Source: an uncultured delta proteobacterium (GTDB lineage: Bacteria; Desulfobacterota; Binatia; Binatales; Binataceae). Taken from it: a DNA stretch of 64,000 nt. The position numbers and the translations under genes are program-made. The notes below the pieces were generated by a model. That model saw only the letters and a list, made by a program, of their open reading frames with translations. It had not been told where the DNA came from and did not search any database. Positions 1-64,000 of this stretch are shown here, one piece after another. Location of the stretch: positions 320,001 to 384,000 of the forward strand of contig CAWJET010000001.1 in the NCBI GenBank assembly GCA_963842085.1, given 5' to 3'. Within the stretch, counting starts at the first letter, position 1; every line of letters begins with the position of its first letter.

Positions 1-202
1 CCTGCGCGTCGTAATGCGTGTGAATGTCCACGAAGCCCGGCGCGACGACCCGCCCCTTGGCCTCGATCGTTGCCGCTGCCTTGCCCTTCGCCTCGCCGAC
101 CGCCGCGATCTTGCCGTCCTTGATCGCCACGTCGCCGACACGTCCGGGCTCACCGGTACCGTCGTAAATCGTGCCGCCTGTGATCTTCAGATCGTAGTCC
201 AT
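1..202 (-). CDS. N-acyl-D-amino-acid deacylase-like amidohydrolase (N-terminal part, runs off window)
   Basis: Not in ORF track. Manual translation from ATG at 202: MDYDLKITGGTIYDGTGEPGRVGDVAIKDGKIAAVG...VVAPGFVDIHTHYDAQ, with the PGFxDxHxH metal motif. Confidence 0.85.
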   Translation of the reverse strand, partial: MDYDLKITGGTIYDGTGEPGRVGDVAIKDGKIAAVGEAKGKAAATIEAKGRVVAPGFVDIHTHYDAQ

Positions 203-376
203 CGCGAGTTCCCTCGATGCTACCTATATCGCGCGCGCTCCGCCGCGGTCCAGACCGATCGGTATGGAAGACGCGGCATTGTAAACCCTACCATGCTTTA
301 GTAAATAGAAATTTCAGCACAACGAAGATTCCCGGTCGGGAGTTCGCGCCGCCGCGAAACCAATCGAGGGCACACG

Positions 377-1474
377 ATGCAGAAGCCAATCATCTCCGCC
401 GACTCTCACATAACCGAGCCGCCCAACACCTACATCGATCGAATCGATCACAAGTATAAGGATACTGCTCCGCACATGGTTCACGACGAGAAGCTCGGCG
501 ATGTCTTTATCGTCAAGGACTTTCCGCGTCCCATAAACGTCGCGCTCGCCGCCGCCGCGGGCAAGGACGCAAGCGAGCTAAGAACTACAGGCGCGAAGTT
601 CGACGAGATGCACCGGGGCGGATGGGACCCCAACGCGCGCATGGCCGACCAGGATCGCGACGGCGTCGCCGCCGAAGTCATCTATCCGACCGTCGGCATG
701 ATCCTCTGCAACCATCGCGACTTCGACTACAAGAAGGCCTGCTTCGATGCCTATAACCTATGGATAGGCGAGTACTGCGCCGCCCATCCCGACAGGTTGA
801 TAGGCACCGGGCAGACCGCGATGCGCTCGGTCGAGGAAGGAATCGCGGATCTGCGCAAGATGAAGGAACTCGGGCTCGAGGGCGTAATGATGCCCGGTAA
901 CCCCGCGCTCGAGGACTACGACAGCAAGCTCTACGATCCCTTCTTCGAGGCGGCGATCGATCTCGAGATGCCGCTCAGCTTCCACATCCTGACCAGCAGC
1001 AGCGACAACTTCCAGACCCGCGGCCCCAAGCTCAACAGCTTCCTGTCGATCATCCGCGGATGCCAGGACATCATCGGCACTTTCGTTCTGGGCGGAGTCT
1101 TTGAGCGCCATCCGAAGTTGAAAGTAGTCTGCGTCGAGGCCGACGCCGGATGGGTGCCTCACTACATGTACCGGATGGATCATGCATACGATCGCCACCG
1201 CTACTGGCTGCCGGCCGGCACGCTAAGCAAGATGCCGAGTGAGTACTTCCGCGAGAACGTGTACACAACTTTCCAGGACGACTACGTGGCCTTCCAGGTC
1301 CGCAATCTTTGCAACATCCATCGCCTGATGTGGGCCAGCGATTTCCCGCATAGCGACTCGACCTGGCCGTGGTCGCAGGAAATTCTAAGCAAGCAGACGG
1401 TCGGGATGACGGCGGACGAGAAGAACCTCGTCCTGCACGACAACGTCGCCGAACTCTACCACCTCAGCATCTAG
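377..1474 (+). CDS. amidohydrolase 2 family protein
   Basis: ISADSH N-terminal metal motif, FHI, WASDFPHSD C-terminal motif. Confidence 0.85.
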   Translation: MQKPIISADSHITEPPNTYIDRIDHKYKDTAPHMVHDEKLGDVFIVKDFPRPINVALAAAAGKDASELRTTGAKFDEMHRGGWDPNARMADQDRDGVAAEVIYPTVGMILCNHRDFDYKKACFDAYNLWIGEYCAAHPDRLIGTGQTAMRSVEEGIADLRKMKELGLEGVMMPGNPALEDYDSKLYDPFFEAAIDLEMPLSFHILTSSSDNFQTRGPKLNSFLSIIRGCQDIIGTFVLGGVFERHPKLKVVCVEADAGWVPHYMYRMDHAYDRHRYWLPAGTLSKMPSEYFRENVYTTFQDDYVAFQVRNLCNIHRLMWASDFPHSDSTWPWSQEILSKQTVGMTADEKNLVLHDNVAELYHLSI

Positions 1475-1489
1475 CGGGCTCGCTCGAGG

Positions 1490-3448
1490 TCACTCCTCGT
1501 CGTCGCGGAGCTTCGCCAGCACCGACAGATCCTCGAGCGTCGTCGTATCGCCAAGCGTCTCGTCGCCCGACGCGATCTGCCGCAGCAGGCGCCGCATGAT
1601 CTTGCCGCTGCGCGTTTTCGGCAGCGCCTCGGTGAAGCGGATGTCGTCGGGGCGCGCCAGCGCGCCGATCTCCTTGACGACATGCGCCCGCAATTCGTCG
1701 CGCAGTTTGTCATCGCCCTTGCGCCCGCCCTCGAGCGTCACGAATGCGACCACGGCCTGCCCTTTCATCTCGTCGGGACGGCCGACGCACGCCGCCTCCG
1801 CCACTGTCACATGCGAGACCAGCGCGCTCTCGATCTCCATCGTGCCCAGCCGATGGCCCGATACGTTGATCACGTCGTCCACGCGCCCCATGATCCAGAG
1901 GTAGCCGTCCTGGTCGCGCCGCGCGCCGTCGCCGGTGAAGTAGGCGCCCTCGATTTGCGAGAAGTAATTGCTCTTGTAGCGTTCGGGGTCGCGGTAGATC
2001 GTCCGCAGCATACCGGGCCACGGCTTGCGTACGATCAGCAGCCCGCCCTGGTTGGCGCCGACGCTCTTGCCCTCGCGCGTCACCACGTCGGCCGCAATTC
2101 CGGGCAGCGGCAACGTCGCTGATCCCGGCTTGGTTGCGATCGCGCCGGGCATCGGGCTGATCATAATTCCGCCCGTTTCAGTCTGCCACCACGTATCGAC
2201 TATTGGGCATCGCTCGCCGCCGATAACTTTGCGGTACCACATCCACGCTTCGGGATTGATCGGTTCGCCGACCGAACCGAGCAATCTCAGGCTCGACAGG
2301 TCATGCTTTTTGACCCACGCGTCGCCCCACTTGATGAACGTGCGTATCGCCGTGGGCGCCGTGTAGAAGATGCTGACGCCGTACTTCGCGACTATTCGCC
2401 AGAAGCGATCGTTCTCGGGAAAGTTCGGCGCGCCTTCGTACATTACAACCGTCGCGCCCGCAGTCAGCGGCCCGTACACGGTGTAGCTGTGTCCCGTGAC
2501 CCATCCGATGTCGGCAGTGCACCAGTAGATGTCGTCGTCCTTCAGGTCGAACACCCAGCGCATCGTCATCAGCACGTGCGTCAGGTATCCGCCCGTCGTA
2601 TGCACGACGCCCTTGGGCTTGCCGGTCGTGCCGCTGGTGTAGAGGGTGTACAGCGGATGCTCGCTGTCGAGCGCGGTGGCCTCGCATTTCGGACTCTGCG
2701 CGGCAACCAGCTCGTCCCACCACACGTCGCGCCCCTTGCGCATCTCGACTTTGTTGCCGACCCGCTTGAGCACGAGCACTTTCCGTATCGACGGACACTT
2801 CTTCAGCGCCTCATCGACATTTTGCTTGAGCTCGACGACCTGCCCGCGCCGCCATCCGCCGTCCGCGGTGATGCAGACCTTCGCTTCCGCGTCGTTGATC
2901 CGATCGGCCAGCGCCTCCGACGAGAAGCCGCCGAACACCACCGAATGAATCGCGCCGATTCGCGCACATGCTAACATCGCGATCGCCGCCTCCGGCACCA
3001 GCGGCATATAGATCGCGACGCGGTCGCCGTCCTTCACGCCGAGGCTCTTGAGCGCGTTGGCGCACCTGCCCACTTCGTTGGCCAGCATCTGGTAGGTCAG
3101 CACGCGCGAGTCGCCCGGCTCGCCCTCAAAGATCAGCGCGGCCTTGTTGCGGCGCGGCCCCTTGAGATGCCGGTCGAGGCAGTTGTACGACGCGTTGATG
3201 GTGCCGCCGACGAACCACTTCGCAAACGGGAAATTCCACTCGAGCGTTTTGCCGAACGGCTTGAACCAATGCAGGTTGCGCGCACATTCGGCCCAGAACG
3301 CGTCGGGGTCTTCGTCAGCGCGCTTGCGCAGCGCGTTATACTCGTCGAGGCTCTTGACCCACGCCTGCCATCCGAACTCGGCGGGCGGCGGAAATTTGCG
3401 GGATTCGGTCAGGGTCGAATCGATATGAGTCGCTTCGCTCGAAGCCAT
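1490..3448 (-). CDS. acs: acetate--CoA ligase
   Basis: [21 protein letters not shown] and [12 protein letters not shown] motifs; 652 aa. Confidence 0.96.
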
Positions 3449-3478
3449 CGCACTGCACCTGTCGATTAAGCTTGATTG

Positions 3479-4939
3479 CTACACGCGACCGCGAGCTTCG
3501 CGCGTTTTCAAGCTGAGGTACAGGGTCGCGGCGTCGCCGTTTTCGCGCCGGTTCGAATTGATCCCGCGCAAACGCTCGAGCAGTTCGTGTTCGACGCTGG
3601 CCGAATGCTCCGCCGCCAGCTCGACGGCACGCGCCGCCCACCTGAGTGCGACGCGCCCCTCCAGCCCGCCGAAATCGTCGAAGAACCACGCGCAACTCGT
3701 CAGCGCCGCCTGCCCCGCACGCACCATCTCGAGCATCCTGAGCAGCGTCTCGCGGTTACCCTCGTTTTCGTCGGCAACACCGAACCGCTTGAAGGTCTCG
3801 TCATGGACGGCGGGATTCGGATCGATCAGCAGACGGATTCCACCGCGCAAAATCGCGCCGGGGTCTTTCACCAGCGCCGGCGCGAAACGATCGTAGGTCG
3901 CCTCGGCGTGGTTCTTCACGAAATCCATCGCAGCGCGTAACGGCGCGCGCCACTCCTGCGACGTGCTCGCATCGCTGCGGCATCCGCAGTTCGAGCGCCA
4001 CCGCTCGACGCCATGCGGACAACTCCACGACGTGGCCGCCGGAATCTCGAACGCCCCCGCCGCCGGATGTGTCGCCAGGTAATCCGCGCAATTCGTGACG
4101 ATCACATCGTCGCGCTGTTCGAGCGCCATCAGCGCCCGCGCCAACTCGGAAGCCCCGTGTTTATTATGATGCCCAAATGTTTCGCCGTCGGTCGCAATCA
4201 TCAGCGCGGCGCCCGGCTCCAGCTTGAGCGCCGTGTCCGCCATCCACTCCGCCAGCCGCGCGCCGTCGGCCAAGCCGTCGCCGAAAGAGACCGCACTGGA
4301 CAATTCGCGATCGAATCGAAAGACCGCCAGGCTCAATTCGCCGCTGCGCCATTGAAACGGTCCGGCACCTCGCAATTCGGCGCCCGGCCCGCGGAACTTT
4401 CCCTGGTCTGACCCGAGAATCACGAACTGGATTCCGGCCGCCGCGACCGACGCAAGCGTGTCGTCATCGGCAGCGCACTCCGGCAGCCACATCCCGGCGG
4501 GTTTGCGCCCGAAGCGGAAAACGAAATCCTCGATCCCCCAGGCGATCTGCAGCTCGCGATCGCGCGGCGGCAGGAGTGGCAAAATCGAATGACTATACGA
4601 TTGCGCGATCGCGTTGCCATGTCCGCCGTGCGCCTCGGCATACAGCGCGTCGCCGCGAGTCATCGCGCGATACGCTGCCTTGCCATGCGTTTGCAGCCAT
4701 CCCGCCAGCGTCGGCCCGACATCGAAGCTGAGGGTCTCATAGTTGTTGCGAACATGAACGACCGGCCCCGACATCGTATGGGCGTGAGCGTTGGCCGTGT
4801 AGCATTCGCTCAAAATCCGCTCGTTCCAGTTCTGAAACGGCGCCGCGCCATGCTCAGGGCTGATCAAGCCAGTCCAGGGGCTCTCGCGCGGAGGCTGATA
4901 AAAGTGCCCGTGAATTATTATGTGCCGAGGTTCGCTCAT
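3479..4939 (-). CDS. glycoside hydrolase family 57 / DUF3536 protein
   Basis: HGHFYQPPRE, GMWLPE, ATDGETFGHH, SWSCPHGVERW, TSCAWFFDD. Start moved to MSEPRH (ATG 4939). Confidence 0.85.
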   Translation of the reverse strand: MSEPRHIIIHGHFYQPPRESPWTGLISPEHGAAPFQNWNERILSECYTANAHAHTMSGPVVHVRNNYETLSFDVGPTLAGWLQTHGKAAYRAMTRGDALYAEAHGGHGNAIAQSYSHSILPLLPPRDRELQIAWGIEDFVFRFGRKPAGMWLPECAADDDTLASVAAAGIQFVILGSDQGKFRGPGAELRGAGPFQWRSGELSLAVFRFDRELSSAVSFGDGLADGARLAEWMADTALKLEPGAALMIATDGETFGHHNKHGASELARALMALEQRDDVIVTNCADYLATHPAAGAFEIPAATSWSCPHGVERWRSNCGCRSDASTSQEWRAPLRAAMDFVKNHAEATYDRFAPALVKDPGAILRGGIRLLIDPNPAVHDETFKRFGVADENEGNRETLLRMLEMVRAGQAALTSCAWFFDDFGGLEGRVALRWAARAVELAAEHSASVEHELLERLRGINSNRRENGDAATLYLSLKTREARGRV

Positions 4940-5147
4940 TACGACAATGTTGCGCCTCCAAGCCGAGCAGCGAAAGCCCAACTGACCAACGAGCAGTAGA
5001 GCTAATTTGTCTTCTTTGCCGGATTCGGTCCAGCTAATCAAGCGGAAATGGAAGTTCGAGCGCTAACTATCCACAATAATTCAACAATTCCATCAACAAG
5101 GAACCACCCGCATAAAGCGAAGGCCCCAAATCATTCTTGTTAATACT

Positions 5148-5204
5148 GGGTGCAGGGATGACCCCTGCCCAAGGAAGTGTGAAACCCACGGCGGGTTTCA
5201 CATT
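5148..5204. repeat. two adjacent intergenic hairpins
   Basis: GGGTGCAGGG..CCCCTGCCC, then perfect IR TGTGAAACCC-acggc-GGGTTTCACA (5178-5202). Confidence 0.5.
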
Positions 5205-5235
5205 CAATCAAGTGATCTACCCTTCCCTATACGCG

Positions 5236-5655
5236 CTATGCGCAGGCGGCGCGGAAGCTGCCGCGGATTGCGGGCTCGCCTTTTTGATTCAGCACGATCA
5301 GGTCGCCCTCGATCTGCTTCTCGCCGTCTTTCTCGAGCTTGTTGGTGACCTTGCCGGTGCACGTGACGACGTCGCCCGGCCATACGCGCGTGGCAAAGCG
5401 CACCTGGAAACGGCGGACGTTGCCGATTCCGACGTAATCGGTGACGGCCTTCGAGAGCAGGCCCGCGGTAAACATCCCCTGCGCGAACACGGTCGGGATT
5501 CCGGCCGCCTCGACAAAGGTCTGGTCGTAATGCAGCGGCACGAAGTCGCCCGACGCGCCCGCATAGCGGACGAAATCGGGGCGGGTGACGCCTTTGATCT
5601 CGATTTTAGGAATTTCGTCGCCGACTTTTACTGAATCGAATTTCAACTTTGCCAT
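5236..5655 (-). CDS. MaoC-family dehydratase subunit
   Basis: YAGASGDFVPLH hot-dog hydratase motif, then VWPGD. Confidence 0.85.
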   Translation of the reverse strand: MAKLKFDSVKVGDEIPKIEIKGVTRPDFVRYAGASGDFVPLHYDQTFVEAAGIPTVFAQGMFTAGLLSKAVTDYVGIGNVRRFQVRFATRVWPGDVVTCTGKVTNKLEKDGEKQIEGDLIVLNQKGEPAIRGSFRAACA

Positions 5656-5674
5656 CTTTTTTCACCGACTGGAG

Positions 5675-6133
5675 TCAGGCTTTGACTGCTTGTCCTGTTT
5701 CGATCAGGGTCGAGCGCGCGAGCGCGACTTTCTCGCCCTTCTGGTTGGTGTACTCGGTCTCCGTGATCAGCAGCGTCATCTTGCCGCCGCGTCCGCCTTC
5801 TTTTTCGAGCACGTCGGCGACCTTGGTGACGCCGGTAAGAGTGTCGCCGACGAAGATCGGCTTGAAGAACTCGAATTCCTGCTCGCCGTGCAGGATACGG
5901 CGCAAGTCGAAGCCGCCGAAGCCGGGACTGGAGGTCTCGTCGGTCCAGAACGCGCTGGTCTGCAGAAACGTGACCGGCACCGGCACTCCGCCGAGCTCCT
6001 TTTTTGCCAGTTCGGGGTCGAAGTAGAGCGGATTGGGGTCTTTGATAGCGCGGGCGAACTCGCGCACCTTGCTCCAATCGACGTGCATCGTGAATGGTTT
6101 GCCGGTTTTCCCGACCGCGCTCCTGTCAGCCAT
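5675..6133 (-). CDS. MaoC N-terminal-type dehydratase partner subunit
   Basis: FARAIKDPNPLYFD and LHGEQEFEFFKPIFVGD; typical tandem MaoC pair. Confidence 0.85.
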   Translation of the reverse strand: MADRSAVGKTGKPFTMHVDWSKVREFARAIKDPNPLYFDPELAKKELGGVPVPVTFLQTSAFWTDETSSPGFGGFDLRRILHGEQEFEFFKPIFVGDTLTGVTKVADVLEKEGGRGGKMTLLITETEYTNQKGEKVALARSTLIETGQAVKA

Positions 6134-6197
6134 GATGAATCAACCTCTCTCGATGTGATCGAGGAATTATTTACTGTTGCTCGACGAGTTTGTCCAC

Positions 6198-6974
6198 TTA
6201 CCCGGCGACGCGCATGCCTTCGCCGCCATCTACTATTAGCAGCGCGCCGTTGACGTAGCTCGACGCGTCGGATGCGAGGAAGATGCACGGATAGGCGATT
6301 TCCTCGACGCGGCCGAAGCGCTGCAGCGCACGCGAGCGCGCGACCATCTCCTTGACCTTTGGATTCGGCCATACGCGCGGCGCCGCGCCTTCGGTGTCGA
6401 TCGGGCCGGGCGCTATACAGTTGACGCGGATGCCCGCGGGGCCCCATTCGCCGGCGTGCGAAACGGTCAGGTTGATCACGCCCGCCTTGGCCGCGCCGTA
6501 CGGAAGCATCGTCGGCGAGCCATGCACGCCCGCCGTTGACGAGATATTGACGATCGAGCCGGGACTCTTCTGCTCCATGAACTGGCGGGCCGCCGCCTTC
6601 GAGCAGAAGAACACGCCGTCGAGATTGATCCCGACCACCGCGCGCCATCCGTTGGGCGAGAGGTTCAACGACGGCGTCGTAATACTGGCGCCGTGATTGT
6701 TGATCAGCACGTCGAGACGGCCGAAATGCCTGACCGCCTCGGCCACCATCTTGTCGCATTGCTCAGCGTCGCGGACGTCAACCGGAGTCATCTCGCATTT
6801 GCCGCCGGCCTTGCGGATTTCGTCGCGCACGCGCTCGAGGTTCTCGACTTTACGGCTCGCGATCAGCACCGGGGCGCCTCGGAGCGCGAACTCCTTGGCG
6901 ATCGACTCGCCGATCCCGGTCCCGCCGCCGGTCACAATCGTAACCTTGCCTTCGACGCTGAATGGATTCTTCAA
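6198..6974 (-). CDS. SDR family oxidoreductase
   Basis: TGGGTGIG, YGAAK, VNCIAPG. Confidence 0.9.
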   Translation of the reverse strand: MKNPFSVEGKVTIVTGGGTGIGESIAKEFALRGAPVLIASRKVENLERVRDEIRKAGGKCEMTPVDVRDAEQCDKMVAEAVRHFGRLDVLINNHGASITTPSLNLSPNGWRAVVGINLDGVFFCSKAAARQFMEQKSPGSIVNISSTAGVHGSPTMLPYGAAKAGVINLTVSHAGEWGPAGIRVNCIAPGPIDTEGAAPRVWPNPKVKEMVARSRALQRFGRVEEIAYPCIFLASDASSYVNGALLIVDGGEGMRVAG

Positions 6975-7115
6975 AATGGAAACTTTCCTCCAGAGGGGGC
7001 TCGCTGAGATTTATCGCACTGTTGCGGCGCGTTGGCGAGAGGCGGCGTGGGCGCCACGGATGCCGCAGAACCCTCGCCTGAACTTTACCGTGAAGTAACG
7101 GGCAAGGGATCAGAA

Positions 7116-7724
7116 TCAGAACGCCGGGCTGACGACGGGGGTCCGGCGGCGGCGTCCCTGGCTCAGATGCTTGGTGCGCGGCGTAATCTTGAGCCGCAGA
7201 TGAGGCGTCGCGGCGCGCGACTGGAGGTTGCGCCGCAGCTCGTGCTTCCACGCCAGCATCCGGCGCCGCAGCATGCCGGGGTCGATCCCCAGCGCGTCGC
7301 ACACGGTATCGAAGCTGAATGCGTGACGGCTCTTCGCGCCAGCCGTGATCCATCGCTCGGCATCGACAAACAGCAGGCGCTTGCGCGTATTTCGCGACAG
7401 GACACCCTGTTGATAGACGTTGAGCGCGTCCGCCAGCAGCGCGAGCATCAGGCGCTGCTCGCCGGTCAGGCGATGGCCGCCCGAGACGTCGAAGTACTGG
7501 CAGGGAAGAACCTGGTTCAGGCCGACGACGCGTTCGACCGCGGTATCGGAACTCAGTTGCAAGCCTTCAGACATTTGCCAAATCTGCCGGGGGGTCAGCA
7601 CCCTCGGAAGCGCATCGGCCTGGCTCCCGCCAGAGCTCCCATGGACCGCGATGAGATTTTCCCCGTCGGTCTTGTCAACCGCCCATGCGGGCGATTGGTT
7701 CCCTTTGCGGAGTTTCCTTGTCAT
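7116..7724 (-). CDS. conserved hypothetical protein (GExRLMLAxLxDA...FSFxxVCxxLG family)
   Basis: Core GEQRLMLALLADA...DAERWI...FSFDTVCDALGIDP resembles a paralogous family recalled from Binatota; start uncertain. Confidence 0.7.
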   Translation of the reverse strand: MTRKLRKGNQSPAWAVDKTDGENLIAVHGSSGGSQADALPRVLTPRQIWQMSEGLQLSSDTAVERVVGLNQVLPCQYFDVSGGHRLTGEQRLMLALLADALNVYQQGVLSRNTRKRLLFVDAERWITAGAKSRHAFSFDTVCDALGIDPGMLRRRMLAWKHELRRNLQSRAATPHLRLKITPRTKHLSQGRRRRTPVVSPAF

Positions 7725-7836
7725 GCCGTCGGCCCGGCAGGCGGCGACGCGCCGGTCACCTATAGGTACGGACGAGGCAAGTACGCGGATTATTCCGGGG
7801 CCCGGATTTACGCAGGGTCTTCGGGCAGTTCGGGCT

Positions 7837-8853
7837 TCAGGTGGAGAGCTGATGGACCAGCTCGATGAGTGACGGGTCCAGCGGGCGGCGCCGATTCGCG
7901 ACCTCCGCTAGCGGGACGCAAACGATTGCGCCCCGCTCTTCGGCAATCAGCGAAGGACCGACGCCGTCGAGGATGGCTCTGACGGCGCCCGCGCCCATCC
8001 GGCTCGCGAGCAGCCGGTCCCTGGCCGTGGGCGCTCCGCCGCGCTGCACGTGGCCAAGCACGACCACGCGCGCCGGCATGCCGAGCCGGGCGGTCAGGGC
8101 CTCGGCGACCGGGATGACGCCTCCGGTGCGCGGACCCTCCGAGACCACGACGATGCTCGAGCGTTTGCCACGGCGATGGCTGTCCTCGACGCGATCGCAG
8201 ATGTCGTCGAGGCGGAACGGAATTTCCGGGACGATGACCGCCTCGGCGCCGCCGCCGAGAGCGACCGCGATCGCAATGAAGCCCGAGTCGCGGCCCATCA
8301 CCTCGACGCAGAAGACGCGTTCGTAGGCGAATGCGGTGTCGCGGATGCGGTCGATCGCTTCGAGCGCGGTGTTGACCGCGGTATCGAAGCCGATCGAGTT
8401 GTCGGTGCCCGGTATGTCGTTATCGATCGAGGCGGGGATAACGAAGACCGGAACGCCGGTCTCGGCCCCGAACAGCGTCGCGCCAACCATCGAGCCCTCG
8501 CCGCCGACGACGATCAACGCTTCGATCTGGTGACGTTTCAGGTTGCGGGCCGCCAGGCCGCGGGCCGCCGGCGTGCGGAACTCCGGCGAGCGCGAGGTCT
8601 CCAGGAAGGTGCCGCCGCGCTGGATCATGTTGGCGACGGAGCGGCCGCTAAGCGGCTCGGCCAGGTCGCGGATCAGGCCCTCGTAGCCGCGCCTGAAGCC
8701 GATCACTTCCACTCCGGCGACCGCCGCGGTGCGGACGACCGCGCGAATGGCGGCATTCATGCCGGGAGCGTCGCCGCCGGCGGTGAGAATTGCGATGCGG
8801 CGGGGTCGCGCGCTGATCAGCTCGGGAGTTGGATTATTGCCGTCGCCGTCCAT
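7837..8853 (-). CDS. pfkA: ATP-dependent 6-phosphofructokinase
   Basis: TAGGDAPGMNA, SIDND, EVMGR, LGHVQRGG. Confidence 0.92.
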   Translation of the reverse strand: MDGDGNNPTPELISARPRRIAILTAGGDAPGMNAAIRAVVRTAAVAGVEVIGFRRGYEGLIRDLAEPLSGRSVANMIQRGGTFLETSRSPEFRTPAARGLAARNLKRHQIEALIVVGGEGSMVGATLFGAETGVPVFVIPASIDNDIPGTDNSIGFDTAVNTALEAIDRIRDTAFAYERVFCVEVMGRDSGFIAIAVALGGGAEAVIVPEIPFRLDDICDRVEDSHRRGKRSSIVVVSEGPRTGGVIPVAEALTARLGMPARVVVLGHVQRGGAPTARDRLLASRMGAGAVRAILDGVGPSLIAEERGAIVCVPLAEVANRRRPLDPSLIELVHQLST

Positions 8854-8960
8854 GGAGATGAGAACGATTTTTCACTGCGCATCGCCCCCATATTCAAATC
8901 TAACGAGCGGGACGACCAGAACCAACCCGACGCGAGAGTGCGCCGGGCGAGCGGTATTTG

Positions 8961-9503
8961 TCAGGGCATGCGGGTGGCTTGCAGGCGCAGGAGCGCGGCC
9001 TTGGCTTCTTCCTGGGCGTCGGTGACGGTAGGGCCGGGGCTGTCGGCCGCCTTCCTGTAATAGTTGATGGCTTGGACGTCGTTGCCGAGCGCCTCGTAGG
9101 CGCGCGCCACGTTGACCTCGGCCCGGTCATCGGTGGGGCAGGCCGCGAGCGCGTCCTGGTAGTATCCGAGCGCCTTGGAGAAGTCGCCGGCAGCGAAGCG
9201 GTCACCGCCGTGCTGGCTGGCGACCGACTCAATTCCCTTGTCGCATCCGCCTGGAGCGGAGGTTGCGACTCCCGGCCGGTAGGAGGTTTGATTCTGACCC
9301 GCCTTGAGGGCTTCGATCTCCTGCTGCTGCCGCTCGAGCTGGTCCTGCTGCTGCTGCACCAGCTGTTTGGTGGCCTCGATCTGATCGCTCGCGCATCCCG
9401 CACCGATGAGCGCGAGGGCGCCAAGTGCGAGCGCGAGCAGGATCCGTTTTGCCGGGATCGTCGCGGAAAGGGAAATTGGGCCGGAGCCGAAGTTGTGTCG
9501 CAT
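8961..9503 (-). CDS. lipoprotein with coiled coil and TPR
   Basis: Hydrophobic signal and lipobox-like LIGAGC, Gln-rich coil, TPR-like repeats (ALGYYQDAL, AINYYRKA); start uncertain. Confidence 0.7.
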   Translation of the reverse strand: MRHNFGSGPISLSATIPAKRILLALALGALALIGAGCASDQIEATKQLVQQQQDQLERQQQEIEALKAGQNQTSYRPGVATSAPGGCDKGIESVASQHGGDRFAAGDFSKALGYYQDALAACPTDDRAEVNVARAYEALGNDVQAINYYRKAADSPGPTVTDAQEEAKAALLRLQATRMP

Positions 9504-9660
9504 CGCCACCCATACTGGCGAATCGCGAAGCGGAGTCAATGCCGATGTGCGACGCCGATGCACTTGATCATCGGAGACCTTCACGTCTTGGCTCCCGGCG
9601 TAAATCGGCCTACTTTCCGATACGATTGCGGGCGTCCGATGACGTTAGCCGCCCTGGCGA

Positions 9661-10374
9661 ATGGCGCAGAACAGATGGAGAGGTGCGATAGTGATTCCAC
9701 ATAAGAAAATCTTCGTGAGGAGTTTGATGCTGCTGGCGATCGCCGCGACGTCGTTAAGCACGACGCGGGTGGTGTTCGCCAAAGTCGCAGGACCTACCAT
9801 GAGTGCTCAACAGGCGTTGCAGCTTTTGCTCGAGGGTAATCAGCGGTTCGTTGCCGGCAAACTTGAGCATCCCGGCCAGACGCCGGCGCGGCGCACCGAA
9901 GTGGCCAAGGGACAGCATCCGTTTGCGTCGGTGCTGGCATGCTCGGATTCGCGGACTCCGCCCGAAATTATTTTCGACCGCGGACTTGGCGATATCTTCA
10001 CCGTGCGCGTGGCGGGCAACGTCGCGGACAAGGTGGTGATCGAAAGCCTGGACTACTCGGTCAAGCATCTCGGCGTGAGGCTGGTGATGGTACTGGGGCA
10101 TCGCCGATGCGGCGCGGTGATCGCGGCGGTCGAAGGACACGAGGAGGAAGGCGACGTCGGCCCGATGCTGAGCGAACTGCGGCCGGCCGTGGCAGCGTCC
10201 AAGGGCATGGCGGGCGACCCAGTTGAAAATGCGGTGCGCGAGAACGTCGAGCTGGTGATGAAGAATCTTGCCACTTCGGGAGAGCTCGCGGCGATGGTCA
10301 AATCGGGCGAGCTGAAGATCGTCGGCGGCATCTACGATCTCGATACGGGCACGATCGAGATGCTGAAGGACTAG
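9661..10374 (+). CDS. beta-class carbonic anhydrase, probably exported
   Basis: CSDSR and GHRRCGA zinc ligands; N-terminal signal-like segment. Confidence 0.9.
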   Translation: MAQNRWRGAIVIPHKKIFVRSLMLLAIAATSLSTTRVVFAKVAGPTMSAQQALQLLLEGNQRFVAGKLEHPGQTPARRTEVAKGQHPFASVLACSDSRTPPEIIFDRGLGDIFTVRVAGNVADKVVIESLDYSVKHLGVRLVMVLGHRRCGAVIAAVEGHEEEGDVGPMLSELRPAVAASKGMAGDPVENAVRENVELVMKNLATSGELAAMVKSGELKIVGGIYDLDTGTIEMLKD

Positions 10375-10375
10375 C

Positions 10376-10885
10376 CTACTGCGGGGGTTGCGTCACGATT
10401 ACACCGGCGAAGGATGACGCCTGATGGCCGTCGGCAGTCGTTGCAGTCACGGTAACCACGTAGCTGCCGGGGTTGGTGTAAGTGTGGAAAAGCGCGGTCG
10501 GCGGCAGCATCGAAACCTGGCCGTCGCCGAAATTCCAGCGAAAGGTTTGCAGCACGGTTTCCGGGTCGGTGCTCGACACCATGAAGCCGACGGTCAGCGG
10601 CGCCGGCCCGTATCCGGGCAAGGGTGTGAGCTGAATTTGCGGAATGGACGGCAGCATCATGGGCGTGGCCGTCGCAGTCGGCTCCTGCGCGAGGGCGGGA
10701 GTGCTCAATCCGCCAAGAAGAAGCAACGCAACGGCGAACGCCGGCTTTGTCATTCTGAGCGCAGCAAAGAATCCCGGCAGCCGTGCCCAGACGAGCACCC
10801 GAATCCGGGTTCCTTCGCAGCGCTCAGGATGACACAAGGAAAGAGCGATCCGCTTCGCGATCGAATGGGTGCGAATCAATCTCAC
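10376..10885 (-). CDS. secreted PKD-domain protein with an in-frame palindromic insertion in the signal peptide
   Basis: WNFGDG and HTYTNPGSYVVTVT PKD motifs; GTG start overlaps upstream stop (GTGA); alternative ATG at 10753. Confidence 0.75.
   Translation of the reverse strand: MRLIRTHSIAKRIALSLCHPERCEGTRIRVLVWARLPGFFAALRMTKPAFAVALLLLGGLSTPALAQEPTATATPMMLPSIPQIQLTPLPGYGPAPLTVGFMVSSTDPETVLQTFRWNFGDGQVSMLPPTALFHTYTNPGSYVVTVTATTADGHQASSFAGVIVTQPPQ
10748..10834. repeat. inverted doublet of GTCAT(T/C)CTGAGCG REP-like repeat, 87 bp
   Basis: TGTCATTCTGAGCGCAGCAAAGAATCCC ... GGGTTCCTTCGCAGCGCTCAGGATGACA. Confidence 0.85.
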
Positions 10886-11667
10886 TGCATGACGATGCCG
10901 CCGTCGGGATGCAGGATCGAGCCGGTGTAGTAGCGGCCTTCTTCGCTGGCGAGGAACAGCGCGGTGTTGGCGACATCGATTGGCTCGCCCATGTGCTTCA
11001 TCGGCACCCGCTGCATCATCTGCGAAGCGTCGGGCAGGTCCTGCAGGTTGGCGGTCATCGGTGTCTTGATGAAGCCGGGGCCGATCGCATTGGCAGTGAT
11101 ATTGAATGGTGCCAACTCGGTCGCGAGCACCCGCGTCAGCATCCAGACCCCGGCCTTGCTGACCGAATACTCGCCGAGGCCAGGTGAAGCGAGTCGCGCC
11201 GCGGCTGACGCGATATTGATGATGCGGCCGCCGTTGCCCGCCTTGATCATCGCGTCGGCGCAGGCGCGATCGGTCAGGAACACGCCGTCGAGATTGACGC
11301 TCAAGACCTTGCGCCAGTTGGCGAAGGACTTGTTGGCCAGAAACGTGATGTCGGGCTGGCCTTCCTCGCCATAGTGCGCGTGGGAGATTCCCGCCGCCGC
11401 GACGACGATGTCGACGCTGCCGAGGTCTTTCACCATCCGCGCAACCATCGTATTGACCTGCGTCTCGTCGCTGGTATCCGCCTGGAACGCGAGCGCCTTG
11501 CGGCCGAGCTTTTTGACGGAGGCGGCGGTCTCCTCGGCGGCGGCGAGATGGCGGTCGGCAACGAAGACGTTGGCGCCTTCTTCTGCGAAACGAACCGCGG
11601 TCGCGCGTCCGATACCGCTGGCGCCGCCGGTGATCAGTGCGTTTTTGTTTTCGAGTCTTAGCGGCAT
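10882..11667 (-). CDS. SDR family oxidoreductase
   Basis: TGGASGIG, YSVSK; start moved to MPLRLENK. Confidence 0.9.
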   Translation of the reverse strand: MPLRLENKNALITGGASGIGRATAVRFAEEGANVFVADRHLAAAEETAASVKKLGRKALAFQADTSDETQVNTMVARMVKDLGSVDIVVAAAGISHAHYGEEGQPDITFLANKSFANWRKVLSVNLDGVFLTDRACADAMIKAGNGGRIINIASAAARLASPGLGEYSVSKAGVWMLTRVLATELAPFNITANAIGPGFIKTPMTANLQDLPDASQMMQRVPMKHMGEPIDVANTALFLASEEGRYYTGSILHPDGGIVMQ

Positions 11668-11772
11668 CGAAATCTTCTCCTTGGCGATCTCTGTTCTCGT
11701 GCGGTTGTTAGCACGGCGGGCGGCGCATGAAAATCTATGCTCGCGATTTCGCGTCGAATAGAATTGCCGGTT

Positions 11773-12642
11773 ATGGCACAAGAGCAAGCGGCTACCGTGC
11801 TCGCGGAGCCGACCCATCGGTACGTCGAGGTTGAGGGACTCAAGCTTCACTATCTGGACTGGGGCGGCGATCCTGACAAACACACCTTCGTTTTGCTGCA
11901 CGGCGGCGCGGCGCATGCGCATTGGTGGGACGGCGTCGCACCGATGCTGACGCCGTACGGGCGCGTGCTCGCGCTCGATTTTCGCGGACACGGCCGCAGC
12001 CAGTGGGCGGAGTCGGGAACCTACGGTCCGCCGGCCTATCTGCAAGACGTGCGCGGGCTTGTCGAAAGCCTCGGCGCGCGCGTGGTGCTGGTGGGGCATT
12101 CGATGGGTGGCGCGGTCGCGCAGTGGGTGGCGGTGACGCATCCGGAGTTGCTCGAGGCGTTGATCATCGTCGATGCGCCGCACGGACCGCCGCCGCTGTT
12201 TCGCCGCCTGATGTGGCGATGGCGCCGGCGCTCGCACGGCGGCACCCGGCCCGAGCTGCGCTCCGCCGACGACATCATCAGGAAGTTTCGCCTGCAGCCG
12301 CCGCAGACGTATTTGACGCGGCTGGACGTCGAGCGGCTCGCGCTGCTCGGCGCCGAGCAGCTACCGAGCGGCGCATGGGCGTTTCGCTTCGACCCGGAAA
12401 CGCGCGCGTGGCGCAAGCACGGAGTCAGGATGACCCGGCCCAAGCTCAGGAACATCGCGATGCCGACGCTGCTGATCCGCGGCGAGCAGAGCGCCCTGGT
12501 GAGTCACTCACACGTACGGCGGATGCATCGGAAGATTCGCGGATCGGTGCTGAAGGAAATACCGCGCGCGTTCCATCACGTGCCGCTGGACAATCCCGGC
12601 GACACTGCGGCGGCGATTATCGAATTCGTCGAGAAGCTCTAG
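11773..12642 (+). CDS. alpha/beta hydrolase
   Basis: LHGG, RGHGRS, GHSMG nucleophile elbow, C-terminal His. Confidence 0.88.
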   Translation: MAQEQAATVLAEPTHRYVEVEGLKLHYLDWGGDPDKHTFVLLHGGAAHAHWWDGVAPMLTPYGRVLALDFRGHGRSQWAESGTYGPPAYLQDVRGLVESLGARVVLVGHSMGGAVAQWVAVTHPELLEALIIVDAPHGPPPLFRRLMWRWRRRSHGGTRPELRSADDIIRKFRLQPPQTYLTRLDVERLALLGAEQLPSGAWAFRFDPETRAWRKHGVRMTRPKLRNIAMPTLLIRGEQSALVSHSHVRRMHRKIRGSVLKEIPRAFHHVPLDNPGDTAAAIIEFVEKL

Positions 12643-12649
12643 CAGGCTG

Positions 12650-12991
12650 CTACGCGCGGAGCAGGAAGTCGCTCAGGTCCATCGCGTATTGGCCGTCGCT
12701 CAGCGTCATCGACTTGGGCGAGCGCTTGAGCATCAGGCGCGAGATGTCCTGCCCTTGCGGCAGCAGGTAAACGATATCCCCCGAGCCCATCGAGAACACA
12801 CGCACGCGCTCTTCGCCGCGGCGTTCCTGGCCGGCGACCTCGTACGAGCTGACGTGAAAGACGAAGCCGCGGGCGCGAATCAGCACGCCCTCGGTCTGCT
12901 CGACGATACCCACGAAAATCCGGGTGTTGTCGTCCTTGAAGAGCCTGCGATCGATGAGGACGATCCGGTCCCCTTCGCCGATTGTCGCCAT
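12650..12991 (-). CDS. hypothetical protein
   Basis: Protein-like composition; GGAGGA Shine-Dalgarno upstream. Confidence 0.7.
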   Translation of the reverse strand: MATIGEGDRIVLIDRRLFKDDNTRIFVGIVEQTEGVLIRARGFVFHVSSYEVAGQERRGEERVRVFSMGSGDIVYLLPQGQDISRLMLKRSPKSMTLSDGQYAMDLSDFLLRA

Positions 12992-13116
12992 CGTGCTGTT
13001 CCTCCTGTGGCCGTAGCCTCGAGCAGGATTCTACTCGATCGCGAAGGCTAACACGACGCGGCGCGATCGAGGGTAGTGGGTCAGTGACCCACTACCCGAT
13101 CGGTTGGCATCCGGGA

Positions 13117-16100
13117 TCAGCGGCCGGCCATCAGGCGGTCATTCTGCGGCGTCTCGCTCTGGGCGGTCCATCCCCGCACGACGTCGCTCAGCTCGCGCGC
13201 TCGAATCAGGTCGAGTCCGAAGCGAATCGGCAACGAACGCGGCAATGTCTCGATCGCGTCGCGGCCGCCGGGGCGCGCCGCCAGCCGATCGAGCAGCCGC
13301 GAGGTCACCGTGCGGCGCTGCCCGCGCAAGTACTGGTCGTTGTACATCTTGACGATCAACTCGGCCGCCAGCCGCACCGCATCCGACATGTTCATCGAAT
13401 CGGACGCGAACTGGTCGAGCGCCTGCTTGAGCGGGAACTGGTCGGGATTCCATACCGCGACCGAGCCCGCGCGCATCAGCGTTTCGATGCTCGGCGTCGT
13501 GAACGAGTAGCCCCATCCGGCGAGCTTGGTGCTGGCCGTAGCCAGCTCGGCGGGATCGAGATTGCCCGCCTGCGCGCGCGCCTGCAATGCCGCCTCGGTC
13601 CAGACACGGCGCACACCGAATTCGGTTTTGGCGAGGTCGGCGAGGATCATGTCGTCGGTCCACAGCACGTGCCCCGGCATCGAGGCGATCACGATGCTCT
13701 CGGCGCCATGGCGGCCGAAGAACTTGATAAGGCGCTCGCGGCGTTCTGGATCGATCGAGGCGAGCACCGCGCCGTCGCGCACGCGGCACACCGACTGCAA
13801 TGCATCGGCGAGTCCCTTCAACTGAACGTCGGCGCGCTTGCCGTCGTTGGCGTTGCCGGTGATTGATGCGGAGAATCCGGGCGGCAGCCGCAGCAGGGTG
13901 TCCTCGAACGCGAGGCGCCGAAGTTCGGCGAGCGTGGACTGCGAAATCACGAACTGGCGCGGCCAGGTCGGCAGCAGGCTGAGCCGCCCGAGCATGCACA
14001 GCGTCGCGATCGCGGTCAAATCGAGCACCACGGCGTTGGCGCGCTCGAAGGCTCCCAGAGCGGCTTCGAGCTCTTCTGGCGAACCGGTGCAGCACTTCAG
14101 CGGCGCCTCGGGGCGCTGCGCCAGGATGAATACGGTCTGCAGATCGTTCAGGTTGAGCCGCTCCGCCACCGCGTGGATCGGGATCGAGTTATTGGCGTAG
14201 GTGCGCTCGGCCTGCTTGAGGAGGTCGTCGCGCTTGCCGCTGGCGGTGGCGTGGCCGTTGGCGACGCCGTTGACTTTGGCGACGCCGTTGCCGTTCGCGA
14301 CACCGTTGCCGTTGACATAGCTCGCTTCGAACAGTGACTCGAAGCTGTCGCTCATCTCGTTCCACGGAATCGCGTCGGCGCGTACGTAGCTCATTTCGAT
14401 CTCAGCCTGGCCGGGGAAGCGCGCCTGCCAGTTGATGAGTACGTCCATGTAGCGGTAGGCGTACTTGCTGATTATCTGCTTGATGGTGGCCTGGCGGCGG
14501 CTGAAGCGGCCTTCGGGGAGCTGGAACTTCTCGCCGGGCTTCTTGCCCTTGACGGCGCGCGTCATCGGATGTTGCGTGCCGTACTCGTCGAGCGCCTCGT
14601 CGGCGTCGTTGCCGTCCTCGAGCAGGATCCACTTCTCGGTGTTGGAACCCTCCTCGACGAAACTGACCGCGGCGCCGGGTCCGGCGCTGTCAAAGTCGGG
14701 CACGTGCGGCATCGGGCCAACCGGTCCGAGCGCGGCGAGGTACGCGCGATGCGCATCGACGTTGCCGCCCTGATGGCGCAGTAATTCGTAGGCGTAGGCT
14801 AGCGCCTCGTTGGCGCGGCCGCCGTCGCGCATGAATTGCACGGCCACGCGGCCGAGCGCAGGCGGAATTTCGCGCGCCGGGGGCATCGCATTCGGATCGG
14901 CGACGACCAGGTCGGCCTTGCCCAGGCGAGCGGCAACAATCGAGCGCCGCAACTTGAGCACACGGTCGTCGGGATGCTCCTGGAGCAGTTGCTCGAGGCT
15001 GGCCAGCGCCGCTTCAGGATCGTTGCATTCGAGTTTGTCGAGCTGATCGGCCGCGGCACCAGCGTCGCCCGCGTGATCGGGATGCAACTGGCGCGAGATG
15101 TCGTTGACGATGTCTTCGCGGCCGAGCCGGCTTGCGCAATCGAGCAGCCGGCGCGTGTCGGTGCCGGGCGTGCCGGCGGGCGCGAGCGTTTGCCACAGCG
15201 GGAGCGCGTCACGATAGCGCCCCAGGTCATGGAGTAGCGCGGCCAGCTTGCGCCGGTTGTCGGCGGAGGTGTCGGGCGTGAGTCCGGACAGGGCCTCGTC
15301 GGCAAGCTTCGAGGCCTGATCGAACTTGCCTTGCGCCAGCCGGAGGTTGGCGCGCAACGTCCGCATCGTGACGCCTGGCAGGCGCCCCTCGGCAATCGAC
15401 GACAACAGCGCGTCGGCGTCGTGATAACGCTCGGCGGTGGAAAGCGCTTCGACCGCGGCCGCGACCGCGAACGGAAAATCGCCTGCGGGAATTGCGTCTG
15501 GCCGCGCGATCGAGCGCATCAGCAGCTCGGTGGCCTCCTGCAAATCGCCGGGTTCGTCGCGCTCGCGGAGCGTGACCGCGAGATGGTACTCGATGTCGTC
15601 GCGGCCGCCCACGGACGCGGCGCGGCGCAGCACCTCGATAGCCTCATTCAGGCTGCCGCGCGAGCGCAGGACGATTCCGTACTCGCACAGCCCGTTGGCG
15701 TCCTCGCGCTCGAGGCTATGCGCCTGTTCGATATCCTTGCCCGCGCCGTCGGTATCGCGCAGCGCAATTCGCGCCTGCGCGCGTCCGATCAGCGCCTGCA
15801 CCTCGCTCGACGGCTGGCGTTCCGCCTGCGCGAGCGTGAGCGCCTGGGTGAAGCAAGTCTCGGCTTCACGCACGCGGCTTTCGTCATTTTGCGCGGGCGC
15901 ATCGGGACCGGCAGCGCCGGCGGCTTCGAGTTCGTTGAGCAGAATCGCCTGTCCCAGCACCAGCCACGGGATCGAATTGTTGGGCAACGCGGCGCTGGCG
16001 AGGCGCGCATAACGCTCGGCGCGATCGAAGTGCGCGTCGAGCAGCGCGCGGCGCGCCATCACGACCGCGACCTCGGGATCGGATGAGAGCTCGGGCGCGA

Positions 16101-17031
16101 CGTTTTCTTCGAGCGTCCTGGCGTCGAACGACTTGGGCGCATTGTTCAGCCACAGCGCGACCGCGCGGCCGCTCGACGGAAACTGCATCCGCAGCTTGTC
16201 CGCCAGCGCGAATGCGCGTTCGCGCTCACCGAGCAGTTCGTGCGCGAGCGCCTCGTTGGTGCAGGCGTTCTCCTCGTCGGGCTGCAGCGATTTCGCCGCG
16301 ATGAAGAGCATCGCGGATTTGCGCGGCTCGCCTTCCTTGAGCCACGCGGCGCCAAGATACGAGAGCACGCGGAACTTGTGCACGTTCGAGAGCTGGCTCC
16401 ACTTCTGCTCGCGCAGTCTTAGCAGTGCGAGGCGCGCGAGCTGATACTGGTGGCTCTCAAGAAAAGCCGCGGCGGCCGAGATCTCCTCTCCCAGCGCATC
16501 GGTAGGTCCCGCCGCCGCGGGCTCGCATCGTGCCTCGAGATGAACGACAGCATCGGCGCGCGTCAGCGCCTGGCGCTTGGCCGCGGTGCCAAAATCGGTG
16601 AGGATCTGAGGATACTCGTCGAGCAGCTCCTCGATATCATCCCACGTCAGAACCTCGATCGCCGAGATGCCGTCTTTGCGACTGGCGCGGTTGAGATCGA
16701 ACAACGAACGCTGCAAGCCCTCGGGCCTGGCGGCCGTGGTCGCGATCACGAAGCGCCCGATCGGAAGCTTCAGGCTCGCGGCGTGGTCCACAGCGTCCTT
16801 GATCTCGGCGATCGTCAACTCGCTGCGCGAAGCGCGCAAATCGCACTTGACCGCGGCGAGTCGCGGACGGCCACTGATCTCGATGAGGTTGACTCCCTTC
16901 TCGGCGCGTTCCGGGTCGCGGAACCGCTCGAGCTGAGGGAGCTGCCAATGACGCCGCAGGAGCTTGAGACAGAGTCTTTCGAACTCGTCGGCGCTCCTGG
17001 GCAGCGGATATCCGGCGGCGAATTTTGCCAT
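13117..17031 (-). CDS. REase-like - TPR - GreA/B C-terminal - PIN multidomain protein (predicted conflict/defence effector)
   Basis: N-terminus FERLC...GVNL...VKCD...FVIATTA...WDDI; TPR helices; HPMTRAVKGKKPGE (GreA-C-like); VVLDLTA...LWTDD (PIN). Start moved to MAKFAAGY. Confidence 0.75.
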   Translation of the reverse strand: MAKFAAGYPLPRSADEFERLCLKLLRRHWQLPQLERFRDPERAEKGVNLIEISGRPRLAAVKCDLRASRSELTIAEIKDAVDHAASLKLPIGRFVIATTAARPEGLQRSLFDLNRASRKDGISAIEVLTWDDIEELLDEYPQILTDFGTAAKRQALTRADAVVHLEARCEPAAAGPTDALGEEISAAAAFLESHQYQLARLALLRLREQKWSQLSNVHKFRVLSYLGAAWLKEGEPRKSAMLFIAAKSLQPDEENACTNEALAHELLGERERAFALADKLRMQFPSSGRAVALWLNNAPKSFDARTLEENVAPELSSDPEVAVVMARRALLDAHFDRAERYARLASAALPNNSIPWLVLGQAILLNELEAAGAAGPDAPAQNDESRVREAETCFTQALTLAQAERQPSSEVQALIGRAQARIALRDTDGAGKDIEQAHSLEREDANGLCEYGIVLRSRGSLNEAIEVLRRAASVGGRDDIEYHLAVTLRERDEPGDLQEATELLMRSIARPDAIPAGDFPFAVAAAVEALSTAERYHDADALLSSIAEGRLPGVTMRTLRANLRLAQGKFDQASKLADEALSGLTPDTSADNRRKLAALLHDLGRYRDALPLWQTLAPAGTPGTDTRRLLDCASRLGREDIVNDISRQLHPDHAGDAGAAADQLDKLECNDPEAALASLEQLLQEHPDDRVLKLRRSIVAARLGKADLVVADPNAMPPAREIPPALGRVAVQFMRDGGRANEALAYAYELLRHQGGNVDAHRAYLAALGPVGPMPHVPDFDSAGPGAAVSFVEEGSNTEKWILLEDGNDADEALDEYGTQHPMTRAVKGKKPGEKFQLPEGRFSRRQATIKQIISKYAYRYMDVLINWQARFPGQAEIEMSYVRADAIPWNEMSDSFESLFEASYVNGNGVANGNGVAKVNGVANGHATASGKRDDLLKQAERTYANNSIPIHAVAERLNLNDLQTVFILAQRPEAPLKCCTGSPEELEAALGAFERANAVVLDLTAIATLCMLGRLSLLPTWPRQFVISQSTLAELRRLAFEDTLLRLPPGFSASITGNANDGKRADVQLKGLADALQSVCRVRDGAVLASIDPERRERLIKFFGRHGAESIVIASMPGHVLWTDDMILADLAKTEFGVRRVWTEAALQARAQAGNLDPAELATASTKLAGWGYSFTTPSIETLMRAGSVAVWNPDQFPLKQALDQFASDSMNMSDAVRLAAELIVKMYNDQYLRGQRRTVTSRLLDRLAARPGGRDAIETLPRSLPIRFGLDLIRARELSDVVRGWTAQSETPQNDRLMAGR
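14249..14316 (-). repeat. intragenic 18-bp tandem repeat encoding NGNGVA-like units
   Basis: Protein reads VNGNGVANGNGVAKVNGVANGHA. Confidence 0.8.
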
Positions 17032-17144
17032 AGTGTAACATTTCCTAACATAATGTCGGGTTTGTAGGAAGGCCCTCAAATGGCTTGGCAAACAGCGGTC
17101 GCTTTCGGCACGCAAAGACCGCTGATAAGATGACTTTTTTCACC

Positions 17145-19118
17145 ATGCTGAGTCTCGACAACCTTTCCAAGTCCTACGGGGGCCGCAAGATCCTCGACGG
17201 CGTGAGCTGGTCGATGGCCGACGACGGACGGGTCGGCCTGGTCGGGCTCAACGGCGCGGGCAAGTCGACGCTGCTCAAGATGATCGCGGAAGTGATCCCG
17301 CTCGACTCGGGCCGCATCACCCGTCCGCAACGCACCCGCGTCGGGTACCTGGCGCAGGACGCGCCCGAAATGGGCGGCAGATCCGTGCTGCGCGAGACGC
17401 TGGCGGCGCTGGACCGGATGCAGGCGCTCGACTTGCGGCGCCGGGAAGTCGAGGAGCTTCTCGCGCGCGAGCATTCGGGGCCGGCGCACGACGCCGCGCT
17501 CGAGGAATTGGGCGAAGTGCTGACCGAGCTCGAGCGTCACGGCTTTTACAGCGCCGAGAGCCGCGCCACCTCGGTGCTGTTCGGGCTGGGCTTCACTGAC
17601 GACGACCTCGGCCGCGACGTCGCGGAATTTTCCGGCGGCATCCGGATGCGTATCGCGCTGGCAAAACTCCTGCTCGACGCGCCCGAGTTCATGATGCTCG
17701 ACGAGCCGACCAACCATCTCGACATCGAGGCGCGCAACTGGCTCGAAGATTACCTGTGCGGGTACCAGGGCGGGATCATCCTGGTCTCGCATGACCGCTA
17801 TTTTCTCGACCGCGTCACCACGCGCACCGTCGAAGTGTCGCACGGGCGGCTCACCGAATACGTCGGCGGCTACTCGCGGTACCTGGTCGCGCGCGAGGAA
17901 CGCTTCGCGCTCGAGCTGGCGGCGTACGAGAAGCAGCGCGAAGAAATCGAGCACCTGGAGAGTTTCATCAGCCGCTTCCGCTACCAGGCGAGCAAGGCGC
18001 GCCTCGTGCAAAGCCGCATCAAGCAGCTCGACAAGCTCGAACGCCTCGAGCCGCCGGAAGGCTCGCAGAAGCCGCCCGCGATTTCGTTTCCGAAATGCGA
18101 GCGCAGCACGCGGCGGGTTTTCGAGCTCAAGGGCGCGGTCAAACGCTACGGCGCGCTCACGGTTTACGACGGCGTCGATCTGACGATCGAGCGCGGTGCG
18201 CGAATCGCGCTGGTCGGCCCCAACGGCTCGGGCAAATCCACAATGATGAAGCTGCTGGCCGGCGTCGAACCGATGACCGCCGGCGAGCGAATAGTAGGCG
18301 CCAGCGTGCAGGCCGGATACTTCGCGCAGAATCTCGCCGAGTCGCTCTCGTATGACAAGACCGGGCTCGACGAACTGAGTGACAGCGCTCCGGGCCGCAC
18401 GACGCCGGAGATTCGCTCGCTGCTCGGCGCGATGCTGTTCTCGGGCGACGACGTTTACAAGCGCGTCGCAGTCCTGTCGGGCGGCGAGCGCGCGCGCCTG
18501 GCGCTGGCCAAGGTGCTGGTGCGCCCGAGCAATTGCCTGCTGCTCGACGAGCCGACCAACAACCTCGACATCGTCGCCAAGGATACACTGCTCGACGCAC
18601 TCCGGCGGTTTCCGGGAACCGTTATAATTGTCAGTCACGATCGCTTCATCCTGAATGAGCTGGTGACCGAGGTGCTCGAAGTCGGCCAGGGGCACGCGAT
18701 TCGCTACCTCGGCAACTACGACGAATACCTCGAGAAGAAGGCGCAGACCGAAGCGCCGCCGCCGTCGTCGCAGCCCGAGCGCTCCACGCCGGTGCATCTG
18801 CGCGATACGCGCGGCAACAACGGCAACACGCCGCATCCGAAGAAAGCGGAACCGCCGAAGGCCGCACCGCCGGCCAAAGACGATCGCGACGCGGTTCGCA
18901 AGCGCGAGCGAATCGCGCGCCAGCGGAGTCAAGTCGAAGCCGAGATCGAGCAGCGGGAGAACGAACGCGCAGCGCTCTCGACCGAGATGAACGATCCGAA
19001 CTTCTATCTCGCGCGCAAAGACGCCGACGAACTGATCGCGCGCTACGAACGGCTGGGCCGCGAGATCGAGAAGCTCTACGCCGACCTCGTCAAGTTCGAC
19101 GAAGCCGCGTCCGCGTGA
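17145..19118 (+). CDS. ABC-F family ATPase
   Basis: Two ABC domains (GLNGAGKS/FSGG/LDEPTNHLD; GPNGSGKS/LSGGE/LDEPTNNLD), no TM segments, C-terminal coil. Confidence 0.93.
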   Translation: MLSLDNLSKSYGGRKILDGVSWSMADDGRVGLVGLNGAGKSTLLKMIAEVIPLDSGRITRPQRTRVGYLAQDAPEMGGRSVLRETLAALDRMQALDLRRREVEELLAREHSGPAHDAALEELGEVLTELERHGFYSAESRATSVLFGLGFTDDDLGRDVAEFSGGIRMRIALAKLLLDAPEFMMLDEPTNHLDIEARNWLEDYLCGYQGGIILVSHDRYFLDRVTTRTVEVSHGRLTEYVGGYSRYLVAREERFALELAAYEKQREEIEHLESFISRFRYQASKARLVQSRIKQLDKLERLEPPEGSQKPPAISFPKCERSTRRVFELKGAVKRYGALTVYDGVDLTIERGARIALVGPNGSGKSTMMKLLAGVEPMTAGERIVGASVQAGYFAQNLAESLSYDKTGLDELSDSAPGRTTPEIRSLLGAMLFSGDDVYKRVAVLSGGERARLALAKVLVRPSNCLLLDEPTNNLDIVAKDTLLDALRRFPGTVIIVSHDRFILNELVTEVLEVGQGHAIRYLGNYDEYLEKKAQTEAPPPSSQPERSTPVHLRDTRGNNGNTPHPKKAEPPKAAPPAKDDRDAVRKRERIARQRSQVEAEIEQRENERAALSTEMNDPNFYLARKDADELIARYERLGREIEKLYADLVKFDEAASA

Positions 19119-19136
19119 AACGCTGAATACGCGCGC

Positions 19137-20294
19137 TCAGCTCAACTCCCGGTAGAATTCGCGAACGTCGGCGGCGAGCAACGCTGGCTCTTCCATCGCG
19201 GCGAAATGCCCTCCCTTCGGCATCACCGTCCAGCGCCGGACGTTGTACACACGCTCGGCCCAATGCCGCGGCGGACGCACCAGCTCGGCTGGAAACAGCG
19301 CGACCGCCGTCGGCGACTCGATCCGCGTGCCGGGCTTGAGCCGCCATGGATGATGGCGCGCCTCGTAGTACAGCCGCGTCGAGGAATTAATCGTCTGAGT
19401 GACCCAGTAGATCATCACGTTGGTCAGGATTTGATCGCGCGTGAAGCTCTTCTCGACGTCGCCGTGACAATCGCTCCAGGTGCGGAACTTCTCGACGATC
19501 CACGCCGCCAATCCCGCCGGCGAATCGTTCAGCCCGTAGGCGAGTGTCTGCGGCTTGGTGCCCTGGATCCACTGGTAGCCGGTTTCGGCGGTGCGGAACT
19601 TTTCCAGGTCGCCGAGGAACACTTTCTCCTCGGGCGTCAGCTCGGGCGCGCTGCGTCCTTCGGCGGGACCGATCGCAATCATGTTGATATGGATGCCGAA
19701 GACGCTGCCTGAGTGCACTTCGCCGATGCGCGAGGTGATTGCCGCGCCCCAGTCCCCGCCCTGCACCGCGTAGCGCTTGTAGCCAAGCGCTTCGGTCATC
19801 AGCTTGTGAAACAGCTCCGCCATCGCCTGGATATTCGTCGCGCGGCCACGCGGGTGATCCGAAAAACCGTAGCCGGGCAGCGACGGCGCGATCACTGTGA
19901 ACGAATCCTTCGCGTCGCCGCCGTGCGCGGCAGGATCGGTGAGCATCGGAATCAGCTCCATGAACTCGTAGATCGAGCCCGGCCATCCGTGCAGGAGCAG
20001 CAGCGGCTTGGGATTCGGTCCCCTGCCTTTTTCATGGATGAAGTGGATTCCGAGTCCGTCAACCGGCGCCTTGAAATGCGCGAAGCGATTGAGCTCGCGC
20101 TCATGCGCGCGCCAGTCGTATTTGGTTCGCCAGTATTCGATCAGTTCTTTCAGGTAGGCGAGATTGGCGCCGTACTCCCAACCCGTGTCGGGAACCTCGT
20201 CGGGAAAGCGCGTGTTGTTGAGCCGCGCGCGCAAGTCGGCCAGCACGTCGTCGGGCACCGCGACGCGAAACGGTTCGATTTTTCCAGTGACCAT
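19137..20294 (-). CDS. epoxide hydrolase (microsomal type)
   Basis: EHN N-terminus, HGWPGS, QGGDWG, GGHFAAMEEP. Confidence 0.92.
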   Translation of the reverse strand: MVTGKIEPFRVAVPDDVLADLRARLNNTRFPDEVPDTGWEYGANLAYLKELIEYWRTKYDWRAHERELNRFAHFKAPVDGLGIHFIHEKGRGPNPKPLLLLHGWPGSIYEFMELIPMLTDPAAHGGDAKDSFTVIAPSLPGYGFSDHPRGRATNIQAMAELFHKLMTEALGYKRYAVQGGDWGAAITSRIGEVHSGSVFGIHINMIAIGPAEGRSAPELTPEEKVFLGDLEKFRTAETGYQWIQGTKPQTLAYGLNDSPAGLAAWIVEKFRTWSDCHGDVEKSFTRDQILTNVMIYWVTQTINSSTRLYYEARHHPWRLKPGTRIESPTAVALFPAELVRPPRHWAERVYNVRRWTVMPKGGHFAAMEEPALLAADVREFYRELS

Positions 20295-20321
20295 GTGAGC
20301 CTCTGCGTTGACGGGGTCGCG

Positions 20322-20762
20322 TCACTGAGAAGACTTTCCTGCGAGCGCTGCTTTGGCGAGCTCGCTAGCGGTCTTGCCGTCAAGGCCGGCGCCGAACTTG
20401 TCGCGTAGCGCCTTCATGATTGGCCCGATCTGAGACGCGCCCGCCGCGATCGCCGCCGCGATTTCCGCGCGCACTTCGTCGGGCGAGGCGGTGGCGGGCA
20501 AATACGATTCGAGGACCTTGGCTTCGGTCTCGTTCTGCTCGATCAGATCCTGGCGGGCGGCCTTGCGCGCAAATTCCAGCGACTCTTCGCGCTTGGCCCG
20601 CTCGCGCTTGATGATTTGCAGGATCTCGGCTTCGTTGGGGTCGCGGCGAACGTCTTTTTCGAGCCGCGAGATCTCCGACAACACGCCGCGCAGCGCCATC
20701 GTGCGCAGCTTGTCGCCGCTCTTCATCGCGGCCTTGAGATCGTTCTGGATCCTAGCCTTCAC
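20322..20762 (-). CDS. GatB/YqeY domain protein
   Basis: DLKAAMKSGD...KREES...EAKVLESYLP...DGK. Confidence 0.9.
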   Translation of the reverse strand: MKARIQNDLKAAMKSGDKLRTMALRGVLSEISRLEKDVRRDPNEAEILQIIKRERAKREESLEFARKAARQDLIEQNETEAKVLESYLPATASPDEVRAEIAAAIAAGASQIGPIMKALRDKFGAGLDGKTASELAKAALAGKSSQ

Positions 20763-20798
20763 TCAATAGCAACTCCAATAGCTACTTCTCCCGACTGA

Positions 20799-21308
20799 CT
20801 ATTTATGGGCCGCCGCCACGCCGGGGGTTGCCACGTCTTCCCACTTGGGCTGTTCGACTTCGGTCCATTTGCTGCCGTCGAGGCGGTAGTTGAAAATCAG
20901 CACCTTTTGCTTGCCGGTCGGCTTGCCTTTGCCCTCGCCGCTTTTGGGCGGCGTGTATTCGGGCGCCTGCAGCTTCGCGAGCACGGTCCAGTGCCCCGCC
21001 TTCATCGTAGGCAGGTACATGAACTTTGCGTGCTCGAGATCGACGTACACCTGTCCCGACGACTTCTTCTCGCTCTCGTCGCTGACATAGGTGTCGGATT
21101 CGCTCGCGATAGTGTCGCTGAGCGCCTGGCGTTGCGCGGCGGGGATGGGATTCTCGCGGGCGGGACCGGGAGCGCTCGGACCAGCGGGACCGCTGTTGTT
21201 GTAAAGGTCCTTCTTGACTTCGATCGCGCGTGCGCGGTTGGGCGCAAGAATCGCCACGACCATCAGCCCCGCCACCGCCAGAGTAGTACATGCTTTCGCA
21301 GCCATCAT
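20799..21308 (-). CDS. secreted hypothetical protein
   Basis: Signal peptide ending ARA; GAGG Shine-Dalgarno; host-like codon usage. Confidence 0.7.
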   Translation of the reverse strand: MMAAKACTTLAVAGLMVVAILAPNRARAIEVKKDLYNNSGPAGPSAPGPARENPIPAAQRQALSDTIASESDTYVSDESEKKSSGQVYVDLEHAKFMYLPTMKAGHWTVLAKLQAPEYTPPKSGEGKGKPTGKQKVLIFNYRLDGSKWTEVEQPKWEDVATPGVAAAHK

Positions 21309-21374
21309 TCCTACCCTCCTCGGATCGCGCTTATATCACGTTTTTCACTAACGCGCGCATACGTCGTGCCATCT

Positions 21375-22235
21375 CTAACGTGATCCAACGCGGTCCGCAC
21401 TTACCTCGACCAGCGCGAATCGAATCGGGACCAGAACCCAGCTTTCGAGCGCAAGTCCGCCGCGGCGAGCCGGGATGAAGCGCCATCGCGAGCGGACGGT
21501 CTGAAGGGCGGCGGCATCGAGCGCGTCGAACGCGGAAGACTCAGCGATTTCGGCGCGCTCGACGGAGCCGTCGGCGCCGACCAGCACCCTGACGATCACA
21601 GTGCCCTGCTGTTCGCGGCGGCGCGCGCTTGCGGGATAGGCGGGAGGAGGATTGCTGGCGTAATCCGCATGCGCGATGGAATCGAGATCCCCGCCGCCGG
21701 CGCCGTCGCCACCGGCGCCTGCGCCCCGCGTCCCCGCACCGGCACCGGCGCCCGCGCCGCCGTTTCCTGAAACGGCGGCTGCGCGCGAGCGCGACGGGTC
21801 GCTGCTCGGCGCGTCACGGATCTGCGAGCCATCGTGCGGCGCCGCTGCGCGCGGTCGCGCGGGCGCGACCGCGCGCAGCGGCGCCAGGCTGGCAACCTCG
21901 AGGTGCGGATGCTCGAGCTGCCGACGCGGCTTCCGCGCCGCCGGCGGCGGTGCGGACCGCGTTGGCGCGAGCGCCACGCGCTCAGCGTGGTGCGGCAGCG
22001 TTCCGGGCGCGGCGGCGCTCGCGCCGCCGCGCCCGGAGGCGCCGTCGCCTGCCTCGACCAGATAGGCGAGCACCCACTCGCTTTGCCTCCGCGGCATCGG
22101 CGAGGCGAGGCACACTATCGACCCGAGGATCGCCGCGTGAGCTGCTATCGAGGCTGCGAACGATGCGAGGTGACGGCGCGAACGCGGCCCGGCCGCGTCG
22201 TATGACTGATCGTTGTGCTGTGCGTCGTCCAACAT
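21375..22235 (-). CDS. tonB: energy transducer TonB
   Basis: TM SIAAHA (SxxxH), Pro/Gly-rich linker, C-terminal YPASARRREQQGTV...ESS..LDAAAL...WRFIPA. The ORF-track start lies inside the riboswitch, so the start was moved to MLDDAQ. Confidence 0.85.
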   Translation of the reverse strand: MLDDAQHNDQSYDAAGPRSRRHLASFAASIAAHAAILGSIVCLASPMPRRQSEWVLAYLVEAGDGASGRGGASAAAPGTLPHHAERVALAPTRSAPPPAARKPRRQLEHPHLEVASLAPLRAVAPARPRAAAPHDGSQIRDAPSSDPSRSRAAAVSGNGGAGAGAGAGTRGAGAGGDGAGGGDLDSIAHADYASNPPPAYPASARRREQQGTVIVRVLVGADGSVERAEIAESSAFDALDAAALQTVRSRWRFIPARRGGLALESWVLVPIRFALVEVSADRVGSR

Positions 22236-22375
22236 CGCCCCAGCCGAGGGTTCGCGAACTGAAGATGGAAGCGGCCAGGAGCGACGGCCGTGCAAGTGGC
22301 ATTGCCACTGCTCGCACGCGCCATTGAAAAGACTCCTGAAGCCTCCCTCACCCGCGAAGGTTCTTACGGCTCCAT

Positions 22376-22470
22376 GATTCGCCCGGTCGCCTGACTCGAT
22401 GAGCACGGTGAGACTCATCTCACAGTTGCGGGGCAGCGCCGGCCTCTCACCGGCTTCCCCGGGCGAATCT
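22376..22470 (-). ncRNA. cobalamin riboswitch, compact form
   Basis: Minus strand: GATTCGCCCG GGGAAGCCGGTGAGAGGCCGGCGCTGCCCCGCAACTGT ... GAGTCAGGCGAC CGGGCGAATC; closing helix plus B12-box motifs. Confidence 0.88.
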
Positions 22471-22476
22471 CAATGC

Positions 22477-22504
22477 ACAGTACGCGCATCGCCGCCGATG
22501 TCAA
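22477..22504 (-). promoter_or_regulatory. sigma70-type promoter of riboswitch-tonB
   Basis: TTGACA-16 nt-TACTGT; predicted start falls at the riboswitch 5' end. Confidence 0.7.
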
Positions 22505-22614
22505 CCGGTTCCCCGGGGAACAATTGCGATTGGTCAATTTGTCGGAGAAAGGGCAATTCACACTACCTGTTGTGGTTGGAAAGGAAGGCATACCCCATCG
22601 GCAGCTTCGTTCCG

Positions 22615-23298
22615 TCAAAATTTGTTTTCGTCAAGCAGTTCCCGCTCGACACCGACTTCGGGCCGGGATGCTGAATCTGTTTCTGAGCCGGGAGCACGGC
22701 GGCGGGCGGCGCGGATCCGCTCAAGGGTATAGAGCGCGCGGTATAGGTTGCGCTTGATGAGGCGTTCGTAGCGGACGATTTTATCTACATCGGAATCGCT
22801 CGGCAGGATGAAGGCGTCGAGTCCGGCGCGATGGAGCTTGCGAGCGGTGCGCTGGCGAGCGGCTTGACGATCGTAGCCCATGATGGCGGCCATCGCCTCG
22901 CTGGGAGTCTCGGTCCTGGCGGCCCGGCGGTAAGCGTCGTCATCGACCCAGGATTTGCGGCATTCGTAGCGGAGCAGCCGCCGGATGCGCCAGCAGCATG
23001 CGGCGACCTCGTCGATCATGATGCGCTCGCGCACGGATTCGGGCTGGAATTCTTCGAGCAAGGCATCGAGGAGCGAATTGAATTCCTCAACGCGAGCGGG
23101 ACCGTCGAGCACGGGATTAACGACGTCGCACGAGAAGAATCCGTGCGTGAGGGCATTGAGGCGGGCGGTGTTTTTGCCTTCGGATGAGCGCGGGCCGGTG
23201 GATTTCTTCGCGTTGGCATGGCGCGCCGCAAGTTGGCGCGGCGAAAGGGCGGGCAGTCCGCTTGCGGGCGAGTGTGGAGTGTTCTGATTGTTGTCCAT
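22615..23298 (-). CDS. hypothetical protein, NAxKSTGPxS/TxEGK family
   Basis: RQLAARHANAKKSTGPRSSEGK...NALTHG...WRIRR...IVRYE. Confidence 0.8.
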   Translation of the reverse strand: MDNNQNTPHSPASGLPALSPRQLAARHANAKKSTGPRSSEGKNTARLNALTHGFFSCDVVNPVLDGPARVEEFNSLLDALLEEFQPESVRERIMIDEVAACCWRIRRLLRYECRKSWVDDDAYRRAARTETPSEAMAAIMGYDRQAARQRTARKLHRAGLDAFILPSDSDVDKIVRYERLIKRNLYRALYTLERIRAARRRAPGSETDSASRPEVGVERELLDENKF

Positions 23299-23360
23299 TC
23301 CAGATCACATAGCGCGGCAGGAGCGGCGGGGTAAGGCTGAACAGTTCATCCTGAACAAAA

Positions 23361-23394
23361 GTGCACGGCTTGAGCGTGAAGCGAACTGATTATT
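23361..23394 (+). repeat. 34-bp direct repeat, left copy
   Basis: GTGCACGGCTTGAGCGTGAAGCGAACTGATTATT; 30/34 identical to 24701-24734. Confidence 0.85.
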
Positions 23395-23486
23395 CTTCTG
23401 GCTGATCTCGCGCGTATCGGAACCCGATACGGCATGCGGACGGGCGGTCCGACTGGATCGGGCGGCAGGCGGGGCAGAGCACCCGC

Positions 23487-23908
23487 TTACTGCGACACGA
23501 GCATCTGCGAGCTGGCGCTAAGGTGCAGGTTGACGGAAGGCATGAAAGGGATCTCGAGGGGGTAGGTGTGTGTGATCTGAATCAGGGCGTCGCTCTGCGC
23601 AGGGATCCGGGCATCGCTTGGAAACGAGACGGTGACATCACTCGCGGCCAGAAAGGGCGCGTAGTTCACGGCGATTCCGGCGATAGTACTGTCACTTTCG
23701 GGGACGGCGCTGGTGGGACTGTGGACGATCGCATAGCGAGCCGCCTCGCGCGCCGCCGCGCTCACGTCGTTGTATGCATTCACGGCGATCGCCATTTCCA
23801 TTATGCCGAAGAGCACCAGCAAAAAGACGGTGGCCGTGACCGCGAATTCAGCCATAGTCTGGCCGGCCGATCGTATGGCCAGGGGGGCGAAATGGCGCGT
23901 CGGTTCAT
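23487..23908 (-). pseudogene. TadE-like pseudopilin with frameshifted leader
   Basis: GQTMAEF processing motif and AAAREAARYA are in the frame of ATG 23855. The coupled ATG at 23908 (ATGA overlap) is 53 nt upstream and therefore out of frame. Confidence 0.65.
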
Positions 23909-24384
23909 TGCTGCACCTGCATTATGGCCTTGCCCGTCAGGGTCAACGAATGCGGAACACCGGGATATTTCAACAGTGTGGTGAATGGTGCGGAAGTATC
24001 GACCTCGACGAAGGTCGCCGTCGCGCTGGCGTCACAGTAGCTTTTGGCACAGGCTGCAACCGATCCTCTGGGTGATTCGCAGGTGCATTGCGACGCGGTC
24101 GCGCTAAGACTCGGAACGTTGCTGCCGTCGGTGGTGGCGGCCGCTTTCATCCCAGTGATGTCCGCGGCAGTTATCACTGTCTCCGATCCATATTGCGCGC
24201 CCGCGCGGGCCGCGCTGTTGACCGCGATGCCGAAGAAGAACACCCGCCCGAAGTCGGCCGCGGCCACTAGCATCAGAGCCAGGACCGGCAGCGCTATCGC
24301 TAGTTCGACCGCCGACTGGCCGCCGCTCCAACCGCGAATATGGGATCTCGCGGGGAATCGTGTTCGCCCGACGCTGCTATTCAT
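23905..24384 (-). CDS. TadE/TadG-family Flp pseudopilin
   Basis: GQSAVELAIALPVL...DFGR...AARAGAQY. Confidence 0.85.
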   Translation of the reverse strand: MNSSVGRTRFPARSHIRGWSGGQSAVELAIALPVLALMLVAAADFGRVFFFGIAVNSAARAGAQYGSETVITAADITGMKAAATTDGSNVPSLSATASQCTCESPRGSVAACAKSYCDASATATFVEVDTSAPFTTLLKYPGVPHSLTLTGKAIMQVQQ

Positions 24385-24570
24385 AAAGGGTGTCCGATTT
24401 GACTGGCGAGCCACCGATTGACGCAAAGTTGGAACTCAAGGTGGTGCCGCCGCTGATGGTGATCGTATAGGCGACCAGAACCGCATCTTCAGGGGCGGCC
24501 GAGCTGCCTCCTGAAAAGACCAGCGGTGTAGTGGCAAAATACAGCGCTCCCTCGAAAATTGCGGTGACTG
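24377..24570 (-). pseudogene. 3' remnant of a TadG-like pilus assembly gene
   Basis: FEGALYFATTPLVFSGGSS...LVAYTITISGGTTL...LYE* overlaps the tadE start; the upstream frame is not protein-like. Confidence 0.6.
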
Positions 24571-24700
24571 CCCGGCGTGGCTTTCCGCGACGGCGCAAGC
24601 CTGGCCGTCGAGTTCGGGGTTCACGACCTCGCCCGCGAAGAAACCGTGCTTGAGCGCGGTTGAGACGCGCAGCGGCCGTCCCTGAACTCGAAGACGAAAG

Positions 24701-24734
24701 GTGCACGGCTTGAGCGGGAAGCGAATAGTTTATT
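24701..24734 (+). repeat. 34-bp direct repeat, right copy
   Basis: GTGCACGGCTTGAGCGGGAAGCGAATAGTTTATT. Confidence 0.85.
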
Positions 24735-24745
24735 AGGATTCGCTC

Positions 24746-25132
24746 GTGAAGCGCGTGAAGAAAAAATTCGCCAAGCTGAACCATCTGCAGATCAACGTGC
24801 GCGATGCGGCGAAGTCGCGCGACTGGTACGTGAAGAACCTCGGTCTCAGGGTCGAGTTCGAGGTGCCCGAGCAGGGCTTCGTCGCGCTCGAGGACGATTG
24901 GGGGATGGCGCTATTGATCAGCCAGGGCAAGCCGGCGAGCGGCGCGGCGTCGGGATTCGTGATTCATTTCGAAGTTGAAGATGTGGACGCGCGCTATCGG
25001 AGCCTCAAGGGCAAGCGCGTGAAATTCGTGCACGCGCCGAAGCGGACGGTGTGGGGGTACGGGCCGGAGATGCGCGATCCGGATGGGTACACGGTCCGGC
25101 TGTTCGATTATCGCAGCATCACGAAATCCTAG
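24746..25132 (+). CDS. VOC/glyoxalase family protein
   Basis: LNHLQINVRD...WYVKNLG; WG...RDPDG. Confidence 0.88.
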   Translation: MKRVKKKFAKLNHLQINVRDAAKSRDWYVKNLGLRVEFEVPEQGFVALEDDWGMALLISQGKPASGAASGFVIHFEVEDVDARYRSLKGKRVKFVHAPKRTVWGYGPEMRDPDGYTVRLFDYRSITKS

Positions 25133-25188
25133 CCTCTCCTTGTGCGAGGAGAGCTTTGCGCAACCTTCGAGCGCGTTCAGGTCGGAGG

Positions 25189-25270
25189 CAGAATCTTGAA
25201 TCGCGCGCGAAAAGAACGCGCGCTGTACAAAGACCCTCACCTTCATCCTCATCCCTTGCAGGGAGAGGAG
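25189..25270 (+). repeat. CCCTCACC/GGGAGAGG palindromic repeat, type A (solo copy)
   Basis: First 23 nt CAGAATCTTGAATCGCGCGCGAA identical to 54826; continues CCCTCACCTTCATCCTC...GGGAGAGG. Confidence 0.88.
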
Positions 25271-25278
25271 ACAGAAAA

Positions 25279-25316
25279 GATCCGGGATTCTTCGCCGCAG
25301 CGGCTCTGAATGACGC
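25279..25316 (-). repeat. GTCAT-type REP-like repeat
   Basis: Minus strand GCGTCATTCAGAGCCGCTGCGGCGAAGAATCCCGGATC. Confidence 0.75.
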
Positions 25317-25351
25317 AGGTTACGGAAAGAATCGTTTACGGAAAGCGGCGG

Positions 25352-25410
25352 TTGACAGTTTTTCGGGATCGCGCTATGAGGTGAAGTTCATAATATGAAT
25401 CTTAATTCAT
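25352..25410 (+). promoter_or_regulatory. promoter with two tandem ATGA-N8-TCAT operators
   Basis: TTGACA at 25352; palindromes at 25376-25391 and 25395-25410, upstream of tetR. Confidence 0.65.
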
Positions 25411-25423
25411 TGCGCACTACTGG

Positions 25424-26218
25424 ATGAGCGTTCAGGAACGGCATCGGCGCGAGCGGCGCGCGCGCGGGCAGGCAATCCTGACCGCGGCCGCCAAGGTCTT
25501 CGCCAGGCATGGGCTGGAAGGCGCGACGATCGAGATGATCGCGCGCGAGGCTGAAGTCGCGGTCGGCACGATCTACCTCTATTACTCGTCGCGCGACGAT
25601 CTTTACCTGAACCTTATCGCGCACCGCGCCGAACAGCTTCGCGCGCGCTACCTGGAGATTTTCGCGCGCGCGCTCGAGCCGCTGGAAGAACTCAAGACCA
25701 TCGCGTCGGCCTATCTCGACTACCTGCGCGAATCGCGCGAGATCTTTTTGTCGCAGCATTCGGTAGTGTTCTCGCAGCTCCATCAGCGCCTGCGACGCAA
25801 GTCTGAAATACGCGATTTTCAGCGGGTGATGGAGCTGAGCCACGAAATCTTCGGACTGTGGGAAGGCACCATCAGGCGCGCGTTCGAGGGCGGCGTGATC
25901 GCCAACTCGATGGGCCCGAAGAGGACCGCGGCGGTGGTCTGGGCGAGCATGAACGGCGCGTTCATGCTGATGGGCGACGGCAATTTCTTCCGCGACGTCA
26001 CCGGGCTCAACCCCGAGCATTTTCTCGACGAGGCGCTCGAATCGCATCTGGCCGCGGCGCAGTTAAGCGTACGAAGAAAAGCGAGCAGGAGCAGAATCGT
26101 GAGTCGCGCGCGAAAAATGCGCGCTGTACAAGGTCCCTCACCCGCGCCACAGCGGCGCGACCTCTCCCGGTTAAGGAGAGGGGAAACAGAAGAAGCCGCG
26201 GTGCATCCCGGCGCGTAA
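25424..26218 (+). CDS. TetR/AcrR regulator; C-terminal tail reads through a palindromic repeat
   Basis: ILTAAAKVFARHG...IAREAEVAVGTIYLYY HTH. Confidence 0.9.
   Translation: MSVQERHRRERRARGQAILTAAAKVFARHGLEGATIEMIAREAEVAVGTIYLYYSSRDDLYLNLIAHRAEQLRARYLEIFARALEPLEELKTIASAYLDYLRESREIFLSQHSVVFSQLHQRLRRKSEIRDFQRVMELSHEIFGLWEGTIRRAFEGGVIANSMGPKRTAAVVWASMNGAFMLMGDGNFFRDVTGLNPEHFLDEALESHLAAAQLSVRRKASRSRIVSRARKMRAVQGPSPAPQRRDLSRLRRGETEEAAVHPGA
26092..26186 (+). repeat. CCCTCACC/GGAGAGGGG palindromic repeat, type B (solo copy, inside tetR ORF)
   Basis: CAGAATCGTGAGTCGCGCGCGAAA...ACAAGGTCCCTCACCCG...GACCTCTCCC...GGAGAGGGGAAA matches the reverse complement of 54331-54427. Confidence 0.88.
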
Positions 26219-26257
26219 TCGCAACGGGAGCGCGACGATCATAAAGGAGAAAGGTTT

Positions 26258-27559
26258 ATGAAATTTACCTGGTTCCACCTGATGCCCTATCGGTTCCTGC
26301 CCGAAGACTTCAAAGAGAAGTATCGCAGCGTATGGGTCGATATCCCGCGCGACTTGTACGATCCGAAAGTCGGGCATCGGCTGTACAACGACTACCTCGA
26401 TCAGCTCGAATACGCCGACGCGATGGGCTTCGACGGGCTGGGCGTCAACGAGCATCATCAGAACGCGTACGGGCTGATGCCGTCGCCGAATATCATGGCG
26501 GCGGCGCTCAGCCGGCGGACGCGCAACGCCAGCCTGGTGGTGCTGGGCAACTCGATCGCGCTCTACAATCCGCCGATTCGGGTGGCCGAGGAATTCGCGA
26601 TGCTCGACGTGATCTCGGGCGGGCGCCTGGTTGCGGGCTTCCCGGTCGGCACCTCGATGGACACCAACTTCTGCTACGGCGAGGTGCCGGCGACGATACG
26701 CGAGAAGTATTACGAGGCGCACGACCTGATCATCAAGGCGTGGACGTCGAAGAACGTGTTCTCGTTCAACGGCAAGTACACCAAGCTGCGTTACGTCAAC
26801 CTGTGGCCAAGGCCGATCCAGCAGCCGCATCCGCCGATCTGGATTCCCGGCGGCGGCTCGGTCGAGACCTACGACTTCTGCGCCGACCACGGCTACCAGT
26901 ACAGCTTCCTGTCCTACTTCGGGTACATCGCGGGCAAGAAGGTTGCCGACGGCTACTGGGAAGTGATGGCGAAGAAAAAGAAGGAGCTGAATCCCTACAG
27001 CCTCGGCTTCGCGCAGGTGGTCGCGGTGTCGGAGACCGACGAGCAGGCGGAGAAGGATTACGCGCCGCATATGGACTACTTCTACAACCGCTGCCTGCAC
27101 GTCTACAACGGCTTCGCCGACGCGCCGGGCTATCGCACGGTGCGGACGATCAAGGCCGGCATCCTGGGCCAGGTCGGCGAGCGGGCGGCGTTGCAGCGCG
27201 AAGGCCTCAAGTGGAAGGACTTCATCGAGCAGGGCTACGTGATCGCGGGCTCGCCCAAGACGGTGCGCGAGCGCCTGCGCGAGGCGATGAAATCGCTCAA
27301 CTGCGGCCATCTGATGATGCTGATGCAGATCGGCTCGATGCCGCCGGAACTGGTGCGCAAGAGCACCACGCTGTTCGCGACCGAGGTGATGCCGCACATG
27401 CGCGACCTGTGGAGCAACTTCGAGGACAAGTGGTCGCCGAAGCGGATGCCGCAAAATGAGATCGCGATGCCGGCCCCGGTCCATTTCCAGAAGACCGAAG
27501 GCAACGGCAAGGCGCGCGCGGTGGCGGCGGCGTCGACGGAAGTCCGGAGCGCGAAATGA
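26258..27559 (+). CDS. luciferase-like (LLM) flavin-dependent monooxygenase
   Basis: GFDGLGVNEHH, AEEFAMLDVISGGRL, PRPIQQPHPPIW. Confidence 0.92.
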   Translation: MKFTWFHLMPYRFLPEDFKEKYRSVWVDIPRDLYDPKVGHRLYNDYLDQLEYADAMGFDGLGVNEHHQNAYGLMPSPNIMAAALSRRTRNASLVVLGNSIALYNPPIRVAEEFAMLDVISGGRLVAGFPVGTSMDTNFCYGEVPATIREKYYEAHDLIIKAWTSKNVFSFNGKYTKLRYVNLWPRPIQQPHPPIWIPGGGSVETYDFCADHGYQYSFLSYFGYIAGKKVADGYWEVMAKKKKELNPYSLGFAQVVAVSETDEQAEKDYAPHMDYFYNRCLHVYNGFADAPGYRTVRTIKAGILGQVGERAALQREGLKWKDFIEQGYVIAGSPKTVRERLREAMKSLNCGHLMMLMQIGSMPPELVRKSTTLFATEVMPHMRDLWSNFEDKWSPKRMPQNEIAMPAPVHFQKTEGNGKARAVAAASTEVRSAK

Positions 27560-28338
27560 ACACGACTCAGAAACTGCTAAACGGAAAGTTCTCGCTCGAG
27601 ATGCAGGTTTACGGCAGCGGCGAGCCGCTCCTGTTCATGCACGGCGCCGGCGGCCTGATGCCGGTCGAGCCGTTCCTGGAGGAGCTGGGCAAGAACTTCA
27701 AAGTCTATGCGCCGCAATTTCCCGGCTACGGCGATTCCACCGGCAACGAGTATATCGACGACGTCGCCGACGCGGTGCTGTTCTATCACGAACTGATGGA
27801 TGAACTCGGCATCCCGACCGCCAACATCGTCGGTCATTCGATGGGCGGGATGCTGGCGGCCGAGGTCGCGGCGTTCGATATTCATCGCGCGAAGAAGCTG
27901 GTGCTGATAGCGCCGGCCGGTTTCTGGATCGACGAAGTGCCGATCCCCGACCTGTTCGCGGCGCAGCTTACCGAGATTGCGCCGCTGCTGTTCCACGATC
28001 CCAGCTCGCCGGCGGCGCAAATGATGACCGCGATACCGACGGACTTCAAAGCGCTGGAGACGATGTACGTCGAGCGCGTGAAGCGGCTGGCGACGGCGAG
28101 CAAATTCCTGTGGCCGATCCCGGACCGCGGGCTGAAGAAGCGCGCGTATCGGATTGCGGCGCCGACCCTGCTGCTGTGGGGCGACGACGACAAGCTGATC
28201 CCGGCGGCCTACGCGAAGGAGTTTACGAGCCGGATCAAGAACAGCAAGCTCGAGCTGATCAAGAACGCCGGGCACATGGTGATGTACGAGCAGCAGGAGG
28301 CGCTGGTCGGCGCGATCCGAAAATTTCTGAAGAGCTGA
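27556..28338 (+). CDS. alpha/beta hydrolase
   Basis: GHSMGG, WGDDD, AGH; ATGA overlap with the LLM gene. Confidence 0.9.
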   Translation: MNTTQKLLNGKFSLEMQVYGSGEPLLFMHGAGGLMPVEPFLEELGKNFKVYAPQFPGYGDSTGNEYIDDVADAVLFYHELMDELGIPTANIVGHSMGGMLAAEVAAFDIHRAKKLVLIAPAGFWIDEVPIPDLFAAQLTEIAPLLFHDPSSPAAQMMTAIPTDFKALETMYVERVKRLATASKFLWPIPDRGLKKRAYRIAAPTLLLWGDDDKLIPAAYAKEFTSRIKNSKLELIKNAGHMVMYEQQEALVGAIRKFLKS

Positions 28339-28360
28339 GACGAACACAACAGATCGCACC

Positions 28361-28395
28361 ACGGCCGGAGCGTCGATGCTCCGGCCGTTTTTTTT
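28361..28395 (+). terminator. intrinsic terminator
   Basis: ACGGCCGGAGC...GCTCCGGCCGT followed by a T run. Confidence 0.85.
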
Positions 28396-28437
28396 CGCGG
28401 CTTGAATCTGAATGCGGACGCGACTAGCTTCCGGCGC

Positions 28438-28860
28438 ATGGCAAATGAAGCGGCGCGCACACCGCGTGGAACTTTTCTCACCGTGATGACGGTGCTGTTT
28501 GTGGTGCTCGCGCTCTCGGATTTCACCAAGGCGATCCAGTTTGCCCGCCACCCTGCGCTCCTCGGGCTGGTGGTCTTCGGTCACCGGCTCCACGGCATCG
28601 CGCACAACCTCGTGCTGGGTCCGCTGTTCGGCGCAGTGCTTCTGTTCTTCGCGTACGGCATCTGGAATTTGCGAAAGTGGGTGCTGCCGCTTTCGATCGT
28701 TTACGCGTTCTACGTCCCCTACAACCTGGTGCTGTTCTGGTACACGCAGCCGCCGGGGCCGCGACCGATTGGCGCCATCGTGGGCTATCTCGCAATCGCG
28801 CTGACGGGGTCGATCGGCACCGCGATCTATCTTGCCTACCATCGCGAGCGGCTCACCTGA
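28438..28860 (+). CDS. 4-TM membrane protein
   Basis: Four hydrophobic segments; host codon usage. Confidence 0.75.
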   Translation: MANEAARTPRGTFLTVMTVLFVVLALSDFTKAIQFARHPALLGLVVFGHRLHGIAHNLVLGPLFGAVLLFFAYGIWNLRKWVLPLSIVYAFYVPYNLVLFWYTQPPGPRPIGAIVGYLAIALTGSIGTAIYLAYHRERLT

Positions 28861-28925
28861 CGCCGCGCGCGCGTGCGCGTTGCGTGCTTGACGGCGGCGG
28901 CGCACAGTTTTAAATTGCAACCACT

Positions 28926-29537
28926 ATGAAAATCTACGAATTCACCCAGGCTCCGAATCCACGCCGCGTGCGCGTCTTTCTCGCGGAAAAAGGCATCACC
29001 AACATCCCCCTGGTGCAGGTCAACATCGCGGCCGGCGACAATCGCAAGCCCGACTTCCTGAAAATCAATCCGATGGGCGGGCTACCGGTGCTCGAACTCG
29101 ACGACGGCACCCATATCGCGGAGTCGGTTGCGATTTGCCGCTACTTCGAGGAGACCAAGCCCGAGCCGCGGCTGATGGGCGTGGACGCCAAGGACAAGGC
29201 GGTGGTCGAGATGTGGAACCGGCGGATGGAGTTCGAGATATTGTCGATGACGGCGAGCGCGTTCCGCAACACCAGCGACTTTTTCAAGGGGCGCATCCCG
29301 CAGGTCAAGGAATACGGCGAGGTTTGCCGCAACGCCGCAGTCAAACGGATGGAATGGCTCGACACGGTGCTGGCCGACCGCGAATTCATCGCGGGACCGC
29401 GCTACACGATTGCGGATATCACGGCGCTGATTGGAATTGATTTCGGGCGGACGACCGGGATCAAGATCCAGGAGAATCAGAAGAACCTCGCGCGATGGCA
29501 TCAGGCGGTGTCGAGCCGTCCAAGCGCGAAGGCGTAA
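28926..29537 (+). CDS. glutathione S-transferase family protein
   Basis: APNPRRVRVFLAEKG, NPMGGLPVL, ESVAICRY, YTIADI. Confidence 0.92.
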   Translation: MKIYEFTQAPNPRRVRVFLAEKGITNIPLVQVNIAAGDNRKPDFLKINPMGGLPVLELDDGTHIAESVAICRYFEETKPEPRLMGVDAKDKAVVEMWNRRMEFEILSMTASAFRNTSDFFKGRIPQVKEYGEVCRNAAVKRMEWLDTVLADREFIAGPRYTIADITALIGIDFGRTTGIKIQENQKNLARWHQAVSSRPSAKA

Positions 29538-29596
29538 GGTTGGGACCGCTTCGCGATTTCAGAACCGGTACCGGCTTCGCTGGCGCGAAGCTGTCC

Positions 29597-29644
29597 GAGA
29601 TCCTTCCATCCGCTCGCGTTGCTCGCTTCGGTCAGGATGACGGG
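29597..29644 (-). repeat. GTCAT-type REP-like repeat between convergent genes
   Basis: Minus strand CCCGTCATCCTGACCGAAGCGAGCAACGCGAGCGGATGGAAGGATCTC. Confidence 0.75.
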
Positions 29645-29666
29645 TACTGCCGGCAGTGTTGACCGT

Positions 29667-30137
29667 TCAGCGCGAGACCGACGTCGCGACAGCGATCGCC
29701 GGCAGCGAATATATCGGCGTGTACATCTGGTAGCACATCAGGTAAACGATCACGCCGGTAACCGACACGTACATCCAGAGCGGCCAGGTCCATCGCGCGA
29801 TTCGCCGATGACGGCGGAAGCTGCCGCGGAGCGCGAACACGATAGTCGCGATCGCGAGCGGCACGATCACGCCGGCCAGAATTACGTGCGGAATCAGAAT
29901 CGCGAAGTACAGCGAACGGACCCATCCTTGGCCGCTGAAGCGCACGTTGCCGACGTTGTAGTGATAGACGAGATACGAGGTCAGGAAGACGGCGGAAAAG
30001 CCCACCGCGCTGAGCATGCATGCGCGATGCGCCCGCACCCAGCCATTTTTTATGAAGATGAATCCCGCCAGCAGCAGGACGGTGGCGCATCCGTTGAGGA
30101 TTGCGTTGAGTGGCGCCAGCGAATGATAGGCATCCAA
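29667..30137 (-). CDS. DUF420 membrane protein (oxidase assembly associated)
   Basis: LNAILN, HRACM, FLTSYLVYH, HRRIARWTWPLWMYVSVTGVIVY. Confidence 0.9.
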   Translation of the reverse strand: MDAYHSLAPLNAILNGCATVLLLAGFIFIKNGWVRAHRACMLSAVGFSAVFLTSYLVYHYNVGNVRFSGQGWVRSLYFAILIPHVILAGVIVPLAIATIVFALRGSFRRHRRIARWTWPLWMYVSVTGVIVYLMCYQMYTPIYSLPAIAVATSVSR

Positions 30138-30152
30138 CAGATTGCCAAGCGC

Positions 30153-30560
30153 TCAAAGCTGCGGAATCGGAGCCTGCGCTGGAGCGGGCGGCGCGACCGG
30201 ATTCGCACCCATCTCGGCGGGGTTCGTCACCTTGATCTTGTGATCGTACCTAGTCCACATGCGCGTCGTCAGATCGGGCAGCAGCATGAAGCACAGAAAG
30301 GTGACGAGTAGCACCGGGGTTAGTGCGATGATCGCCAGCGCGCGGCGCTCCATCGCCAGATGCATGAAGTACATCGCCACCAGCACGGCCTTGGCCCACG
30401 CCAGCGCAACGAGCAGGCCGACCTTGGGGATTTGCGGGAGACCCATGGCGTAGACGCCCAGCTCGATCGCGGTCAGGATCGCCAGGTAAATGAAGACCGC
30501 GATGTAATTCGGCGCGCTATGTTCGGCTTGGTGTCCTGCTATCGCAGCTTGGGTCGTCAT
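30153..30560 (-). CDS. cytochrome c oxidase subunit IV
   Basis: YIAVFIYLAILTAIE...KAVLVAMYFMHL. Confidence 0.85.
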   Translation of the reverse strand: MTTQAAIAGHQAEHSAPNYIAVFIYLAILTAIELGVYAMGLPQIPKVGLLVALAWAKAVLVAMYFMHLAMERRALAIIALTPVLLVTFLCFMLLPDLTTRMWTRYDHKIKVTNPAEMGANPVAPPAPAQAPIPQL

Positions 30561-30605
30561 GTTTGAATCTCGTCTCCAGCCCGTGGTCGTTGAAAAAGCT
30601 GCCGC

Positions 30606-31238
30606 CTAAATCAGGTAGATGAAGGTGAAGATCAGGATCCAGACCAGGTCGACGAAGTGCCAGTACAGCCCCGCGATCTCGACCAGCCCGGCCTTGGCCT
30701 GCGGTATCTTGCCCATCATGCCGCGAATCAGCAGCACGCTGTTGTACACCACGCCGCCGAAAACGTGACAGCCGTGGAAGCCGGTCAGGATGAAGAAGGT
30801 CGCGTCGAACAGGTCGCGCCTGATCGACATCCCTTTTTCCGTGAGCAGGTGATGCCACTCGAACGCCTGCATGCCAAGGAACAGGAGGCCGCCGAGAACG
30901 GTCAGCGCCATGAAGGTCTGGAACTTGGACTGGTTGCCGTGCTGGACGCCGTCGAGCGACTCGACCATCGTGACGCTCGAGCAGATCAGGATGAAGGTCA
31001 TGATGGCGGTGGTGGTGATGCCGAGGTAGTCGGCGGGCGTGGGCCAGTTGGGATTGTTGATGCGCAGCGCGCCGTAGGCAGCGATGCCGGCGCCGAAGGT
31101 CATCGCGTCGCCGGCCAGGAACGTCCACATCCCGAGCTTGCCGAGATTACCCGGGGTAAGCGACGGTTCCAGCTGATCGGCATGCACCGCGTCGTGATCG
31201 TGGGTCTCTACTGCAGCAGCCTCGCTCATCGGGACCAT
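30606..31238 (-). CDS. ctaE: heme-copper oxidase subunit III (copy 2)
   Basis: KLGMWTFL, TGFHGCHV, YWHFVDLVW. Confidence 0.88.
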   Translation of the reverse strand: MVPMSEAAAVETHDHDAVHADQLEPSLTPGNLGKLGMWTFLAGDAMTFGAGIAAYGALRINNPNWPTPADYLGITTTAIMTFILICSSVTMVESLDGVQHGNQSKFQTFMALTVLGGLLFLGMQAFEWHHLLTEKGMSIRRDLFDATFFILTGFHGCHVFGGVVYNSVLLIRGMMGKIPQAKAGLVEIAGLYWHFVDLVWILIFTFIYLI

Positions 31239-31297
31239 CCTTTTCGGGGCAAATGGCTATAGCCAGTCTTCATTTGAAATGACTACCTCGTCACAGA

Positions 31298-31564
31298 TCA
31301 GCGCTTGGTGACCGCGGGCGGAGTGGCGTCTCGATCGTGGCGGACAGAGCGGCGGTAGGCGAAGTAAGTAATCCCGCCGATTGCGGCAAAGGCAGCGTAG
31401 GGGGAAGACAGCATGAACAGCACGCTGGCCCTGTAGGCGTGGGCCGCGTGACTGTCGTCCGACAGCCCGCACGTCGCGCACGCGTTCGCGAGCCGCGGGG
31501 CCGCCGCAACGATCGCAGTCACAATAGTCATTGCGGCTGCCTTGAGCTTTGCACCTTTACTCAT
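31298..31564 (-). CDS. small exported/membrane CxxC protein in the cox operon
   Basis: Signal peptide, then ACATCG, His-rich linker and one TM. Confidence 0.7.
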   Translation of the reverse strand: MSKGAKLKAAAMTIVTAIVAAAPRLANACATCGLSDDSHAAHAYRASVLFMLSSPYAAFAAIGGITYFAYRRSVRHDRDATPPAVTKR

Positions 31565-31587
31565 CAGTTTCTCCCCGCAGGCGAACA

Positions 31588-32247
31588 CTACATTAGATAT
31601 ACCAGGCCAAACAGGAGCGGCCAGATCGCGCAGACGAAATACCAGTACACGGCGCATAGCTCAACGCCGTGGGCGTTGCGAGCGTTGTATCTGCCGCTCT
31701 GCGCAAGCATCGCCACGCACGCGAGCCAAATGACCCCGGCGGTCACGTGCGCGCCGTGGCATCCGATCAAGACATAAAAGGTGCCACCGTACGTGCCGCT
31801 GGAGAGCTTGAGGCCGTGCGCGACCAATCGCACCCATTCGCTGCCCTGCACGGCGAGAAACGTCACGCCGAGCACCAGCGTCGCCAGCAGATAACGGCGC
31901 ATCAGGCGTTGGCGGCTGCGATGGACCGCACGCAGCGCGAGCGTCATCGTGACGGCGCTCGATAGCAGGACGAAGGTGTTCACCCAGGTGACTTCAATCG
32001 GCAGGCGCGGCAGGGCCGGCGGCGGCCAGAAGGCGGCTTGCAGGCGAAAGATCAGGAACGAGCCGATGAGTCCGCTGAACAGCATCATCTCCGACGCGAT
32101 CAGCATCAGTATCGCGATCATCCCGCTGCTGATGAAGGGACGCTCGACCTGATCGCCGCCCGCGCCCGAGTCGGTCGCGCGGCCGCGCCGGATCGGCGCC
32201 ACGAACGGGCGTACTTTCGCAGCCGACAATGTCATGCCGGGCGCCAT
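31588..32247 (-). CDS. heme-copper oxidase subunit III (copy 1)
   Basis: IASEMMLF, NTFVLLSS, GCHGAHV, YWYFV. Confidence 0.85.
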   Translation of the reverse strand: MAPGMTLSAAKVRPFVAPIRRGRATDSGAGGDQVERPFISSGMIAILMLIASEMMLFSGLIGSFLIFRLQAAFWPPPALPRLPIEVTWVNTFVLLSSAVTMTLALRAVHRSRQRLMRRYLLATLVLGVTFLAVQGSEWVRLVAHGLKLSSGTYGGTFYVLIGCHGAHVTAGVIWLACVAMLAQSGRYNARNAHGVELCAVYWYFVCAIWPLLFGLVYLM

Positions 32248-32248
32248 A

Positions 32249-32371
32249 TCAATGTTTCACCAGAATCGTCACGACCGAGATCGTCACCAACAGCACCATC
32301 ACGCCGATTAGTATCTTCAGCGTCCGCCAGTTTTCCTCTTTGCGCTCTTCGCGCGTCACCAGAGTACTCAT
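32249..32371 (-). CDS. 40-aa single-TM protein
   Basis: Below ORF-track cutoff: MSTLVTREERKEENWRTLKILIGVMVLLVTISVVTILVKH; fills the gap between cyoE and subunit III exactly. Confidence 0.7.
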   Translation of the reverse strand: MSTLVTREERKEENWRTLKILIGVMVLLVTISVVTILVKH

Positions 32372-32379
32372 TCCAATAC

Positions 32380-33285
32380 TCACAGGCGATCCAGAACGAG
32401 TACTAACAACACAATCGGCAAATAAACCAGCGACGCGAGCAGCAAGCGGCGCGCCGACCTGGCATTACCGGGCGAACGGACCATCACGAATCCGAACGTC
32501 AACATGCCGACGCCCAGCGCCGATGCGATTACCATGTAGGGGATTCCGGCGAAGCCAAGCAGCGTCGGGACGATCCCCACGGCGACGAGTCCGAGGCTTG
32601 CCGCAATCACGACCGGGTTCGAAGCATTGCCGCCACGCGAATTGTCCTGCGGAAGCAGATGGATGCCGGCGCGCGCGTAGTCGGTGCGATAGAGCCGCGC
32701 AACCGCAAAGGTATGGGGCAACTGCCAGAGGAACATGATCGCAAACAGGATCATGGGTTCCCGGCCGAGGCCGGCGCGCGCCGCGGCCCATCCCGCCACC
32801 GGAGGCAGCGCACCGGGGACCGCGCCGACGACGTTGCACATCCAGGTGTAGCGCTTGAGCGGGGTGTACACGCCGAGATAGACGATCGCGATGGCGGCGG
32901 TCACCGCGGCGCACAGCAGGTTCGTGGCGAGCGCCAGGTAAACCATGCCGGCGGCCGTCGCGCTGACGCCGAATACGAGGGCTTCGGCTGGGCGCATCCG
33001 CAGGTCAGGCAGCGGACGATGACGCGTGCGATTCATCATCGCGTCGGTGTCGCGCTCGACGTACTCATTGAGCGCGAGCGTCCCGCCGGCCGCCAACGCA
33101 GTGCCCGCCAGCAGATTCAAGGCGAGCGTCAGGTCGAATCCCGCGCGCCCACCGAGATAGAAACCGGCGAGAGTCGTGACCAGCACCATCAGAACGACAC
33201 GCGGCTTGGTCAGTTCGAAATAATCGCTCACGCGGCCGTGCGGCAGAGTAAGCGCGGACTCAGCGGTCGCCACCTTGACGCTCAT
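32380..33285 (-). CDS. cyoE: protoheme IX farnesyltransferase (heme o synthase)
   Basis: LTKPRV, ERDTDAMMNRTRHRPLP, YTPLKR, WQLPH; start MSVKV at the ATGA overlap. Confidence 0.93.
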   Translation of the reverse strand: MSVKVATAESALTLPHGRVSDYFELTKPRVVLMVLVTTLAGFYLGGRAGFDLTLALNLLAGTALAAGGTLALNEYVERDTDAMMNRTRHRPLPDLRMRPAEALVFGVSATAAGMVYLALATNLLCAAVTAAIAIVYLGVYTPLKRYTWMCNVVGAVPGALPPVAGWAAARAGLGREPMILFAIMFLWQLPHTFAVARLYRTDYARAGIHLLPQDNSRGGNASNPVVIAASLGLVAVGIVPTLLGFAGIPYMVIASALGVGMLTFGFVMVRSPGNARSARRLLLASLVYLPIVLLVLVLDRL

Positions 33286-34271
33286 GCAGTCACCTGCCGT
33301 TTGAGCACGCGCGAACTCGCGTGCGACTCGAGCGCATGCGTGCGATTCGCCACGCCGAGAATGCGATACGCGCGGAGCGTCAACGCCAGGCTGGTCGCCA
33401 AAACGCCGGCGCCGACCGCGACGTGGCTGGTGGTGGGGAGCACCGCACGGCCGCTCCAGATCGTGATCGCGCCGAGACAAATCTGGACGATCAGCAGCAG
33501 GAACAGGCCGAGCGCGGGGCGGCGAAGCGCGCCGACCTCGCGATGCGTCCTCAGCACGCGAATGACAGTCCACAAAACCATCGCCGTCACGACCGCGGCG
33601 CCGCATCGATGCGCAAAATTAATCGCGATGAACTCGTTCCAATAGGGCGGCACCAGGTGGCCGAACGAAAGCGGGAAATCGGGGATCACCAGCCCGGCGC
33701 TCATGTGACGCATCACCGCGCCGACGAGAATCTGCGTATAGATGACGGCGGTGGTCGCGGCGGCAAGCGCAGGCAGCGGGAATCGCGACGGCGGCTCGTC
33801 GACGTGCGGGGTCGCGTCCCAGCGCGGATTGGTGAAGATGGCGATCGACACCATCAGGCAGAACAGCGCCTGCGCCGTGGCGGCGTGCGCCACCGCGATC
33901 GCGAGCGGCAATTCGAACAGCACCGTGATCCCGCCGAGAATTGCCTGGACGATGATTAGTCCGAAGGCCAGCATGACGAGCTGGCGGACCCATCGCCGCG
34001 GCTCGGCGCGCCACGCCCACGCCATCAGCACCAGAGTGAGAACGACGACGGTGCCGGCAGCGAGGCGATGGCCAAATTCAAAACGGATGCCGCCCTGCCA
34101 CGCCGGAATGAGTTTGCCGAACGCCAGCGGCCAGTCGGGGACGGCAAGCGCGGACCCGGTCGAAGTGACGAGTCCGCCGACGAAGATGAGGCAGAAGGTG
34201 GCGCCTGCGGTCAGCACCGCAAAGCGATGCAGTCCGCGCGCCTTCTCACCCTCAATTGGCGACTGATTCAT
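33282..34271 (-). CDS. ctaA: heme A synthase, COX15/CtaA family
   Basis: GGLVTSTGSALAVPDWP, EFGHR, two-fold His pattern. Confidence 0.88.
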   Translation of the reverse strand: MNQSPIEGEKARGLHRFAVLTAGATFCLIFVGGLVTSTGSALAVPDWPLAFGKLIPAWQGGIRFEFGHRLAAGTVVVLTLVLMAWAWRAEPRRWVRQLVMLAFGLIIVQAILGGITVLFELPLAIAVAHAATAQALFCLMVSIAIFTNPRWDATPHVDEPPSRFPLPALAAATTAVIYTQILVGAVMRHMSAGLVIPDFPLSFGHLVPPYWNEFIAINFAHRCGAAVVTAMVLWTVIRVLRTHREVGALRRPALGLFLLLIVQICLGAITIWSGRAVLPTTSHVAVGAGVLATSLALTLRAYRILGVANRTHALESHASSRVLKRQVTA

Positions 34272-34289
34272 CACTGGCTATTGGACTGA

Positions 34290-36044
34290 CTAATCCGCCG
34301 CGGCCGTTGAGTGTTCGATCGACAGCGATTGCGGCAGAAAATCCTCCGCAACCTCGGGCGAGCTGTACTCGTACGGTCCACGGTAAACGACCGGCACCGT
34401 CCCGGGCCAGTTGCCGTGCGGCGGCGGCGAGGGTGTCGTCCACTCCAGGGTATTCGAATTCCACGGATTCTCGGTGGCCTTCGCGCCCTTGAAATAGCTC
34501 CAGACCATATTCGCCAGGAGCAGGAACTGCGCGGTGCCGAGCACGAACGCGCTGATCGAAATAAAATAGTTGATCGGGATGATCGGCTTCAAGAAATCGT
34601 ACTGCTGCGGATTGTAAATCCGGCGCATGTGCCCGGCCATGCCGAGGATGTGCATCGGGAAGAAGGTGCAGTTGAACGCCACGAACGTGATCCAGAAGTG
34701 AATCTTGCCGAGCGTCTCGTTCATCATGCGGCCGAACATCTTGGGATACCAATAGGTAATCCCTGCGAATACGCCGAACAGGCTGCCGCCGAACAGTACG
34801 TAGTGAATATGGGCGACGATGAAGTAGGTATCGTGGATGTACATATCCACCGGCGTACACGCCATCCAGATTCCCGACAGTCCGCCGATCACGAACATCG
34901 CGACGAACGCCAGCGCGTTCATCATCGCCGCCGTGTAATGGATGTTGCCCTTGTAGAGCGTGCCGAGCCAGTTGAAGGTCTTAATCGCCGACGGCACTCC
35001 GATGATCATCGTGGTGATCATGAAACCGCCGCCCAGCACCGGATCCATCCCCGACACGAACATGTGGTGGCCCCACACGACCCATGACAGGAACGCGATC
35101 GCGATCATCGCGTAGGCCATCGCGCGGTATCCGAATATCGGCTTGCGCGAAAAGGTCGAGATGACGTCGGAGGAGATCCCCATCGCGGGCAGGATCATGA
35201 TGTAGACCTCGGGATGGCCGAAAAACCAGAACAGATGCTGCCATAGCAGCGGCTCGCCGCCGCCAGCGGGCAGAAAGAAATGGGTGCCGCCCATGCGATC
35301 GAAGAGCAGCAGCGCCAGCGCGGTGGTCAGCACCGGCAGCGCGAGCAGCAGCAGAATCGCCGTGATGAACAGCGACCAGATGACCAGCGGCAAGCGGAAG
35401 AAGTACATGCCCTTGGTGCGCATGTTGATGATCGTCGTGATGTAGTTGATCGAGCCCATCAGCGACGACGCGCCGAGCACGATGATGCTCATGCACCACA
35501 AGTCCTGGCCCCAATAGACGCCGCTGTAAATCGGCACCGCGCTCAGCGGAGCGTACGAAGTCCAGCCGGCCGCCGCCGGACCGCCGGTGACGAAGAACGA
35601 GGACAGCATGAGCACGCCAGCGACCGCGCCGACCCAGAACGACAGCATGTTCAGCTTGGGGAACGCCATGTCACGCGCGCCGATCATCAACGGGATGAGG
35701 AAGTTGCCGAAGCATCCGACCAGAATCGGCATCACCACGAAGAAGATCATGATGGTGGCGTGCATCGTCAATATCGAGTTGTAGGTGTTGGGCAGAATCG
35801 CGTTGTCGCTCTGGATCGAGGATGGGAAGATGCTGAGGAAACTCCACTGCTGGTCCGGCCACGCGAGATCCAGCCGCATCAGCATCGCCATCAGGCCGCC
35901 GATCGACATCATGAACAGCGCCATGAAGAGGAACTGCCGCCCGATCATCTTGTGATCCGTGGAAAAGATATATGTGCGCCAAAAGCCGAGCGCATGATGC
36001 TCGGCGTGAGCGCCGTGCGCCGCAACCGCTGCCGTACTACTCAT
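34290..36044 (-). CDS. ctaD: cytochrome c oxidase subunit I, A1 type
   Basis: FGHPEVY, WGHH, HDTYFIVAHIH. Confidence 0.96.
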   Translation of the reverse strand: MSSTAAVAAHGAHAEHHALGFWRTYIFSTDHKMIGRQFLFMALFMMSIGGLMAMLMRLDLAWPDQQWSFLSIFPSSIQSDNAILPNTYNSILTMHATIMIFFVVMPILVGCFGNFLIPLMIGARDMAFPKLNMLSFWVGAVAGVLMLSSFFVTGGPAAAGWTSYAPLSAVPIYSGVYWGQDLWCMSIIVLGASSLMGSINYITTIINMRTKGMYFFRLPLVIWSLFITAILLLLALPVLTTALALLLFDRMGGTHFFLPAGGGEPLLWQHLFWFFGHPEVYIMILPAMGISSDVISTFSRKPIFGYRAMAYAMIAIAFLSWVVWGHHMFVSGMDPVLGGGFMITTMIIGVPSAIKTFNWLGTLYKGNIHYTAAMMNALAFVAMFVIGGLSGIWMACTPVDMYIHDTYFIVAHIHYVLFGGSLFGVFAGITYWYPKMFGRMMNETLGKIHFWITFVAFNCTFFPMHILGMAGHMRRIYNPQQYDFLKPIIPINYFISISAFVLGTAQFLLLANMVWSYFKGAKATENPWNSNTLEWTTPSPPPHGNWPGTVPVVYRGPYEYSSPEVAEDFLPQSLSIEHSTAAAD

Positions 36045-36092
36045 CTTCGACTAGCTCCTCCGCGCGACGTGGCCGGCGAGTGCGGGCTTTTA

Positions 36093-36761
36093 CTACTTGT
36101 TCTGCGAGTACTGGTCTTTGAGCCACTTGTCAAAATCCTCTTGCGACTGGACCGTCAGATTGCCCTTCATCCCCGAATGCCCGAAGCCGCACAGCTGCGA
36201 GCACGGAATCTCGTATTGCCCGGTTTCGGTCGCTTCGAACCAGACATGGATGATGCGGCCGGGGACCGCGTCCTGCCTGAGACGCATGTTGGGGACGTAA
36301 AAGCTGTGGATGACGTCTTTCGAGGTCAGATCGATTCGCACGACCTTGTTCACCGGCACGTGCAACTCGTTCTCGATCGTGAGGTCGTCCTTGGTGCCGA
36401 ATTTGCCGTCAGGTCCCGGATAGGTGATTTCCCAATTGAACTGTTTTCCAGTCACCTGGTAGAACACGTCGCCCGGAGGCCCATGCTCCTTGATATCGGC
36501 CCACGTCGAGCGGCTCATCAGCGCCAGGACAATCAGAATCACCGCCGTCACGGTGGTCCATATGATCTCGAGACGCGAATTGCCTTCGATATACTCCGCC
36601 TTGCGGCCGGGCCGGGTCCGATAGCGAATCAGGAAGACCACCATCGTGACCATCACCGCGACCCAAACGACCAGCACGATCCAGAAGATCAGCTCGAAGA
36701 GGAAATCGATCTGCGGACCGAAGGTCGAGATGTCGTGCGGAAAGTACATGTGCTCGAGCAT
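36093..36761 (-). CDS. ctaC: cytochrome c oxidase subunit II (CuA, no fused cytochrome c)
   Basis: LEIIWT, DVIHSF, CSQLCGFGHSGM. Confidence 0.94.
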   Translation of the reverse strand: MLEHMYFPHDISTFGPQIDFLFELIFWIVLVVWVAVMVTMVVFLIRYRTRPGRKAEYIEGNSRLEIIWTTVTAVILIVLALMSRSTWADIKEHGPPGDVFYQVTGKQFNWEITYPGPDGKFGTKDDLTIENELHVPVNKVVRIDLTSKDVIHSFYVPNMRLRQDAVPGRIIHVWFEATETGQYEIPCSQLCGFGHSGMKGNLTVQSQEDFDKWLKDQYSQNK

Positions 36762-37102
36762 CGAAGCGTCACCTCTGCGCTAGCAACGGGTAAAAGCGGG
36801 ACGAGCGTTCGCCGCGCCGAACAAGACGGCTGATGCAACGTTCCGACAACTTCCGATTCATGAATTGGGTGCGATTATGCCTGTCAGCGCGCCGACTAGT
36901 GAAATGAAAAATCCTGATTCCCAACCGCAACGCCCGTTATTCACCGCCGTCATGACGCTCACATTTCGCGTGCGATTTCAAGCGCTTCGGGGTCGAAGGA
37001 TGGCACGACCGGTGCGCAAGGCAATCCGGCGTTGGCGCGCGATTGGCGGCAACGAGTGTTTGGGTTAGAACCAGCGGAAGGAAGAGGAGGTCTCGATTTT
37101 TT

Positions 37103-38890
37103 ATGCCTGAGCGGGTGGCGACCCTTTCCCAATCCTTCGAGAGGCAGGCGCAGAAGTACGGTGCGCGCGCTTTCCTGAAAGACAAGCGCGACAAAGTCTG
37201 GACGGACCACTCGTGGACCGAAGTTTCCGAGGCCGCGGGGAAGCTGCGCGCCGGCCTGCTTGGCCTCGGCGCGCGTCCCGGCGATCGCGTCGCCATCCTG
37301 TCCGACAATTGCCCCGAATGGATCGTCGTCGATCAGGCCGTGCTCGGGCTCGGCGCGATCGTCGTACCGCTCTACACCACCAGCGGACTCGAGGAGACCG
37401 CCCACGTCATCAATGACTCAGGAGCGAAGGTCATCGCGGCCAACGGACCCGAGATGGTCAGGAAAATTCTCGGCCTCGGCGGCTCGATTCCAGGCCTCAC
37501 GGCAATTGTCGCGATGCATTCCGGCGCGGAATCCGCACCCGCCGCCGATGGAACGCCCGCCGTCATGACGGCGGCGTCGATAAGCGCCGAGACCCCGGCG
37601 GCGATCGTCGAGGGCAGCAGCGACGACCTCGCGACGATCATCTACACCTCAGGCACCACGGGCACGTCGAAGGGCGTGATGCTCTCGCACGGCAACATCC
37701 TGGCCAACGCCGAGGACTCGCTCGCCGCACTTGCGCTCAACGACACCGACATGACGCTGTCGCATCTGCCGATCGCACACTCGTTCGAGCGGACCGCGGG
37801 CTATTACACCGTGGCGATGGCGGGAGGGACGATCGCGTTTGCCGAGAGCCTGGGGCAGATCGCCTCGAACCTGACCGAGGTCCAACCGACGGTAGTGCTG
37901 ACGGTGCCGCGCCTGCTCGAAGTGATTCACAGCCGCGTGATGCGCACGGTCGAGGCCTCGCCGCCGATGCGCCAGCGGCTGTTCAAAATCGCGCTCAGAG
38001 CAGGCGAGCAAGCGGCCGAATATCGGCATCGCGGGAAGCCGGTTCCGCCGCTGCTGGCACTCTCGATGGCGCTGTTCCGGCGGCTGGTGTTCGCGCGAGT
38101 GCGCGCAATTTTCGGAAATCGAATCCGCTACCTGATTTCCGGCGGCGCGCCGCTGCCGACCGAGATCAACCGCTTCCTGTCCGCCGCCGAAGTACCAATC
38201 GTCGAGGGCTATGGGCTGACTGAGGCGGCTCCCGTCGTCGCGTGCAATCTGCACAACGGCAAGACCCGAATCGGCACGGTGGGACTGCCGTTGGCGCGCA
38301 TCCAGGTCGAGACCGCCGCCGACGGCGAGTTGCTGCTGCGCGGGCCAAACATCATGAAGGGCTACTACAAGCTCGAGGCCGAAACGAAAGAAGCGATCGA
38401 TGAAAACGGATGGCTGCACACCGGCGACATCGCGAAGATCGACGTCGAGGGCTACATCTCGATCACCGACCGCAAAAAGGAAATCATCGTGCTGTCGGGC
38501 GGCAAGAATATCTCGCCCGCCTACGTCGAGAGCAAGCTCACCGGCGACAAGTTCATCTCACAGGCCTGCGTGATCGGCGACCGCCGCAAGCATCTGGCGG
38601 CGCTGGTAGTGCCGGACTACGAAAACCTCGTGGATTTTCTCAATGAGAACAAGCTCGACCCGAAGAAGCCCGACGAGATTGCCAAGTCTGCGGCGCTGAA
38701 AACCTTCCTCCACGGCAGGATTCGCGAGATCAACAAGAACCTGTCCGACGTAGAAGCGATCGCCGCGTTCACGATCATCGCGCAACCATTCACGCAGGAA
38801 AATGGCGAGCTGACCCCCTCGCTAAAAGTGCGCCGCAAAGTGGTTCAAGCGCACTTCAAGGATCAGATCGATTCGATGTACGGCGATTGA
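37103..38890 (+). CDS. fadD: long-chain fatty acid--CoA ligase
   Basis: YTSGTTGTSKG, EGYGLTE, TGD, DRKKE, ELTPSLK. Confidence 0.88.
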   Translation: MPERVATLSQSFERQAQKYGARAFLKDKRDKVWTDHSWTEVSEAAGKLRAGLLGLGARPGDRVAILSDNCPEWIVVDQAVLGLGAIVVPLYTTSGLEETAHVINDSGAKVIAANGPEMVRKILGLGGSIPGLTAIVAMHSGAESAPAADGTPAVMTAASISAETPAAIVEGSSDDLATIIYTSGTTGTSKGVMLSHGNILANAEDSLAALALNDTDMTLSHLPIAHSFERTAGYYTVAMAGGTIAFAESLGQIASNLTEVQPTVVLTVPRLLEVIHSRVMRTVEASPPMRQRLFKIALRAGEQAAEYRHRGKPVPPLLALSMALFRRLVFARVRAIFGNRIRYLISGGAPLPTEINRFLSAAEVPIVEGYGLTEAAPVVACNLHNGKTRIGTVGLPLARIQVETAADGELLLRGPNIMKGYYKLEAETKEAIDENGWLHTGDIAKIDVEGYISITDRKKEIIVLSGGKNISPAYVESKLTGDKFISQACVIGDRRKHLAALVVPDYENLVDFLNENKLDPKKPDEIAKSAALKTFLHGRIREINKNLSDVEAIAAFTIIAQPFTQENGELTPSLKVRRKVVQAHFKDQIDSMYGD

Positions 38891-38918
38891 GGGTCTTTAT
38901 TTCCATCTGCGGTAAACA

Positions 38919-39791
38919 GTGTTCCTGAAGGTCAGACTCTATTTTGGCGCGCTCATCGCGCAGCTGCTGCGAGCGTTACGCCGGCGAAATGTTCTCACAG
39001 TTTCTGGGGCAATATTGGGCCTGCTCAGTCTGGCAACCGCTGTCGTCATCGTTGGTGTCCCGATGTTTCTGGAAAGCGACAAGGTGCTCGAAGCTCACGC
39101 CCTTCCAACGAGCGTAACCCTGCTCGGGCGGTCGTGGCACCTCAACCTCGCAATCGTCGTCAGCGCTGCCTACCTGTACCAATTCTTCTTCAAGACCATC
39201 GAAAGCGCCCGCTCGGAGTCAGCCCGCGAACCTCATCGACTCAAGCGCAGCCGGGTCGAAAGCACGGCGATTAATCGGATTCGCGAGGATCTGCGCAACA
39301 ATCTCAAGACCGCTGGGACCCTTCTCACGGATACGCGGCTGATGCTGGCGGTTCTGGAGGCAGTACTCCTGACCGTCGCCGAAGAAGTCGGTGGTTATGC
39401 CGAGATGGAAAAACTTGAAGCAAATCTGATTATTCGTTCGCCGAATAATCCTAGTAATCTCCGTGTGATTGCGCGGTTCGGAAACACCCGCCCCTATCCC
39501 ATTGAATACACGATGGATCAGCGATCATTCTGTGCTGCATTGTGGCGCGGAGATCCAACCGCGGCGGTGGCCGGGAACATCGCAGCTATTGCGCCGGATA
39601 GTGGGCGGAACGTCCCCTACAGAGACATCCTGCGACTACCGGTTCGCGATTCGAGCGGAAACGTAGCTGCTGCGCTCCGCATCGACAGTACTGAGAAGTA
39701 TCACTTCCCGCGCCGGCAATCCGCGATTCAGAGACTCGAGTTCGAGGTAAGTCCTCACCTTGCCCTGCTCAGAATGATACTTGAACTTTAG
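38919..39791 (+). CDS. 2TM plus GAF-like domain hypothetical protein
   Basis: Two TMs; C-terminal YRDILRLPV...AALRIDS resembles a GAF core; more A/T-ending codons than neighbours. Confidence 0.65.
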   Translation: MFLKVRLYFGALIAQLLRALRRRNVLTVSGAILGLLSLATAVVIVGVPMFLESDKVLEAHALPTSVTLLGRSWHLNLAIVVSAAYLYQFFFKTIESARSESAREPHRLKRSRVESTAINRIREDLRNNLKTAGTLLTDTRLMLAVLEAVLLTVAEEVGGYAEMEKLEANLIIRSPNNPSNLRVIARFGNTRPYPIEYTMDQRSFCAALWRGDPTAAVAGNIAAIAPDSGRNVPYRDILRLPVRDSSGNVAAALRIDSTEKYHFPRRQSAIQRLEFEVSPHLALLRMILEL

Positions 39792-39819
39792 GCGTTAACG
39801 GTTAGACTAATGGGAGTAT

Positions 39820-40080
39820 ATGACGTCCGAGAAAAAACAGGCTGAGGCGGTCCGTCTCTCGATGATGATCCAAGGCGTGGGTATTGGCCGGGACGTTCCC
39901 GATCAAGAAGTGGTCGATTCCTTCGAAAAGATGGAAGGGAAATCTTCGGTGCTTGGCAAATGGGCCAGCAATGCTGTTTCGTTTTTCCTGCCCAGCGTAA
40001 CGCCACCTATCATCCGCGCCAAGCCGACTCAGACAGGACAGTCCGAGGCGGATTTTCCGGCAGCGCGCGGCGCCGTCTGA
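39820..40080 (+). CDS. small hypothetical protein
   Basis: GGGAG Shine-Dalgarno before ATG; follows the 2TM-GAF gene. Confidence 0.55.
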   Translation: MTSEKKQAEAVRLSMMIQGVGIGRDVPDQEVVDSFEKMEGKSSVLGKWASNAVSFFLPSVTPPIIRAKPTQTGQSEADFPAARGAV

Positions 40081-40136
40081 GCCGTTCTGGCACGCGACAC
40101 AACCCCGTTTCCGCCCACGATCGGATTCGCCTCGCC

Positions 40137-40631
40137 CTACTTCGTGCCGTTCTCGGCGGCGAGGATCGCGTGGATCGTCGTCAGCTCTTTCACCATGTAC
40201 GCGCGTTTGCCCTTGGGCGTGACGACTTCGATGTCGTCCTGCGCCGCCTTGCCGATTAGCGCGCGGCCCAGCGGCGACGACAGCGAGATGCGGTTTTGCG
40301 CGCCGTCAACTTCTTCGGGCACGACGATCTCGAATACCGCGATACCGCCCTCATCGAGATCCTCCAGATGAACGCGGCTGCCGAGACCGACGGTGTCGCG
40401 CGGTATCGTCTCGAGGTCGATCATCGCGAGCTCGGCGATTCGCGCCTCCAGGTTGCCGACCCGCGCGCGTAGGAACTCCTGGCGCTGCTTCGCCATCGCC
40501 CATTCCGCGTTTTCGGACAGGTCGCCGTGCGCACGCGCGCGCTCGAGTTCCTTGGGCAGGTCCACGGTGAGTTCGCGCTTGAGCGTCTCGAGGTCTTTTC
40601 TGAGCCGCTTGATTACCGGTAATTCAGCCAT
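40137..40631 (-). CDS. greA: transcription elongation factor GreA
   Basis: ARAHGDLSENAE, ISLSSPLGRALIGK. Confidence 0.92.
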   Translation of the reverse strand: MAELPVIKRLRKDLETLKRELTVDLPKELERARAHGDLSENAEWAMAKQRQEFLRARVGNLEARIAELAMIDLETIPRDTVGLGSRVHLEDLDEGGIAVFEIVVPEEVDGAQNRISLSSPLGRALIGKAAQDDIEVVTPKGKRAYMVKELTTIHAILAAENGTK

Positions 40632-40721
40632 CGATACATTCTTCCTGAATGCGATCTTCTTTTAGTCTATACGATTCGCCGGGCAGGCGAGCGCTTCGGC
40701 AGGCCTCTTTCCCGGCCTGCT

Positions 40722-40955
40722 TCAATCCGCGACGATCGAAGTCAGGCTCCGATTGACGCCCGTCACGCTCTGAATCTTCTGCACCACCAGCTCGCCGAGC
40801 GAGGTCACGTCCGCGGCCTCCGCGATCGCGATGATATCGTGCGGCCCGGTGACCGCGTGCGCCACGGAAACTCCCTTCACGCCGCGAATCTTGGCCGCGA
40901 CTTCGCGCGCCTTTCCCGGTGACGTATCTATAAGGATGAATGCCTTTACGGACAT
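40722..40955 (-). CDS. stand-alone Lrp/AsnC ligand-binding domain protein
   Basis: KAFILI...VTGPHDII...IQSVTGV; GGGAGG Shine-Dalgarno. Confidence 0.85.
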   Translation of the reverse strand: MSVKAFILIDTSPGKAREVAAKIRGVKGVSVAHAVTGPHDIIAIAEAADVTSLGELVVQKIQSVTGVNRSLTSIVAD

Positions 40956-41003
40956 ACTCGTTTCCTCCCGGCGCAACGCCCTCAGACCGGCGTGCGCGCG
41001 CAC

Positions 41004-41885
41004 TTAGCGCGGTGGCGGAATCAAAGCGCCCTTCTCATCATATACATAAAATCCGCGGCCCGACTTGCGGCCGAGGTACCCCGCATCGACGTACTTCTTC
41101 AGCAGCGGGCACGGACGGTACTTGTCGTCGCCCAGCACCCGATGCATCACCTCCATGATTGCGAGGCAGGTATCCAGCCCGATCAGATCGGCCAGCTCGA
41201 GCGGACCCATCGGCTGATTGGTGCCGAGCTTCATCGCGGTGTCGATATCGGTCACGCCGCCGACGCCTTCGTACATCGTGTAGATCGCTTCGTTGATCAT
41301 CGGCAGCAGCACGCGATTGACGATGAATCCCGGGAAGTCCTGCGCGGTCATCGTGGTCTTGCCGAGCTGCTCGGCCAGCGCGCGCGTCTGCTGAAAGGTC
41401 GCTTCCGAGGTGGCGAGTCCGCGAACGATTTCCACCAGCTTCATCGCCGGAACCGGGTTCATGAAATGCATCCCGATCACGCGGTCGGCGCGCGAAGTCC
41501 GCGCCCCCATCCGGGTGATCGAGATCGACGACGTATTCGAGGCCAAAATCGTTTCCGGCGGACAGAGTTTGTCGAGCTTCTGCAGCACCGCGATCTTCGC
41601 GTCTTCGTTTTCAACCACCGCCTCGATCACGAAACCGACCCTGGCCAGGTCTTCGAGATTGGTGGTCGTCTCGACGCGGCGCATCACGGTGTCGCGCGTT
41701 TCGGGCTTGAAGCGCCCGCGCTCGATCATCCGGTCCAGGTTGCGCGCGATCGCATCGACGCCGCGCTTGCACATCTCGGGCGCGATATCGTGCATCACGA
41801 CCGCGATCTCCGCCTGCGCCGCGACCTGCGCGATTCCCGCACCCATTTGCCCTGCTCCAACGACGCCGATCTGGTGCAAACTCAT
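41004..41885 (-). CDS. hbd: 3-hydroxybutyryl-CoA dehydrogenase
   Basis: GAGQMGAG, ASNTSSISIT, GMHFMNP, PMGPLELAD, LGRKSGRGFY. Confidence 0.92.
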   Translation of the reverse strand: MSLHQIGVVGAGQMGAGIAQVAAQAEIAVVMHDIAPEMCKRGVDAIARNLDRMIERGRFKPETRDTVMRRVETTTNLEDLARVGFVIEAVVENEDAKIAVLQKLDKLCPPETILASNTSSISITRMGARTSRADRVIGMHFMNPVPAMKLVEIVRGLATSEATFQQTRALAEQLGKTTMTAQDFPGFIVNRVLLPMINEAIYTMYEGVGGVTDIDTAMKLGTNQPMGPLELADLIGLDTCLAIMEVMHRVLGDDKYRPCPLLKKYVDAGYLGRKSGRGFYVYDEKGALIPPPR

Positions 41886-41915
41886 TCGCCTCTCCGAAAA
41901 CTGTTCGCCCTTGAC

Positions 41916-42194
41916 CTAGAGGTACGGGATATAATTCTTGAGCGAGCTAAGCAACGCCGCAACGTCGGCCTCGTCGCCAAGCTCGCGGCACAGGATTTCG
42001 TAGTAACCCCTGATACGGCCGCGCTCCTGGTTTTCCGGCGCCTCCGCGAGCATCGCCTGGAAGTCCTTGAGAATCGCCTGGGTTTCGAGTTTTTTCTTGA
42101 CCGGAATCGCTTCGTCATCGACGGCGATCAGCAAACGGATATGATCGATCATCCGGTTCATCACGGCAAAATCGCTGCGATCTTTCTCCACCAT
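41916..42194 (-). CDS. hypothetical protein
   Basis: Compact helical ORF in operon context. Confidence 0.7.
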   Translation of the reverse strand: MVEKDRSDFAVMNRMIDHIRLLIAVDDEAIPVKKKLETQAILKDFQAMLAEAPENQERGRIRGYYEILCRELGDEADVAALLSSLKNYIPYL

Positions 42195-42217
42195 CGGCTA
42201 AGTCGCTCGCACCCGCA

Positions 42218-42577
42218 TCAATGATGCTCGGGCGGCTCCTCGCCACCGACCCACGTGCCAGCGCCGCCGCTGCGCATCGCGGTGCGCACCTTCATTACGT
42301 CTTCGGGCGATTGGCGCCCCGGCATCCCGAGGTTGCGCATCAGGACGTTGGTCATGCTCGAGGTCAGCCGGTCGCGGATGGTAGGCGCGGCGCCGACTTG
42401 CGCGTCGAGCACCACGTCGACCTGCTCGCGCGTCAGACCCTCCGCCACGAAAATATCGACCAGCGCGGCCAATCCAACTTCGCCGCCGGCGCGGTCCACG
42501 ATCGCCACTACTTTCGCACACGGCGTGCAGACGCGGCGGATCAGTCCCGCCCGCTTGCTGCAATAGACGCATTGCAT
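42218..42577 (-). CDS. hypothetical protein with N-terminal CxxC-x10-CxxC zinc ribbon
   Basis: MQCVYCSKRAGLIRRVCTPC. Confidence 0.7.
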   Translation of the reverse strand: MQCVYCSKRAGLIRRVCTPCAKVVAIVDRAGGEVGLAALVDIFVAEGLTREQVDVVLDAQVGAAPTIRDRLTSSMTNVLMRNLGMPGRQSPEDVMKVRTAMRSGGAGTWVGGEEPPEHH

Positions 42578-42735
42578 CAGGAGAATTACCGCCTAACCCA
42601 AATAAAGTCCCCGAAAAAAGCTTGAAGCGGCCGTGCGCACGAAAAATCGGCGGGCCCGCTTCGCTTTGTGAGGCTACTACCGGCTGTAGGCGGTTCGCAA
42701 GTATGAAGTCGAAGCCTAAGCGATTAGCCGCGGCG

Positions 42736-42786
42736 TTGACTTCCTGGATTGTTGCGACTAGCTTATGTAATTGAGAATCATTCTCA
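42736..42786 (+). promoter_or_regulatory. sigma70 promoter followed by a Fur-type box
   Basis: TTGACT-17-TAGCTT, then perfect 7-1-7 IR TGAGAAT-C-ATTCTCA (42772-42786). Confidence 0.8.
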
Positions 42787-42800
42787 GAATTCACCGCGTT

Positions 42801-43646
42801 ATGACCCAAACCGCAGTCGCCTACTTCTTCTATTCGCTGGGAATTCTGTTCCGCGAGGGCATGGAAGCGATGCTGGTCATCGTCGCGCTCGCGGCCGGCA
42901 CGCGCGGCGCGGGACGAATCGGCCGCTCACGCGACGTTTACACGGGCGCGGCAGCCGCAATCGTCGCGAGCATCGCGCTGGCGTGGGCGGTCAATCACGT
43001 AATCACCGACGACGCCAGCGACACGCTCGAAGGCGTCTTCCAACTGTTCGCCGCGGCGACGCTCTTTTACGTCAGCTCGTGGATGACCTCGAAGGGCCAG
43101 GCCGACCGCTGGATGAGGTTTATCTCGCACAAGCTCGAGAGCGCCGAGCACAGCACGATTCCCGGCATCGCGCTCGGGCTGACCGCGTTTTTGGCCGTGA
43201 TGCGCGAAGGGGCGGAGACGATAGTGTTCTTCCAAGCGCTGACCAGCGGCGCCACCGAGACGGTCGAGCGGCACGCGGTTGCAGCCGGTATCGTCGCGGC
43301 CACGCTCGCGCTGGCGGTCTCGTTCGTGGTCATCAAGCGCGCGGCCGATCGAATCCCGATGAGGTTTTTCTTCTACACGACTTCTTTCATGCTCTACGCG
43401 CTGGCGATCGTGTTTGTCGGCCAGGGCGTCGCGAGCTTGCAGGAAGCGTCGGTAGTGCCCGCGACGTTCGTGAACTACGCGCCGACGATTCCGATGCTCG
43501 GCCTGTTCCCTACCGTTCAATCGCTCGGCGCGCAGGCGGTTCTGCTGATACTGGCGGCGGCCTACGTGTTCGTTCCACGCAACGCGGCCGCTCGGCAGGT
43601 CAGGGTTGCTGAGCGGGCGGCGATGCAGCGGGCGCAGCGGGGTTAG
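42801..43646 (+). CDS. FTR1/EfeU family iron permease
   Basis: Two RExxE motifs (REGME, REGAE); multi-TM. Confidence 0.92.
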   Translation: MTQTAVAYFFYSLGILFREGMEAMLVIVALAAGTRGAGRIGRSRDVYTGAAAAIVASIALAWAVNHVITDDASDTLEGVFQLFAAATLFYVSSWMTSKGQADRWMRFISHKLESAEHSTIPGIALGLTAFLAVMREGAETIVFFQALTSGATETVERHAVAAGIVAATLALAVSFVVIKRAADRIPMRFFFYTTSFMLYALAIVFVGQGVASLQEASVVPATFVNYAPTIPMLGLFPTVQSLGAQAVLLILAAAYVFVPRNAAARQVRVAERAAMQRAQRG

Positions 43647-44037
43647 GCTTGAGCGCGGGCGCCGCAGCGACGGAATCGGCCCCGCCATACAGCACCGTTT
43701 CGACGTCAGAACTCAGCTTCTCGGATACCACCAGCGCGCGGAACCCCATCCGCGTGCATTGCTCGGCGGTCGCGTCGCGCGCGACCGCGCTTTGACGCAC
43801 GCGCTTGAGCGCGACGCGCAAATCCTGGGTGCGTTCCAGCAGAACCGACAGGCGCGCCTCGACGATCGCCGTCGAATCGCCGCCGCTGGCCGCCAGATCG
43901 AGCGCCAACGATTCATCGTGTTCCGCGTCGGCCAGCGCATGAAGCGCGGTTTTGATTTCGGTGCAGGCCGCCTCGGCGCCGCTTTCGGGCCCTGGAGATA
44001 AATCCGCGGCCAGAGTCGTTTGAACTGTGGCGAGCAC
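43600..44037 (-). CDS. possible secreted hypothetical protein
   Basis: Helical ORF with a signal-like hydrophobic stretch; no clear ATG; overlaps the FTR1 3' end. Confidence 0.45.
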   Translation of the reverse strand: MLATVQTTLAADLSPGPESGAEAACTEIKTALHALADAEHDESLALDLAASGGDSTAIVEARLSVLLERTQDLRVALKRVRQSAVARDATAEQCTRMGFRALVVSEKLSSDVETVLYGGADSVAAAPALKPNPAAPAASPPAQQP

Positions 44038-44075
44038 AATGACGCCGAGCGCAAGTAGAATCCGCGTGGATGCTG

Positions 44076-44101
44076 AAAAAAAAGCCGGCCACGCGGCCGG
44101 C
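44076..44101 (-). terminator. intrinsic terminator of the ferredoxin unit
   Basis: GCCGGCC-gcgt-GGCCGGC followed by T8 on the minus strand. Confidence 0.8.
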
Positions 44102-44138
44102 CCCGAAAATCCTTTCTCGGCGGGCGCGCGCGATAGCG

Positions 44139-44612
44139 TCAGGCGGCGTCTTCCTCGCTTCGTTCGTAGCCGAGCGAGCTCAGGAACGCCTCCTTCTGGC
44201 CGGACGGCATGATGTAGATTCCGTCCCATCCGCAGACCTCTTCGCAAAGCAGGCATCCGACGCAGGTCTTCTCGTTGACCTGCACCTTGCCGAGATAGAC
44301 CGCCGTGTTCTCCGGCGACGGCGCGATGCAATCGAACGGGCACACGTCGACGCATACGCCGCAGCCGTTGCAGTTGTCGGGATGGACCACGGCGACCGGG
44401 CGCTCGGCGCGCTTGAGCACGTGGGTGATCTCGCCGTGATTGTTCATGATCGCGTCGTCGGGGCAAATCACGCCGCACGCGCCGCAATCGATGCACATCG
44501 CGGCTTCGATGTAATAGACCTTTTTCGAGAGGCCCGAGATGGCGCCGGTGGGGCAGCGCTTTTCGCATGCGCTGCAGCCGGTGCAATTCTCGGCGATGAT
44601 CGTAAATGGCAT
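44139..44612 (-). CDS. 4x[4Fe-4S] polyferredoxin
   Basis: CTGCSACEKRCP, CIDCGACGVICP, CNGCGVCVDVCP, CVGCLLCEEVC. Confidence 0.92.
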   Translation of the reverse strand: MPFTIIAENCTGCSACEKRCPTGAISGLSKKVYYIEAAMCIDCGACGVICPDDAIMNNHGEITHVLKRAERPVAVVHPDNCNGCGVCVDVCPFDCIAPSPENTAVYLGKVQVNEKTCVGCLLCEEVCGWDGIYIMPSGQKEAFLSSLGYERSEEDAA

Positions 44613-44621
44613 TCCGCTTCC

Positions 44622-44804
44622 CTACTTCCTCATCTCGTCGATGATGCGTTCGCGATGGCCGTGCTCGATCAGTTGATCGTTGCGGCGGGCCTGCTTGAGC
44701 GCGACGTAGGTGAAAAACATCACCAGGATCATCATGGCGATGATCGGGATGTTGTCGGGAACGGTCAGGATATCGAGAAACTGCTGAAGTCCGGTAATCT
44801 GCAC
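44622..44804 (-). CDS. 60-aa TM protein resembling the N-terminal module of cytochrome b subunit IV-like proteins
   Basis: PDNIPIIAM...FFTYVALKQARRND; GAGG Shine-Dalgarno; similarity recalled, not searched. Confidence 0.7.
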   Translation of the reverse strand: MQITGLQQFLDILTVPDNIPIIAMMILVMFFTYVALKQARRNDQLIEHGHRERIIDEMRK

Positions 44805-45023
44805 GATTGAATCCTCGAGGCTGTGCTCAGTCTTCTGAGATCAGAGGTACCAACGCCATTAGCCAGTGTCAACTTTGATGCGGTGGCGGATACGTCGCGC
44901 TAATCGCATCGACGAGCGGCGCCTGTCAAGCTCGCGTCCTTGCATATACCCAAAGATAAATCGTACCGTTCTCGTCATCAGGCCCTGCGTTTAATCGATA
45001 CGCAACAACGGGAGGAGAGACCG

Positions 45024-45458
45024 ATGAACACTCAATGGTGGAAGCGATCGGCTATCCTTGCGGCCTTGGCGTTGCTCGTGTTCTGCGCGACTGAAGCGCG
45101 CGCACAAATTAGCAGCTACATGCCGGCAGCGCCGTCTCAAGCGGCCCAGGCGCTCACCGGCGGTCAGCAGTCAGCGGCGAACAGCGCGTTATGTTCTGCT
45201 ATTGCGAGTCATTTTCCGAATCCCTCCGCGGCCGGTCCGTCCGCATTGAGCGATCCGGCTGTGATATCCACTGCGGCTTCGTCATTCGCGGGCAGCGCGA
45301 GCCTTCCGCTTTCCAGCGCTACGGATATGCTCAAGGGGTACGTAGCTCAACATGCCACCGATATCCTGGCATCGTGCGCCACCAGCAATGCCACGAGTGG
45401 CTTGCCCTCGAAAGTTCCAGGGGTGGGTAGCTTACCTTCGATCCCCAAAATGCCGTAA
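45024..45458 (+). CDS. secreted Ser/Ala-rich hypothetical protein
   Basis: GGAGG Shine-Dalgarno; signal peptide ending ARA; two Cys in the mature part. Confidence 0.7.
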   Translation: MNTQWWKRSAILAALALLVFCATEARAQISSYMPAAPSQAAQALTGGQQSAANSALCSAIASHFPNPSAAGPSALSDPAVISTAASSFAGSASLPLSSATDMLKGYVAQHATDILASCATSNATSGLPSKVPGVGSLPSIPKMP

Positions 45459-45504
45459 GGCAGGCGCTACGCTTGCAGGGCGGCTTTGTCTGCGGGCACA
45501 GTAG

Positions 45505-46266
45505 TTGAGCATGGCCGGACAGCCGCAGGTTTCGTCGTATGCCGCGCCTCACCGCGGGCTCTTCAATCTCGCTTGGGGGTTGATCGGGACTGGGCTCTCC
45601 GTGCTGTGGACGGCGCTGTGCGCGATCGCCGCGGCGATCGCCGCCACGATGCGCAAGCCGCATGCCGTCACACTGATCACGCGCGTATGGGGCCGCGTGC
45701 TGATCAGGCTCTGCGGCATCAAGGTGGAAATCGAAGGCTTCGAGAACCTCGCCGGCCTCGAGCACTATGTGCTCGTCGCCAACCATCAGAGCTTCTTCGA
45801 TATCTTCGCTTGCTCCGCCTACATGCCGGGCGAGCCGCGTTTCGTCGCCAAGAAGGAACTGCTCAAAATCCCGGTGATCGGCTACGCGATGGATCGCGGC
45901 GGCCATATCATCATCGACCGCGAAGCGGGCGGCCGCGAGATCCGCAAGGCGATCGCGCTCATACGCAGCGGCCTCGACGTAATCGTCTTCGCCGAGGGTC
46001 ATCGCTACAACGACAACCGCGTGCACGAGTTCAACGACGGCGCGGCGTGGCTCGCCATCCTGTCCGGACTACCCGCCGTTCCGATGTCAATCAGCGGCTC
46101 GGGCCTGTTTTTTCCGCGCGGCGCGATGGTCGTGACGCCGGGCCTGACGATGCGCATGAGGATCGGCAAACCGATCCCGACCGAAGGAATGCGCAGCGCC
46201 GACCGCACCGAGCTGACGCGCAAGCTCGAAGAAGCGGTGCGCGCGACATTCACGACCGAGGTCTGA
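45505..46266 (+). CDS. plsC: 1-acyl-sn-glycerol-3-phosphate acyltransferase family protein
   Basis: NHQSFFD, FVAKKEL, FAEG. Confidence 0.85.
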   Translation: MSMAGQPQVSSYAAPHRGLFNLAWGLIGTGLSVLWTALCAIAAAIAATMRKPHAVTLITRVWGRVLIRLCGIKVEIEGFENLAGLEHYVLVANHQSFFDIFACSAYMPGEPRFVAKKELLKIPVIGYAMDRGGHIIIDREAGGREIRKAIALIRSGLDVIVFAEGHRYNDNRVHEFNDGAAWLAILSGLPAVPMSISGSGLFFPRGAMVVTPGLTMRMRIGKPIPTEGMRSADRTELTRKLEEAVRATFTTEV

Positions 46267-46334
46267 GTTTCATATTGCCTTGATGGGCGCTGACGTGGCA
46301 GATCGATTGTGGTCGATCGAAGGAGGATCCAACC

Positions 46335-47936
46335 ATGACGGCAGCTTCGATGCCCAAAGAGTCGGGTGCTCAATCTTATGCGGTAGTTGAGACCGCTTAC
46401 GGTCGGGTTCGCGGGGTTGCCGCGAATGGCGTGAGGAGTTTCAAGGGAATTCCGTACGGCGCCTCCACTGCGGGGCGCAATCGTTTCATGCCGCCGGTTG
46501 CGCCGGCGCCGTGGGCGGGAGTGCGCGACGCGCTCGGCTATGGACCGTCGGCGCCGCAGAATCCCTCGAACATGCGCGGCGCGGTCGATCCGAAGAGTGC
46601 GTTCGCCGCGTATGGCGACCCTGACGGCATCGTCGAGAGCGAGGACTGCCTCGTGCTCAACGTGTGGACGCGCGAGGTGGGCGACGACCGCCGGCGGCCG
46701 GTGATGGTCTGGCTGCATGGCGGAGGCCTCCAGGCAAGCTCGGCCTCGCCGCCGATGTATGACGGCAGCAACCTGGTGCGGCGCGGCGACGTGGTGGTGG
46801 TCAGCGTCAATCATCGCCTGGGCGCGCTGGGCTATACGTATTTCGCGGGCATCGGCGGAAGCGAATTCGCCGAGTCGCGCAACGTTGGAATGCTGGATTT
46901 GGTCGCGGCGCTGGAATGGGTGCGCGACAGTATCGCGAAGTTCGGCGGCGATGCGCGGATGGTGACGATCTTCGGTGAGTCGGGCGGCGGACAGAAAGTC
47001 TCGACGCTGCTCGCGATGCCGGCGGCAAAAAATTTGTTTCATCGCGCGGTGATTCAGAGCGGCCCGGGATTGAGGATGAATAAGCCACGCCACGCGGAGC
47101 AGGTAGCGGAAATGCTGCTGGCCGAGCTCGGACTTGGCCGCGCGCGGCTCCGCGAAGCGCAGACCGTGCCGGTGGAACGAATCGTCGCGGCGCAGGCGGC
47201 GGTCCAGGAAAAACTCGGCGCGCGCGTGCCGGGGTTCATCCAGGGATTCTCGCCGGTCGTCGACGGCGTTACGCTGCCGCGGCATCCGTTCGATCCCGAC
47301 GCGCCCGGCGTTTCCGCCGGCGTGCCATTGATCGTTGGCTACAACCGCACCGAGATGACGCTGTTCGTCGCCGCGGAGCCGAAGGCTTTTTCACTGGACG
47401 AGGACGGGCTGCATCGACGCGCAGGGCGTCTGCTGGGAGAGAACGCAGACAGCGTGATCGAGGTTTTCCGCAAAGCGAATCCCGGCGCGACTCCGTCGGA
47501 ACTGATGTTTCTTATCGGAACCGAGTATCCCACCGCGGCCTATTCGAGAAAGATCGCGGAGCGCAAGGCGGCGCAGGGCGGCGCGCCCGCATACCTGTAC
47601 CGCTTCGATTGGGAGACGCCGGTCTCGGGCGGGCGGCTCAAGTCACCGCATGCGCTCGAGATACCGTTCGTGTTCGACAACGTCGGCGCGCCGCTGGCAG
47701 CGCGTCTTGCGCCCGACCGGCCCGACGTCCACGCGCTGGCGCATGCGATGAGCGATCGATGGATTGCGTTCGCGCGCAGCGGCGAGCCCAACGCGGACGC
47801 GACGCCGCGGTGGCCCGCCTACAGCGGGTCGGAGCGCGCGACGATGCTCTTCAACAGCGAATGCAGAGTCGAGAACGATCCCAACCGGGCGGAACGGGTG
47901 GCGATCGACAACATTCTGTTTCCGCAGAAGAACTGA
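46335..47936 (+). CDS. type B carboxylesterase
   Basis: [28 protein letters not shown]. Confidence 0.92.
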
Positions 47937-47940
47937 GCGG

Positions 47941-48297
47941 TCAGGCCTTGCGATCGAAGATGAAGAGCGGGACCTGGTTGGCGAGCTTGGGATCGATCGA
48001 CAGGACACGCCGTCCCGCCTCGATCTGAATCGCGCCCGCGTCGAGACCGGCCATGCGGAAATTCGCTGCTACTTGATCAACGTCCTCGGCCTCGAGCCAC
48101 AGACCGGTCATCCCTTCGCTCGACGAATCGATCGTCGCGCCGGCGACCAGACGAATTTCCGCACCGCCAACCTTGACCGACGCCGACTTCCCGTCCGCCG
48201 ACCGGGTCACCGCAAAGCCGAAGTTCTTCTCATAGAGCGACGCGGCGTCCGCGAGATCCGAGGTGGCGACTTCGAGCGTATCGAGGCGTTTGATCAT
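47941..48297 (-). CDS. VOC-fold protein
   Basis: MIKRLDTLEVATSDL...YEKNFGF. Confidence 0.75.
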   Translation of the reverse strand: MIKRLDTLEVATSDLADAASLYEKNFGFAVTRSADGKSASVKVGGAEIRLVAGATIDSSSEGMTGLWLEAEDVDQVAANFRMAGLDAGAIQIEAGRRVLSIDPKLANQVPLFIFDRKA

Positions 48298-48333
48298 CGC
48301 CCTCGATTCTATCGCGCGGCGGGAAATTGTTCC

Positions 48334-48367
48334 AAAGAAAAACGGGGCCGGATTGCTCCAGCCCCGT
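48334..48367 (-). terminator. intrinsic terminator ending the cytochrome bc cluster
   Basis: ACGGGGCTGGA-gcaa-TCCGGCCCCGT followed by TTTTCTTT on the minus strand. Confidence 0.7.
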
Positions 48368-48389
48368 GACTCATCTATGCGGACCGCGC

Positions 48390-49094
48390 CTAGCCCTTCG
48401 GCTTCAATGAAAAATTGGTGGTCGCCGTCGCGCCGTCTTTCACGTCGACTTTCTGGGTATCCGTGCCAAGCTTCTCCTGCCACACTTCCACCGTGTAGTC
48501 ACCCGGCGGCACGCCCGCGATCGAGTAGTTGCCCTTGTCGTCTGTGACCGCGAAGTACGGAGTGTCGGTCGCGACCCACCAGCCGTGCATCCAGCCGTGC
48601 GCATCGCAGGTGACCTTGATCACTTCGGGCTTTTCGATTTTTTCCTCGATCACTTTCTTGAACTTGGGCTGGGCCATGTTGAACGACGGATTCGCAGTCG
48701 AATAGGTATGGATGTTGTGCAGAATCCCGTCCGAGTTCACGATTTTCACGGTGCTGCCGGCCGGGAACGCGAGCACGTGCGGCACGTAGTCGCATCCCTT
48801 CTGATCGAACGTTACCTCGCCGGGTTTCAGCTCGCCCTTGGCGCCTTTGATGATCACCACCGCGTTTGCGATTCCGCCGCTGGGGTCAACGATCAGGTCC
48901 TCGGTGAAGTGCGGATGGAGCCCGCAGACTTCCTTGTCCTTGGTCACCTCGACCGGCTTGCGGGCGGGCGGAGTGCCGTCGTACTTGACGGTTCCGCTGA
49001 CCGTGCCGCCGGCCGCGCTCGCGACGCTGGCGCCAACGCTGATGCTGAGTGCGACTCCAGCACACGCCGCCAGTACAACTGCGTACTTTTTCAT
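48390..49094 (-). CDS. periplasmic carboxypeptidase-regulatory-like/cupredoxin-like protein of bc clusters
   Basis: Signal peptide; DQKGCDYVPHV, NSDGILHNIH, CDAHGWM, FAVTDDKG. Confidence 0.8.
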   Translation of the reverse strand: MKKYAVVLAACAGVALSISVGASVASAAGGTVSGTVKYDGTPPARKPVEVTKDKEVCGLHPHFTEDLIVDPSGGIANAVVIIKGAKGELKPGEVTFDQKGCDYVPHVLAFPAGSTVKIVNSDGILHNIHTYSTANPSFNMAQPKFKKVIEEKIEKPEVIKVTCDAHGWMHGWWVATDTPYFAVTDDKGNYSIAGVPPGDYTVEVWQEKLGTDTQKVDVKDGATATTNFSLKPKG

Positions 49095-49197
49095 ACCATT
49101 GCCTCCTGGGGGATTACCCGGATCTTTTACTCAGTTAGACAAATTCTCAGTTTAGCGAATACTCAGTTGCAAACTCAATCGATTAGACGATCGTAAC

Positions 49198-51987
49198 CTA
49201 CTTCTTACTCACTTTCGTCGGTGCACTCGCCGCTTTGCTCACTTTCGCCGGCACCGCCGCGACTTGTCCCGGCAGGGTCTCGCCCGGATGCGTGCCGAAC
49301 CAGAAAATATAGTCCCGCAGCGCGCGGATTTGCGCGTCCTGGTTGCCGCCCAGGATGTCGTCCGGGCCGCCGGGATAGAATGACGGCATCTTGGTGCCCG
49401 GCTGCAGCGCCGACGGATTTGCGATCCATTTCAAGATCCAGTCCGGATTCAACCGCACATGCGCGAGCGCCAGGTCCGGCGCCCATCCCGAGGGCGGGCC
49501 TTCAGGCTTCTTGTCGCCCTGCTGATGGCAGCTGAAACAGTTGAAGTAATCCTTGGTCATCAGCTTCGCACCCGCCTGCAGCTCGGCCGGCGGAATCGCG
49601 TTGGTGTTGATGAACATGAACGGCACGTTGATGTCCGACAGCGCCGTGAAGTAATTCACGATGGTGTCGTCTTCGCTGTTGGTGAAATGAAAGGTCGGCA
49701 TCCTGATCTTCAGCCATGGACGAATCGGCGTCGGCCCCTGCAGGAAGGTGAATAGCCACTCGGGCTGTACCTTGAAGCCTTCGCCATTGAGTATTGGCGG
49801 CGCAAAGTTGATTTCGTCTTCTGAGTAGAAGCGCCGGATGTAGCCGCCCCGATTCTCAATTATATGGCAGCCGACGCAGTTGTAGTAATTGATCATTCGC
49901 CGGCCCGCCACGATTTGCGTCTGATGCACCGAGCCGGGCATCCGGTATCGCTCCGGCACCTTGCCATCGGTCATGCCGGCCAGAAACACGATCAGGTTGT
50001 TGATGTCGGCGTTGTCGAAGTCGAAATTCGGCATCAACTGCTCGACGTCCTTGGTCGCGTAGATGCGCGGGGTCTGGAGTTTATGGAACGTCCATTGATC
50101 CCAGGTCTCGGGAATCTGGGTCTGGTTGCCGAAGAACAACTCGTCGAGATGCTTGGAGCCGAAGGTCGTCAACTCGACCCCGATGCGCGACTCCTTGTCC
50201 ATCCCCTGGATCTCGTGGCATCCGAAGCATCCGTACTTGCGCACCAGCGCTTCGCCCTTCTTGATATTGTCGGGATCCTTGAGCGCGGTTTCGACGCCGG
50301 CGTCTTCTTGCTTCTCGCCGTGCGTCATCAGGAATGCGGTCAGCGCTTCGGCTTCGTGATCGGTCAGGCGCAGCGAAGGCATCGCGGTATGCGGCGAGAA
50401 GTCGCGCGGATTCTTCAACCAGGTATAGACCCACGCCGCCGAAGTCTTCTCCGCGATCTTGTCCAGGTTGGGCGCGAAGTCCTTGGCCGTGCGCGCTTCG
50501 GCCGGCTGGAAGCCCTCCGCGACGCCGACCGGCGTTCCATATTTATCGGGATCGATCGCATGGCAGCCCTTGCAGCCGACCGACTCGAACAGCCCTTTGC
50601 CTTCTTCGACGAAGGCCGGATTCTTGATGTCCGTCTCGAGCGTCGGAGGCTCGGGATGCGCCGCGAGCCAGTCCTTCGAATTGTTTGCCGAGCTGTCGAA
50701 GATGAAGGCCGCCAACTCAGTCGCCTGCTCGCGCGAGAAATAGAAGTTCGGCATGCGCGTGTGCGGACGGAAGATATGCGGATCGGTGATCCAGCGCACG
50801 GTCCACGACGGATCGAGCTTGGCCGACGCGAGTTTCAGGTAGGGGCCGATCTTCGGCAGGTCCTCGTAGCCCGCCATCAGATGGCATCCCGCGCAGCCCA
50901 TCTGCTGGAACATGCGCTCGCCCTCGACCCAGTTCGCCGCGATCGGTTTGCCCGCGGCATCGTGCAGCGAGCCCACGTCGATATGGCACTTGACGCATCG
51001 CGACTGCATCTTGTCGCCACGCAGCATCGGAAAATCCCAATCTTTATCGTCCCCATGCGCCAGCCGCACGGAGCTGACCGCGGGCCCTTGCCCGTCGTGA
51101 CAGGGGGTGCATCCCAGTTTGTCGGGCGGATGCTTGCCGATGATCTGATCGAAGTTGCTATGCGTGCGAAACGGCTGGGGCGCATTCTCGAAGCCCTTCT
51201 TGTCGGCGCCCATGTGGCAGCTCTGGCATCGATCGACCCGCGCGACCGCCTCGTCGAAGGCGTTGCGGTCGAAGTCGTCGATCGCGGTCTGCTGAATCTT
51301 GGGAATTTTCGGATAGCGGAACAGCACCCGGCCGCGGAACTTGACCGGGATCATCCATGAGTCGGCCTTGTCGAAGAAGTCGTCGCGCTTTTTGGTCAGC
51401 TTCTTCATCTGATCGGTCAGGCTGTCAACCTTCGAGTTGAGCGCCTCGATCTCGTCCTTGACCGCCTGGAGATCGGCCTTGGCTTTGTCGGAGACGATAT
51501 TCTCCTGCGCCAGCTCGGCGTCGAGCTGATCGATTTCCTGCTTGTACGGCGCCGGGTTTTCTTTTTCCTGGATGGCATGGTTGTAGTCGTACCATCGCTC
51601 GGTCAAATACGACTTGGTGAAGCGGACCAGTTGATCCTTGTCGTTGGCGGTGTTGTTGAGAGCGGGCAACTGGGCGCGCAGAGCTTCAAGCTTGGCCGCG
51701 GTGGCGCCGGAATCGAGATCCTTCTGCGCCTCGGCCAGCTCCTTGGAGAGCTTCTGGTAGTCGGGATCGGCGTTGAGGCGCGTCTGCTCGTCGGCCGCGT
51801 CCTTCATGTACTTGTCGTACGCCAGCCGATCCCACTCGACCTGGTATTCCTTCCACGGACGGCGCGAGATGTTGTCGTCCCAAATCGACCAGACCGCGGT
51901 CACCAGCAACACCGCGACCAGCAGCACGAACAACGCGCTGTATGATTTCCCTTCTTCGGTGGGATCAAGCCCCGGTCTGCCAGCCAT
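49198..51987 (-). CDS. membrane-anchored 8-heme cytochrome c
   Basis: N-terminal TM, coiled coil, eight CxxCH motifs (CQSCH, CTPCH, CVKCH, CAGCH, CKGCH, CFGCH, CVGCH, CFSCH). Confidence 0.92.
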   Translation of the reverse strand: MAGRPGLDPTEEGKSYSALFVLLVAVLLVTAVWSIWDDNISRRPWKEYQVEWDRLAYDKYMKDAADEQTRLNADPDYQKLSKELAEAQKDLDSGATAAKLEALRAQLPALNNTANDKDQLVRFTKSYLTERWYDYNHAIQEKENPAPYKQEIDQLDAELAQENIVSDKAKADLQAVKDEIEALNSKVDSLTDQMKKLTKKRDDFFDKADSWMIPVKFRGRVLFRYPKIPKIQQTAIDDFDRNAFDEAVARVDRCQSCHMGADKKGFENAPQPFRTHSNFDQIIGKHPPDKLGCTPCHDGQGPAVSSVRLAHGDDKDWDFPMLRGDKMQSRCVKCHIDVGSLHDAAGKPIAANWVEGERMFQQMGCAGCHLMAGYEDLPKIGPYLKLASAKLDPSWTVRWITDPHIFRPHTRMPNFYFSREQATELAAFIFDSSANNSKDWLAAHPEPPTLETDIKNPAFVEEGKGLFESVGCKGCHAIDPDKYGTPVGVAEGFQPAEARTAKDFAPNLDKIAEKTSAAWVYTWLKNPRDFSPHTAMPSLRLTDHEAEALTAFLMTHGEKQEDAGVETALKDPDNIKKGEALVRKYGCFGCHEIQGMDKESRIGVELTTFGSKHLDELFFGNQTQIPETWDQWTFHKLQTPRIYATKDVEQLMPNFDFDNADINNLIVFLAGMTDGKVPERYRMPGSVHQTQIVAGRRMINYYNCVGCHIIENRGGYIRRFYSEDEINFAPPILNGEGFKVQPEWLFTFLQGPTPIRPWLKIRMPTFHFTNSEDDTIVNYFTALSDINVPFMFINTNAIPPAELQAGAKLMTKDYFNCFSCHQQGDKKPEGPPSGWAPDLALAHVRLNPDWILKWIANPSALQPGTKMPSFYPGGPDDILGGNQDAQIRALRDYIFWFGTHPGETLPGQVAAVPAKVSKAASAPTKVSKK

Positions 51988-52060
51988 CTGCTCTACCTGT
52001 CCTCAACTCAGAAATGCCGCCCGAGGACGCCGTCCAGATACTCACTCGAATAGTCAGTAG

Positions 52061-52240
52061 TCATTTGCCCGCGCGCACCCACACCGCCTCGATGATGTAG
52101 CCGGCGAGAAACACCAGGATGCCGATGCCGGTGAACTTGTACTCGATCCCCATCCCGTGCGGCTGCGTAATTCCAACGTAGAGCGCAAACCCGACGTCGG
52201 CGAGTCCGAGCGCCTGCAGAACTTTGGCGAGGATGAACAC
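52061..52240 (-). CDS. 59-aa two-TM protein
   Basis: Below cutoff: MFILAKVLQALGLADVGFALYVGITQPHGMGIEYKFTGIGILVFLAGYIIEAVWVRAGK (GTG start). Confidence 0.7.
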   Translation of the reverse strand: MFILAKVLQALGLADVGFALYVGITQPHGMGIEYKFTGIGILVFLAGYIIEAVWVRAGK

Positions 52241-52258
52241 GGAGTCGTCGCGGCCACG

Positions 52259-53164
52259 TCAGACGTTAATCCAGGGCGTAACCAGGATGTACTTGATGTT
52301 GAGCGCGTGCCGCAGCGCCATCTTGATGAACACGCCGGCCATCGCGAGCAGCAGAAATCCGGTGATGCCGAAGCGCACCGGTCCCCACTTCTCGAGGATC
52401 TCGGGACCGCCGCCGGGAAACGCCGACCAGCGATCGCCCGCCGGCCGCGATCGTATCCAGAAATACAGCGCCGCGTACCCAACCACGAAGTAGCCGAGTA
52501 TCAGAAACAAGCCGAACAGCGCCGACGCCAGGTAGTCGCGGAAACCGAACATGTACGGCAAATCGACGTTGGTCAGCGCCTCGACCATATGCGGATCCCA
52601 GACCTGGCCGGGCCAGAACCAGTTCCAGCCGGGGCCGCGGAAAAACGTGCCGATGATGATGAACGACACCCACAGGATGTGGAAGCCGACGAAAAAAGTC
52701 ATGATCTCGAACCATCGCTCGCGCAAGGTGTAGTAGCCGTTACCTTTCGGATTGATGTCGAGATACGGGATCAGCATCAGGCCCACGATAATGAAGCTCG
52801 GCAGCACCACGCCCGCATACCACGGGTCGAAGAACACCAGCATTTCCTGCAAGCCCAGGAAGTACCACGGCGCCTTGGACGGATTGGGCGTGCGGGTCGG
52901 ATTCGACGGCTGCTCGAGCGGCGCGTTGAGCATCAGCGACCACACCGTCAACACGATGATGACCAGGATCGACATCAGGAATTCGTTGCGCACCAGGAAC
53001 GGCCAGGTATGCAGCTTCTCCTCGACGCCGCCGCCCGCCTTCTTGATCGGGACTTCGATGCGCTTGCCGCCCGCAGCCGGCGGCCTGGCGGCAGCTCCGC
53101 CGGCGCCCGCTCCCGCCGCCGCGCGCATCACGATTCCGCCTTCGTTACCTTCCGGGCTTGCCAT
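52259..53164 (-). CDS. cytochrome b subunit IV-like (PetD/QcrC N-part) protein
   Basis: HTWPFLV, APLEQPSNPTRTPNPSKAPWYFLGLQE (PEWY-equivalent region), FRGPGW. Confidence 0.85.
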   Translation of the reverse strand: MASPEGNEGGIVMRAAAGAGAGGAAARPPAAGGKRIEVPIKKAGGGVEEKLHTWPFLVRNEFLMSILVIIVLTVWSLMLNAPLEQPSNPTRTPNPSKAPWYFLGLQEMLVFFDPWYAGVVLPSFIIVGLMLIPYLDINPKGNGYYTLRERWFEIMTFFVGFHILWVSFIIIGTFFRGPGWNWFWPGQVWDPHMVEALTNVDLPYMFGFRDYLASALFGLFLILGYFVVGYAALYFWIRSRPAGDRWSAFPGGGPEILEKWGPVRFGITGFLLLAMAGVFIKMALRHALNIKYILVTPWINV

Positions 53165-53186
53165 GATTAATCCCTTAGCAAGGTGC

Positions 53187-53321
53187 TCAGTTCTCGTCGT
53201 CGGTCCACGGCGGCGGTGCCGCCAGCCGGTACATTATATACAGCAGGATCGACATTGCGATCGGCACCGACAGCACCCGCACGATTCCCTGGTGCAGCAG
53301 CCATGAAAATACGTCTCCCAT
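53187..53321 (-). CDS. 44-aa single-TM protein
   Basis: Below cutoff: MGDVFSWLLHQGIVRVLSVPIAMSILLYIMYRLAAPPPWTDDEN; GAGG Shine-Dalgarno. Confidence 0.65.
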   Translation of the reverse strand: MGDVFSWLLHQGIVRVLSVPIAMSILLYIMYRLAAPPPWTDDEN

Positions 53322-53339
53322 CCAGCGCCTCGACCAGTC

Positions 53340-54113
53340 CTAGAGCGGCCCCGACATGCCGTCGCGCCGGATTCGCCAGAAATGCACCGCCATGAAGATG
53401 CTCGCGATCAACGGAAAAAAGATGCAGTGCAAAATGTAGAAGCGCAGCAGCGTGTGCGGCCCGATTTCCGCGCCGCCGAAAATAAATGCGCGCGCGTCGT
53501 AAATCGGATTCACTCCCAGTAATTCATGGAACGGGCCGCCATGCCCGAGCAGCGGAGTCGCGCGCGCCATGTTCGAGCCGACCGTCACTGCCCATATCGA
53601 AAGCTGATCCCACGGCAGCAGGTATCCGGTGAACGACAGCAACAGCGTCAGCACCAGCAGGATCACGCCGACCACCCAGTTGAACTCGCGCGGCGGCTTG
53701 TACGAGCCGGTCATGAACACGCGGAACATGTGCAGCCAGACCGCGATCACCATTCCGTGCGCGGCCCATCGATGCATGTTGCGCATCAGCATGCCGAACG
53801 GCATGTCGAACTCGAGGTACTTCATGTCGGCGTAGGCGTATTCCGCCGTCGGCCGGTAGTAGAACATCAGGTACACGCCGGTCACCACCGTCACCAGGAA
53901 AAGCAGAAAGGTGATGCCGCCCATGCACCAGGTGAAGCGCAGGCGCACGGTATGCTTCTGCACTTTCGACGGATGCAGATGGAGCCACACGTTGCCGGAG
54001 ACCATCAGGATCCGGTTGCGCGGCGTGTCTTCGTAGCCGTGCCTGAATATCGACTGCCAGGCCTGCGAATCGGTTATCTGGCGCTTCGTTTCGTTCCAGT
54101 CGAACTTAGCCAT
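53340..54113 (-). CDS. petB: cytochrome b6-like subunit
   Basis: WCMGG, RNMHRWAAH, HMFRVF, SFTGYLLPWDQ, RFYILH...VHFWRIR. Confidence 0.88.
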   Translation of the reverse strand: MAKFDWNETKRQITDSQAWQSIFRHGYEDTPRNRILMVSGNVWLHLHPSKVQKHTVRLRFTWCMGGITFLLFLVTVVTGVYLMFYYRPTAEYAYADMKYLEFDMPFGMLMRNMHRWAAHGMVIAVWLHMFRVFMTGSYKPPREFNWVVGVILLVLTLLLSFTGYLLPWDQLSIWAVTVGSNMARATPLLGHGGPFHELLGVNPIYDARAFIFGGAEIGPHTLLRFYILHCIFFPLIASIFMAVHFWRIRRDGMSGPL

Positions 54114-54330
54114 CCGCTACCAAACTCCCCGGAGCGGCCCGCGGGCGCTCGCAGCAATCCAAATACCGCGAAAGAGCAAAAAATTCCAACCCTTACGATT
54201 TTTGTGTTCGCAATTCTGCGCGAAATCCGGCGTAAGGCTACCTAATTTCGCCCGATCTCTGCAACAAAGAGGACTCATTGAATGAGGTATTTTGGATGTC
54301 TAGTCTCTCTCCGTCCGCCGGAGCACGTTT

Positions 54331-54427
54331 TTTCCCCTCTCCCGATGGGAGAGGTCGACGCTCGCCTGCGAGCGTCGGGTGAGGGACCTTGTTAAGCGCG
54401 CGTTTCGCGCGCGACTTACGATTTCTG
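54331..54427 (-). repeat. palindromic repeat type B, left end of the DUF559 unit
   Basis: Minus: CAGAAATCGTAAGTCGCGCGCGAAACGCGCGCTTAACAAGGTCCCTCACCCG...GACCTCTCCCATCGGGAGAGGGGAAA. Confidence 0.9.
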
Positions 54428-54476
54428 TTCTCTGCGGGCCTGGTTTTTTCCTGCGACGCTGCAAAAGTTCAGAATC

Positions 54477-54836
54477 GTGCCCTCGTCCGAAGCATCTCAC
54501 GAAACCGCTCGCAGATTGCGCCGCGAGCAAACTCCCGCCGAGCAAGTTTTATGGCGTCATCTGCGAGGCCAGCGTATGTCCAACGTGAAGTTCCGCCGCC
54601 AACATCCGATCGGCCCCTGCTTCGCCGACTTCTGCTCGATTGAACGCCGTCTGATCGTCGAACTCGATGGTGGACAGCACGCCGACCAATCCGCTGAAGA
54701 CGAAGTTCGCAGCTCCTTTCTCAACTCGTACGGCTACCGAGTCCTGCGCTTCGGGAATTACCAGGTGCTATACAACATCCGGGAAGTGCTCGACGAAATC
54801 GAAAAAGTCCTGAGCTCTGATTCTTCAGAATCTTGA
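54477..54836 (+). CDS. DUF559 (Vsr-like) endonuclease domain protein
   Basis: ARRLRREQTPAEQVLW, KFRRQHPIG..ADF, IVELDGGQH, GYRVLRF. Confidence 0.9.
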   Translation: MPSSEASHETARRLRREQTPAEQVLWRHLRGQRMSNVKFRRQHPIGPCFADFCSIERRLIVELDGGQHADQSAEDEVRSSFLNSYGYRVLRFGNYQVLYNIREVLDEIEKVLSSDSSES

Positions 54837-54908
54837 ATCGCGCGCGAAGCGAGTCGCGCGCTGAATAAGGTCCCTCACCTTCGATCCTCTCCCTCCGGGA
54901 GAGGGGAA
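54826..54908 (+). repeat. palindromic repeat type A, right end of the DUF559 unit
   Basis: CAGAATCTTGAATCGCGCGCGAA...AAGGTCCCTCACCTTCGATCCTCTCCCTCCGGGAGAGGGGAA; contains the DUF559 stop codon. Confidence 0.9.
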
Positions 54909-54920
54909 GAAAGTCCTCTC

Positions 54921-55313
54921 CTATAACTGCGGCTTGCCGGAGCCGCGGCGGAAGCGGCCGAAGAGTGCGACGATCAAGCCCCACAGCACCATCAGGATTG
55001 CGATCCCGATTACGCCGAGGCCGACACCGGCCAGAATTCCCGTCGCGCACAGCACAGCACCGATGACGAACAGCGGGATTGCGAATGCGATCGGGTTGAA
55101 CGGGTCGTTGCGCGCCGCCCGCGCGACCATCGCCGCCGCCTGCTCTGCCGTACCCGCATCTTCGTTGCTCTCTTTGAGCAGGCTCACCGCGTAGTCGGTA
55201 AGTTCCTGGCGATTGGGCATCGCGCGGAGACGGTCGGCGAGCTCTCGGGCGAGCTCCTCGACGCGTTCGTCGTTCTCCTGGGAGTCGGGGTCGGGTTTGT
55301 TCGATTCAGCCAC
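54921..55313 (-). CDS. hypothetical membrane protein
   Basis: Acidic N-terminus, two C-terminal TMs. Confidence 0.7.
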   Translation of the reverse strand: MAESNKPDPDSQENDERVEELARELADRLRAMPNRQELTDYAVSLLKESNEDAGTAEQAAAMVARAARNDPFNPIAFAIPLFVIGAVLCATGILAGVGLGVIGIAILMVLWGLIVALFGRFRRGSGKPQL

Positions 55314-55359
55314 GCTGCACTTGCTTCTCGCTCGCGGCTAACACCTATCGAACATGAGA

Positions 55360-56478
55360 TCAGGTTGTCAACGTAGCACCCGCTCCTCCCGCATCCACGG
55401 TTCTCTTGCCAAGAAGATTGAGCTTGAAGCGCCGGATCGTCTCGGGTTCGATTCGATTTCCGCTCTCATCTTCGAACGCAAGAGCGTCGGTGGGACACTG
55501 CACGACGCAGGCGCCGCACCTGATGCAGCGGTCGCTGCGGGCAATTTCGACCTTGCGCACATCTTCACGCTTGTCGAAGCATGCCTCGGGACAGACTTGC
55601 CAGCAGAAATAAACGCCCTTGCAGCGATCCAGGTCCAGCTTGATGTGCCAGCGCGCCTCCTTGAAATGGCTGCCGCCCTCGATCGGCGTGGAACCCGAAT
55701 AATCGAAAGTGAGCAGCGCCGAGAACGCGATGCCGGCGAGCGGAGCGGCGATGAGCGCCGCGGTGCCTGCGCCGGCAATGGCCGCCAGTGCAAGCGGCGT
55801 CAACGATGCGATGAGCGCCAGGCGAATGAAGCTTTGCCGCAGAAGGCGATCGTAAACCGTGAAGACCGCGATCGCGAGCGCCCACACCATCGCAATCAAC
55901 GGCAACAGCCACGACGGACGAAGCGCGAGAACCGGAATCGCCGCCAGCAGCGTCATCGGCACAGCCCATACCGTCGCCATCTCGAGCCGTTCCCGAATCC
56001 CGAATTGGACGTGACGCATGTCGTCGGTTTTCTGTTCGTGCTGCGCCAGGTAGCGGGGAATGTCGTTGGCATAGACGGGGCCGAATTTTACCTGCCAGTG
56101 GGAACGGCGCTCGACTTCGCGCGCGAGCACGCCCGTCGCCGCCAGTTGCGGCAGGATGGCCCGGCGATGCTGGACCCGCTCGGCGACACCCGAGGTCTTG
56201 AGCGCGGTGACGACCTGATGGGTGCTCAGGTGGCCTCCGGAAGCGGCGCACCAGACATTGATTCCGCTGGACGGGGCGACCACCAGCCACGCGTCCACGC
56301 CGCGCATCGCGCGCATCACGCGCCTGACGGTGAGGTCGAAGTTGCAGGTTATCAGCACTGGACTCAGCGGGCCGGGCTTGCCGATCTGCCGCAGCCCCGG
56401 TTCGGTCGGCCACGGCGCCAGGCGAAATCCCGTTTGCAGCGCGTCTCGTGCGAGATCGGAAATCGTTTGAAGAATCAT
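55360..56478 (-). CDS. HgcAB-like fused corrinoid-binding / TM / ferredoxin protein
   Basis: EPGL..IGKP...SPVLITCNF.LT, GINVWCAASGG, ILPQLAATGV, FGPVYANDIP; TM block; CKGVYFCWQVCP and CIRCGACVVQCP. Confidence 0.88.
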   Translation of the reverse strand: MILQTISDLARDALQTGFRLAPWPTEPGLRQIGKPGPLSPVLITCNFDLTVRRVMRAMRGVDAWLVVAPSSGINVWCAASGGHLSTHQVVTALKTSGVAERVQHRRAILPQLAATGVLAREVERRSHWQVKFGPVYANDIPRYLAQHEQKTDDMRHVQFGIRERLEMATVWAVPMTLLAAIPVLALRPSWLLPLIAMVWALAIAVFTVYDRLLRQSFIRLALIASLTPLALAAIAGAGTAALIAAPLAGIAFSALLTFDYSGSTPIEGGSHFKEARWHIKLDLDRCKGVYFCWQVCPEACFDKREDVRKVEIARSDRCIRCGACVVQCPTDALAFEDESGNRIEPETIRRFKLNLLGKRTVDAGGAGATLTT

Positions 56479-57134
56479 TGTGGCCGCTCCGCAACTACTA
56501 CTGCGAGAGTTTCAAACAGCCATCGAGCTTCGCTGCGCAATACAAATCCCGCCGCCGCCACTTCTGCCGCGAGGTCCGCAATCGGGCGCGAGACCGACCC
56601 GACGATGACCCAGGCCAGCGCCGCCTGTGGGCCGCGAACGATGCCTTGCAACAGGCGCTTTGCGAACGAACGCGGCCGCACTTCATCGGCGATCACGATC
56701 GCGCCCCCGGGACGAAGCGCGTGGTATGCGCACTTGAGCACGAAGCCGCGTTCCTGGCGCGACATTTCCGACAGACTCAGGCTGGCGACCACCGCGTCGA
56801 AACTCTGCTCCGCAAACGCATCTATCTCGGAGGCCGTTCGTTCAATGAAGGTGATTGCTTGCGCCGGCGCGTTTGCGAGTCGCGAGCGCGCCCGTTCCAG
56901 CATCTCGGGATTCTGATCCAACGCGGTCACCCGGGCGCCGCGCGCGACCAGCGCTTCGGTCACCGCGCCGGTGCCGCATCCGATCTCGAGTACGCTTGCA
57001 CCAGGTGAAGGCGCCGCCGCGTCCGCCACGGCCTGACGAATTCGTCGGACTTTCCCCAGCGTCAGCACCCGCATGCCGGCGTCGTACCGCGCCGGCGCCG
57101 ACTCGAGCAGGCGCATCAGGGCGAGCGAGCTCAT
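56475..57134 (-). CDS. class I SAM methyltransferase (corrinoid-protein-associated type)
   Basis: LESAPARYDAGM, VLEIGCGTG, LSEMS, LRPGG..IADE; ATGA overlaps on both sides. Confidence 0.88.
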   Translation of the reverse strand: MSSLALMRLLESAPARYDAGMRVLTLGKVRRIRQAVADAAAPSPGASVLEIGCGTGAVTEALVARGARVTALDQNPEMLERARSRLANAPAQAITFIERTASEIDAFAEQSFDAVVASLSLSEMSRQERGFVLKCAYHALRPGGAIVIADEVRPRSFAKRLLQGIVRGPQAALAWVIVGSVSRPIADLAAEVAAAGFVLRSEARWLFETLAVVVAERPQ

Positions 57135-57715
57135 GACTGCAAAATCCTCCGGACGCAGCCAACCAGGAGACGGCGGGTCGCGGCTGCGTCGTCAAAGGCG
57201 GCTCCCTCGACTATCTTCAGCAACAGCAGCCCGTCGACCAGCGCGATCACGGCGGTGGCAGCCTCTTCCGGTCTGAGACTCGTGTCGATCTCAGCGCAAC
57301 GCTGCCCTTGCTCGATTAGCTCCGCCAGGTCGCGGCGAATTCGACCGAAGAACGGCTTGAAGCGCGCGCCCGACGCCGACCAGAGATCCAGCAGCATCTT
57401 GCCAATCGACGCCCAGTCGGCGAACAATTCCGCCAGCTTGCCGGTAAGCTGCTCGATCCGCCGGAGCGGACTTCCCTTCGTGTCGCGCAGCGCCCTTATG
57501 AACAAGCCTTCCTCTTCGGCGAGCAGGTCGCGCACCAGATCGCGCACCAGCGACGCCTTGTCCCGGTAGTAGTGATAGATGGACGCGCGGCCGATGCCTG
57601 CGGCTCTGGCCACATGGACCAGGCCGACAGCTTCGACCCCGCGCCGCGCGAACACCCGCCGCGCGGCGGTGCGGATGGTTTTACGCTGGACCTCGCGATC
57701 GACTATTTTCGGCAT
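57131..57715 (-). CDS. TetR/AcrR regulator
   Basis: AARRVFARRG...VARAAGIGRASIYHYYRDK. Confidence 0.9.
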   Translation of the reverse strand: MPKIVDREVQRKTIRTAARRVFARRGVEAVGLVHVARAAGIGRASIYHYYRDKASLVRDLVRDLLAEEEGLFIRALRDTKGSPLRRIEQLTGKLAELFADWASIGKMLLDLWSASGARFKPFFGRIRRDLAELIEQGQRCAEIDTSLRPEEAATAVIALVDGLLLLKIVEGAAFDDAAATRRLLVGCVRRILQS

Positions 57716-57724
57716 AACTGTCTA

Positions 57725-57758
57725 TTTCGACAGTAATGTCGAAAACAGCCTATGTCAA
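57725..57758 (-). promoter_or_regulatory. promoter overlapped by a perfect 8-4-8 operator
   Basis: TTGACA (57758-57753)-17-TACTGT (57735-57730); IR TTTCGACA-gtaa-TGTCGAAA at 57725-57744. Confidence 0.8.
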
Positions 57759-57787
57759 CATATAGGAGCCGGTGCGCGGACTCCCCT

Positions 57788-60268
57788 TCAGAGTTCCACT
57801 CTTCGCAATCTGAGTGCGTTGGTGATTACTGACACGGAGCTCATGCTCATCGCGGCGCTCGCGATTACTGGACTCAGCAGCAGGCCGAATACGGGATAGA
57901 GAACGCCCGCGGCGATAGGTATCCCAAGCGTGTTGTAGATGAACGCAAAGAAAAGATTCTGCCGGATGTTGCGCATCGTCGCGCGGCTCAGGCGCCGCGC
58001 TTTCGCGATTCCGCGCAGGTCGCCCTTGACCAGCGTCACGCCCGCGCTCTCCATCGCGACGTCGGTGCCCGTGCCCATCGCGATACCAACCTGCGCCTGC
58101 GCCAGCGCGGGTGCGTCGTTGATACCGTCGCCCGCCATCGCGACGATTCGCCCTTCCGACTGCAATCGCTTCACCACCGCGGCCTTCCGATCGGGCAACA
58201 CCTCCGCCTCGACCTGATCGATGCCGAGTTTGTTCGCAACCGCCGCCGCTGTGACTCGATTGTCGCCGGTCAGCACGACGATCTTGACGCCATCATCCTG
58301 CAGCATCTTGAGTGCTTCCGCAGTTGACGCCTTGATTGGATCGGCCACGCCGATGAGTCCCGCGGGGCGGCCGTCGATCGCGACGAACATCACGGTCTGT
58401 CCATCTTTTCGCTGCGCGTCGGCATCGGCGGAAACCGCGTCGATAGCAACGCCCAGCCCGCGCATCATGTGCTGATTTCCAAGCGCGACTGCGCGGCCCT
58501 CGATTCGCCCGCTGACGCCTTCGCCGGTCACCGACTTGAAGTCCTCTGCCGGCGCGAGCGTCAACTTGCGCTCTTCTGCGCCTGCGACAATCGCAGCCGC
58601 CAGTGGATGCTCACTGCCGCGCTCGAGGCTGGCGGCGAGCCGCAAAACGTCGGCCTCGGTGAAACCGTCGAGCGCGGCGGTCGAGACCAGGCGCGGTTTT
58701 CCTTCGGTCAGCGTCCCGGTCTTATCGACCACGAGCGTGTTCACCTTTTCGAGAGTCTCGAGCGCTTCGGCGTTTTTGATCAGCACGCCCGCGGTCGCGC
58801 CGCGCCCCGTGCCAACCATGATCGACATTGGCGTTGCGAGGCCGAGCGCGCAGGGACACGCGATGATCAGCACCGCGACCGCGTTCACCAGCGCATAGGC
58901 CATCCGCGGTTGCGGACCGACCATCGCCCATACGACGAACGTAATCACGGCCGAGACCACGACGGCCGGGACGAAATACGACGCGACCACATCGGCGAGC
59001 CGCTGGATCGGTGCGCGGCTGCGTTGCGCCTCGCTCACCATGCGGACGATCTGCGCGAGCAGCGTATCGCTGCCGACCCGCTCGGCGCGCATGATAAATC
59101 CGCCGGTGCCGTTGATGGTCGCGCCGATCAGGCGGTCGCCCGGTTTCTTTTCGACCGGGATTGGCTCGCCGGTAACCATCGACTCGTCAACCGAGCTGGT
59201 TCCCTCCTCTACGACGCCATCGACCGGGACTTTCTCGCCCGGCCGCACGCGCAACCGATCTCCCGGGGCGACGCGATCGAGCGCGATATCCTCTTCGCGG
59301 CCGTCGGGTCTGATCGCGCGCGCGGTCTTCGGCGCCAGTCCCAGCAGCGCTTTGATCGCGCTGCTGGTATTGCTTCGCGCGCGAAGTTCGAGGACCTGGC
59401 CAAGCAGCACCAACGCGGTGATAGCGGCGGCCGCCTCGAAGTAAACGGGGACGCTGCCATCGGCGGTGCGGAACGAATCGGGAAATAAATGCGGGAAGAC
59501 GGCTGCGATCAGGCTGTAACCGTAAGCGACGCCGATGCCCATCCCGATCAACGTGAACATGTTCAGGCTGCGGTTGACTAACGAATGCCAGCCGCGAACG
59601 AACAGCGGCGCGCCCGCCCACAGCACGGCCGGAGTTGCCAGCGCCAGCTCAATCCAGGTTCGGAGCGCCGCGGGCATTGCATGCTGCAACGGCTGGCCCG
59701 GTATCATGTCCGACATTTCGATCAAGATGAGCGGAAGCGCTAGCGCGACGCTTATCCAGAAGCGCCGCGTCATATCGGTCAGTTCCGGCGAGGCCTCCTC
59801 GCCGACAACTGCGACGCGCGGCTCCAGCGCCATCCCGCAGATTGGGCAATTGCCGGGCTCGGAGCGGACGATCTGCGGATGCATCGGGCAGACGTATTCG
59901 GTTTTCGAAACGGGCTGGATTGGCGCGAGAGACTCAAGCGCCATGCCGCATTTCGGGCACGACCCCGGATGGTCCTGGCGAATCTCGGGATGCATCGGGC
60001 ACGTGTAGATAGAAGCGCCTGCCGCGACTGGCAAAGGTGCGCGGGTCTTGGCCGGTGCCCTTTCAGGCACCCCGCGAGCCAGGACACCCTCAGGATCGTT
60101 TTTGAATTTCTCGAGACAGCGGAGACCGCAAAAGTGGTATGTCGTGCCCTTGTATTCGAACGATCCCTTGCTCTTCGCAGGATCGACCTGCATCCCGCAC
60201 ACCGGGTCGACAACTTTGCCGCTCGTCGGCGGCGTCACTTTGGTAGCAACTTTGGTCTCCGTATTCAT
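57788..60268 (-). CDS. copA: Cu(+)-translocating P1B-type ATPase with YHS and two heavy-metal-binding domains
   Basis: DPVCGM, YTCPMHP x2, [27 protein letters not shown]...M. Confidence 0.93.
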
Positions 60269-60410
60269 ATCGAACGCTGTGCGCCGTCCCGCCATCGAAA
60301 ATCGCAGCGTTCAGCACCGCCCGCAACCGAGCCGCTGCGTTCGATCTCGGCGCCCGGCCCTTCGCCAATGTTTCTTTGCCCGGAGAAGCAACCGGCGCGA
60401 GCGCTGAATC

Positions 60411-60797
60411 CTACTTGCCCTGCTCCAGCTCCTGGCTGCGCTTCTCCATCAGCTCGCCCATTTCCTTCATCATCCGGCCGCGGATCTCCATCATCTGCGC
60501 GCGCGTCTTCGGGTCGTTCATCATCGTCTGCATCATCTGCATATCCATCATGCGGCCCGGCCCGCACATCATGCCGGGACCCATCATGCCGGGCCCGCCC
60601 ATCATGCCCGGCCCCATCTTCCCGGAGCCGCCCATCATCCCTTGCCCGCTCATCATGCCCGGTCCACCCATCATGCCCGGTCCCATTGGTTGCGATGGAG
60701 CCGGCGAACTAGCCGGCTGCCCAAATGCCAGCACCGAGGAAAGAATCAAAATACCAGTGACGCTCGCGAGACTGGCGACGAAGTGCCTGTCATTCAT
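60411..60797 (-). CDS. periplasmic Met/Gly-rich protein
   Basis: AGGAG Shine-Dalgarno, signal peptide, tandem GPGMM(G) repeats, Met-rich helix; directly upstream of copA. Confidence 0.8.
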   Translation of the reverse strand: MNDRHFVASLASVTGILILSSVLAFGQPASSPAPSQPMGPGMMGGPGMMSGQGMMGGSGKMGPGMMGGPGMMGPGMMCGPGRMMDMQMMQTMMNDPKTRAQMMEIRGRMMKEMGELMEKRSQELEQGK

Positions 60798-60970
60798 TTG
60801 TTGTTCTCCTGCCAGGGTTATATTCCCCGGGCTGTTGCGGCTGTCGCGGGTAAAGCTATCGGAGGCTGCGACGGCAGTTGATGCCAACACAGCCAAGGAG
60901 CTTGATAAGTAAGGTTACTACGGGACGCGCTCGCCGAAAACAGAGCGCGGCTAATCCGCGCGGTGGCGAC

Positions 60971-61588
60971 TCACGCGTTCTTGCGCGCGATGATCACTGA
61001 ATGCACCGACCAGCGGCTGATCTTTTCGTTGCGCTCGAGCGTGATCGGATGGCCCTTGAGCACGTCCCGCTTGCGCAGCCTGGTGGTCCATCCCAGTTGC
61101 CGCGTGATCGGATTGACGAGGGTGTTGAAGGCCGCGACCACCGGGTTGTCGCTCTGGAAATGCGTCGTGAGCGCGATCCGGCCGCCCGGCTTACACACCC
61201 GCACCATCTCCGACATCATCTTGTACGGATCTGGCACCACCGTCAGCACGTGAAACGAGGTGACGTAGTCGAAGCTGTTGTCGGGATAGTCGAGGTTCAG
61301 CGCGTCGCCCTGGCGCAGCTCGATATGGCCCCAGCCGTTTTCCTTCACGCGCTTGCGGGCATGCTCGAGCATGTCGGCCGACGGATCGATTGCAACGATG
61401 TGCGCGTACGGCGGATACCCGTCGAGCGCGATTCCGGTGCCGACGCCAACCTCGAGCACGCGGTTCCCGGGCCTGAGACTCAGGCTCTCGATAACCTCGT
61501 GCTCGCGGTCGACAAAAACACGGCCGAAGAAAAAATCGTAGAAGCGCGCCAGGTCGGAGTAGACACGGCTCTCATGCGGTTCGGACAT
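60971..61588 (-). CDS. class I SAM methyltransferase, PmtA-like phospholipid N-methyltransferase
   Basis: VYSDLARFYD, VLEVGVGTG, TVVPDP, RVCKPGG. Confidence 0.75.
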   Translation of the reverse strand: MSEPHESRVYSDLARFYDFFFGRVFVDREHEVIESLSLRPGNRVLEVGVGTGIALDGYPPYAHIVAIDPSADMLEHARKRVKENGWGHIELRQGDALNLDYPDNSFDYVTSFHVLTVVPDPYKMMSEMVRVCKPGGRIALTTHFQSDNPVVAAFNTLVNPITRQLGWTTRLRKRDVLKGHPITLERNEKISRWSVHSVIIARKNA

Positions 61589-61703
61589 TTGGAAAACTCC
61601 CTCGGGTTAGACGCAGCCCAGGAGATCAGTGCGGGATCGGGTTTTCAGGACGGCGACTTGGCCGGATTGCGACGCGAGTTCAGTGTGCCGCGCTCGCGTG
61701 GCG

Positions 61704-61898
61704 TCAGGCCGCCGCGTTGACTCCTCGCAGCTGACGTTTGACGGATGTTATATCGCGCTTGCGAAATCGCCACTGGCGGCCTTTCTTGAAGGCCGGAATA
61801 ACATTGCGCCGCGCAAATTCGTTCACCGTGTCAGGACTCAGGTCGAGCAGGAACGCAACTTCGCGGGAATTCAGCAGTATGTCGTCTTTATCGGCCAT
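61704..61898 (-). CDS. excisionase-like HTH_17 DNA-binding protein
   Basis: LLNSREVAFLL...TV...IPAFKKGRQWRF. Confidence 0.85.
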   Translation of the reverse strand: MADKDDILLNSREVAFLLDLSPDTVNEFARRNVIPAFKKGRQWRFRKRDITSVKRQLRGVNAAA

Positions 61899-62060
61899 GT
61901 CAGTCCAACAAGACGCCTTTCTTCAGGGATTTTGTCGGGACGCGATTTTTTAATATGCGCCCATCGCCGAAGTCAAGGTAAGAGGCGCCAGCTACCTGAA
62001 ATTTTGCGCACCGGTCCGCGAAATCGCCAAATTTACATCCTTTAGTTTCATTAACGTTCA

Positions 62061-63725
62061 CTAAACGCTGATCCTCGCCAGCTTCCGTATCGAAATCCGG
62101 TAGTCGTACCAGGCACGGGTGACCACAATACAGGAAAACAACCCGGTCAGCACTCCTACGCACAGAGTGACGGCAAAGCCTTTGACCGGACCCGTTCCGA
62201 ACTGGAACAGGATCAGTCCCGCCGCGAAGGTCGAGATGTTGGAGTCGCGAATCGCCGACCACGCGCGTTCATAGCCGAGCTTCACCGCCTCGCGCGGGGA
62301 CTTGCCGTTGCGCAACTCCTCGCGCATGCGCTCGTTCACCAGCACGTTGGCGTCGACCGACATGCCCAGCGTCAGCACGATCCCGGCGATGCCGGGCAGG
62401 GTCAGCGTGGCGCCCAGCGCCGCCATCACGCAGATCAGCAGCAGGATGTTCAGCGACAGCCCGAAATCCGCGAGCAGACCGGCGCCACTATAGTAAATCG
62501 CCATGAAGATCAGCACGGCGCCCGCGCCGATCACGAACGACAGCTCGCCCTGGCGAATCGAATCGCGGCCGAGCGACGGACCCACCGTGCGCTCCTCCTC
62601 GATTTCGACCGGCGCCGGCAGTGCGCCCGAGCGCAATACGATGGCGAGGTCGTGCGCCTCTTCCATCGAGAAGCGTCCTGTAATCTGCACGTGACCGCCG
62701 GGGATTCGCTCCTTGATTACGGGCGCCGAATACACGGTGTTATCCAGCACGATCGCCAGACGCCGGCCGACGTTTTCCGCCGTCATCGCGTCGAAGATGC
62801 CGGCGCCGCGCGCGTCGAGGTCCACCGCCACGTATGGACCCTCGAGCCGCCCGCCGGGGCGCACGCGTGCGTCGGTAACGACGTCGCCGGTCATCAGCAC
62901 GGGCGACTCGACCAGGTACGGCTCGCGGCCACCGCTCTCCGAGGGCCCGTAAAGGATTTCGTCGCCGGGCGGCGGGCCGTTCTTGATCGCCTCCTCGACG
63001 CTCTTGGAGTCGTCAACCAGTTTGAATTCGAGCACGGCCGTCTTGCCAATCAGCTCCTTGGCGCGTTCGGGATCCTGGATACCGGGAAGTTGCACCAGGA
63101 TTTCGTTGTCGTCTTCTTTGGCAACGGTGGTTTCGCGCACACCGAGCTGGTCGATTCGATTGCGAATCGTTTCCAGCGCCTGATCCATCGCGTTGGACCG
63201 AATCGTCTGCAACTCCTGCGGCTTGTAGGCGAGCGCATACGCCGGACCGGGACTGGACGAATCGGAGTTGCTCGACACGGTCAAATCCGAGAACGATTTC
63301 TGCGCGAGATCGAGGAACGGCGTGCGATCGGCGCTCGACTTGAGCTTGACCGTCAGGTTGCCGGATTTGTCGACCGCCACATCGTCGAAATCTATTTTGT
63401 TCGCCTTGAGCTCCTGCTTGAGGTCGTCGCCGCGGCGGCGCAGCTGGGTTTTCACCGCTTCGTCCAGCTGCACGGCCATCAGCAGATGGGTCCCGCCCTG
63501 CAAGTCGAGGCCGAGCTGGATCTTGGTCGCACCGAATCCGGCCTTGAACCAATCAGGCAGCTCGATGTTGAGGCTCGGCAGCAGGATGAGAATCGCCGCC
63601 AGCACGATAGCGCCGGCCAGGTAGATGCGGGTGAGGCCGCTGCCGTTGGTGAAATGCATATAGAGAAAGGACACGATCAGCACGAGCAGAATCAGGATCG
63701 GTCCGAAACTTTGCGTCTGTTCCAC
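62061..63725 (-). CDS. secD: protein translocase subunit SecD
   Basis: LGLDLQGG, RNRIDQLGV, LRSGALPAP, GMSVDANV..NER, GPVKGFA; GTG start inferred. Confidence 0.95.
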   Translation of the reverse strand: MEQTQSFGPILILLVLIVSFLYMHFTNGSGLTRIYLAGAIVLAAILILLPSLNIELPDWFKAGFGATKIQLGLDLQGGTHLLMAVQLDEAVKTQLRRRGDDLKQELKANKIDFDDVAVDKSGNLTVKLKSSADRTPFLDLAQKSFSDLTVSSNSDSSSPGPAYALAYKPQELQTIRSNAMDQALETIRNRIDQLGVRETTVAKEDDNEILVQLPGIQDPERAKELIGKTAVLEFKLVDDSKSVEEAIKNGPPPGDEILYGPSESGGREPYLVESPVLMTGDVVTDARVRPGGRLEGPYVAVDLDARGAGIFDAMTAENVGRRLAIVLDNTVYSAPVIKERIPGGHVQITGRFSMEEAHDLAIVLRSGALPAPVEIEEERTVGPSLGRDSIRQGELSFVIGAGAVLIFMAIYYSGAGLLADFGLSLNILLLICVMAALGATLTLPGIAGIVLTLGMSVDANVLVNERMREELRNGKSPREAVKLGYERAWSAIRDSNISTFAAGLILFQFGTGPVKGFAVTLCVGVLTGLFSCIVVTRAWYDYRISIRKLARISV

Positions 63726-63738
63726 TATAATGAAGCCC

Positions 63739-64000
63739 CTACTTGTCTTCTTTCTTCGACGACGCCTTGCCGTGGCTCGACATCCCGGCAATTTGCGAGC
63801 GTTCAACCCGCACCTTGACGTTGGGCGCAACTTCGAGCGTGAGCACCTTCTCGCCGACCTCGTGTATCCGCCCGATCATTCCGCCGGTGGTCACGACTTC
63901 GTCATTGCGCTTGAGCCCGCTCAGCATTTTGGCCTGTTCCTGCGCCTTCTTGTTCTGCGGGCGGAGAATCAGGAAGTACATGACGCCGACGACCAGCGCC
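63739..64000 (-). CDS. yajC: preprotein translocase subunit YajC (start outside window)
   Basis: MYFLILRPQ, DEVVTTGG. Confidence 0.93.
   Translation of the reverse strand, partial: ALVVGVMYFLILRPQNKKAQEQAKMLSGLKRNDEVVTTGGMIGRIHEVGEKVLTLEVAPNVKVRVERSQIAGMSSHGKASSKKEDK

What the first reader, a model, noticed from the sequence alone, without database searches (positions are those of the whole stretch)
54331..54908. DUF559 nuclease bracketed by inverted palindromic ends, with solo copies of both ends: REPtron-like element without RAYT
Seen: four copies of an 80-100 bp structured repeat (CAGAATC..A.TCGCGCGCGAA..CGCGCT...AAG..CCCTCACC..CCTCTCCC..GGAGAGG). Type B (54331-54427, minus) and type A (54826-54908, plus) point outward around the DUF559 gene, whose stop codon lies inside the right end. 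Solo A (25189, first 23 nt identical) and solo B (26092, sharing ACAAGGTCCCTCACCCG and GACCTCTCCC) lie about 29 kb away. Known: REP families are spread by HUH-type RAYT transposases encoded between inverted REPs; DUF559 is a Vsr-like nuclease fold of unknown role. Inference: DUF559 may be the cognate enzyme that cuts or spreads this repeat family, with distinct left and right ends.
Basis: partly seen in the sequence, partly recalled or inferred. Interest (0 to 1): 0.8.

Follow-up and report, generated by a model that had tools for sequence, protein, structure and literature searches.

The report
Nuclease gene framed by triplex-motif repeats
A small DNA-cutting enzyme gene (DUF559) sits between two mirrored copies of a widespread, long-unexplained bacterial repeat (the BoxC/PIT "triplex motif"), and the same pairing recurs in many bacterial groups, which suggests that this enzyme is the repeat's missing partner.

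Summary
The 80-100 nt repeat has 50 copies in this 4.9 Mb genome. All 3 DUF559 genes in the genome lie between inverted copies.

Each copy has two modules. One is a genus-specific CGCGCG hairpin. The other is CCCTCACC plus a CCTCTCCC/GGGAGAGG hairpin, which is the known but unexplained BoxC/PIT/TMECO "intrastrand triplex motif".

- Flanking inverted repeats occur at 54 of 72 DUF559 loci from many phyla, against 0 of 600 random segments.
- In three genome samples (103 genomes), all 10 genomes with at least 10 strict motif copies carry DUF559.
- Related species show occupied sites, empty sites and single-hairpin sites at the window's locus.
- One orthologous pair has the gene inverted between its repeats.
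- Gene-less repeat doublets share the gene's extended ends.
- The genome's own RAYT has a different, private REP family.

The most likely reading is a REP-RAYT-like system run by a Vsr-like PD-(D/E)xK nuclease. No cleavage or mobilisation has been shown. Some genomes, including about 2,000 E. coli, keep motifs without a detectable DUF559. I found no paper that links DUF559 to this motif. The A/B "left versus right end" idea is not supported.

The parts
54331..54427 (-). Left (upstream) arm, 'type B' unit in inverted orientation. It comprises the distal hairpin CCTCTCCC/GGGAGAGG (54336-54343 / 54347-54354), an inserted GC hairpin (54356-54364 / 54369-54377), the box GGTGAGGG (54378-54385), and the CGCGCG hairpin of module 1 (about 54396-54418). 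The inner end is at 54427.
   Evidence: (I10, I25). DNA fold -31.5 kcal/mol, z -5.7.
54477..54836 (+). DUF559 gene, 119 aa, GTG start. It encodes a Vsr-like PD-(D/E)xK endonuclease. All 12 residues that are invariant in 107 homologues are kept. It has G at position 93, where 96% have W, and C at position 48, where its close relatives have Y.
   Evidence: Pfam PF04480 4.5e-38. PDB 3hrl 5e-26. Conservation. dN/dS 0.09-0.26 against 10 close relatives.
54826..54908 (+). Right (downstream) arm, 'type A' unit. It comprises the module-1 CGCGCG hairpin (54838-54864), the box CCCTCACC (54872-54879) and the distal hairpin CCTCTCCC/GGGAGAGG (54886-54893 / 54897-54904). The first 11 nt encode the last residues and the stop codon of DUF559.
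   Evidence: best hit, E 8e-24. Fold z -4.1. The other copies share a sharp 5' boundary at CAGAATC.
25189..25272 (+). Solo type-A unit, downstream of a glyoxalase-like ORF. It is one of about 47 solo copies in the genome.
26092..26186 (+). Solo type-B unit between a TetR gene and an LLM-type oxidoreductase gene. The TetR reading frame runs into it. In relatives the same site holds type A, type B, module 1 alone, two motifs or nothing.

Best explanation
Window 54331-54908 is one unit of a nuclease-and-repeat system. A small Vsr-like PD-(D/E)xK endonuclease gene (DUF559) is bracketed by inverted copies of its own dispersed repeat. The core of that repeat is the BoxC/PIT/TMECO 'intrastrand triplex motif': the box CCCTCACC plus the hairpin CCTCTCCC-loop-GGGAGAGG.

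I propose that DUF559 is the cognate enzyme of this motif, as RAYT is for REP/REPIN. It would recognise the motif in a folded single strand, with the box packed against the hairpin, and cut there. Break repair and copying would then create, delete, invert and homogenise motif copies. That would yield the tens of solo and doublet copies and the reported instability at such sites.

Shown: the architecture, its generality, the pairing of repeat family with gene lineage, co-occurrence, gain and loss, inversion, and a constraint on the folded structure.

Inferred: binding, cleavage, and any causal role in spreading the repeat.
For: 1. Flanking in this genome. All 3 DUF559 genes lie between inverted units with the box towards the gene and the hairpin outward. 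Of 4 divergent motif pairs within 2.5 kb, 3 enclose DUF559.
2. Generality. The upstream and downstream 300 nt align as inverted repeats (score >=36) at 22 of 28 genus/class loci and at 54 of 72 loci from alpha-, beta- and gammaproteobacteria, Nitrospira, Bacteroidota, Dehalococcoidia and others. Controls gave 0 of 600 random segments and 2 of 137 shifted positions. 100 of 110 loci have a motif module within 250 nt, and 56 have the canonical arrangement on both sides.
3. Cognate pairs. DUF559 #1 and #2 carry the 50-copy family. DUF559 #3 (43% identity) carries a second family of 18 copies. Own arms are the best match in 13 of 28 loci.
4. Co-occurrence over 103 genomes in three samples: both 19, DUF559 only 10, motif only 8, neither 66. 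All 10 genomes with >=10 strict copies have DUF559.
5. Dynamics. Relatives show occupied, empty and single-hairpin sites at the window's locus. The interior is inverted between the same arms and flanks in G003 versus G016. Paralogues in G010 are 81-88% identical only within the 490-670 bp unit.
6. Gene-less doublets in G110 share the extended ends of the resident DUF559 unit.
7. Fold constraint. The box-hairpin spacer is 0-6 nt in 97 arms and never 7-13 nt. When it is >=14 nt (64 arms), it is itself a significant hairpin in 47.
8. The protein is under purifying selection.
9. [quoted passage not shown] The authors suggest it may cause double-strand breaks.
10. In passages read in PMC4666352, the authors state that they never found remnants of transposases or integrases around the sites. 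The word 'endonuclease' occurs 0 times in the main text.
Against: - No cleavage, binding or movement has been observed.
- A hydrolytic nuclease cannot rejoin DNA, so any copying step must rely on host repair and is undefined.
- I found no target-site duplication.
- Motifs persist without a detectable DUF559. There are 8 'motif only' genomes with 1-6 copies each. In the family-of-G064 sample the 2x2 table is weak (3, 2, 5, 16).
- All 5426 complete E. coli genomes match a motif query, but only 3378 have ycjD.
- 10 genomes have DUF559 but no strict-pattern motif. Some of these carry variant motifs, but I did not check all.
- Related genomes are not independent, many are incomplete MAGs, and the strict pattern misses variants.
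- DUF559 paralogues within this genome are old (43-64% identity), so there is no sign of recent movement here.
- The window's copy has G for the 96%-conserved W93.
- Laying metagenome contigs on the locus showed no inversion or excision within a population.
Confidence: 0.55

Rival explanations
1. Homing-type selfish gene. DUF559 is a site-specific endonuclease that cuts the palindromic hairpin, or an empty inverted motif doublet. It copies itself in by break repair from an occupied copy. The motifs would be its targets and would be spread by something else.
For: - Relatives with an empty site keep a single hairpin whose outer arms are both extended. This looks like a target or a scar (L114, L115, L118).
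- Empty divergent doublets exist in G110 and in E. coli K-12, which has 5 tandem inverted pairs (Table 1 of PMC4666352).
- The Vsr/DUF559 fold includes a known homing endonuclease family (passages in PMC3424549 and PMC9403480).
- Motifs persist without DUF559 in 8 of 103 sampled genomes and in about 2,000 E. coli genomes.
Against: - Both flanks of an occupied site keep complete hairpins, so the presumed site is not disrupted.
- The homology available at a hairpin is only about 12-25 nt.
- No genome with >=10 copies lacks DUF559, whereas targets should often outlive a homing gene.
- The rival does not explain what multiplies the motifs.
Confidence: 0.2
2. Passenger gene. The motif units are MITE-like elements moved by an unknown enzyme or by host recombination. 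DUF559 is merely a frequent cargo caught between two of them.
For: - Motif units come and go on their own as ~50-nt indels next to module 1.
- One divergent pair in this genome encloses an unrelated 183-aa ORF.
Against: - DUF559 is the recurrent gene between such pairs across phyla.
- Its arms match its own lineage's repeat family.
- The authors of PMC4666352 found no remnants of transposases or integrases near motif sites.
- The genome's RAYT has other repeats.
Confidence: 0.1
3. Housekeeping or regulatory role. DUF559 is a Vsr-like mismatch or structure-repair nuclease. The inverted repeats would only regulate it, as terminators, insulators, or an invertible on/off switch.
For: - Caulobacter VsrA, a DUF559 protein, is functionally tied to a cytosine methylase (PMC12907096 passages).
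- DUF559 is enriched among predicted programmed-inversion targets, with odds ratio 14.3 (table row in PMC9881135).
- There is one real inversion between species.
Against: - This 100%-complete genome has no PF00145 cytosine-5 methylase and no canonical Vsr.
- The arms are not terminator-like and no promoter-like site was found.
- A purely regulatory role does not explain 30-90 solo copies per genome or their co-occurrence with the gene.
- No recombinase gene lies beside the unit. Its neighbours are a cytochrome b gene and a small membrane protein gene.
- At the window's locus, all 6 occupied orthologues have the same orientation.
Confidence: 0.1

Closest known systems
BoxC / PIT / TMECO intrastrand triplex motif (Holder et al. 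2015, PMC4666352; earlier work by Hoyne and Maher cited there)
   Same: It has the same three blocks: a C-rich arm, its G-rich complement, and a second G-rich block (GGTGAGGG). It also has the same recurrent stem mismatch (the GGGCGAGG variant, found in 22 of 161 arms here, which equals the paper's 'A mm' type). It shares the dispersed intergenic copies, the inverted pairs and the local instability.
   Different: Here the motif is fused to a genus-specific CGCGCG hairpin, the stems are 8 nt, and the second loop is 6 nt or a whole inserted hairpin. It also frames a DUF559 gene. In the passages I read, the authors state that they never found remnants of transposases or integrases around the sites. 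Within the main text, 'endonuclease' occurs 0 times.
REP/REPIN with RAYT (REPtron)
   Same: A small nuclease gene lies between inverted copies of a structured repeat that is also dispersed as singlets and doublets, and repeat abundance is tied to presence of the gene. This genome holds a true example for comparison: a 147-aa RAYT between its own REPs.
   Different: The enzyme is a hydrolytic PD-(D/E)xK nuclease, not an HUH tyrosine transposase. The gene occurs in 1-10 copies per genome in this genus. The repeat core is conserved across phyla rather than being specific to a lineage.
DUF559 / Vsr-like endonucleases (E. coli YcjD, Caulobacter VsrA, PDB 3hrl)
   Same: The family and conserved residues are the same. 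E. coli ycjD also has a degenerate motif across its stop codon and TMECO no. 9 about 170 nt downstream.
   Different: No cytosine-5 methylase partner exists in this genome. In E. coli ycjD is single-copy and fixed in place.
Vsr-fold homing endonucleases (EDxHD family, I-Bth0305I)
   Same: It has a related fold, it is a free-standing small nuclease gene, and it shows occupied/empty polymorphism.
   Different: It is not inside an intron, an intein or a conserved host gene. It is bracketed by complete inverted repeats.
MITEs and their autonomous transposons
   Same: It has terminal inverted repeats, and short gene-less derivatives share the ends.
   Different: There is no transposase of a known class and no target-site duplication was seen. 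Most copies are single ends, not pairs.

Membership tests
DUF559 (PF04480), Vsr-like PD-(D/E)xK nucleases | Profile match above the curated cut-off | tested here: met
   129.9 bits against a cut-off of 20.6, E 4.5e-38. PDB 3hrl E 5e-26.
DUF559 (PF04480), Vsr-like PD-(D/E)xK nucleases | Conserved acidic and histidine core (D51, E62-x-D64, H68) and the other invariant residues | tested here: met
   All 12 residues invariant in 107 sequences are present. W93, conserved in 96%, is G here.
BoxC/PIT/TMECO triplex motif | Three blocks in order: C-rich arm, complementary G-rich arm, second G-rich block | tested here: met
   The blocks CCTCTCCC, GGGAGAGG and GGTGAGGG are present in all four window copies.
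BoxC/PIT/TMECO triplex motif | Published consensus spacing: 9-nt stems, loop 1 of 3-6 nt, loop 2 of 3 nt (PMC4666352, section read) | tested here: not met
   Stems are 8 nt. Loop 2 is 6 nt in type A and a 22-nt hairpin in type B. This makes it a variant of the motif. Many other DUF559 loci do fit the strict form.
BoxC/PIT/TMECO triplex motif | Formation of an intrastrand triplex | not testable with these tools
   There is only indirect support. The spacer is either <=6 nt or a self-folding hairpin.
REPtron (RAYT with REPs) | Gene encodes an HUH Y1 transposase (PF01797) | tested here: not met
   The gene is DUF559. The only PF01797 hit in the genome is elsewhere, at C1:1118947-1119174.
REPtron (RAYT with REPs) | Gene flanked by inverted copies of a repeat that is dispersed in the same genome | tested here: met
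REPtron (RAYT with REPs) | Single-copy, vertically inherited gene | tested here: inconclusive
   The gene has 1-10 copies per genome in this genus. It is single and fixed in E. coli. The window's locus is shared by several species and lost in others.
Homing endonuclease gene | Occupied and empty alleles of one site | tested here: met
   Both anchor genes were found in 16 orthologous loci. 3 hold DUF559 and 9 are short without it; of those 9, 3 keep one hairpin. 4 hold other sequence.
Homing endonuclease gene | Recognition site spans the insertion point and is disrupted by the insert | not testable with these tools
   This needs cleavage mapping. Both flanks keep full hairpins.
Insertion sequence / DNA transposon | Terminal inverted repeats, target-site duplication and a transposase | tested here: not met
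   Inverted repeats are present. No duplication was seen at the occupied/empty comparison, and there is no transposase domain.
Very-short-patch repair (Vsr with Dcm-type methylase) | A cytosine-5 methylase in the genome or beside the gene | tested here: not met
   PF00145 gave 0 hits and PF03852 gave 0 hits in this 100%-complete genome.
Programmed invertible switch | Both orientations present, with a dedicated recombinase | tested here: inconclusive
   There is one inversion between species. None was seen in contigs of 4 metagenome runs. No recombinase ORF lies beside the unit.

The most novel reading that the evidence does not exclude
DUF559 is the long-missing enzyme of the BoxC/PIT triplex motifs throughout bacteria. 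It would be a hydrolytic nuclease that reads a folded single-stranded three-block structure and multiplies it through break-induced copying. More broadly, small stand-alone nucleases of several folds would each keep a private family of structured repeats. In this one genome RAYT, DUF559 and small GIY-YIG genes are each framed by their own repeats.
Probability: 0.3. Interest if true: 0.9.

Novelty: new variant of a known kind. Interest (0 to 1): 0.82.

Why it matters
According to the one paper I read on them (PMC4666352), BoxC/PIT/TMECO motifs have been known since the 1990s. That paper reports 3,610 copies in 262 proteobacterial genomes and a link to local genome instability. It names no function and no associated enzyme.

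DUF559 is a very common nuclease family whose role is unknown. Linking the two makes both questions testable at once, even in E. coli K-12, using ycjD and its 23 motifs. If the link is causal, it would add a second REP-RAYT-like system, built on a different enzyme class. It would also explain why DUF559 genes appear as 'programmed inversion' targets and why annotators see odd N- and C-terminal extensions on them.

Tried and rejected
- **Rfam whalefall-1 (RF01762).** It matched 54333-54386 at 30.4 bits, below its cut-off of 37. It gave no match at E<=0.01 in 16 other DUF559 loci, so I treat it as a chance or partial resemblance.
- **G-T wobble and the folding strand.** I first read the recurrent stem irregularity as a G-T wobble that would reveal which strand folds. 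Counting showed it is a T-C mismatch (22 of 161 arms), which gives no strand information.
- **Solo copies as truncated gene ends.** I tested whether solo copies are variably truncated 3' ends of DUF559 units. They are not: 47 of 48 start within 188-198 of the query, at CAGAATC, with no homology into the coding region.
- **Metagenome contigs.** I laid contigs from 4 runs on 53900-55300. The 'skips 661' and 'opposite strands' joints each rest on one contig of a divergent relative. They fit an empty site and a type-A left arm in relatives, and they are not evidence of excision or inversion in this organism.
- **Orthologues of a younger paralogue.** The search with L144 gave only a left-flank match and a repeated right flank, so no clean empty site emerged.
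- **Promoter scan.** No promoter-like site was found in 54200-55000.
- **Not attempted.** I did not predict the structure, because a solved homologue exists, and I did not run a complex prediction.
Full report
**What is at the site**

Window 54477-54836 (+) encodes a 119-aa protein that matches Pfam DUF559 (PF04480) at 129.9 bits, E 4.5e-38. It also matches the solved 'endonuclease-like protein' 3hrl at E 5e-26. A 97-nt structured unit lies upstream on the minus strand (54331-54427). An 83-nt unit lies downstream on the plus strand (54826-54908). The gene's last codons and its TGA stop lie inside the downstream unit. Two further units lie at 25189 and 26092, on either side of a TetR gene. As single-stranded DNA the units fold into two or three hairpins, with z-scores of -3.4 to -5.7.

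**The repeat family in the whole genome**

The window is C1:320001-384000 of a two-contig, 4.93 Mb genome. A profile built from the four copies finds 50 hits at E<1e-3, of which 47 are below 1e-9.

tblastn finds three DUF559 genes. All three are bracketed by inverted units, with the CCCCTCACC-type box towards the gene and the CCTCTCCC/GGGAGAGG hairpin outward. The third gene is 43% identical to the window's. Its arms belong to a second family, which lacks the CGCGCG hairpin and has a long-loop distal hairpin. That family has 18 copies in the genome, including these two arms.

With 65 relaxed modules in the genome, 0.02 would be expected in the six 250-nt flanks. Of four divergent module pairs within 2.5 kb, three enclose DUF559 and one encloses an unrelated 183-aa ORF.

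**The RAYT test**

The genome has one PF01797 hit, a 147-aa RAYT-like ORF. It is framed by its own 26-41-nt palindromic repeats. Those repeats have four copies, all at that locus, and none lies near the DUF559 repeats. So a RAYT exists, but it does not own this repeat family.

**The repeat is modular, and A/B are not left/right ends**

I compared the orthologous TetR-oxidoreductase junction in 20 genomes of the genus:

| State of the site | Genomes |
|---|---|
| Type B | 4 |
| Type A | 10 |
| Two motif modules | 1 |
| CGCGCG hairpin module only | 2 |
| Nothing | 3 |

The unit is therefore a genus-specific module 1 plus a motif module of about 50 nt that comes and goes. Type B is type A with a GC hairpin inserted between the box and the distal hairpin. 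In most DUF559 loci both arms are of the same type. Of the 48 other copies, 47 begin within ten positions of CAGAATC. This is a discrete boundary rather than variable truncation.

**Generality**

PF04480 is found in 22 of 24 other genomes of the genus, with 1-10 matches each. I aligned the reverse complement of the 300 nt upstream against the 300 nt downstream:

| Set | Loci or segments with score >=36 |
|---|---|
| Genus/class loci with full flanks | 22 of 28 |
| Loci from named public genomes (alpha-, beta-, gammaproteobacteria, Nitrospira, Bacteroidota, Dehalococcoidia, Terriglobia and others) | 54 of 72 |
| Random segments of this genome | 0 of 600 |
| Positions shifted by 750 nt | 2 of 137 |

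A regular expression for box plus hairpin finds a module within 250 nt in 100 of 110 loci. The arrangement is canonical on both sides in 56 and flipped on both sides in 8.

The variable parts of the arms agree within a locus and differ between loci. Own arms are the best match in 13 of 28 loci, and in 8 of the other 15 only one or two other loci match as well.

**The motif is already known, but without an enzyme**

A literature search with the two motif words led to Holder et al. 2015 (PMC4666352). I read its abstract, sections 12, 15 and 16, and passages. The three-block motif is their TMECO, earlier called BoxC and PIT.

- It occurs 23 times in E. coli K-12, and 3,610 times in 262 proteobacterial genomes.
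- It forms a triplex in vitro.
- It marks unusually variable loci.
- It has no assigned function.
- The authors state that they never found remnants of transposases or integrases around the sites.
- The word 'endonuclease' does not occur in the main text.

Their most frequent 'A mm' type carries the same stem mismatch that I count in 22 of 161 arms.

In K-12 the sole DUF559 gene, ycjD, has a degenerate motif across its stop codon. A remnant of a DUF559 3' end follows it, and TMECO no. 9 lies about 170 nt downstream. According to passages in PMC12817139, ycjD sits where the eefRABCD operon lies in other E. coli lineages. The authors infer at least two independent losses of the operon.

**Is the link in print?**

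- 'DUF559': 25 papers. I saw listings, and passages from five of them.
- 'ycjD': 21 papers.
- 'intrastrand triplex' + 'bacteria': 20 papers.
- 'potential intrastrand triplex': 6 papers.
- 'BoxC' + repeat + E. coli + intergenic: 18 papers.
- 'repetitive extragenic palindromic' + 'Vsr': 0 papers.

Searches cover these searches. In the listings and passages I saw, no paper connects the gene family with the motif. The nearest hint is one table row in PMC9881135, which lists DUF559 proteins as enriched (odds ratio 14.3) among predicted programmed-inversion targets. The J Mol Biol papers by Hoyne and Maher, the 1990s BoxC papers and all supplements were not read.

**Co-occurrence**

I searched the strict pattern (box, 2-32 nt, hairpin with a 3-9-nt loop) in the same genome draws as PF04480. 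The reversed-pattern control gave 0 in every genome.

| Sample | Both | DUF559 only | Motif only | Neither |
|---|---|---|---|---|
| Own class, outside the genus (16 genomes) | 3 (47, 27, 89 copies) | 1 | 0 | 12 |
| Order around a Dyella genome (61) | 13 | 7 | 3 (1, 1, 2 copies) | 38 |
| Family around G064 (26) | 3 | 2 | 5 (2-6 copies) | 16 |
| Total (103) | 19 | 10 | 8 | 66 |

In the Dyella sample, all 11 genomes with >=3 copies have DUF559. In the G064 sample, the only high-copy genome (30 copies) has DUF559. The overall crude odds ratio is about 16. All 10 genomes with >=10 copies have DUF559.

The third sample taken alone is weak. Kinship is not corrected for, many genomes are MAGs, and the strict pattern misses variant motifs. 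For example, G010 has 7 DUF559 genes but carries the mismatch variant and scores 0.

Within the genus, G015 has neither gene nor motif. G023 has 5 motifs and no DUF559 hit, but it is unpublished, 89% complete and in 560 contigs.

**E. coli as a counter-check**

ycjD is found in 3378 of 5426 complete genomes, as a single copy in nearly all of them (median 1, maximum 2 places). A 73-nt query spanning TMECO no. 9 matches all 5426 genomes, with a median of 15 places.

I took an evenly spaced sample of 60 rows and set aside one plasmid. The 37 chromosomes that match the full query (a proxy for the ycjD locus) have 12-26 places. The 22 that do not have 1-15 places.

Motifs therefore persist without ycjD, and their number is lower there. 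This contrast follows the E. coli phylogroups and is confounded by them.

**Gain, loss and inversion**

I fetched 30 orthologous loci of the window's right-hand neighbour. In 16 of them both that gene and the cytochrome b gene were found.

- 3 hold DUF559 (G000, G001, G004). The G001 copy is disrupted in its N-terminal part. A fourth locus, G049, holds DUF559 next to the neighbour gene, and two public MAGs hold DUF559 beside the same cytochrome b gene.
- 9 have a short spacer of 191-287 nt without the gene.
- 4 hold other sequence.

Of the 9 short sites, 3 keep one lone hairpin, and 2 of those have both outer arms extended. One has degenerate remnants and five have nothing. One of the three hairpin-only sites (L115) is from the unpublished genome G023.

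The distal hairpin is a palindrome, so the two arms are also direct repeats at that point. A lone hairpin can therefore be either a deletion scar or a target.

At another locus, G003 and G016 share the flanks (87% identical) and the arms. The 570-nt interior is reversed, at 80% identity.

In G010, three paralogues at different sites are 81-88% identical only across the 490-670-nt unit.

In G110, nine fetched divergent doublets without a gene share about 15 further nucleotides beyond the motif with the ends of a resident DUF559 unit. This is what non-autonomous derivatives would look like.

**A structural constraint**

Across 161 arms, the spacer between the box and the hairpin has two length classes:

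| Spacer length | Arms |
|---|---|
| 0-6 nt | 97 |
| 7-13 nt | 0 |
| >=14 nt | 64 |

Of the 64 long spacers, 47 fold better than 95% of shuffles. Their stems differ between lineages and between the two arms of closely related loci, but pairing is kept. An insertion is apparently tolerated only if it folds away and leaves the box next to the hairpin.

This points to recognition of a folded single strand. It fits the triplex idea but does not prove it. 123 of 161 distal stems are perfect 8-bp helices, despite sequence variants such as CCTCCTCC or CCCCTCCC.

**The protein**

Twelve residues are invariant in 107 homologues, including D51, E62, D64 and H68, and the window's protein keeps all of them. 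It has G where 96% have W (position 93) and C where its close relatives have Y (position 48).

dN/dS against ten close relatives is 0.09-0.26. The genome has no cytosine-5 methylase (PF00145) and no canonical Vsr (PF03852). This argues against a classical very-short-patch repair role.

Passages in PMC12907096 report that a Caulobacter DUF559 protein is fully responsible for an SOS response when a methylase is missing. DUF559 proteins can therefore damage DNA in vivo.

**Reading**

The best-supported explanation is a nuclease-and-repeat partnership of the REP-RAYT kind, built on a PD-(D/E)xK nuclease and the BoxC/PIT motif. I hold the association itself to be near certain. I put the causal claim, that DUF559 recognises and cuts the folded motif and thereby drives its multiplication and turnover, at about 0.55.

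The main rival is homing of the gene into hairpins or doublets that something else spreads (0.2). After that come a passenger-gene reading and a repair or regulatory reading (0.1 each). None of these can be settled without cleavage assays.

**Claims that rest partly on unpublished genomes**

G018 contributes locus L017 and counts. G023 contributes locus L115 and counts. Removing them does not change any conclusion.

Noticed in passing
window 25273-25312; own genome C1:820962-821078 and C1:167033-167245 (L211, L207): A second dispersed repeat (GTCATTCAGAGC ... GAATCCCGG type) follows several solo units. One 12-mer of it occurs 35 times in the genome, and a related 11-mer occurs 82 times. Two small GIY-YIG nuclease ORFs are themselves bracketed by inverted copies of it. 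So this genome has three nuclease classes (RAYT, DUF559, GIY-YIG), each framed by its own repeats.
   Followed up: partly
own genome C1:1118797-1119240 (L001 1273-1917): A 147-aa RAYT-like ORF lies between inverted 26-41-nt palindromic REPs. Only 4 copies of that REP exist, all at this locus, so this REP family has not spread.
   Followed up: yes
window 25424-26218: The TetR reading frame has no stop before the solo type-B unit and runs through it. This adds about 45 residues encoded by the repeat. The repeat insertion seems to have altered the C-terminus.
   Followed up: no
own genome, e.g. C2:551678-551900, C1:1724560-1724790, C1:810480-810700; also downstream of DUF559 #2 at C2:104640-104730: Some solo units sit inside a longer element that has its own inverted ends (a short CTCTCC hairpin plus a GCAAAG-containing stretch). 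The repeats are nested mosaics, like BIMEs.
   Followed up: no
L036 1992-2114; E. coli K-12 L174 about 4290-4365 (minus strand): Partial 3'-terminal DUF559 fragments (41 aa in L036, about 50 nt in E. coli) lie just downstream of intact DUF559 genes, next to motif copies.
   Followed up: partly
arms of DUF559 loci in many phyla and E. coli TMECO 'A mm' type: The same single stem mismatch recurs from E. coli to this soil genome. It pairs the T of CCTCTCCC with the C of GGGCGAGG, and accounts for 22 of the 38 imperfect stems. No explanation so far accounts for it.
   Followed up: partly
window 60549-60686: A run of 18- and 33-nt tandem repeats (CATCATGCC(C/G)GG type) lies in coding-like sequence. 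I did not examine it.
   Followed up: no
L130, L131, L135 (orthologues of the window's cytochrome b - membrane protein spacer): In some relatives the same spacer is filled by a different palindromic repeat (GGGTGCAGGG...CCCCTGC type) instead of the DUF559 unit. This intergenic site seems to attract repeats.
   Followed up: no

Follow-up and report, generated by a model that had tools for sequence, protein, structure and literature searches.

The locus described here raises the question of what a relative of the mercury methylase HgcAB might do in a bacterium that appears able to respire oxygen, encoded behind a TetR-family repressor and a SAM-dependent methyltransferase and beside copA. The window, that is the whole 64 kb stretch of DNA analysed, contains an aa3-type oxidase operon (COX2/COX1/CtaA/COX3/COX4, 29667-36761). 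Hence, the host can respire oxygen, in line with the aerobic host that an earlier, sequence-only reading of this DNA had inferred from the oxidase. Corrinoid use by the host and its relatives is indicated by a cobalamin riboswitch elsewhere in the window (50 bits, gathering score 31.5) and by a gene for a RACo-type corrinoid activase that stands beside the operon in 4 of 80 related loci.

The operon and its regulatory region

The genes and the regulatory elements are arranged as follows:

55360-56478, minus strand: HgcAB-like fusion gene, stop codon included (372 aa; corrinoid / 4-TM / ferredoxin)
56475-57134, minus strand: cpaM, class I (UbiE/COQ5-type) SAM-dependent methyltransferase (219 aa)
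57131-57715, minus strand: tetR, TetR-family repressor (194 aa)
57716-57787, minus strand: copA-tetR spacer that carries the operon promoter and operator (72 nt, from the copA stop to the tetR ATG)
57725-57744, no strand assigned: candidate TetR operator TTTCGACA-TTAC-TGTCGAAA, a perfect palindrome with 8-bp arms
57753-57758, minus strand: -35-like hexamer TTGACA, read from the sequence
57788-60295, minus strand: copA, copper pump (835 aa)

The sequence-only reading had described three translationally coupled genes with their own promoter and operator, and both parts of this description hold. ATGA overlaps are present at 57131-57134 (tetR/cpaM) and at 56475-56478 (cpaM/fusion), and TTGACA and the palindrome are found in the spacer, in which no terminator-like site was predicted. 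A -10 candidate, TACTGT (57730-57735), lies 17 nt downstream of TTGACA and within the palindrome. This site went unflagged in a generic promoter scan, as TACTGT fits just three of six positions. With up to two mismatches allowed, TTCGACANNNNTGTCGAA has a single match in the 64 kb window, and this match is exact; the chance level is 0.26 expected matches, with at least one match in 22 of 100 shuffles. In 38 of 42 related loci, the 130 nt upstream of tetR contain the palindrome core TCGAC-N4-8-GTCGA, compared to 43 sites per 1.02 Mb in the remaining locus DNA. TTGAC ends 11-14 nt before the core in 21 of the 40 palindrome-bearing upstream regions (42 examined). We show here, by conservation, that the palindrome at 57725-57744 is a candidate operator. 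The repressor itself carries the domains TetR_N (50 bits, cut-off 24) and TetR_C_6 (34.8 bits, cut-off 27), and none of the NCBIfam models for specific TetR types passed (BetI, 54 versus 118).

The HgcAB-like fusion protein

The fusion protein is composed of the following parts:

55999-56427, minus strand: corrinoid-binding domain of the CFeSP large-subunit C-terminal type (residues 18-160)
56230-56265, minus strand: cap-helix motif GINVWCAASGGH (residues 72-83; Cys77 is the presumed Co ligand)
55705-55998, minus strand: membrane domain with four predicted TM helices (residues 161-186, 188-207, 216-234 and 239-258)
55459-55647, minus strand: fused two-cluster ferredoxin module (residues 278-340)
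55363-55458, minus strand: Cys-free C-terminal tail with the conserved RIEPxxIRRFKLNLLGxR (residues 341-372; alignments A1, A2)

This protein belongs to NF043039, the HgcAB-like fusion protein family (402.3 bits, cut-off 285), with residues 12-333 matching model positions 3-349 of 350, and its AF2 model has a pLDDT of 82.4 and a pTM of 0.81. Of the features proposed earlier, the Cys cap helix of the HgcA type, the TM block and the fused ferredoxin are all found. The corrinoid domain matches Pfam CdhD (57 bits, residues 21-143) and the PDB profile 2h9a/2ycl (70 bits, residues 18-142 versus 317-441). Foldseek superposes it on 2ycl_A with an rmsd of 1.6 Å over 135 columns; the best structural match is 9a0b_A, a deposited HgcAB model (E 1.7e-10). 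Within this domain, the cap helix NVWCAASGG spans residues 74-82 (NVWCAASGGH with the next residue), and N74, V75, W76, C77, G81 and G82 do not vary among the 40 aligned homologues. Four long helices in the AF2 secondary structure (residues 161-258) sit between the corrinoid and the ferredoxin domains.

The ferredoxin module, to which Fer4 family matches fall at residues 278-342, has the pattern C286-x2-V289-x2-C292-x3-C296-P-x2-C300 ... C318-x2-C321-x2-C324-x3-C328-P. All 40 aligned homologues have C286, C292, C296, C318, C321, C324 and C328. The module thus has seven of the eight canonical cluster Cys, plus the extra C300; of the 253 family sequences whose module is complete, 191 lack the second Cys of motif 1 and have a C300. 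As had been noted from the sequence, the first motif is one Cys short (CKGVYFC, residues 286-292) and the terminal Cys pair is missing: C45 is the first and C328 the last Cys in the whole 372 aa. A CC within the last ten residues was seen in just one of 285 family sequences examined (P0191). Because the first motif lacks its second Cys, the fused ferredoxin looks like a 7Fe type with one 3Fe-4S and one 4Fe-4S cluster, an assignment read from the Cys pattern alone, with three Cys at the first site and four at the second; C300 could be a fourth ligand. The C-terminal tail lies outside the NF043039 match, and its pLDDT falls below 50 from residue 353 on.

The canonical models place the protein elsewhere than HgcA, HgcB or CFeSP. 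All scores are below cut-off: 168.5 versus 275 for HgcA (NF040863), 51.2 versus 99 for HgcB (NF040864) and 84.7 versus 306 bits for CdhE/AcsC (NF003195), the latter covering model positions 321-449 only, short of the N-terminal 4Fe-4S and TIM-barrel domains. The fusion family differs from proteins above the HgcA cut-off in having the GG form of the cap in place of GK; the 12 GK-motif representatives scanned all score above that cut-off and below the HgcAB-like one. In a quick maximum-likelihood tree of 130 rows, without outgroup and midpoint-rooted, 22 GK rows and two rows without a cap-motif match form a clade of 24 rows that is starred (95). The fusion protein from the window is outside this clade and adjoins P0029, among GG-type sequences. 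Profile and phylogeny, as the sequence-only reading had expected, thus set the fusion apart from canonical HgcA and CdhE/AcsC. Canonical HgcA is ruled out as its identity by the HgcA score, the GG cap and the tree position, and the CFeSP large subunit by the CdhE/AcsC score with only the C-terminal part matching.

The novelty of the system had been overstated. NCBIfam curates both CpaM and the fusion, and the family names already state the pairing. Fused hgcAB genes have been published, one of them from an aerobe (PMC10083202), and Nitrospina hgcA-like genes beside a ubiE-type methyltransferase are noted in a preprint (10.1101/648329). Hence, this is a new member of a known family and not a new kind of system. 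According to PMC5893877, the fused homologues from Pyrococcus furiosus and Methanococcoides methylutens gave no Hg methylation when tested. These two are anaerobic archaea outside the rows of our tree and may be distant from the window clade.

CpaM and its linkage to the fusion protein

The second protein of the operon matches NF043040, the corrinoid protein-associated methyltransferase CpaM, over the whole 216-position model (residues 3-217; 265.9 bits, cut-off 180). It also passes the Pfam model Ubie_methyltran (61.4 bits, cut-off 20.1) and matches Methyltransf_25 (77.7 bits), while the other NCBIfam models stay below cut-off (MenG/UbiE 67.5, MpqE 52.2, RquA 38 bits). G52, G54, T55, G56 and D73 are the same in all 34 aligned homologues. 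The AF2 model (pLDDT 88.6) has Coq5 (TMq 0.77), CmoA and RebM as nearest folds in Foldseek, all class I methyltransferases. This is a generic small-molecule fold, and nothing in it shows that the enzyme faces a protein-bound corrin.

The linkage of the two genes was followed in 80 related genome loci. CpaM is encoded directly upstream of the HgcAB-like gene (ending within 400 nt) in 73 of the 74 loci with more than 700 nt of upstream sequence, and the gap is at most 10 nt in 56 of 67. Moreover, among the best 150 representatives at 50% identity, 17 carry a CpaM domain fused N-terminally to the HgcA(B)-like region. All nine such fusions scanned pass the CpaM cut-off, and seven pass the HgcAB-like cut-off too. 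The fused forms are scattered on the tree, with 15 changes, at least five of which are forced by starred branches. Thus, conserved adjacency and repeated gene fusion show, on the level of sequence, that CpaM and the fusion protein are partners, as had been supposed for the methyltransferase. Conservation of the complete triplet, which the sequence-only reading had put forward as a check, stands for cpaM and in part for tetR: tetR immediately precedes cpaM in 42 of 70 loci and is missing in 28 of 70, and the two genes overlap by 4 nt in 42 of 43. In other clades the regulator is an IclR or a different TetR, and regulators of the TetR/IclR type point to an organic ligand.

Direct contact was addressed by co-folding CpaM with residues 1-160 of the fusion. 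The pair scored 0.53, the best of three controls 0.00, and the runs share at least 92% of contacts with a partner pLDDT of at least 75. Among reference pairs, 116 of 157 solved complexes and two of 215 mismatched pairs reached the mark, counts that hold only roughly as the alignments are our own. With scores of 0.60 or less it was reached by just 18 of the 157 solved complexes and by both passing mismatches, and a pass in this weak band is wrong more often than not, unless the guess had been likely beforehand. The contact between methyltransferase and corrinoid domain foreseen earlier therefore obtained a weak pass.

A proposed methyl relay, its alternatives and related systems

We propose that TetR would occupy the palindrome spanning the -10 region and be released upon binding a ligand, probably an organic one. 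CpaM may bind SAM and, in direct contact with the membrane protein's cytoplasmic corrinoid domain, act as its SAM-handling and methyl-loading module. The fused ferredoxin would reduce the cofactor to Co(I), and four instead of five TM helices would place it on the same membrane side as the corrinoid domain. Methyl-Co(III), held by the Cys77 thiolate, would then methylate an acceptor at the membrane face. This acceptor is probably not Hg(II), since the family is without the GK cap form, the HgcB-type Cys and the N-terminal Cys pair, and since the two tested fused homologues were Hg-negative. With no Cys past the second cluster motif, neither the C-terminal Cys pair of HgcB nor an equivalent of its Cys73 is present. 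We therefore favour, with a probability of roughly 0.55, a ligand-inducible relay from SAM via CpaM to a Cys-ligated corrinoid and on to a probably non-mercury acceptor, encoded in an autoregulated tetR-cpaM-hgcAB-like operon that is a typical member of two families already curated. The passage of a methyl group from SAM to Co by way of the methyltransferase, part of the sequence-only reading, fits the linkage and the weak co-fold pass; the relay itself, with its chemistry and acceptor, is what we infer.

Purified canonical HgcAB is reported to form methyl-Co(III) from SAM, with Co-S ligation, and to take the methyl group onto cobalamin without a separate methyltransferase (PMC11588087). Hence, CpaM may be dispensable for loading and may do something else. 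CpaM and the fusion might, for instance, be pathway partners, in which CpaM methylates a membrane-soluble, quinone- or lipid-like small molecule from SAM and the corrinoid/Fe-S protein acts separately on the same substrate, perhaps in a chemically harder methylation that uses SAM directly, as in HgcAB. We regard this as unlikely. Such a role would suit the pass of CpaM in the Pfam UbiE/COQ5 model, its best non-CpaM NCBIfam matches, which are quinone methyltransferases below cut-off, its nearest folds among small-molecule methyltransferases such as Coq5, the membrane embedding of the fusion protein and the helper-free use of SAM described for HgcAB (PMC11588087); adjacency and gene fusion equally suit consecutive pathway steps. 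However, no quinone or lipid biosynthesis neighbour recurs among the 97 further flanking proteins scanned, no gene cluster apart from the trio is common to more than 9 of 74 loci, and a repressor-controlled two-gene cassette resembles an inducible response and not core biosynthesis. The weak co-fold pass also favours direct contact.

The neighbourhood of copA had led to the suggestion of a metal link, and one could think of a cryptic methylase that acts on metals or metalloids such as Hg, As, Se or Te in an oxygen-respiring bacterium and is functionally tied to copA. This we judge improbable. The homology to the mercury methylase and the retained Cys cap helix are in its favour, copA, whose product has a YHS domain and two HMBD metal-binding domains, precedes the operon on the same strand at a distance of 72 nt with no predicted terminator between them, and Nitrospina hgcA-like scaffolds are described with merR, ubiE-type methyltransferase and YHS-domain neighbours (preprint 10.1101/648329). 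The copA arrangement does recur in L001 and L002, but these are just 2 of 80 loci, both the closest relatives of the window and more than 90% identical to it; in a third locus copA is far off on the opposite strand. None of the 97 further flanking proteins scanned has a metal-handling domain, and neither MerR nor ArsR is among the regulators, which are TetR, IclR or another TetR. The Hg-handling Cys pairs of HgcB and HgcA, as described in PMC11588087 and the preprint 10.1101/2022.07.06.499078, are absent, a terminal CC being confined to the one family sequence mentioned above, and the two archaeal homologues did not methylate Hg in the test reported (PMC5893877). Thus, the metal link is not supported; copA is a lineage-specific neighbour outside the system, and its adjacency is probably coincidence. 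A reductive role of a Co(I) corrinoid, in dehalogenation or another xenobiotic reduction, or its use as methyl acceptor from a methylated substrate, with CpaM modifying the product, seems very improbable to us. A stoichiometric fused electron-transfer module and a low-coordinate corrinoid also suit reductive corrinoid enzymes, the TetR regulator suggests a xenobiotic, and L073 and L074 have ABC-2 exporter genes beside the pair, L073 and L075 ABC ATPase genes. Against this, the close linkage to a SAM methyltransferase, with repeated gene fusion, points to methyl chemistry, the closest characterised homologue is reported to make methyl-Co(III) from SAM (PMC11588087), and searches in Pfam, NCBIfam and PDB profiles gave no similarity to reductive dehalogenases or O-demethylase components.

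The proposed SAM-CpaM-corrinoid relay can be compared with several known systems. With the CFeSP of the Wood-Ljungdahl pathway (AcsC/AcsD, CdhE/CdhD, with MeTr and RACo) it shares the corrinoid fold, a RACo-like gene in the few loci named above and, as proposed here, a methyltransferase that loads a protein-bound corrinoid and an Fe-S cluster for Co reduction. However, the common part is limited to about 125 C-terminal residues of the large subunit. The window fusion is without the TIM-barrel domain and the small subunit and has a presumed Cys lower ligand and a membrane anchor, and its partner is a Rossmann-fold SAM enzyme, while that of CFeSP is a folate-dependent TIM barrel. Class B radical-SAM methylases and TsrM resemble the proposed first half-reaction, in which SAM methylates Co(I), a parallel already drawn for HgcAB (PMC11588087). 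In contrast to these, the window proteins have no radical-SAM domain and no CxxxCxxC, the SAM site would be on a separate class I methyltransferase, and the corrinoid domain is of the CFeSP type and not a Rossmann B12 domain. The ferredoxin resembles FdxA-type 7Fe ferredoxins in its missing second Cys of motif 1 and its CPxxC, and 7Fe/3Fe ferredoxin structures are among its matches (1xer and 1h98 by sequence, 1siz by fold). Its FdxA NCBIfam scores (29.1 and 25.1 bits) are nevertheless below every FdxA cut-off, and the first motif is spaced C-x5-C, whereas the spacing in FdxA is longer.

Canonical HgcA and HgcB are similar in the homologous corrinoid domain, the NVWC cap helix, the membrane anchor and a dedicated two-cluster ferredoxin, and the SAM link is shared as well, SAM being the proven methyl donor of HgcAB (PMC11588087). 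The differences are several. The cap reads GG(H) and not GK, the HgcA motif being N(V/I)WCA(A/G)GK as the sequence-only reading gave it. Four TM helices are predicted, compared to the five described for HgcA (PMC11588087, PMC7305189). A and B are fused, with seven instead of eight canonical cluster Cys, and the C-terminal CC, the HgcB Cys73 equivalent and the N-terminal Cys pair known from HgcA/HgcB (PMC11588087) are missing. The window family also has an obligatory class I methyltransferase partner, separate or fused, while HgcAB needs none. The HgcA-like protein of Nitrospina is described as a paralogue apart from the confirmed methylators, with a UbiE-family neighbour and a host that is not strictly anaerobic (10.1101/648329). 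There, a YHS-domain protein is encoded nearby, while YHS in the window is the N-terminus of copA, and the preprint describes a MerR-type regulator and no hgcB, in contrast to the TetR and the fused ferredoxin found here. The NF043039 fusions ('fused hgcAB', e.g. from Pyrococcus furiosus and Methanococcoides methylutens) have the same order of corrinoid domain with Cys cap, membrane domain and two-cluster ferredoxin. Compared to these, the window clade replaces the second Cys of motif 1, adds a Cys after CP and carries the RIEPxxIRRFKLNLLGxR tail past the model end, and the window copy is placed under a TetR with a conserved operator in an aa3-oxidase genome. The pair of CpaM and HgcAB-like protein is widespread in bacteria, and the window holds a typical copy under its own repressor.

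Identity of the operon products

Three genes beside copA, encoding a TetR-type regulator, a SAM methyltransferase and an HgcAB-like fusion protein, are coupled by ATGA overlaps at 57131-57134 (tetR/methyltransferase) and 56475-56478 (methyltransferase/fusion).

Features of the locus
57788-60295, minus strand: copA, 835 aa, with YHS domain, two HMBD domains and P1B-ATPase core (Pfam)
57753-57758, minus strand: TTGACA, in the copA-tetR spacer
57725-57744: perfect palindrome TTTCGACA-TTAC-TGTCGAAA, candidate operator, the window's sole match to the search pattern
57131-57715, minus strand: tetR, separated from copA by a 72-nt spacer
56475-57134, minus strand: methyltransferase (CpaM), 219 aa
55360-56478, minus strand: HgcAB-like fusion, 372 aa

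According to Pfam, the fusion combines a CdhD/CFeSP-type corrinoid domain (residues 21-143) with Fer4 motifs, and the 219-aa protein carries class I methyltransferase domains including UbiE/COQ5. Comparison with NCBIfam is decisive for the predicted family identity of both proteins. Since the two dedicated models are passed, the pair and the idea of its partnership are already curated.

Scores against NCBIfam models
Fusion, NF043039 "HgcAB-like fusion protein": 402.3 bits, cut-off 285
Fusion, HgcA: 168.5 bits, cut-off 275
Fusion, HgcB: 51.2 bits, cut-off 99
Fusion, CdhE/AcsC: 84.7 bits, cut-off 306
219-aa protein, NF043040 "corrinoid protein-associated methyltransferase CpaM", an untested "hypothetical equivalog": 265.9 bits, cut-off 180

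The motifs picked out in the sequence-only reading are in place, NVWCAASGG at fusion residues 74-82 and CKGVYFC at residues 286-292, as is the cysteine-free C-terminus: the protein has no Cys after C328, nor any before C45. The AF2 model of the fusion (40-row alignment; pLDDT 82.4, pTM 0.81) comprises an alpha/beta corrinoid domain, four long helices at residues 161-258 and a small ferredoxin fold; the cap-helix segment is of low confidence, as expected without cofactor. Its top Foldseek match is 9a0b_A, a deposited integrative HgcAB model (E 1.7e-10, 34% identity), followed by large subunits of CFeSP (2ycl_A, with an rmsd of 1.6 A across 135 columns). A sequence comparison with solved structures found no solved HgcA, and CFeSP large subunits were again closest (70 bits, residues 18-142). 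The CpaM model (pLDDT 88.6) has a generic class I fold, nearest to Coq5, CmoA and RebM-type enzymes in Foldseek, and this predicted fold says nothing about the acceptor.

The ferredoxin module (55459-55647, minus strand; residues 286-328) has seven cluster cysteines that are invariant in the 40-row alignment. Motif 1 has another residue, usually Val, in place of its second Cys, and a Cys is gained after CP (CPxxC). Among 253 complete family sequences, 191 lack C289 and have C300, 43 have C289 without C300, 12 lack both cysteines and 7 contain the two together. These raw counts suggest an exchange, however a tree-controlled test, for which every 6th of the related proteins P0001-P0120 was retained, yielded only three independent pairs on supported branches (median p = 1) and had no power, and co-variation of Cys289 and Cys300 is not shown. 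Judged by the cysteine pattern, there are two readings: the module may be of the 7Fe type (3Fe-4S plus 4Fe-4S), which would suit oxygen-exposed cells, or C300 may act as a substitute fourth ligand.

Conservation of the pair and natural gene fusions

A full HMMER scan with fusion residues 1-275 returned 1142 representatives at E <= 1e-3, 726 at E <= 1e-10 and 171 at E <= 1e-30. Among 8000 candidates scored, 684 proteins reached E <= 1e-3, the best 120 being 61-99% identical. A genome scan with one genome per species gave 318 stretches that matched the patterns; 269 encode a relative, and the best 80 of these 269 loci were kept. They derive mostly from Myxococcota-type and Chloroflexota MAGs (Myxococcota 36, Chloroflexota 13, Pseudomonadota 5, Spirochaetota 4, Binatota 3, four further phyla 1 each; 15 carry no phylum, 11 of them labelled "Deltaproteobacteria"). 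The loci L002 (OY970324.1, 92% identity) and L001 (91%) are nearest to the window among these 80.

Within the best 80 of 269 loci, cpaM ends at most 400 nt upstream of the fusion gene in 73 of the 74 loci with room, and the gap is at most 10 nt in 56/67. The sole locus without CpaM, L044, contains no Ns, and its match begins only at residue 58 of the query, which suggests a truncated gene copy. Thus, the co-occurrence with the methyltransferase, which had been read from one locus, is conserved. For the triplet as a whole this is true only in part: within the same best 80 of 269, cpaM is immediately preceded by window-type tetR in 42/70 loci, and 42 of 43 show the 4-nt overlap. Among the 28 loci that lack this tetR are all members of the Chloroflexota-type clade, and other regulators occur in such loci, namely a divergent TetR (L067), TetR with ABC-2 genes (L073) and IclR (L072, L076). 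All-versus-all clustering of the ORFs between -5 and +4 kb, run on 74 loci, found only the trio and its overlapping spurious frames conserved; the next real neighbours (SDR, acyl-CoA dehydrogenase, enoyl-CoA hydratase, TPP enzyme, ADH) occur in at most 9/74. A RACo-type corrinoid reductive activase gene (RACo_C_ter plus Raco_middle) adjoins the operon in four of the best 80 of 269 loci (L006, L011, L027, L061), all one subclade, where it lies divergently at about 4270-5830 (locus coordinates, minus strand) just upstream of tetR-cpaM-hgcAB-like; it is absent from the window.

In 17 of the best 150 representatives, the HgcA-like part is preceded in the same polypeptide by a CpaM domain. These natural CpaM-HgcA-like-(ferredoxin) proteins (P0141, P0151, P0165, P0183, P0194, P0200 and 11 more) are 524-644 aa long. 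All nine that were scanned pass the CpaM cut-off and seven also the HgcAB-like cut-off; the CpaM-fused P0139 and P0205, which have no ferredoxin, lie just under the latter. Repeated gene fusion is a classical sign of two proteins working together.

In a quick ML tree built from 130 corrinoid domains with no outgroup, the 22 sequences with the canonical GK form of the cap helix fall into one starred clade; two rows without a cap-motif match bring it to 24 rows. The window protein, of the GG form, is far from this clade, beside P0029. GK-form sequences also score lowest among the best 150 representatives, and all 12 that were scanned exceed the cut-off of the HgcA model but not that of the HgcAB-like model. 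Hence, model scores and tree bear out the view that the fusion is not a canonical HgcA, and the scores also set it apart from CdhE/AcsC. The CpaM-fused forms are scattered over the tree (15 changes, at least five forced by supported branches). Four ferredoxin-less CpaM fusions (P0197, P0217, P0235, P0252) branch just outside the canonical HgcA clade, so a SAM-handling partner may be ancestral to the HgcA superfamily.

Two further features were seen among the relatives. P0221, P0225, P0229, P0234, P0241, P0251, P0255 and P0223 form a supported HgcAB-like clade with an N-terminal extension of about 145-190 aa, in which a Pfam scan found no domain. In the HgcAB-like gene of L049 (8001-9185), three tandem copies of a 12-residue stretch (VVAALEGLDAWL) immediately precede the cap helix; they reflect either true duplication or misassembly.

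Physical contact was addressed by co-folding CpaM with fusion residues 1-160. The score of 0.53 (runs 0.48, 0.53 and 0.53; best of three controls 0.00) passes a mark that 116 of 157 solved complexes attain, as do 2 of 215 mismatched pairs; these counts hold only roughly for the custom alignments used here. The runs share at least 92% of their contacts, with partner pLDDT of at least 75. However, the score falls in the weak band: among those that pass the mark, scores of 0.60 or less were seen in only 18 of the 157 solved complexes and in both passing mismatches. The co-fold thus gives weak support, and alone it is not persuasive; with the natural fusions as prior, it strengthens the case a little.

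Regulation and genomic surroundings

The candidate promoter and operator upstream of tetR overlap, with TACTGT following TTGACA after 17 nt and lying within the palindrome. In 38 of 42 loci (best 80 of 269), the core TCGAC-N4-8-GTCGA is found no more than 130 nt ahead of tetR, and two of the four misses, L036 and L059, have it 131 and 136 nt upstream. Outside tetR upstream regions we counted 43 sites in 1.02 Mb. In upstream regions of 150 nt the palindrome is present in 40/42, and TTGAC ends 11-14 nt before the core in 21 of these 40. A generic promoter scan did not flag the tetR promoter site; it is called here because of the conserved TTGAC spacing, and the fixed geometry indicates a repressor site that spans the -10 region. 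Conserved upstream sequence thus gives good evidence for a putative autoregulated promoter, whose inducer should be findable by experiment. Two loci without adjacent tetR, L046 (~3334) and L047 (~6450), have an operator-like core ahead of cpaM, at a distance of 38 nt and 130 nt, respectively; the gene for their repressor may lie elsewhere in the genome.

The link to copA, from which a role in metal detoxification had been considered, did not hold. Among the best 80 of 269 loci, copA adjoins the trio only in L001 and L002, and in L009 it lies about 4 kb off on the other strand; it was rejected as a component of the system. A Pfam scan of 97 flanking proteins (of 139 picked upstream and downstream neighbours, excluding those scanned before, ORFs below about 75 aa and copA genes) revealed mixed housekeeping functions and no metal domain or theme. 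The adjacency should not count as evidence for metal chemistry. Just upstream of copA, a 161-aa protein (60411-60896, minus strand; kept in L002) with Met/Gly/Pro-rich repeats (MGPGMMGGPGMM...) has no Pfam or NCBIfam match and, by its composition, looks like a periplasmic Met-rich copper-binding protein; copA would then belong to its own copper unit. A second class I methyltransferase is encoded at 60971-61588 (minus strand; 205 aa, kept in L001 and L002), with PmtA (phospholipid N-methyltransferase) as best NCBIfam match at 121 bits, far under the cut-off of 390, and a weak CpaM match (63 bits).

On the other side, 46 nt downstream of the fusion gene, an ORF of 130 aa (54921-55313, minus strand; GTG start) encodes a protein that is acidic towards its N-terminus and has a hydrophobic tail; the ORF matches no family and is kept only in L001 and L002, and hence is not part of the conserved unit. 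The DUF559 (endonuclease-like) gene on the opposite strand (54477-54836, plus) has a GC3 of 0.64 against 0.75-0.88 in its neighbours and may be a recent insertion. At 49198-54113 (minus strand) a split cytochrome b (53340-54113 and 52259-53164) precedes a 929-aa multi-haem cytochrome c. Sub-cut-off matches to ExtQ (53.5 versus 150) and ExtS (56 versus 100) of a selenite/tellurite reduction operon are weak, and a bc-type respiratory complex is more likely. Together with the split cytochrome b, the window encodes an aa3-type oxidase operon, which indicates that the host can respire oxygen, as the sequence-only reading had argued. A cobalamin riboswitch (RF00174, 22363-22483, minus strand; 50 bits against a gathering score of 31.5) immediately precedes a TonB-family gene (ORF 21375-22418, TonB_C 81.5 bits; the real start is probably the ATG near 22323) and indicates that the host senses B12, which fits carriage of a corrinoid enzyme. 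The window further encodes a 1332-aa protein with the PIN domain of the TPR-GreAB-C-PIN system (13117-17115, minus strand) and a separate GreA/GreB-type factor (40137-40631, minus strand).

A candidate methyl relay and its relation to HgcAB

The locus is ordinary for its family. What had been noticed in it is confirmed, and the interpretation is supported in part: the methyltransferase partnership and the conserved operator stand, the metal link is not supported. The best reading, to which we give a probability of roughly 55%, is the relay proposed earlier without its metal link, in which TetR-controlled induction leads to methyl transfer from SAM via CpaM and a Cys-ligated corrinoid to an acceptor. 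A ligand, probably organic, would release TetR; the ferredoxin module would generate Co(I); CpaM would hand over the methyl group of SAM; and the Cys-ligated methyl-corrinoid would pass it to an acceptor at the membrane. Family membership, the CpaM-fusion partnership seen in adjacency and gene fusion, and the conserved operator are established; we infer the chemistry of all steps, the direction in which the methyl group moves, the type of cluster and the acceptor.

As the main alternative, the same partnership could take another form, with CpaM methylating a free membrane-soluble substrate and the corrinoid protein performing a second step. That HgcAB uses SAM without a helper speaks for such a division of labour, which we nevertheless consider unlikely. 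A metal or metalloid methylase linked to copA is quite improbable, given how rarely copA accompanies the trio, and a reductive or methyl-accepting role of the corrinoid protein is the least probable of these options. The relay could also be placed in a wider frame, which is possible and which we put forward tentatively. The family would then be a distinct, widespread class of corrinoid methyltransferases in oxygen-respiring soil and marine bacteria, in which cobalamin, Cys-ligated and anchored to the membrane, is loaded by a SAM enzyme of the Rossmann fold, the ferredoxin is remodelled to a more oxygen-tolerant 7Fe type, and the methyl group moves as carbanion or radical to a non-mercury acceptor, perhaps a hydrophobic electrophile or metalloid sensed directly or indirectly via TetR, the SAM-handling partner possibly being ancestral. 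If true, this pairing of a Rossmann-fold SAM enzyme with Cys-ligated membrane cobalamin would be without characterised precedent.

The gene hgcA serves worldwide as marker for methylmercury production, and HgcAB-like paralogues confound surveys based on it. The function of the family therefore weighs on mercury-cycle genomics and B12 enzymology, and the locus offers a clean, testable operon. Three handles on function are the near-obligatory SAM-methyltransferase partner, repeatedly fused to the corrinoid protein, the conserved TetR operator, through which the inducer could be sought, and the ferredoxin cysteine pattern, which can be checked by EPR. In the accessible portions of earlier reports, fused hgcAB forms a clade apart from hgcA, the fused copies of P. 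furiosus and M. methylutens do not methylate Hg, and one data set contains a single aerobic carrier, Breoghania sp. L-A4 (PMC10083202; PMC5893877); fused sequences serve as outgroups or paralogues (PMC7438021; PMC7573106). Nitrospina scaffolds with hgcA-like genes have merR, ubiE methyltransferase, DUF169 and YHS neighbours, as far as the available part of the preprint goes (10.1101/648329). Thus, an HgcAB-like gene in an oxygen-respirer and a UbiE-type neighbour were known in outline. We found neither the name "CpaM" in connection with corrinoid nor "corrinoid protein-associated methyltransferase" in published literature, and the accessible text of the Haft & Gwadz selenoprotein preprint mentions neither HgcAB-like nor CpaM. 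Near-universal CpaM adjacency, natural CpaM fusions, the conserved TetR operator and the ferredoxin Cys pattern were likewise not found in print.

Purified canonical HgcAB takes the methyl group from SAM to give Co-S-ligated methyl-Co(III) and goes on to methylate Hg, according to the part of the 2024 report available (PMC11588087). The CpaM link agrees with this finding that SAM, not methyl-folate, feeds HgcAB; in the sources as accessible, the two were not found joined, and the ubiE neighbour was found for Nitrospina only. An ancestral SAM-handling partner would provide a genomic explanation for this use of SAM. Canonical HgcA is described with five TM helices in the accessible text (PMC11588087, PMC7305189), whereas four are predicted in the fusion, and the even number would place the ferredoxin on the same membrane side as the corrinoid domain. 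The family described here is a paralogue of canonical HgcAB that differs from it in having a dedicated SAM-binding partner, CpaM.
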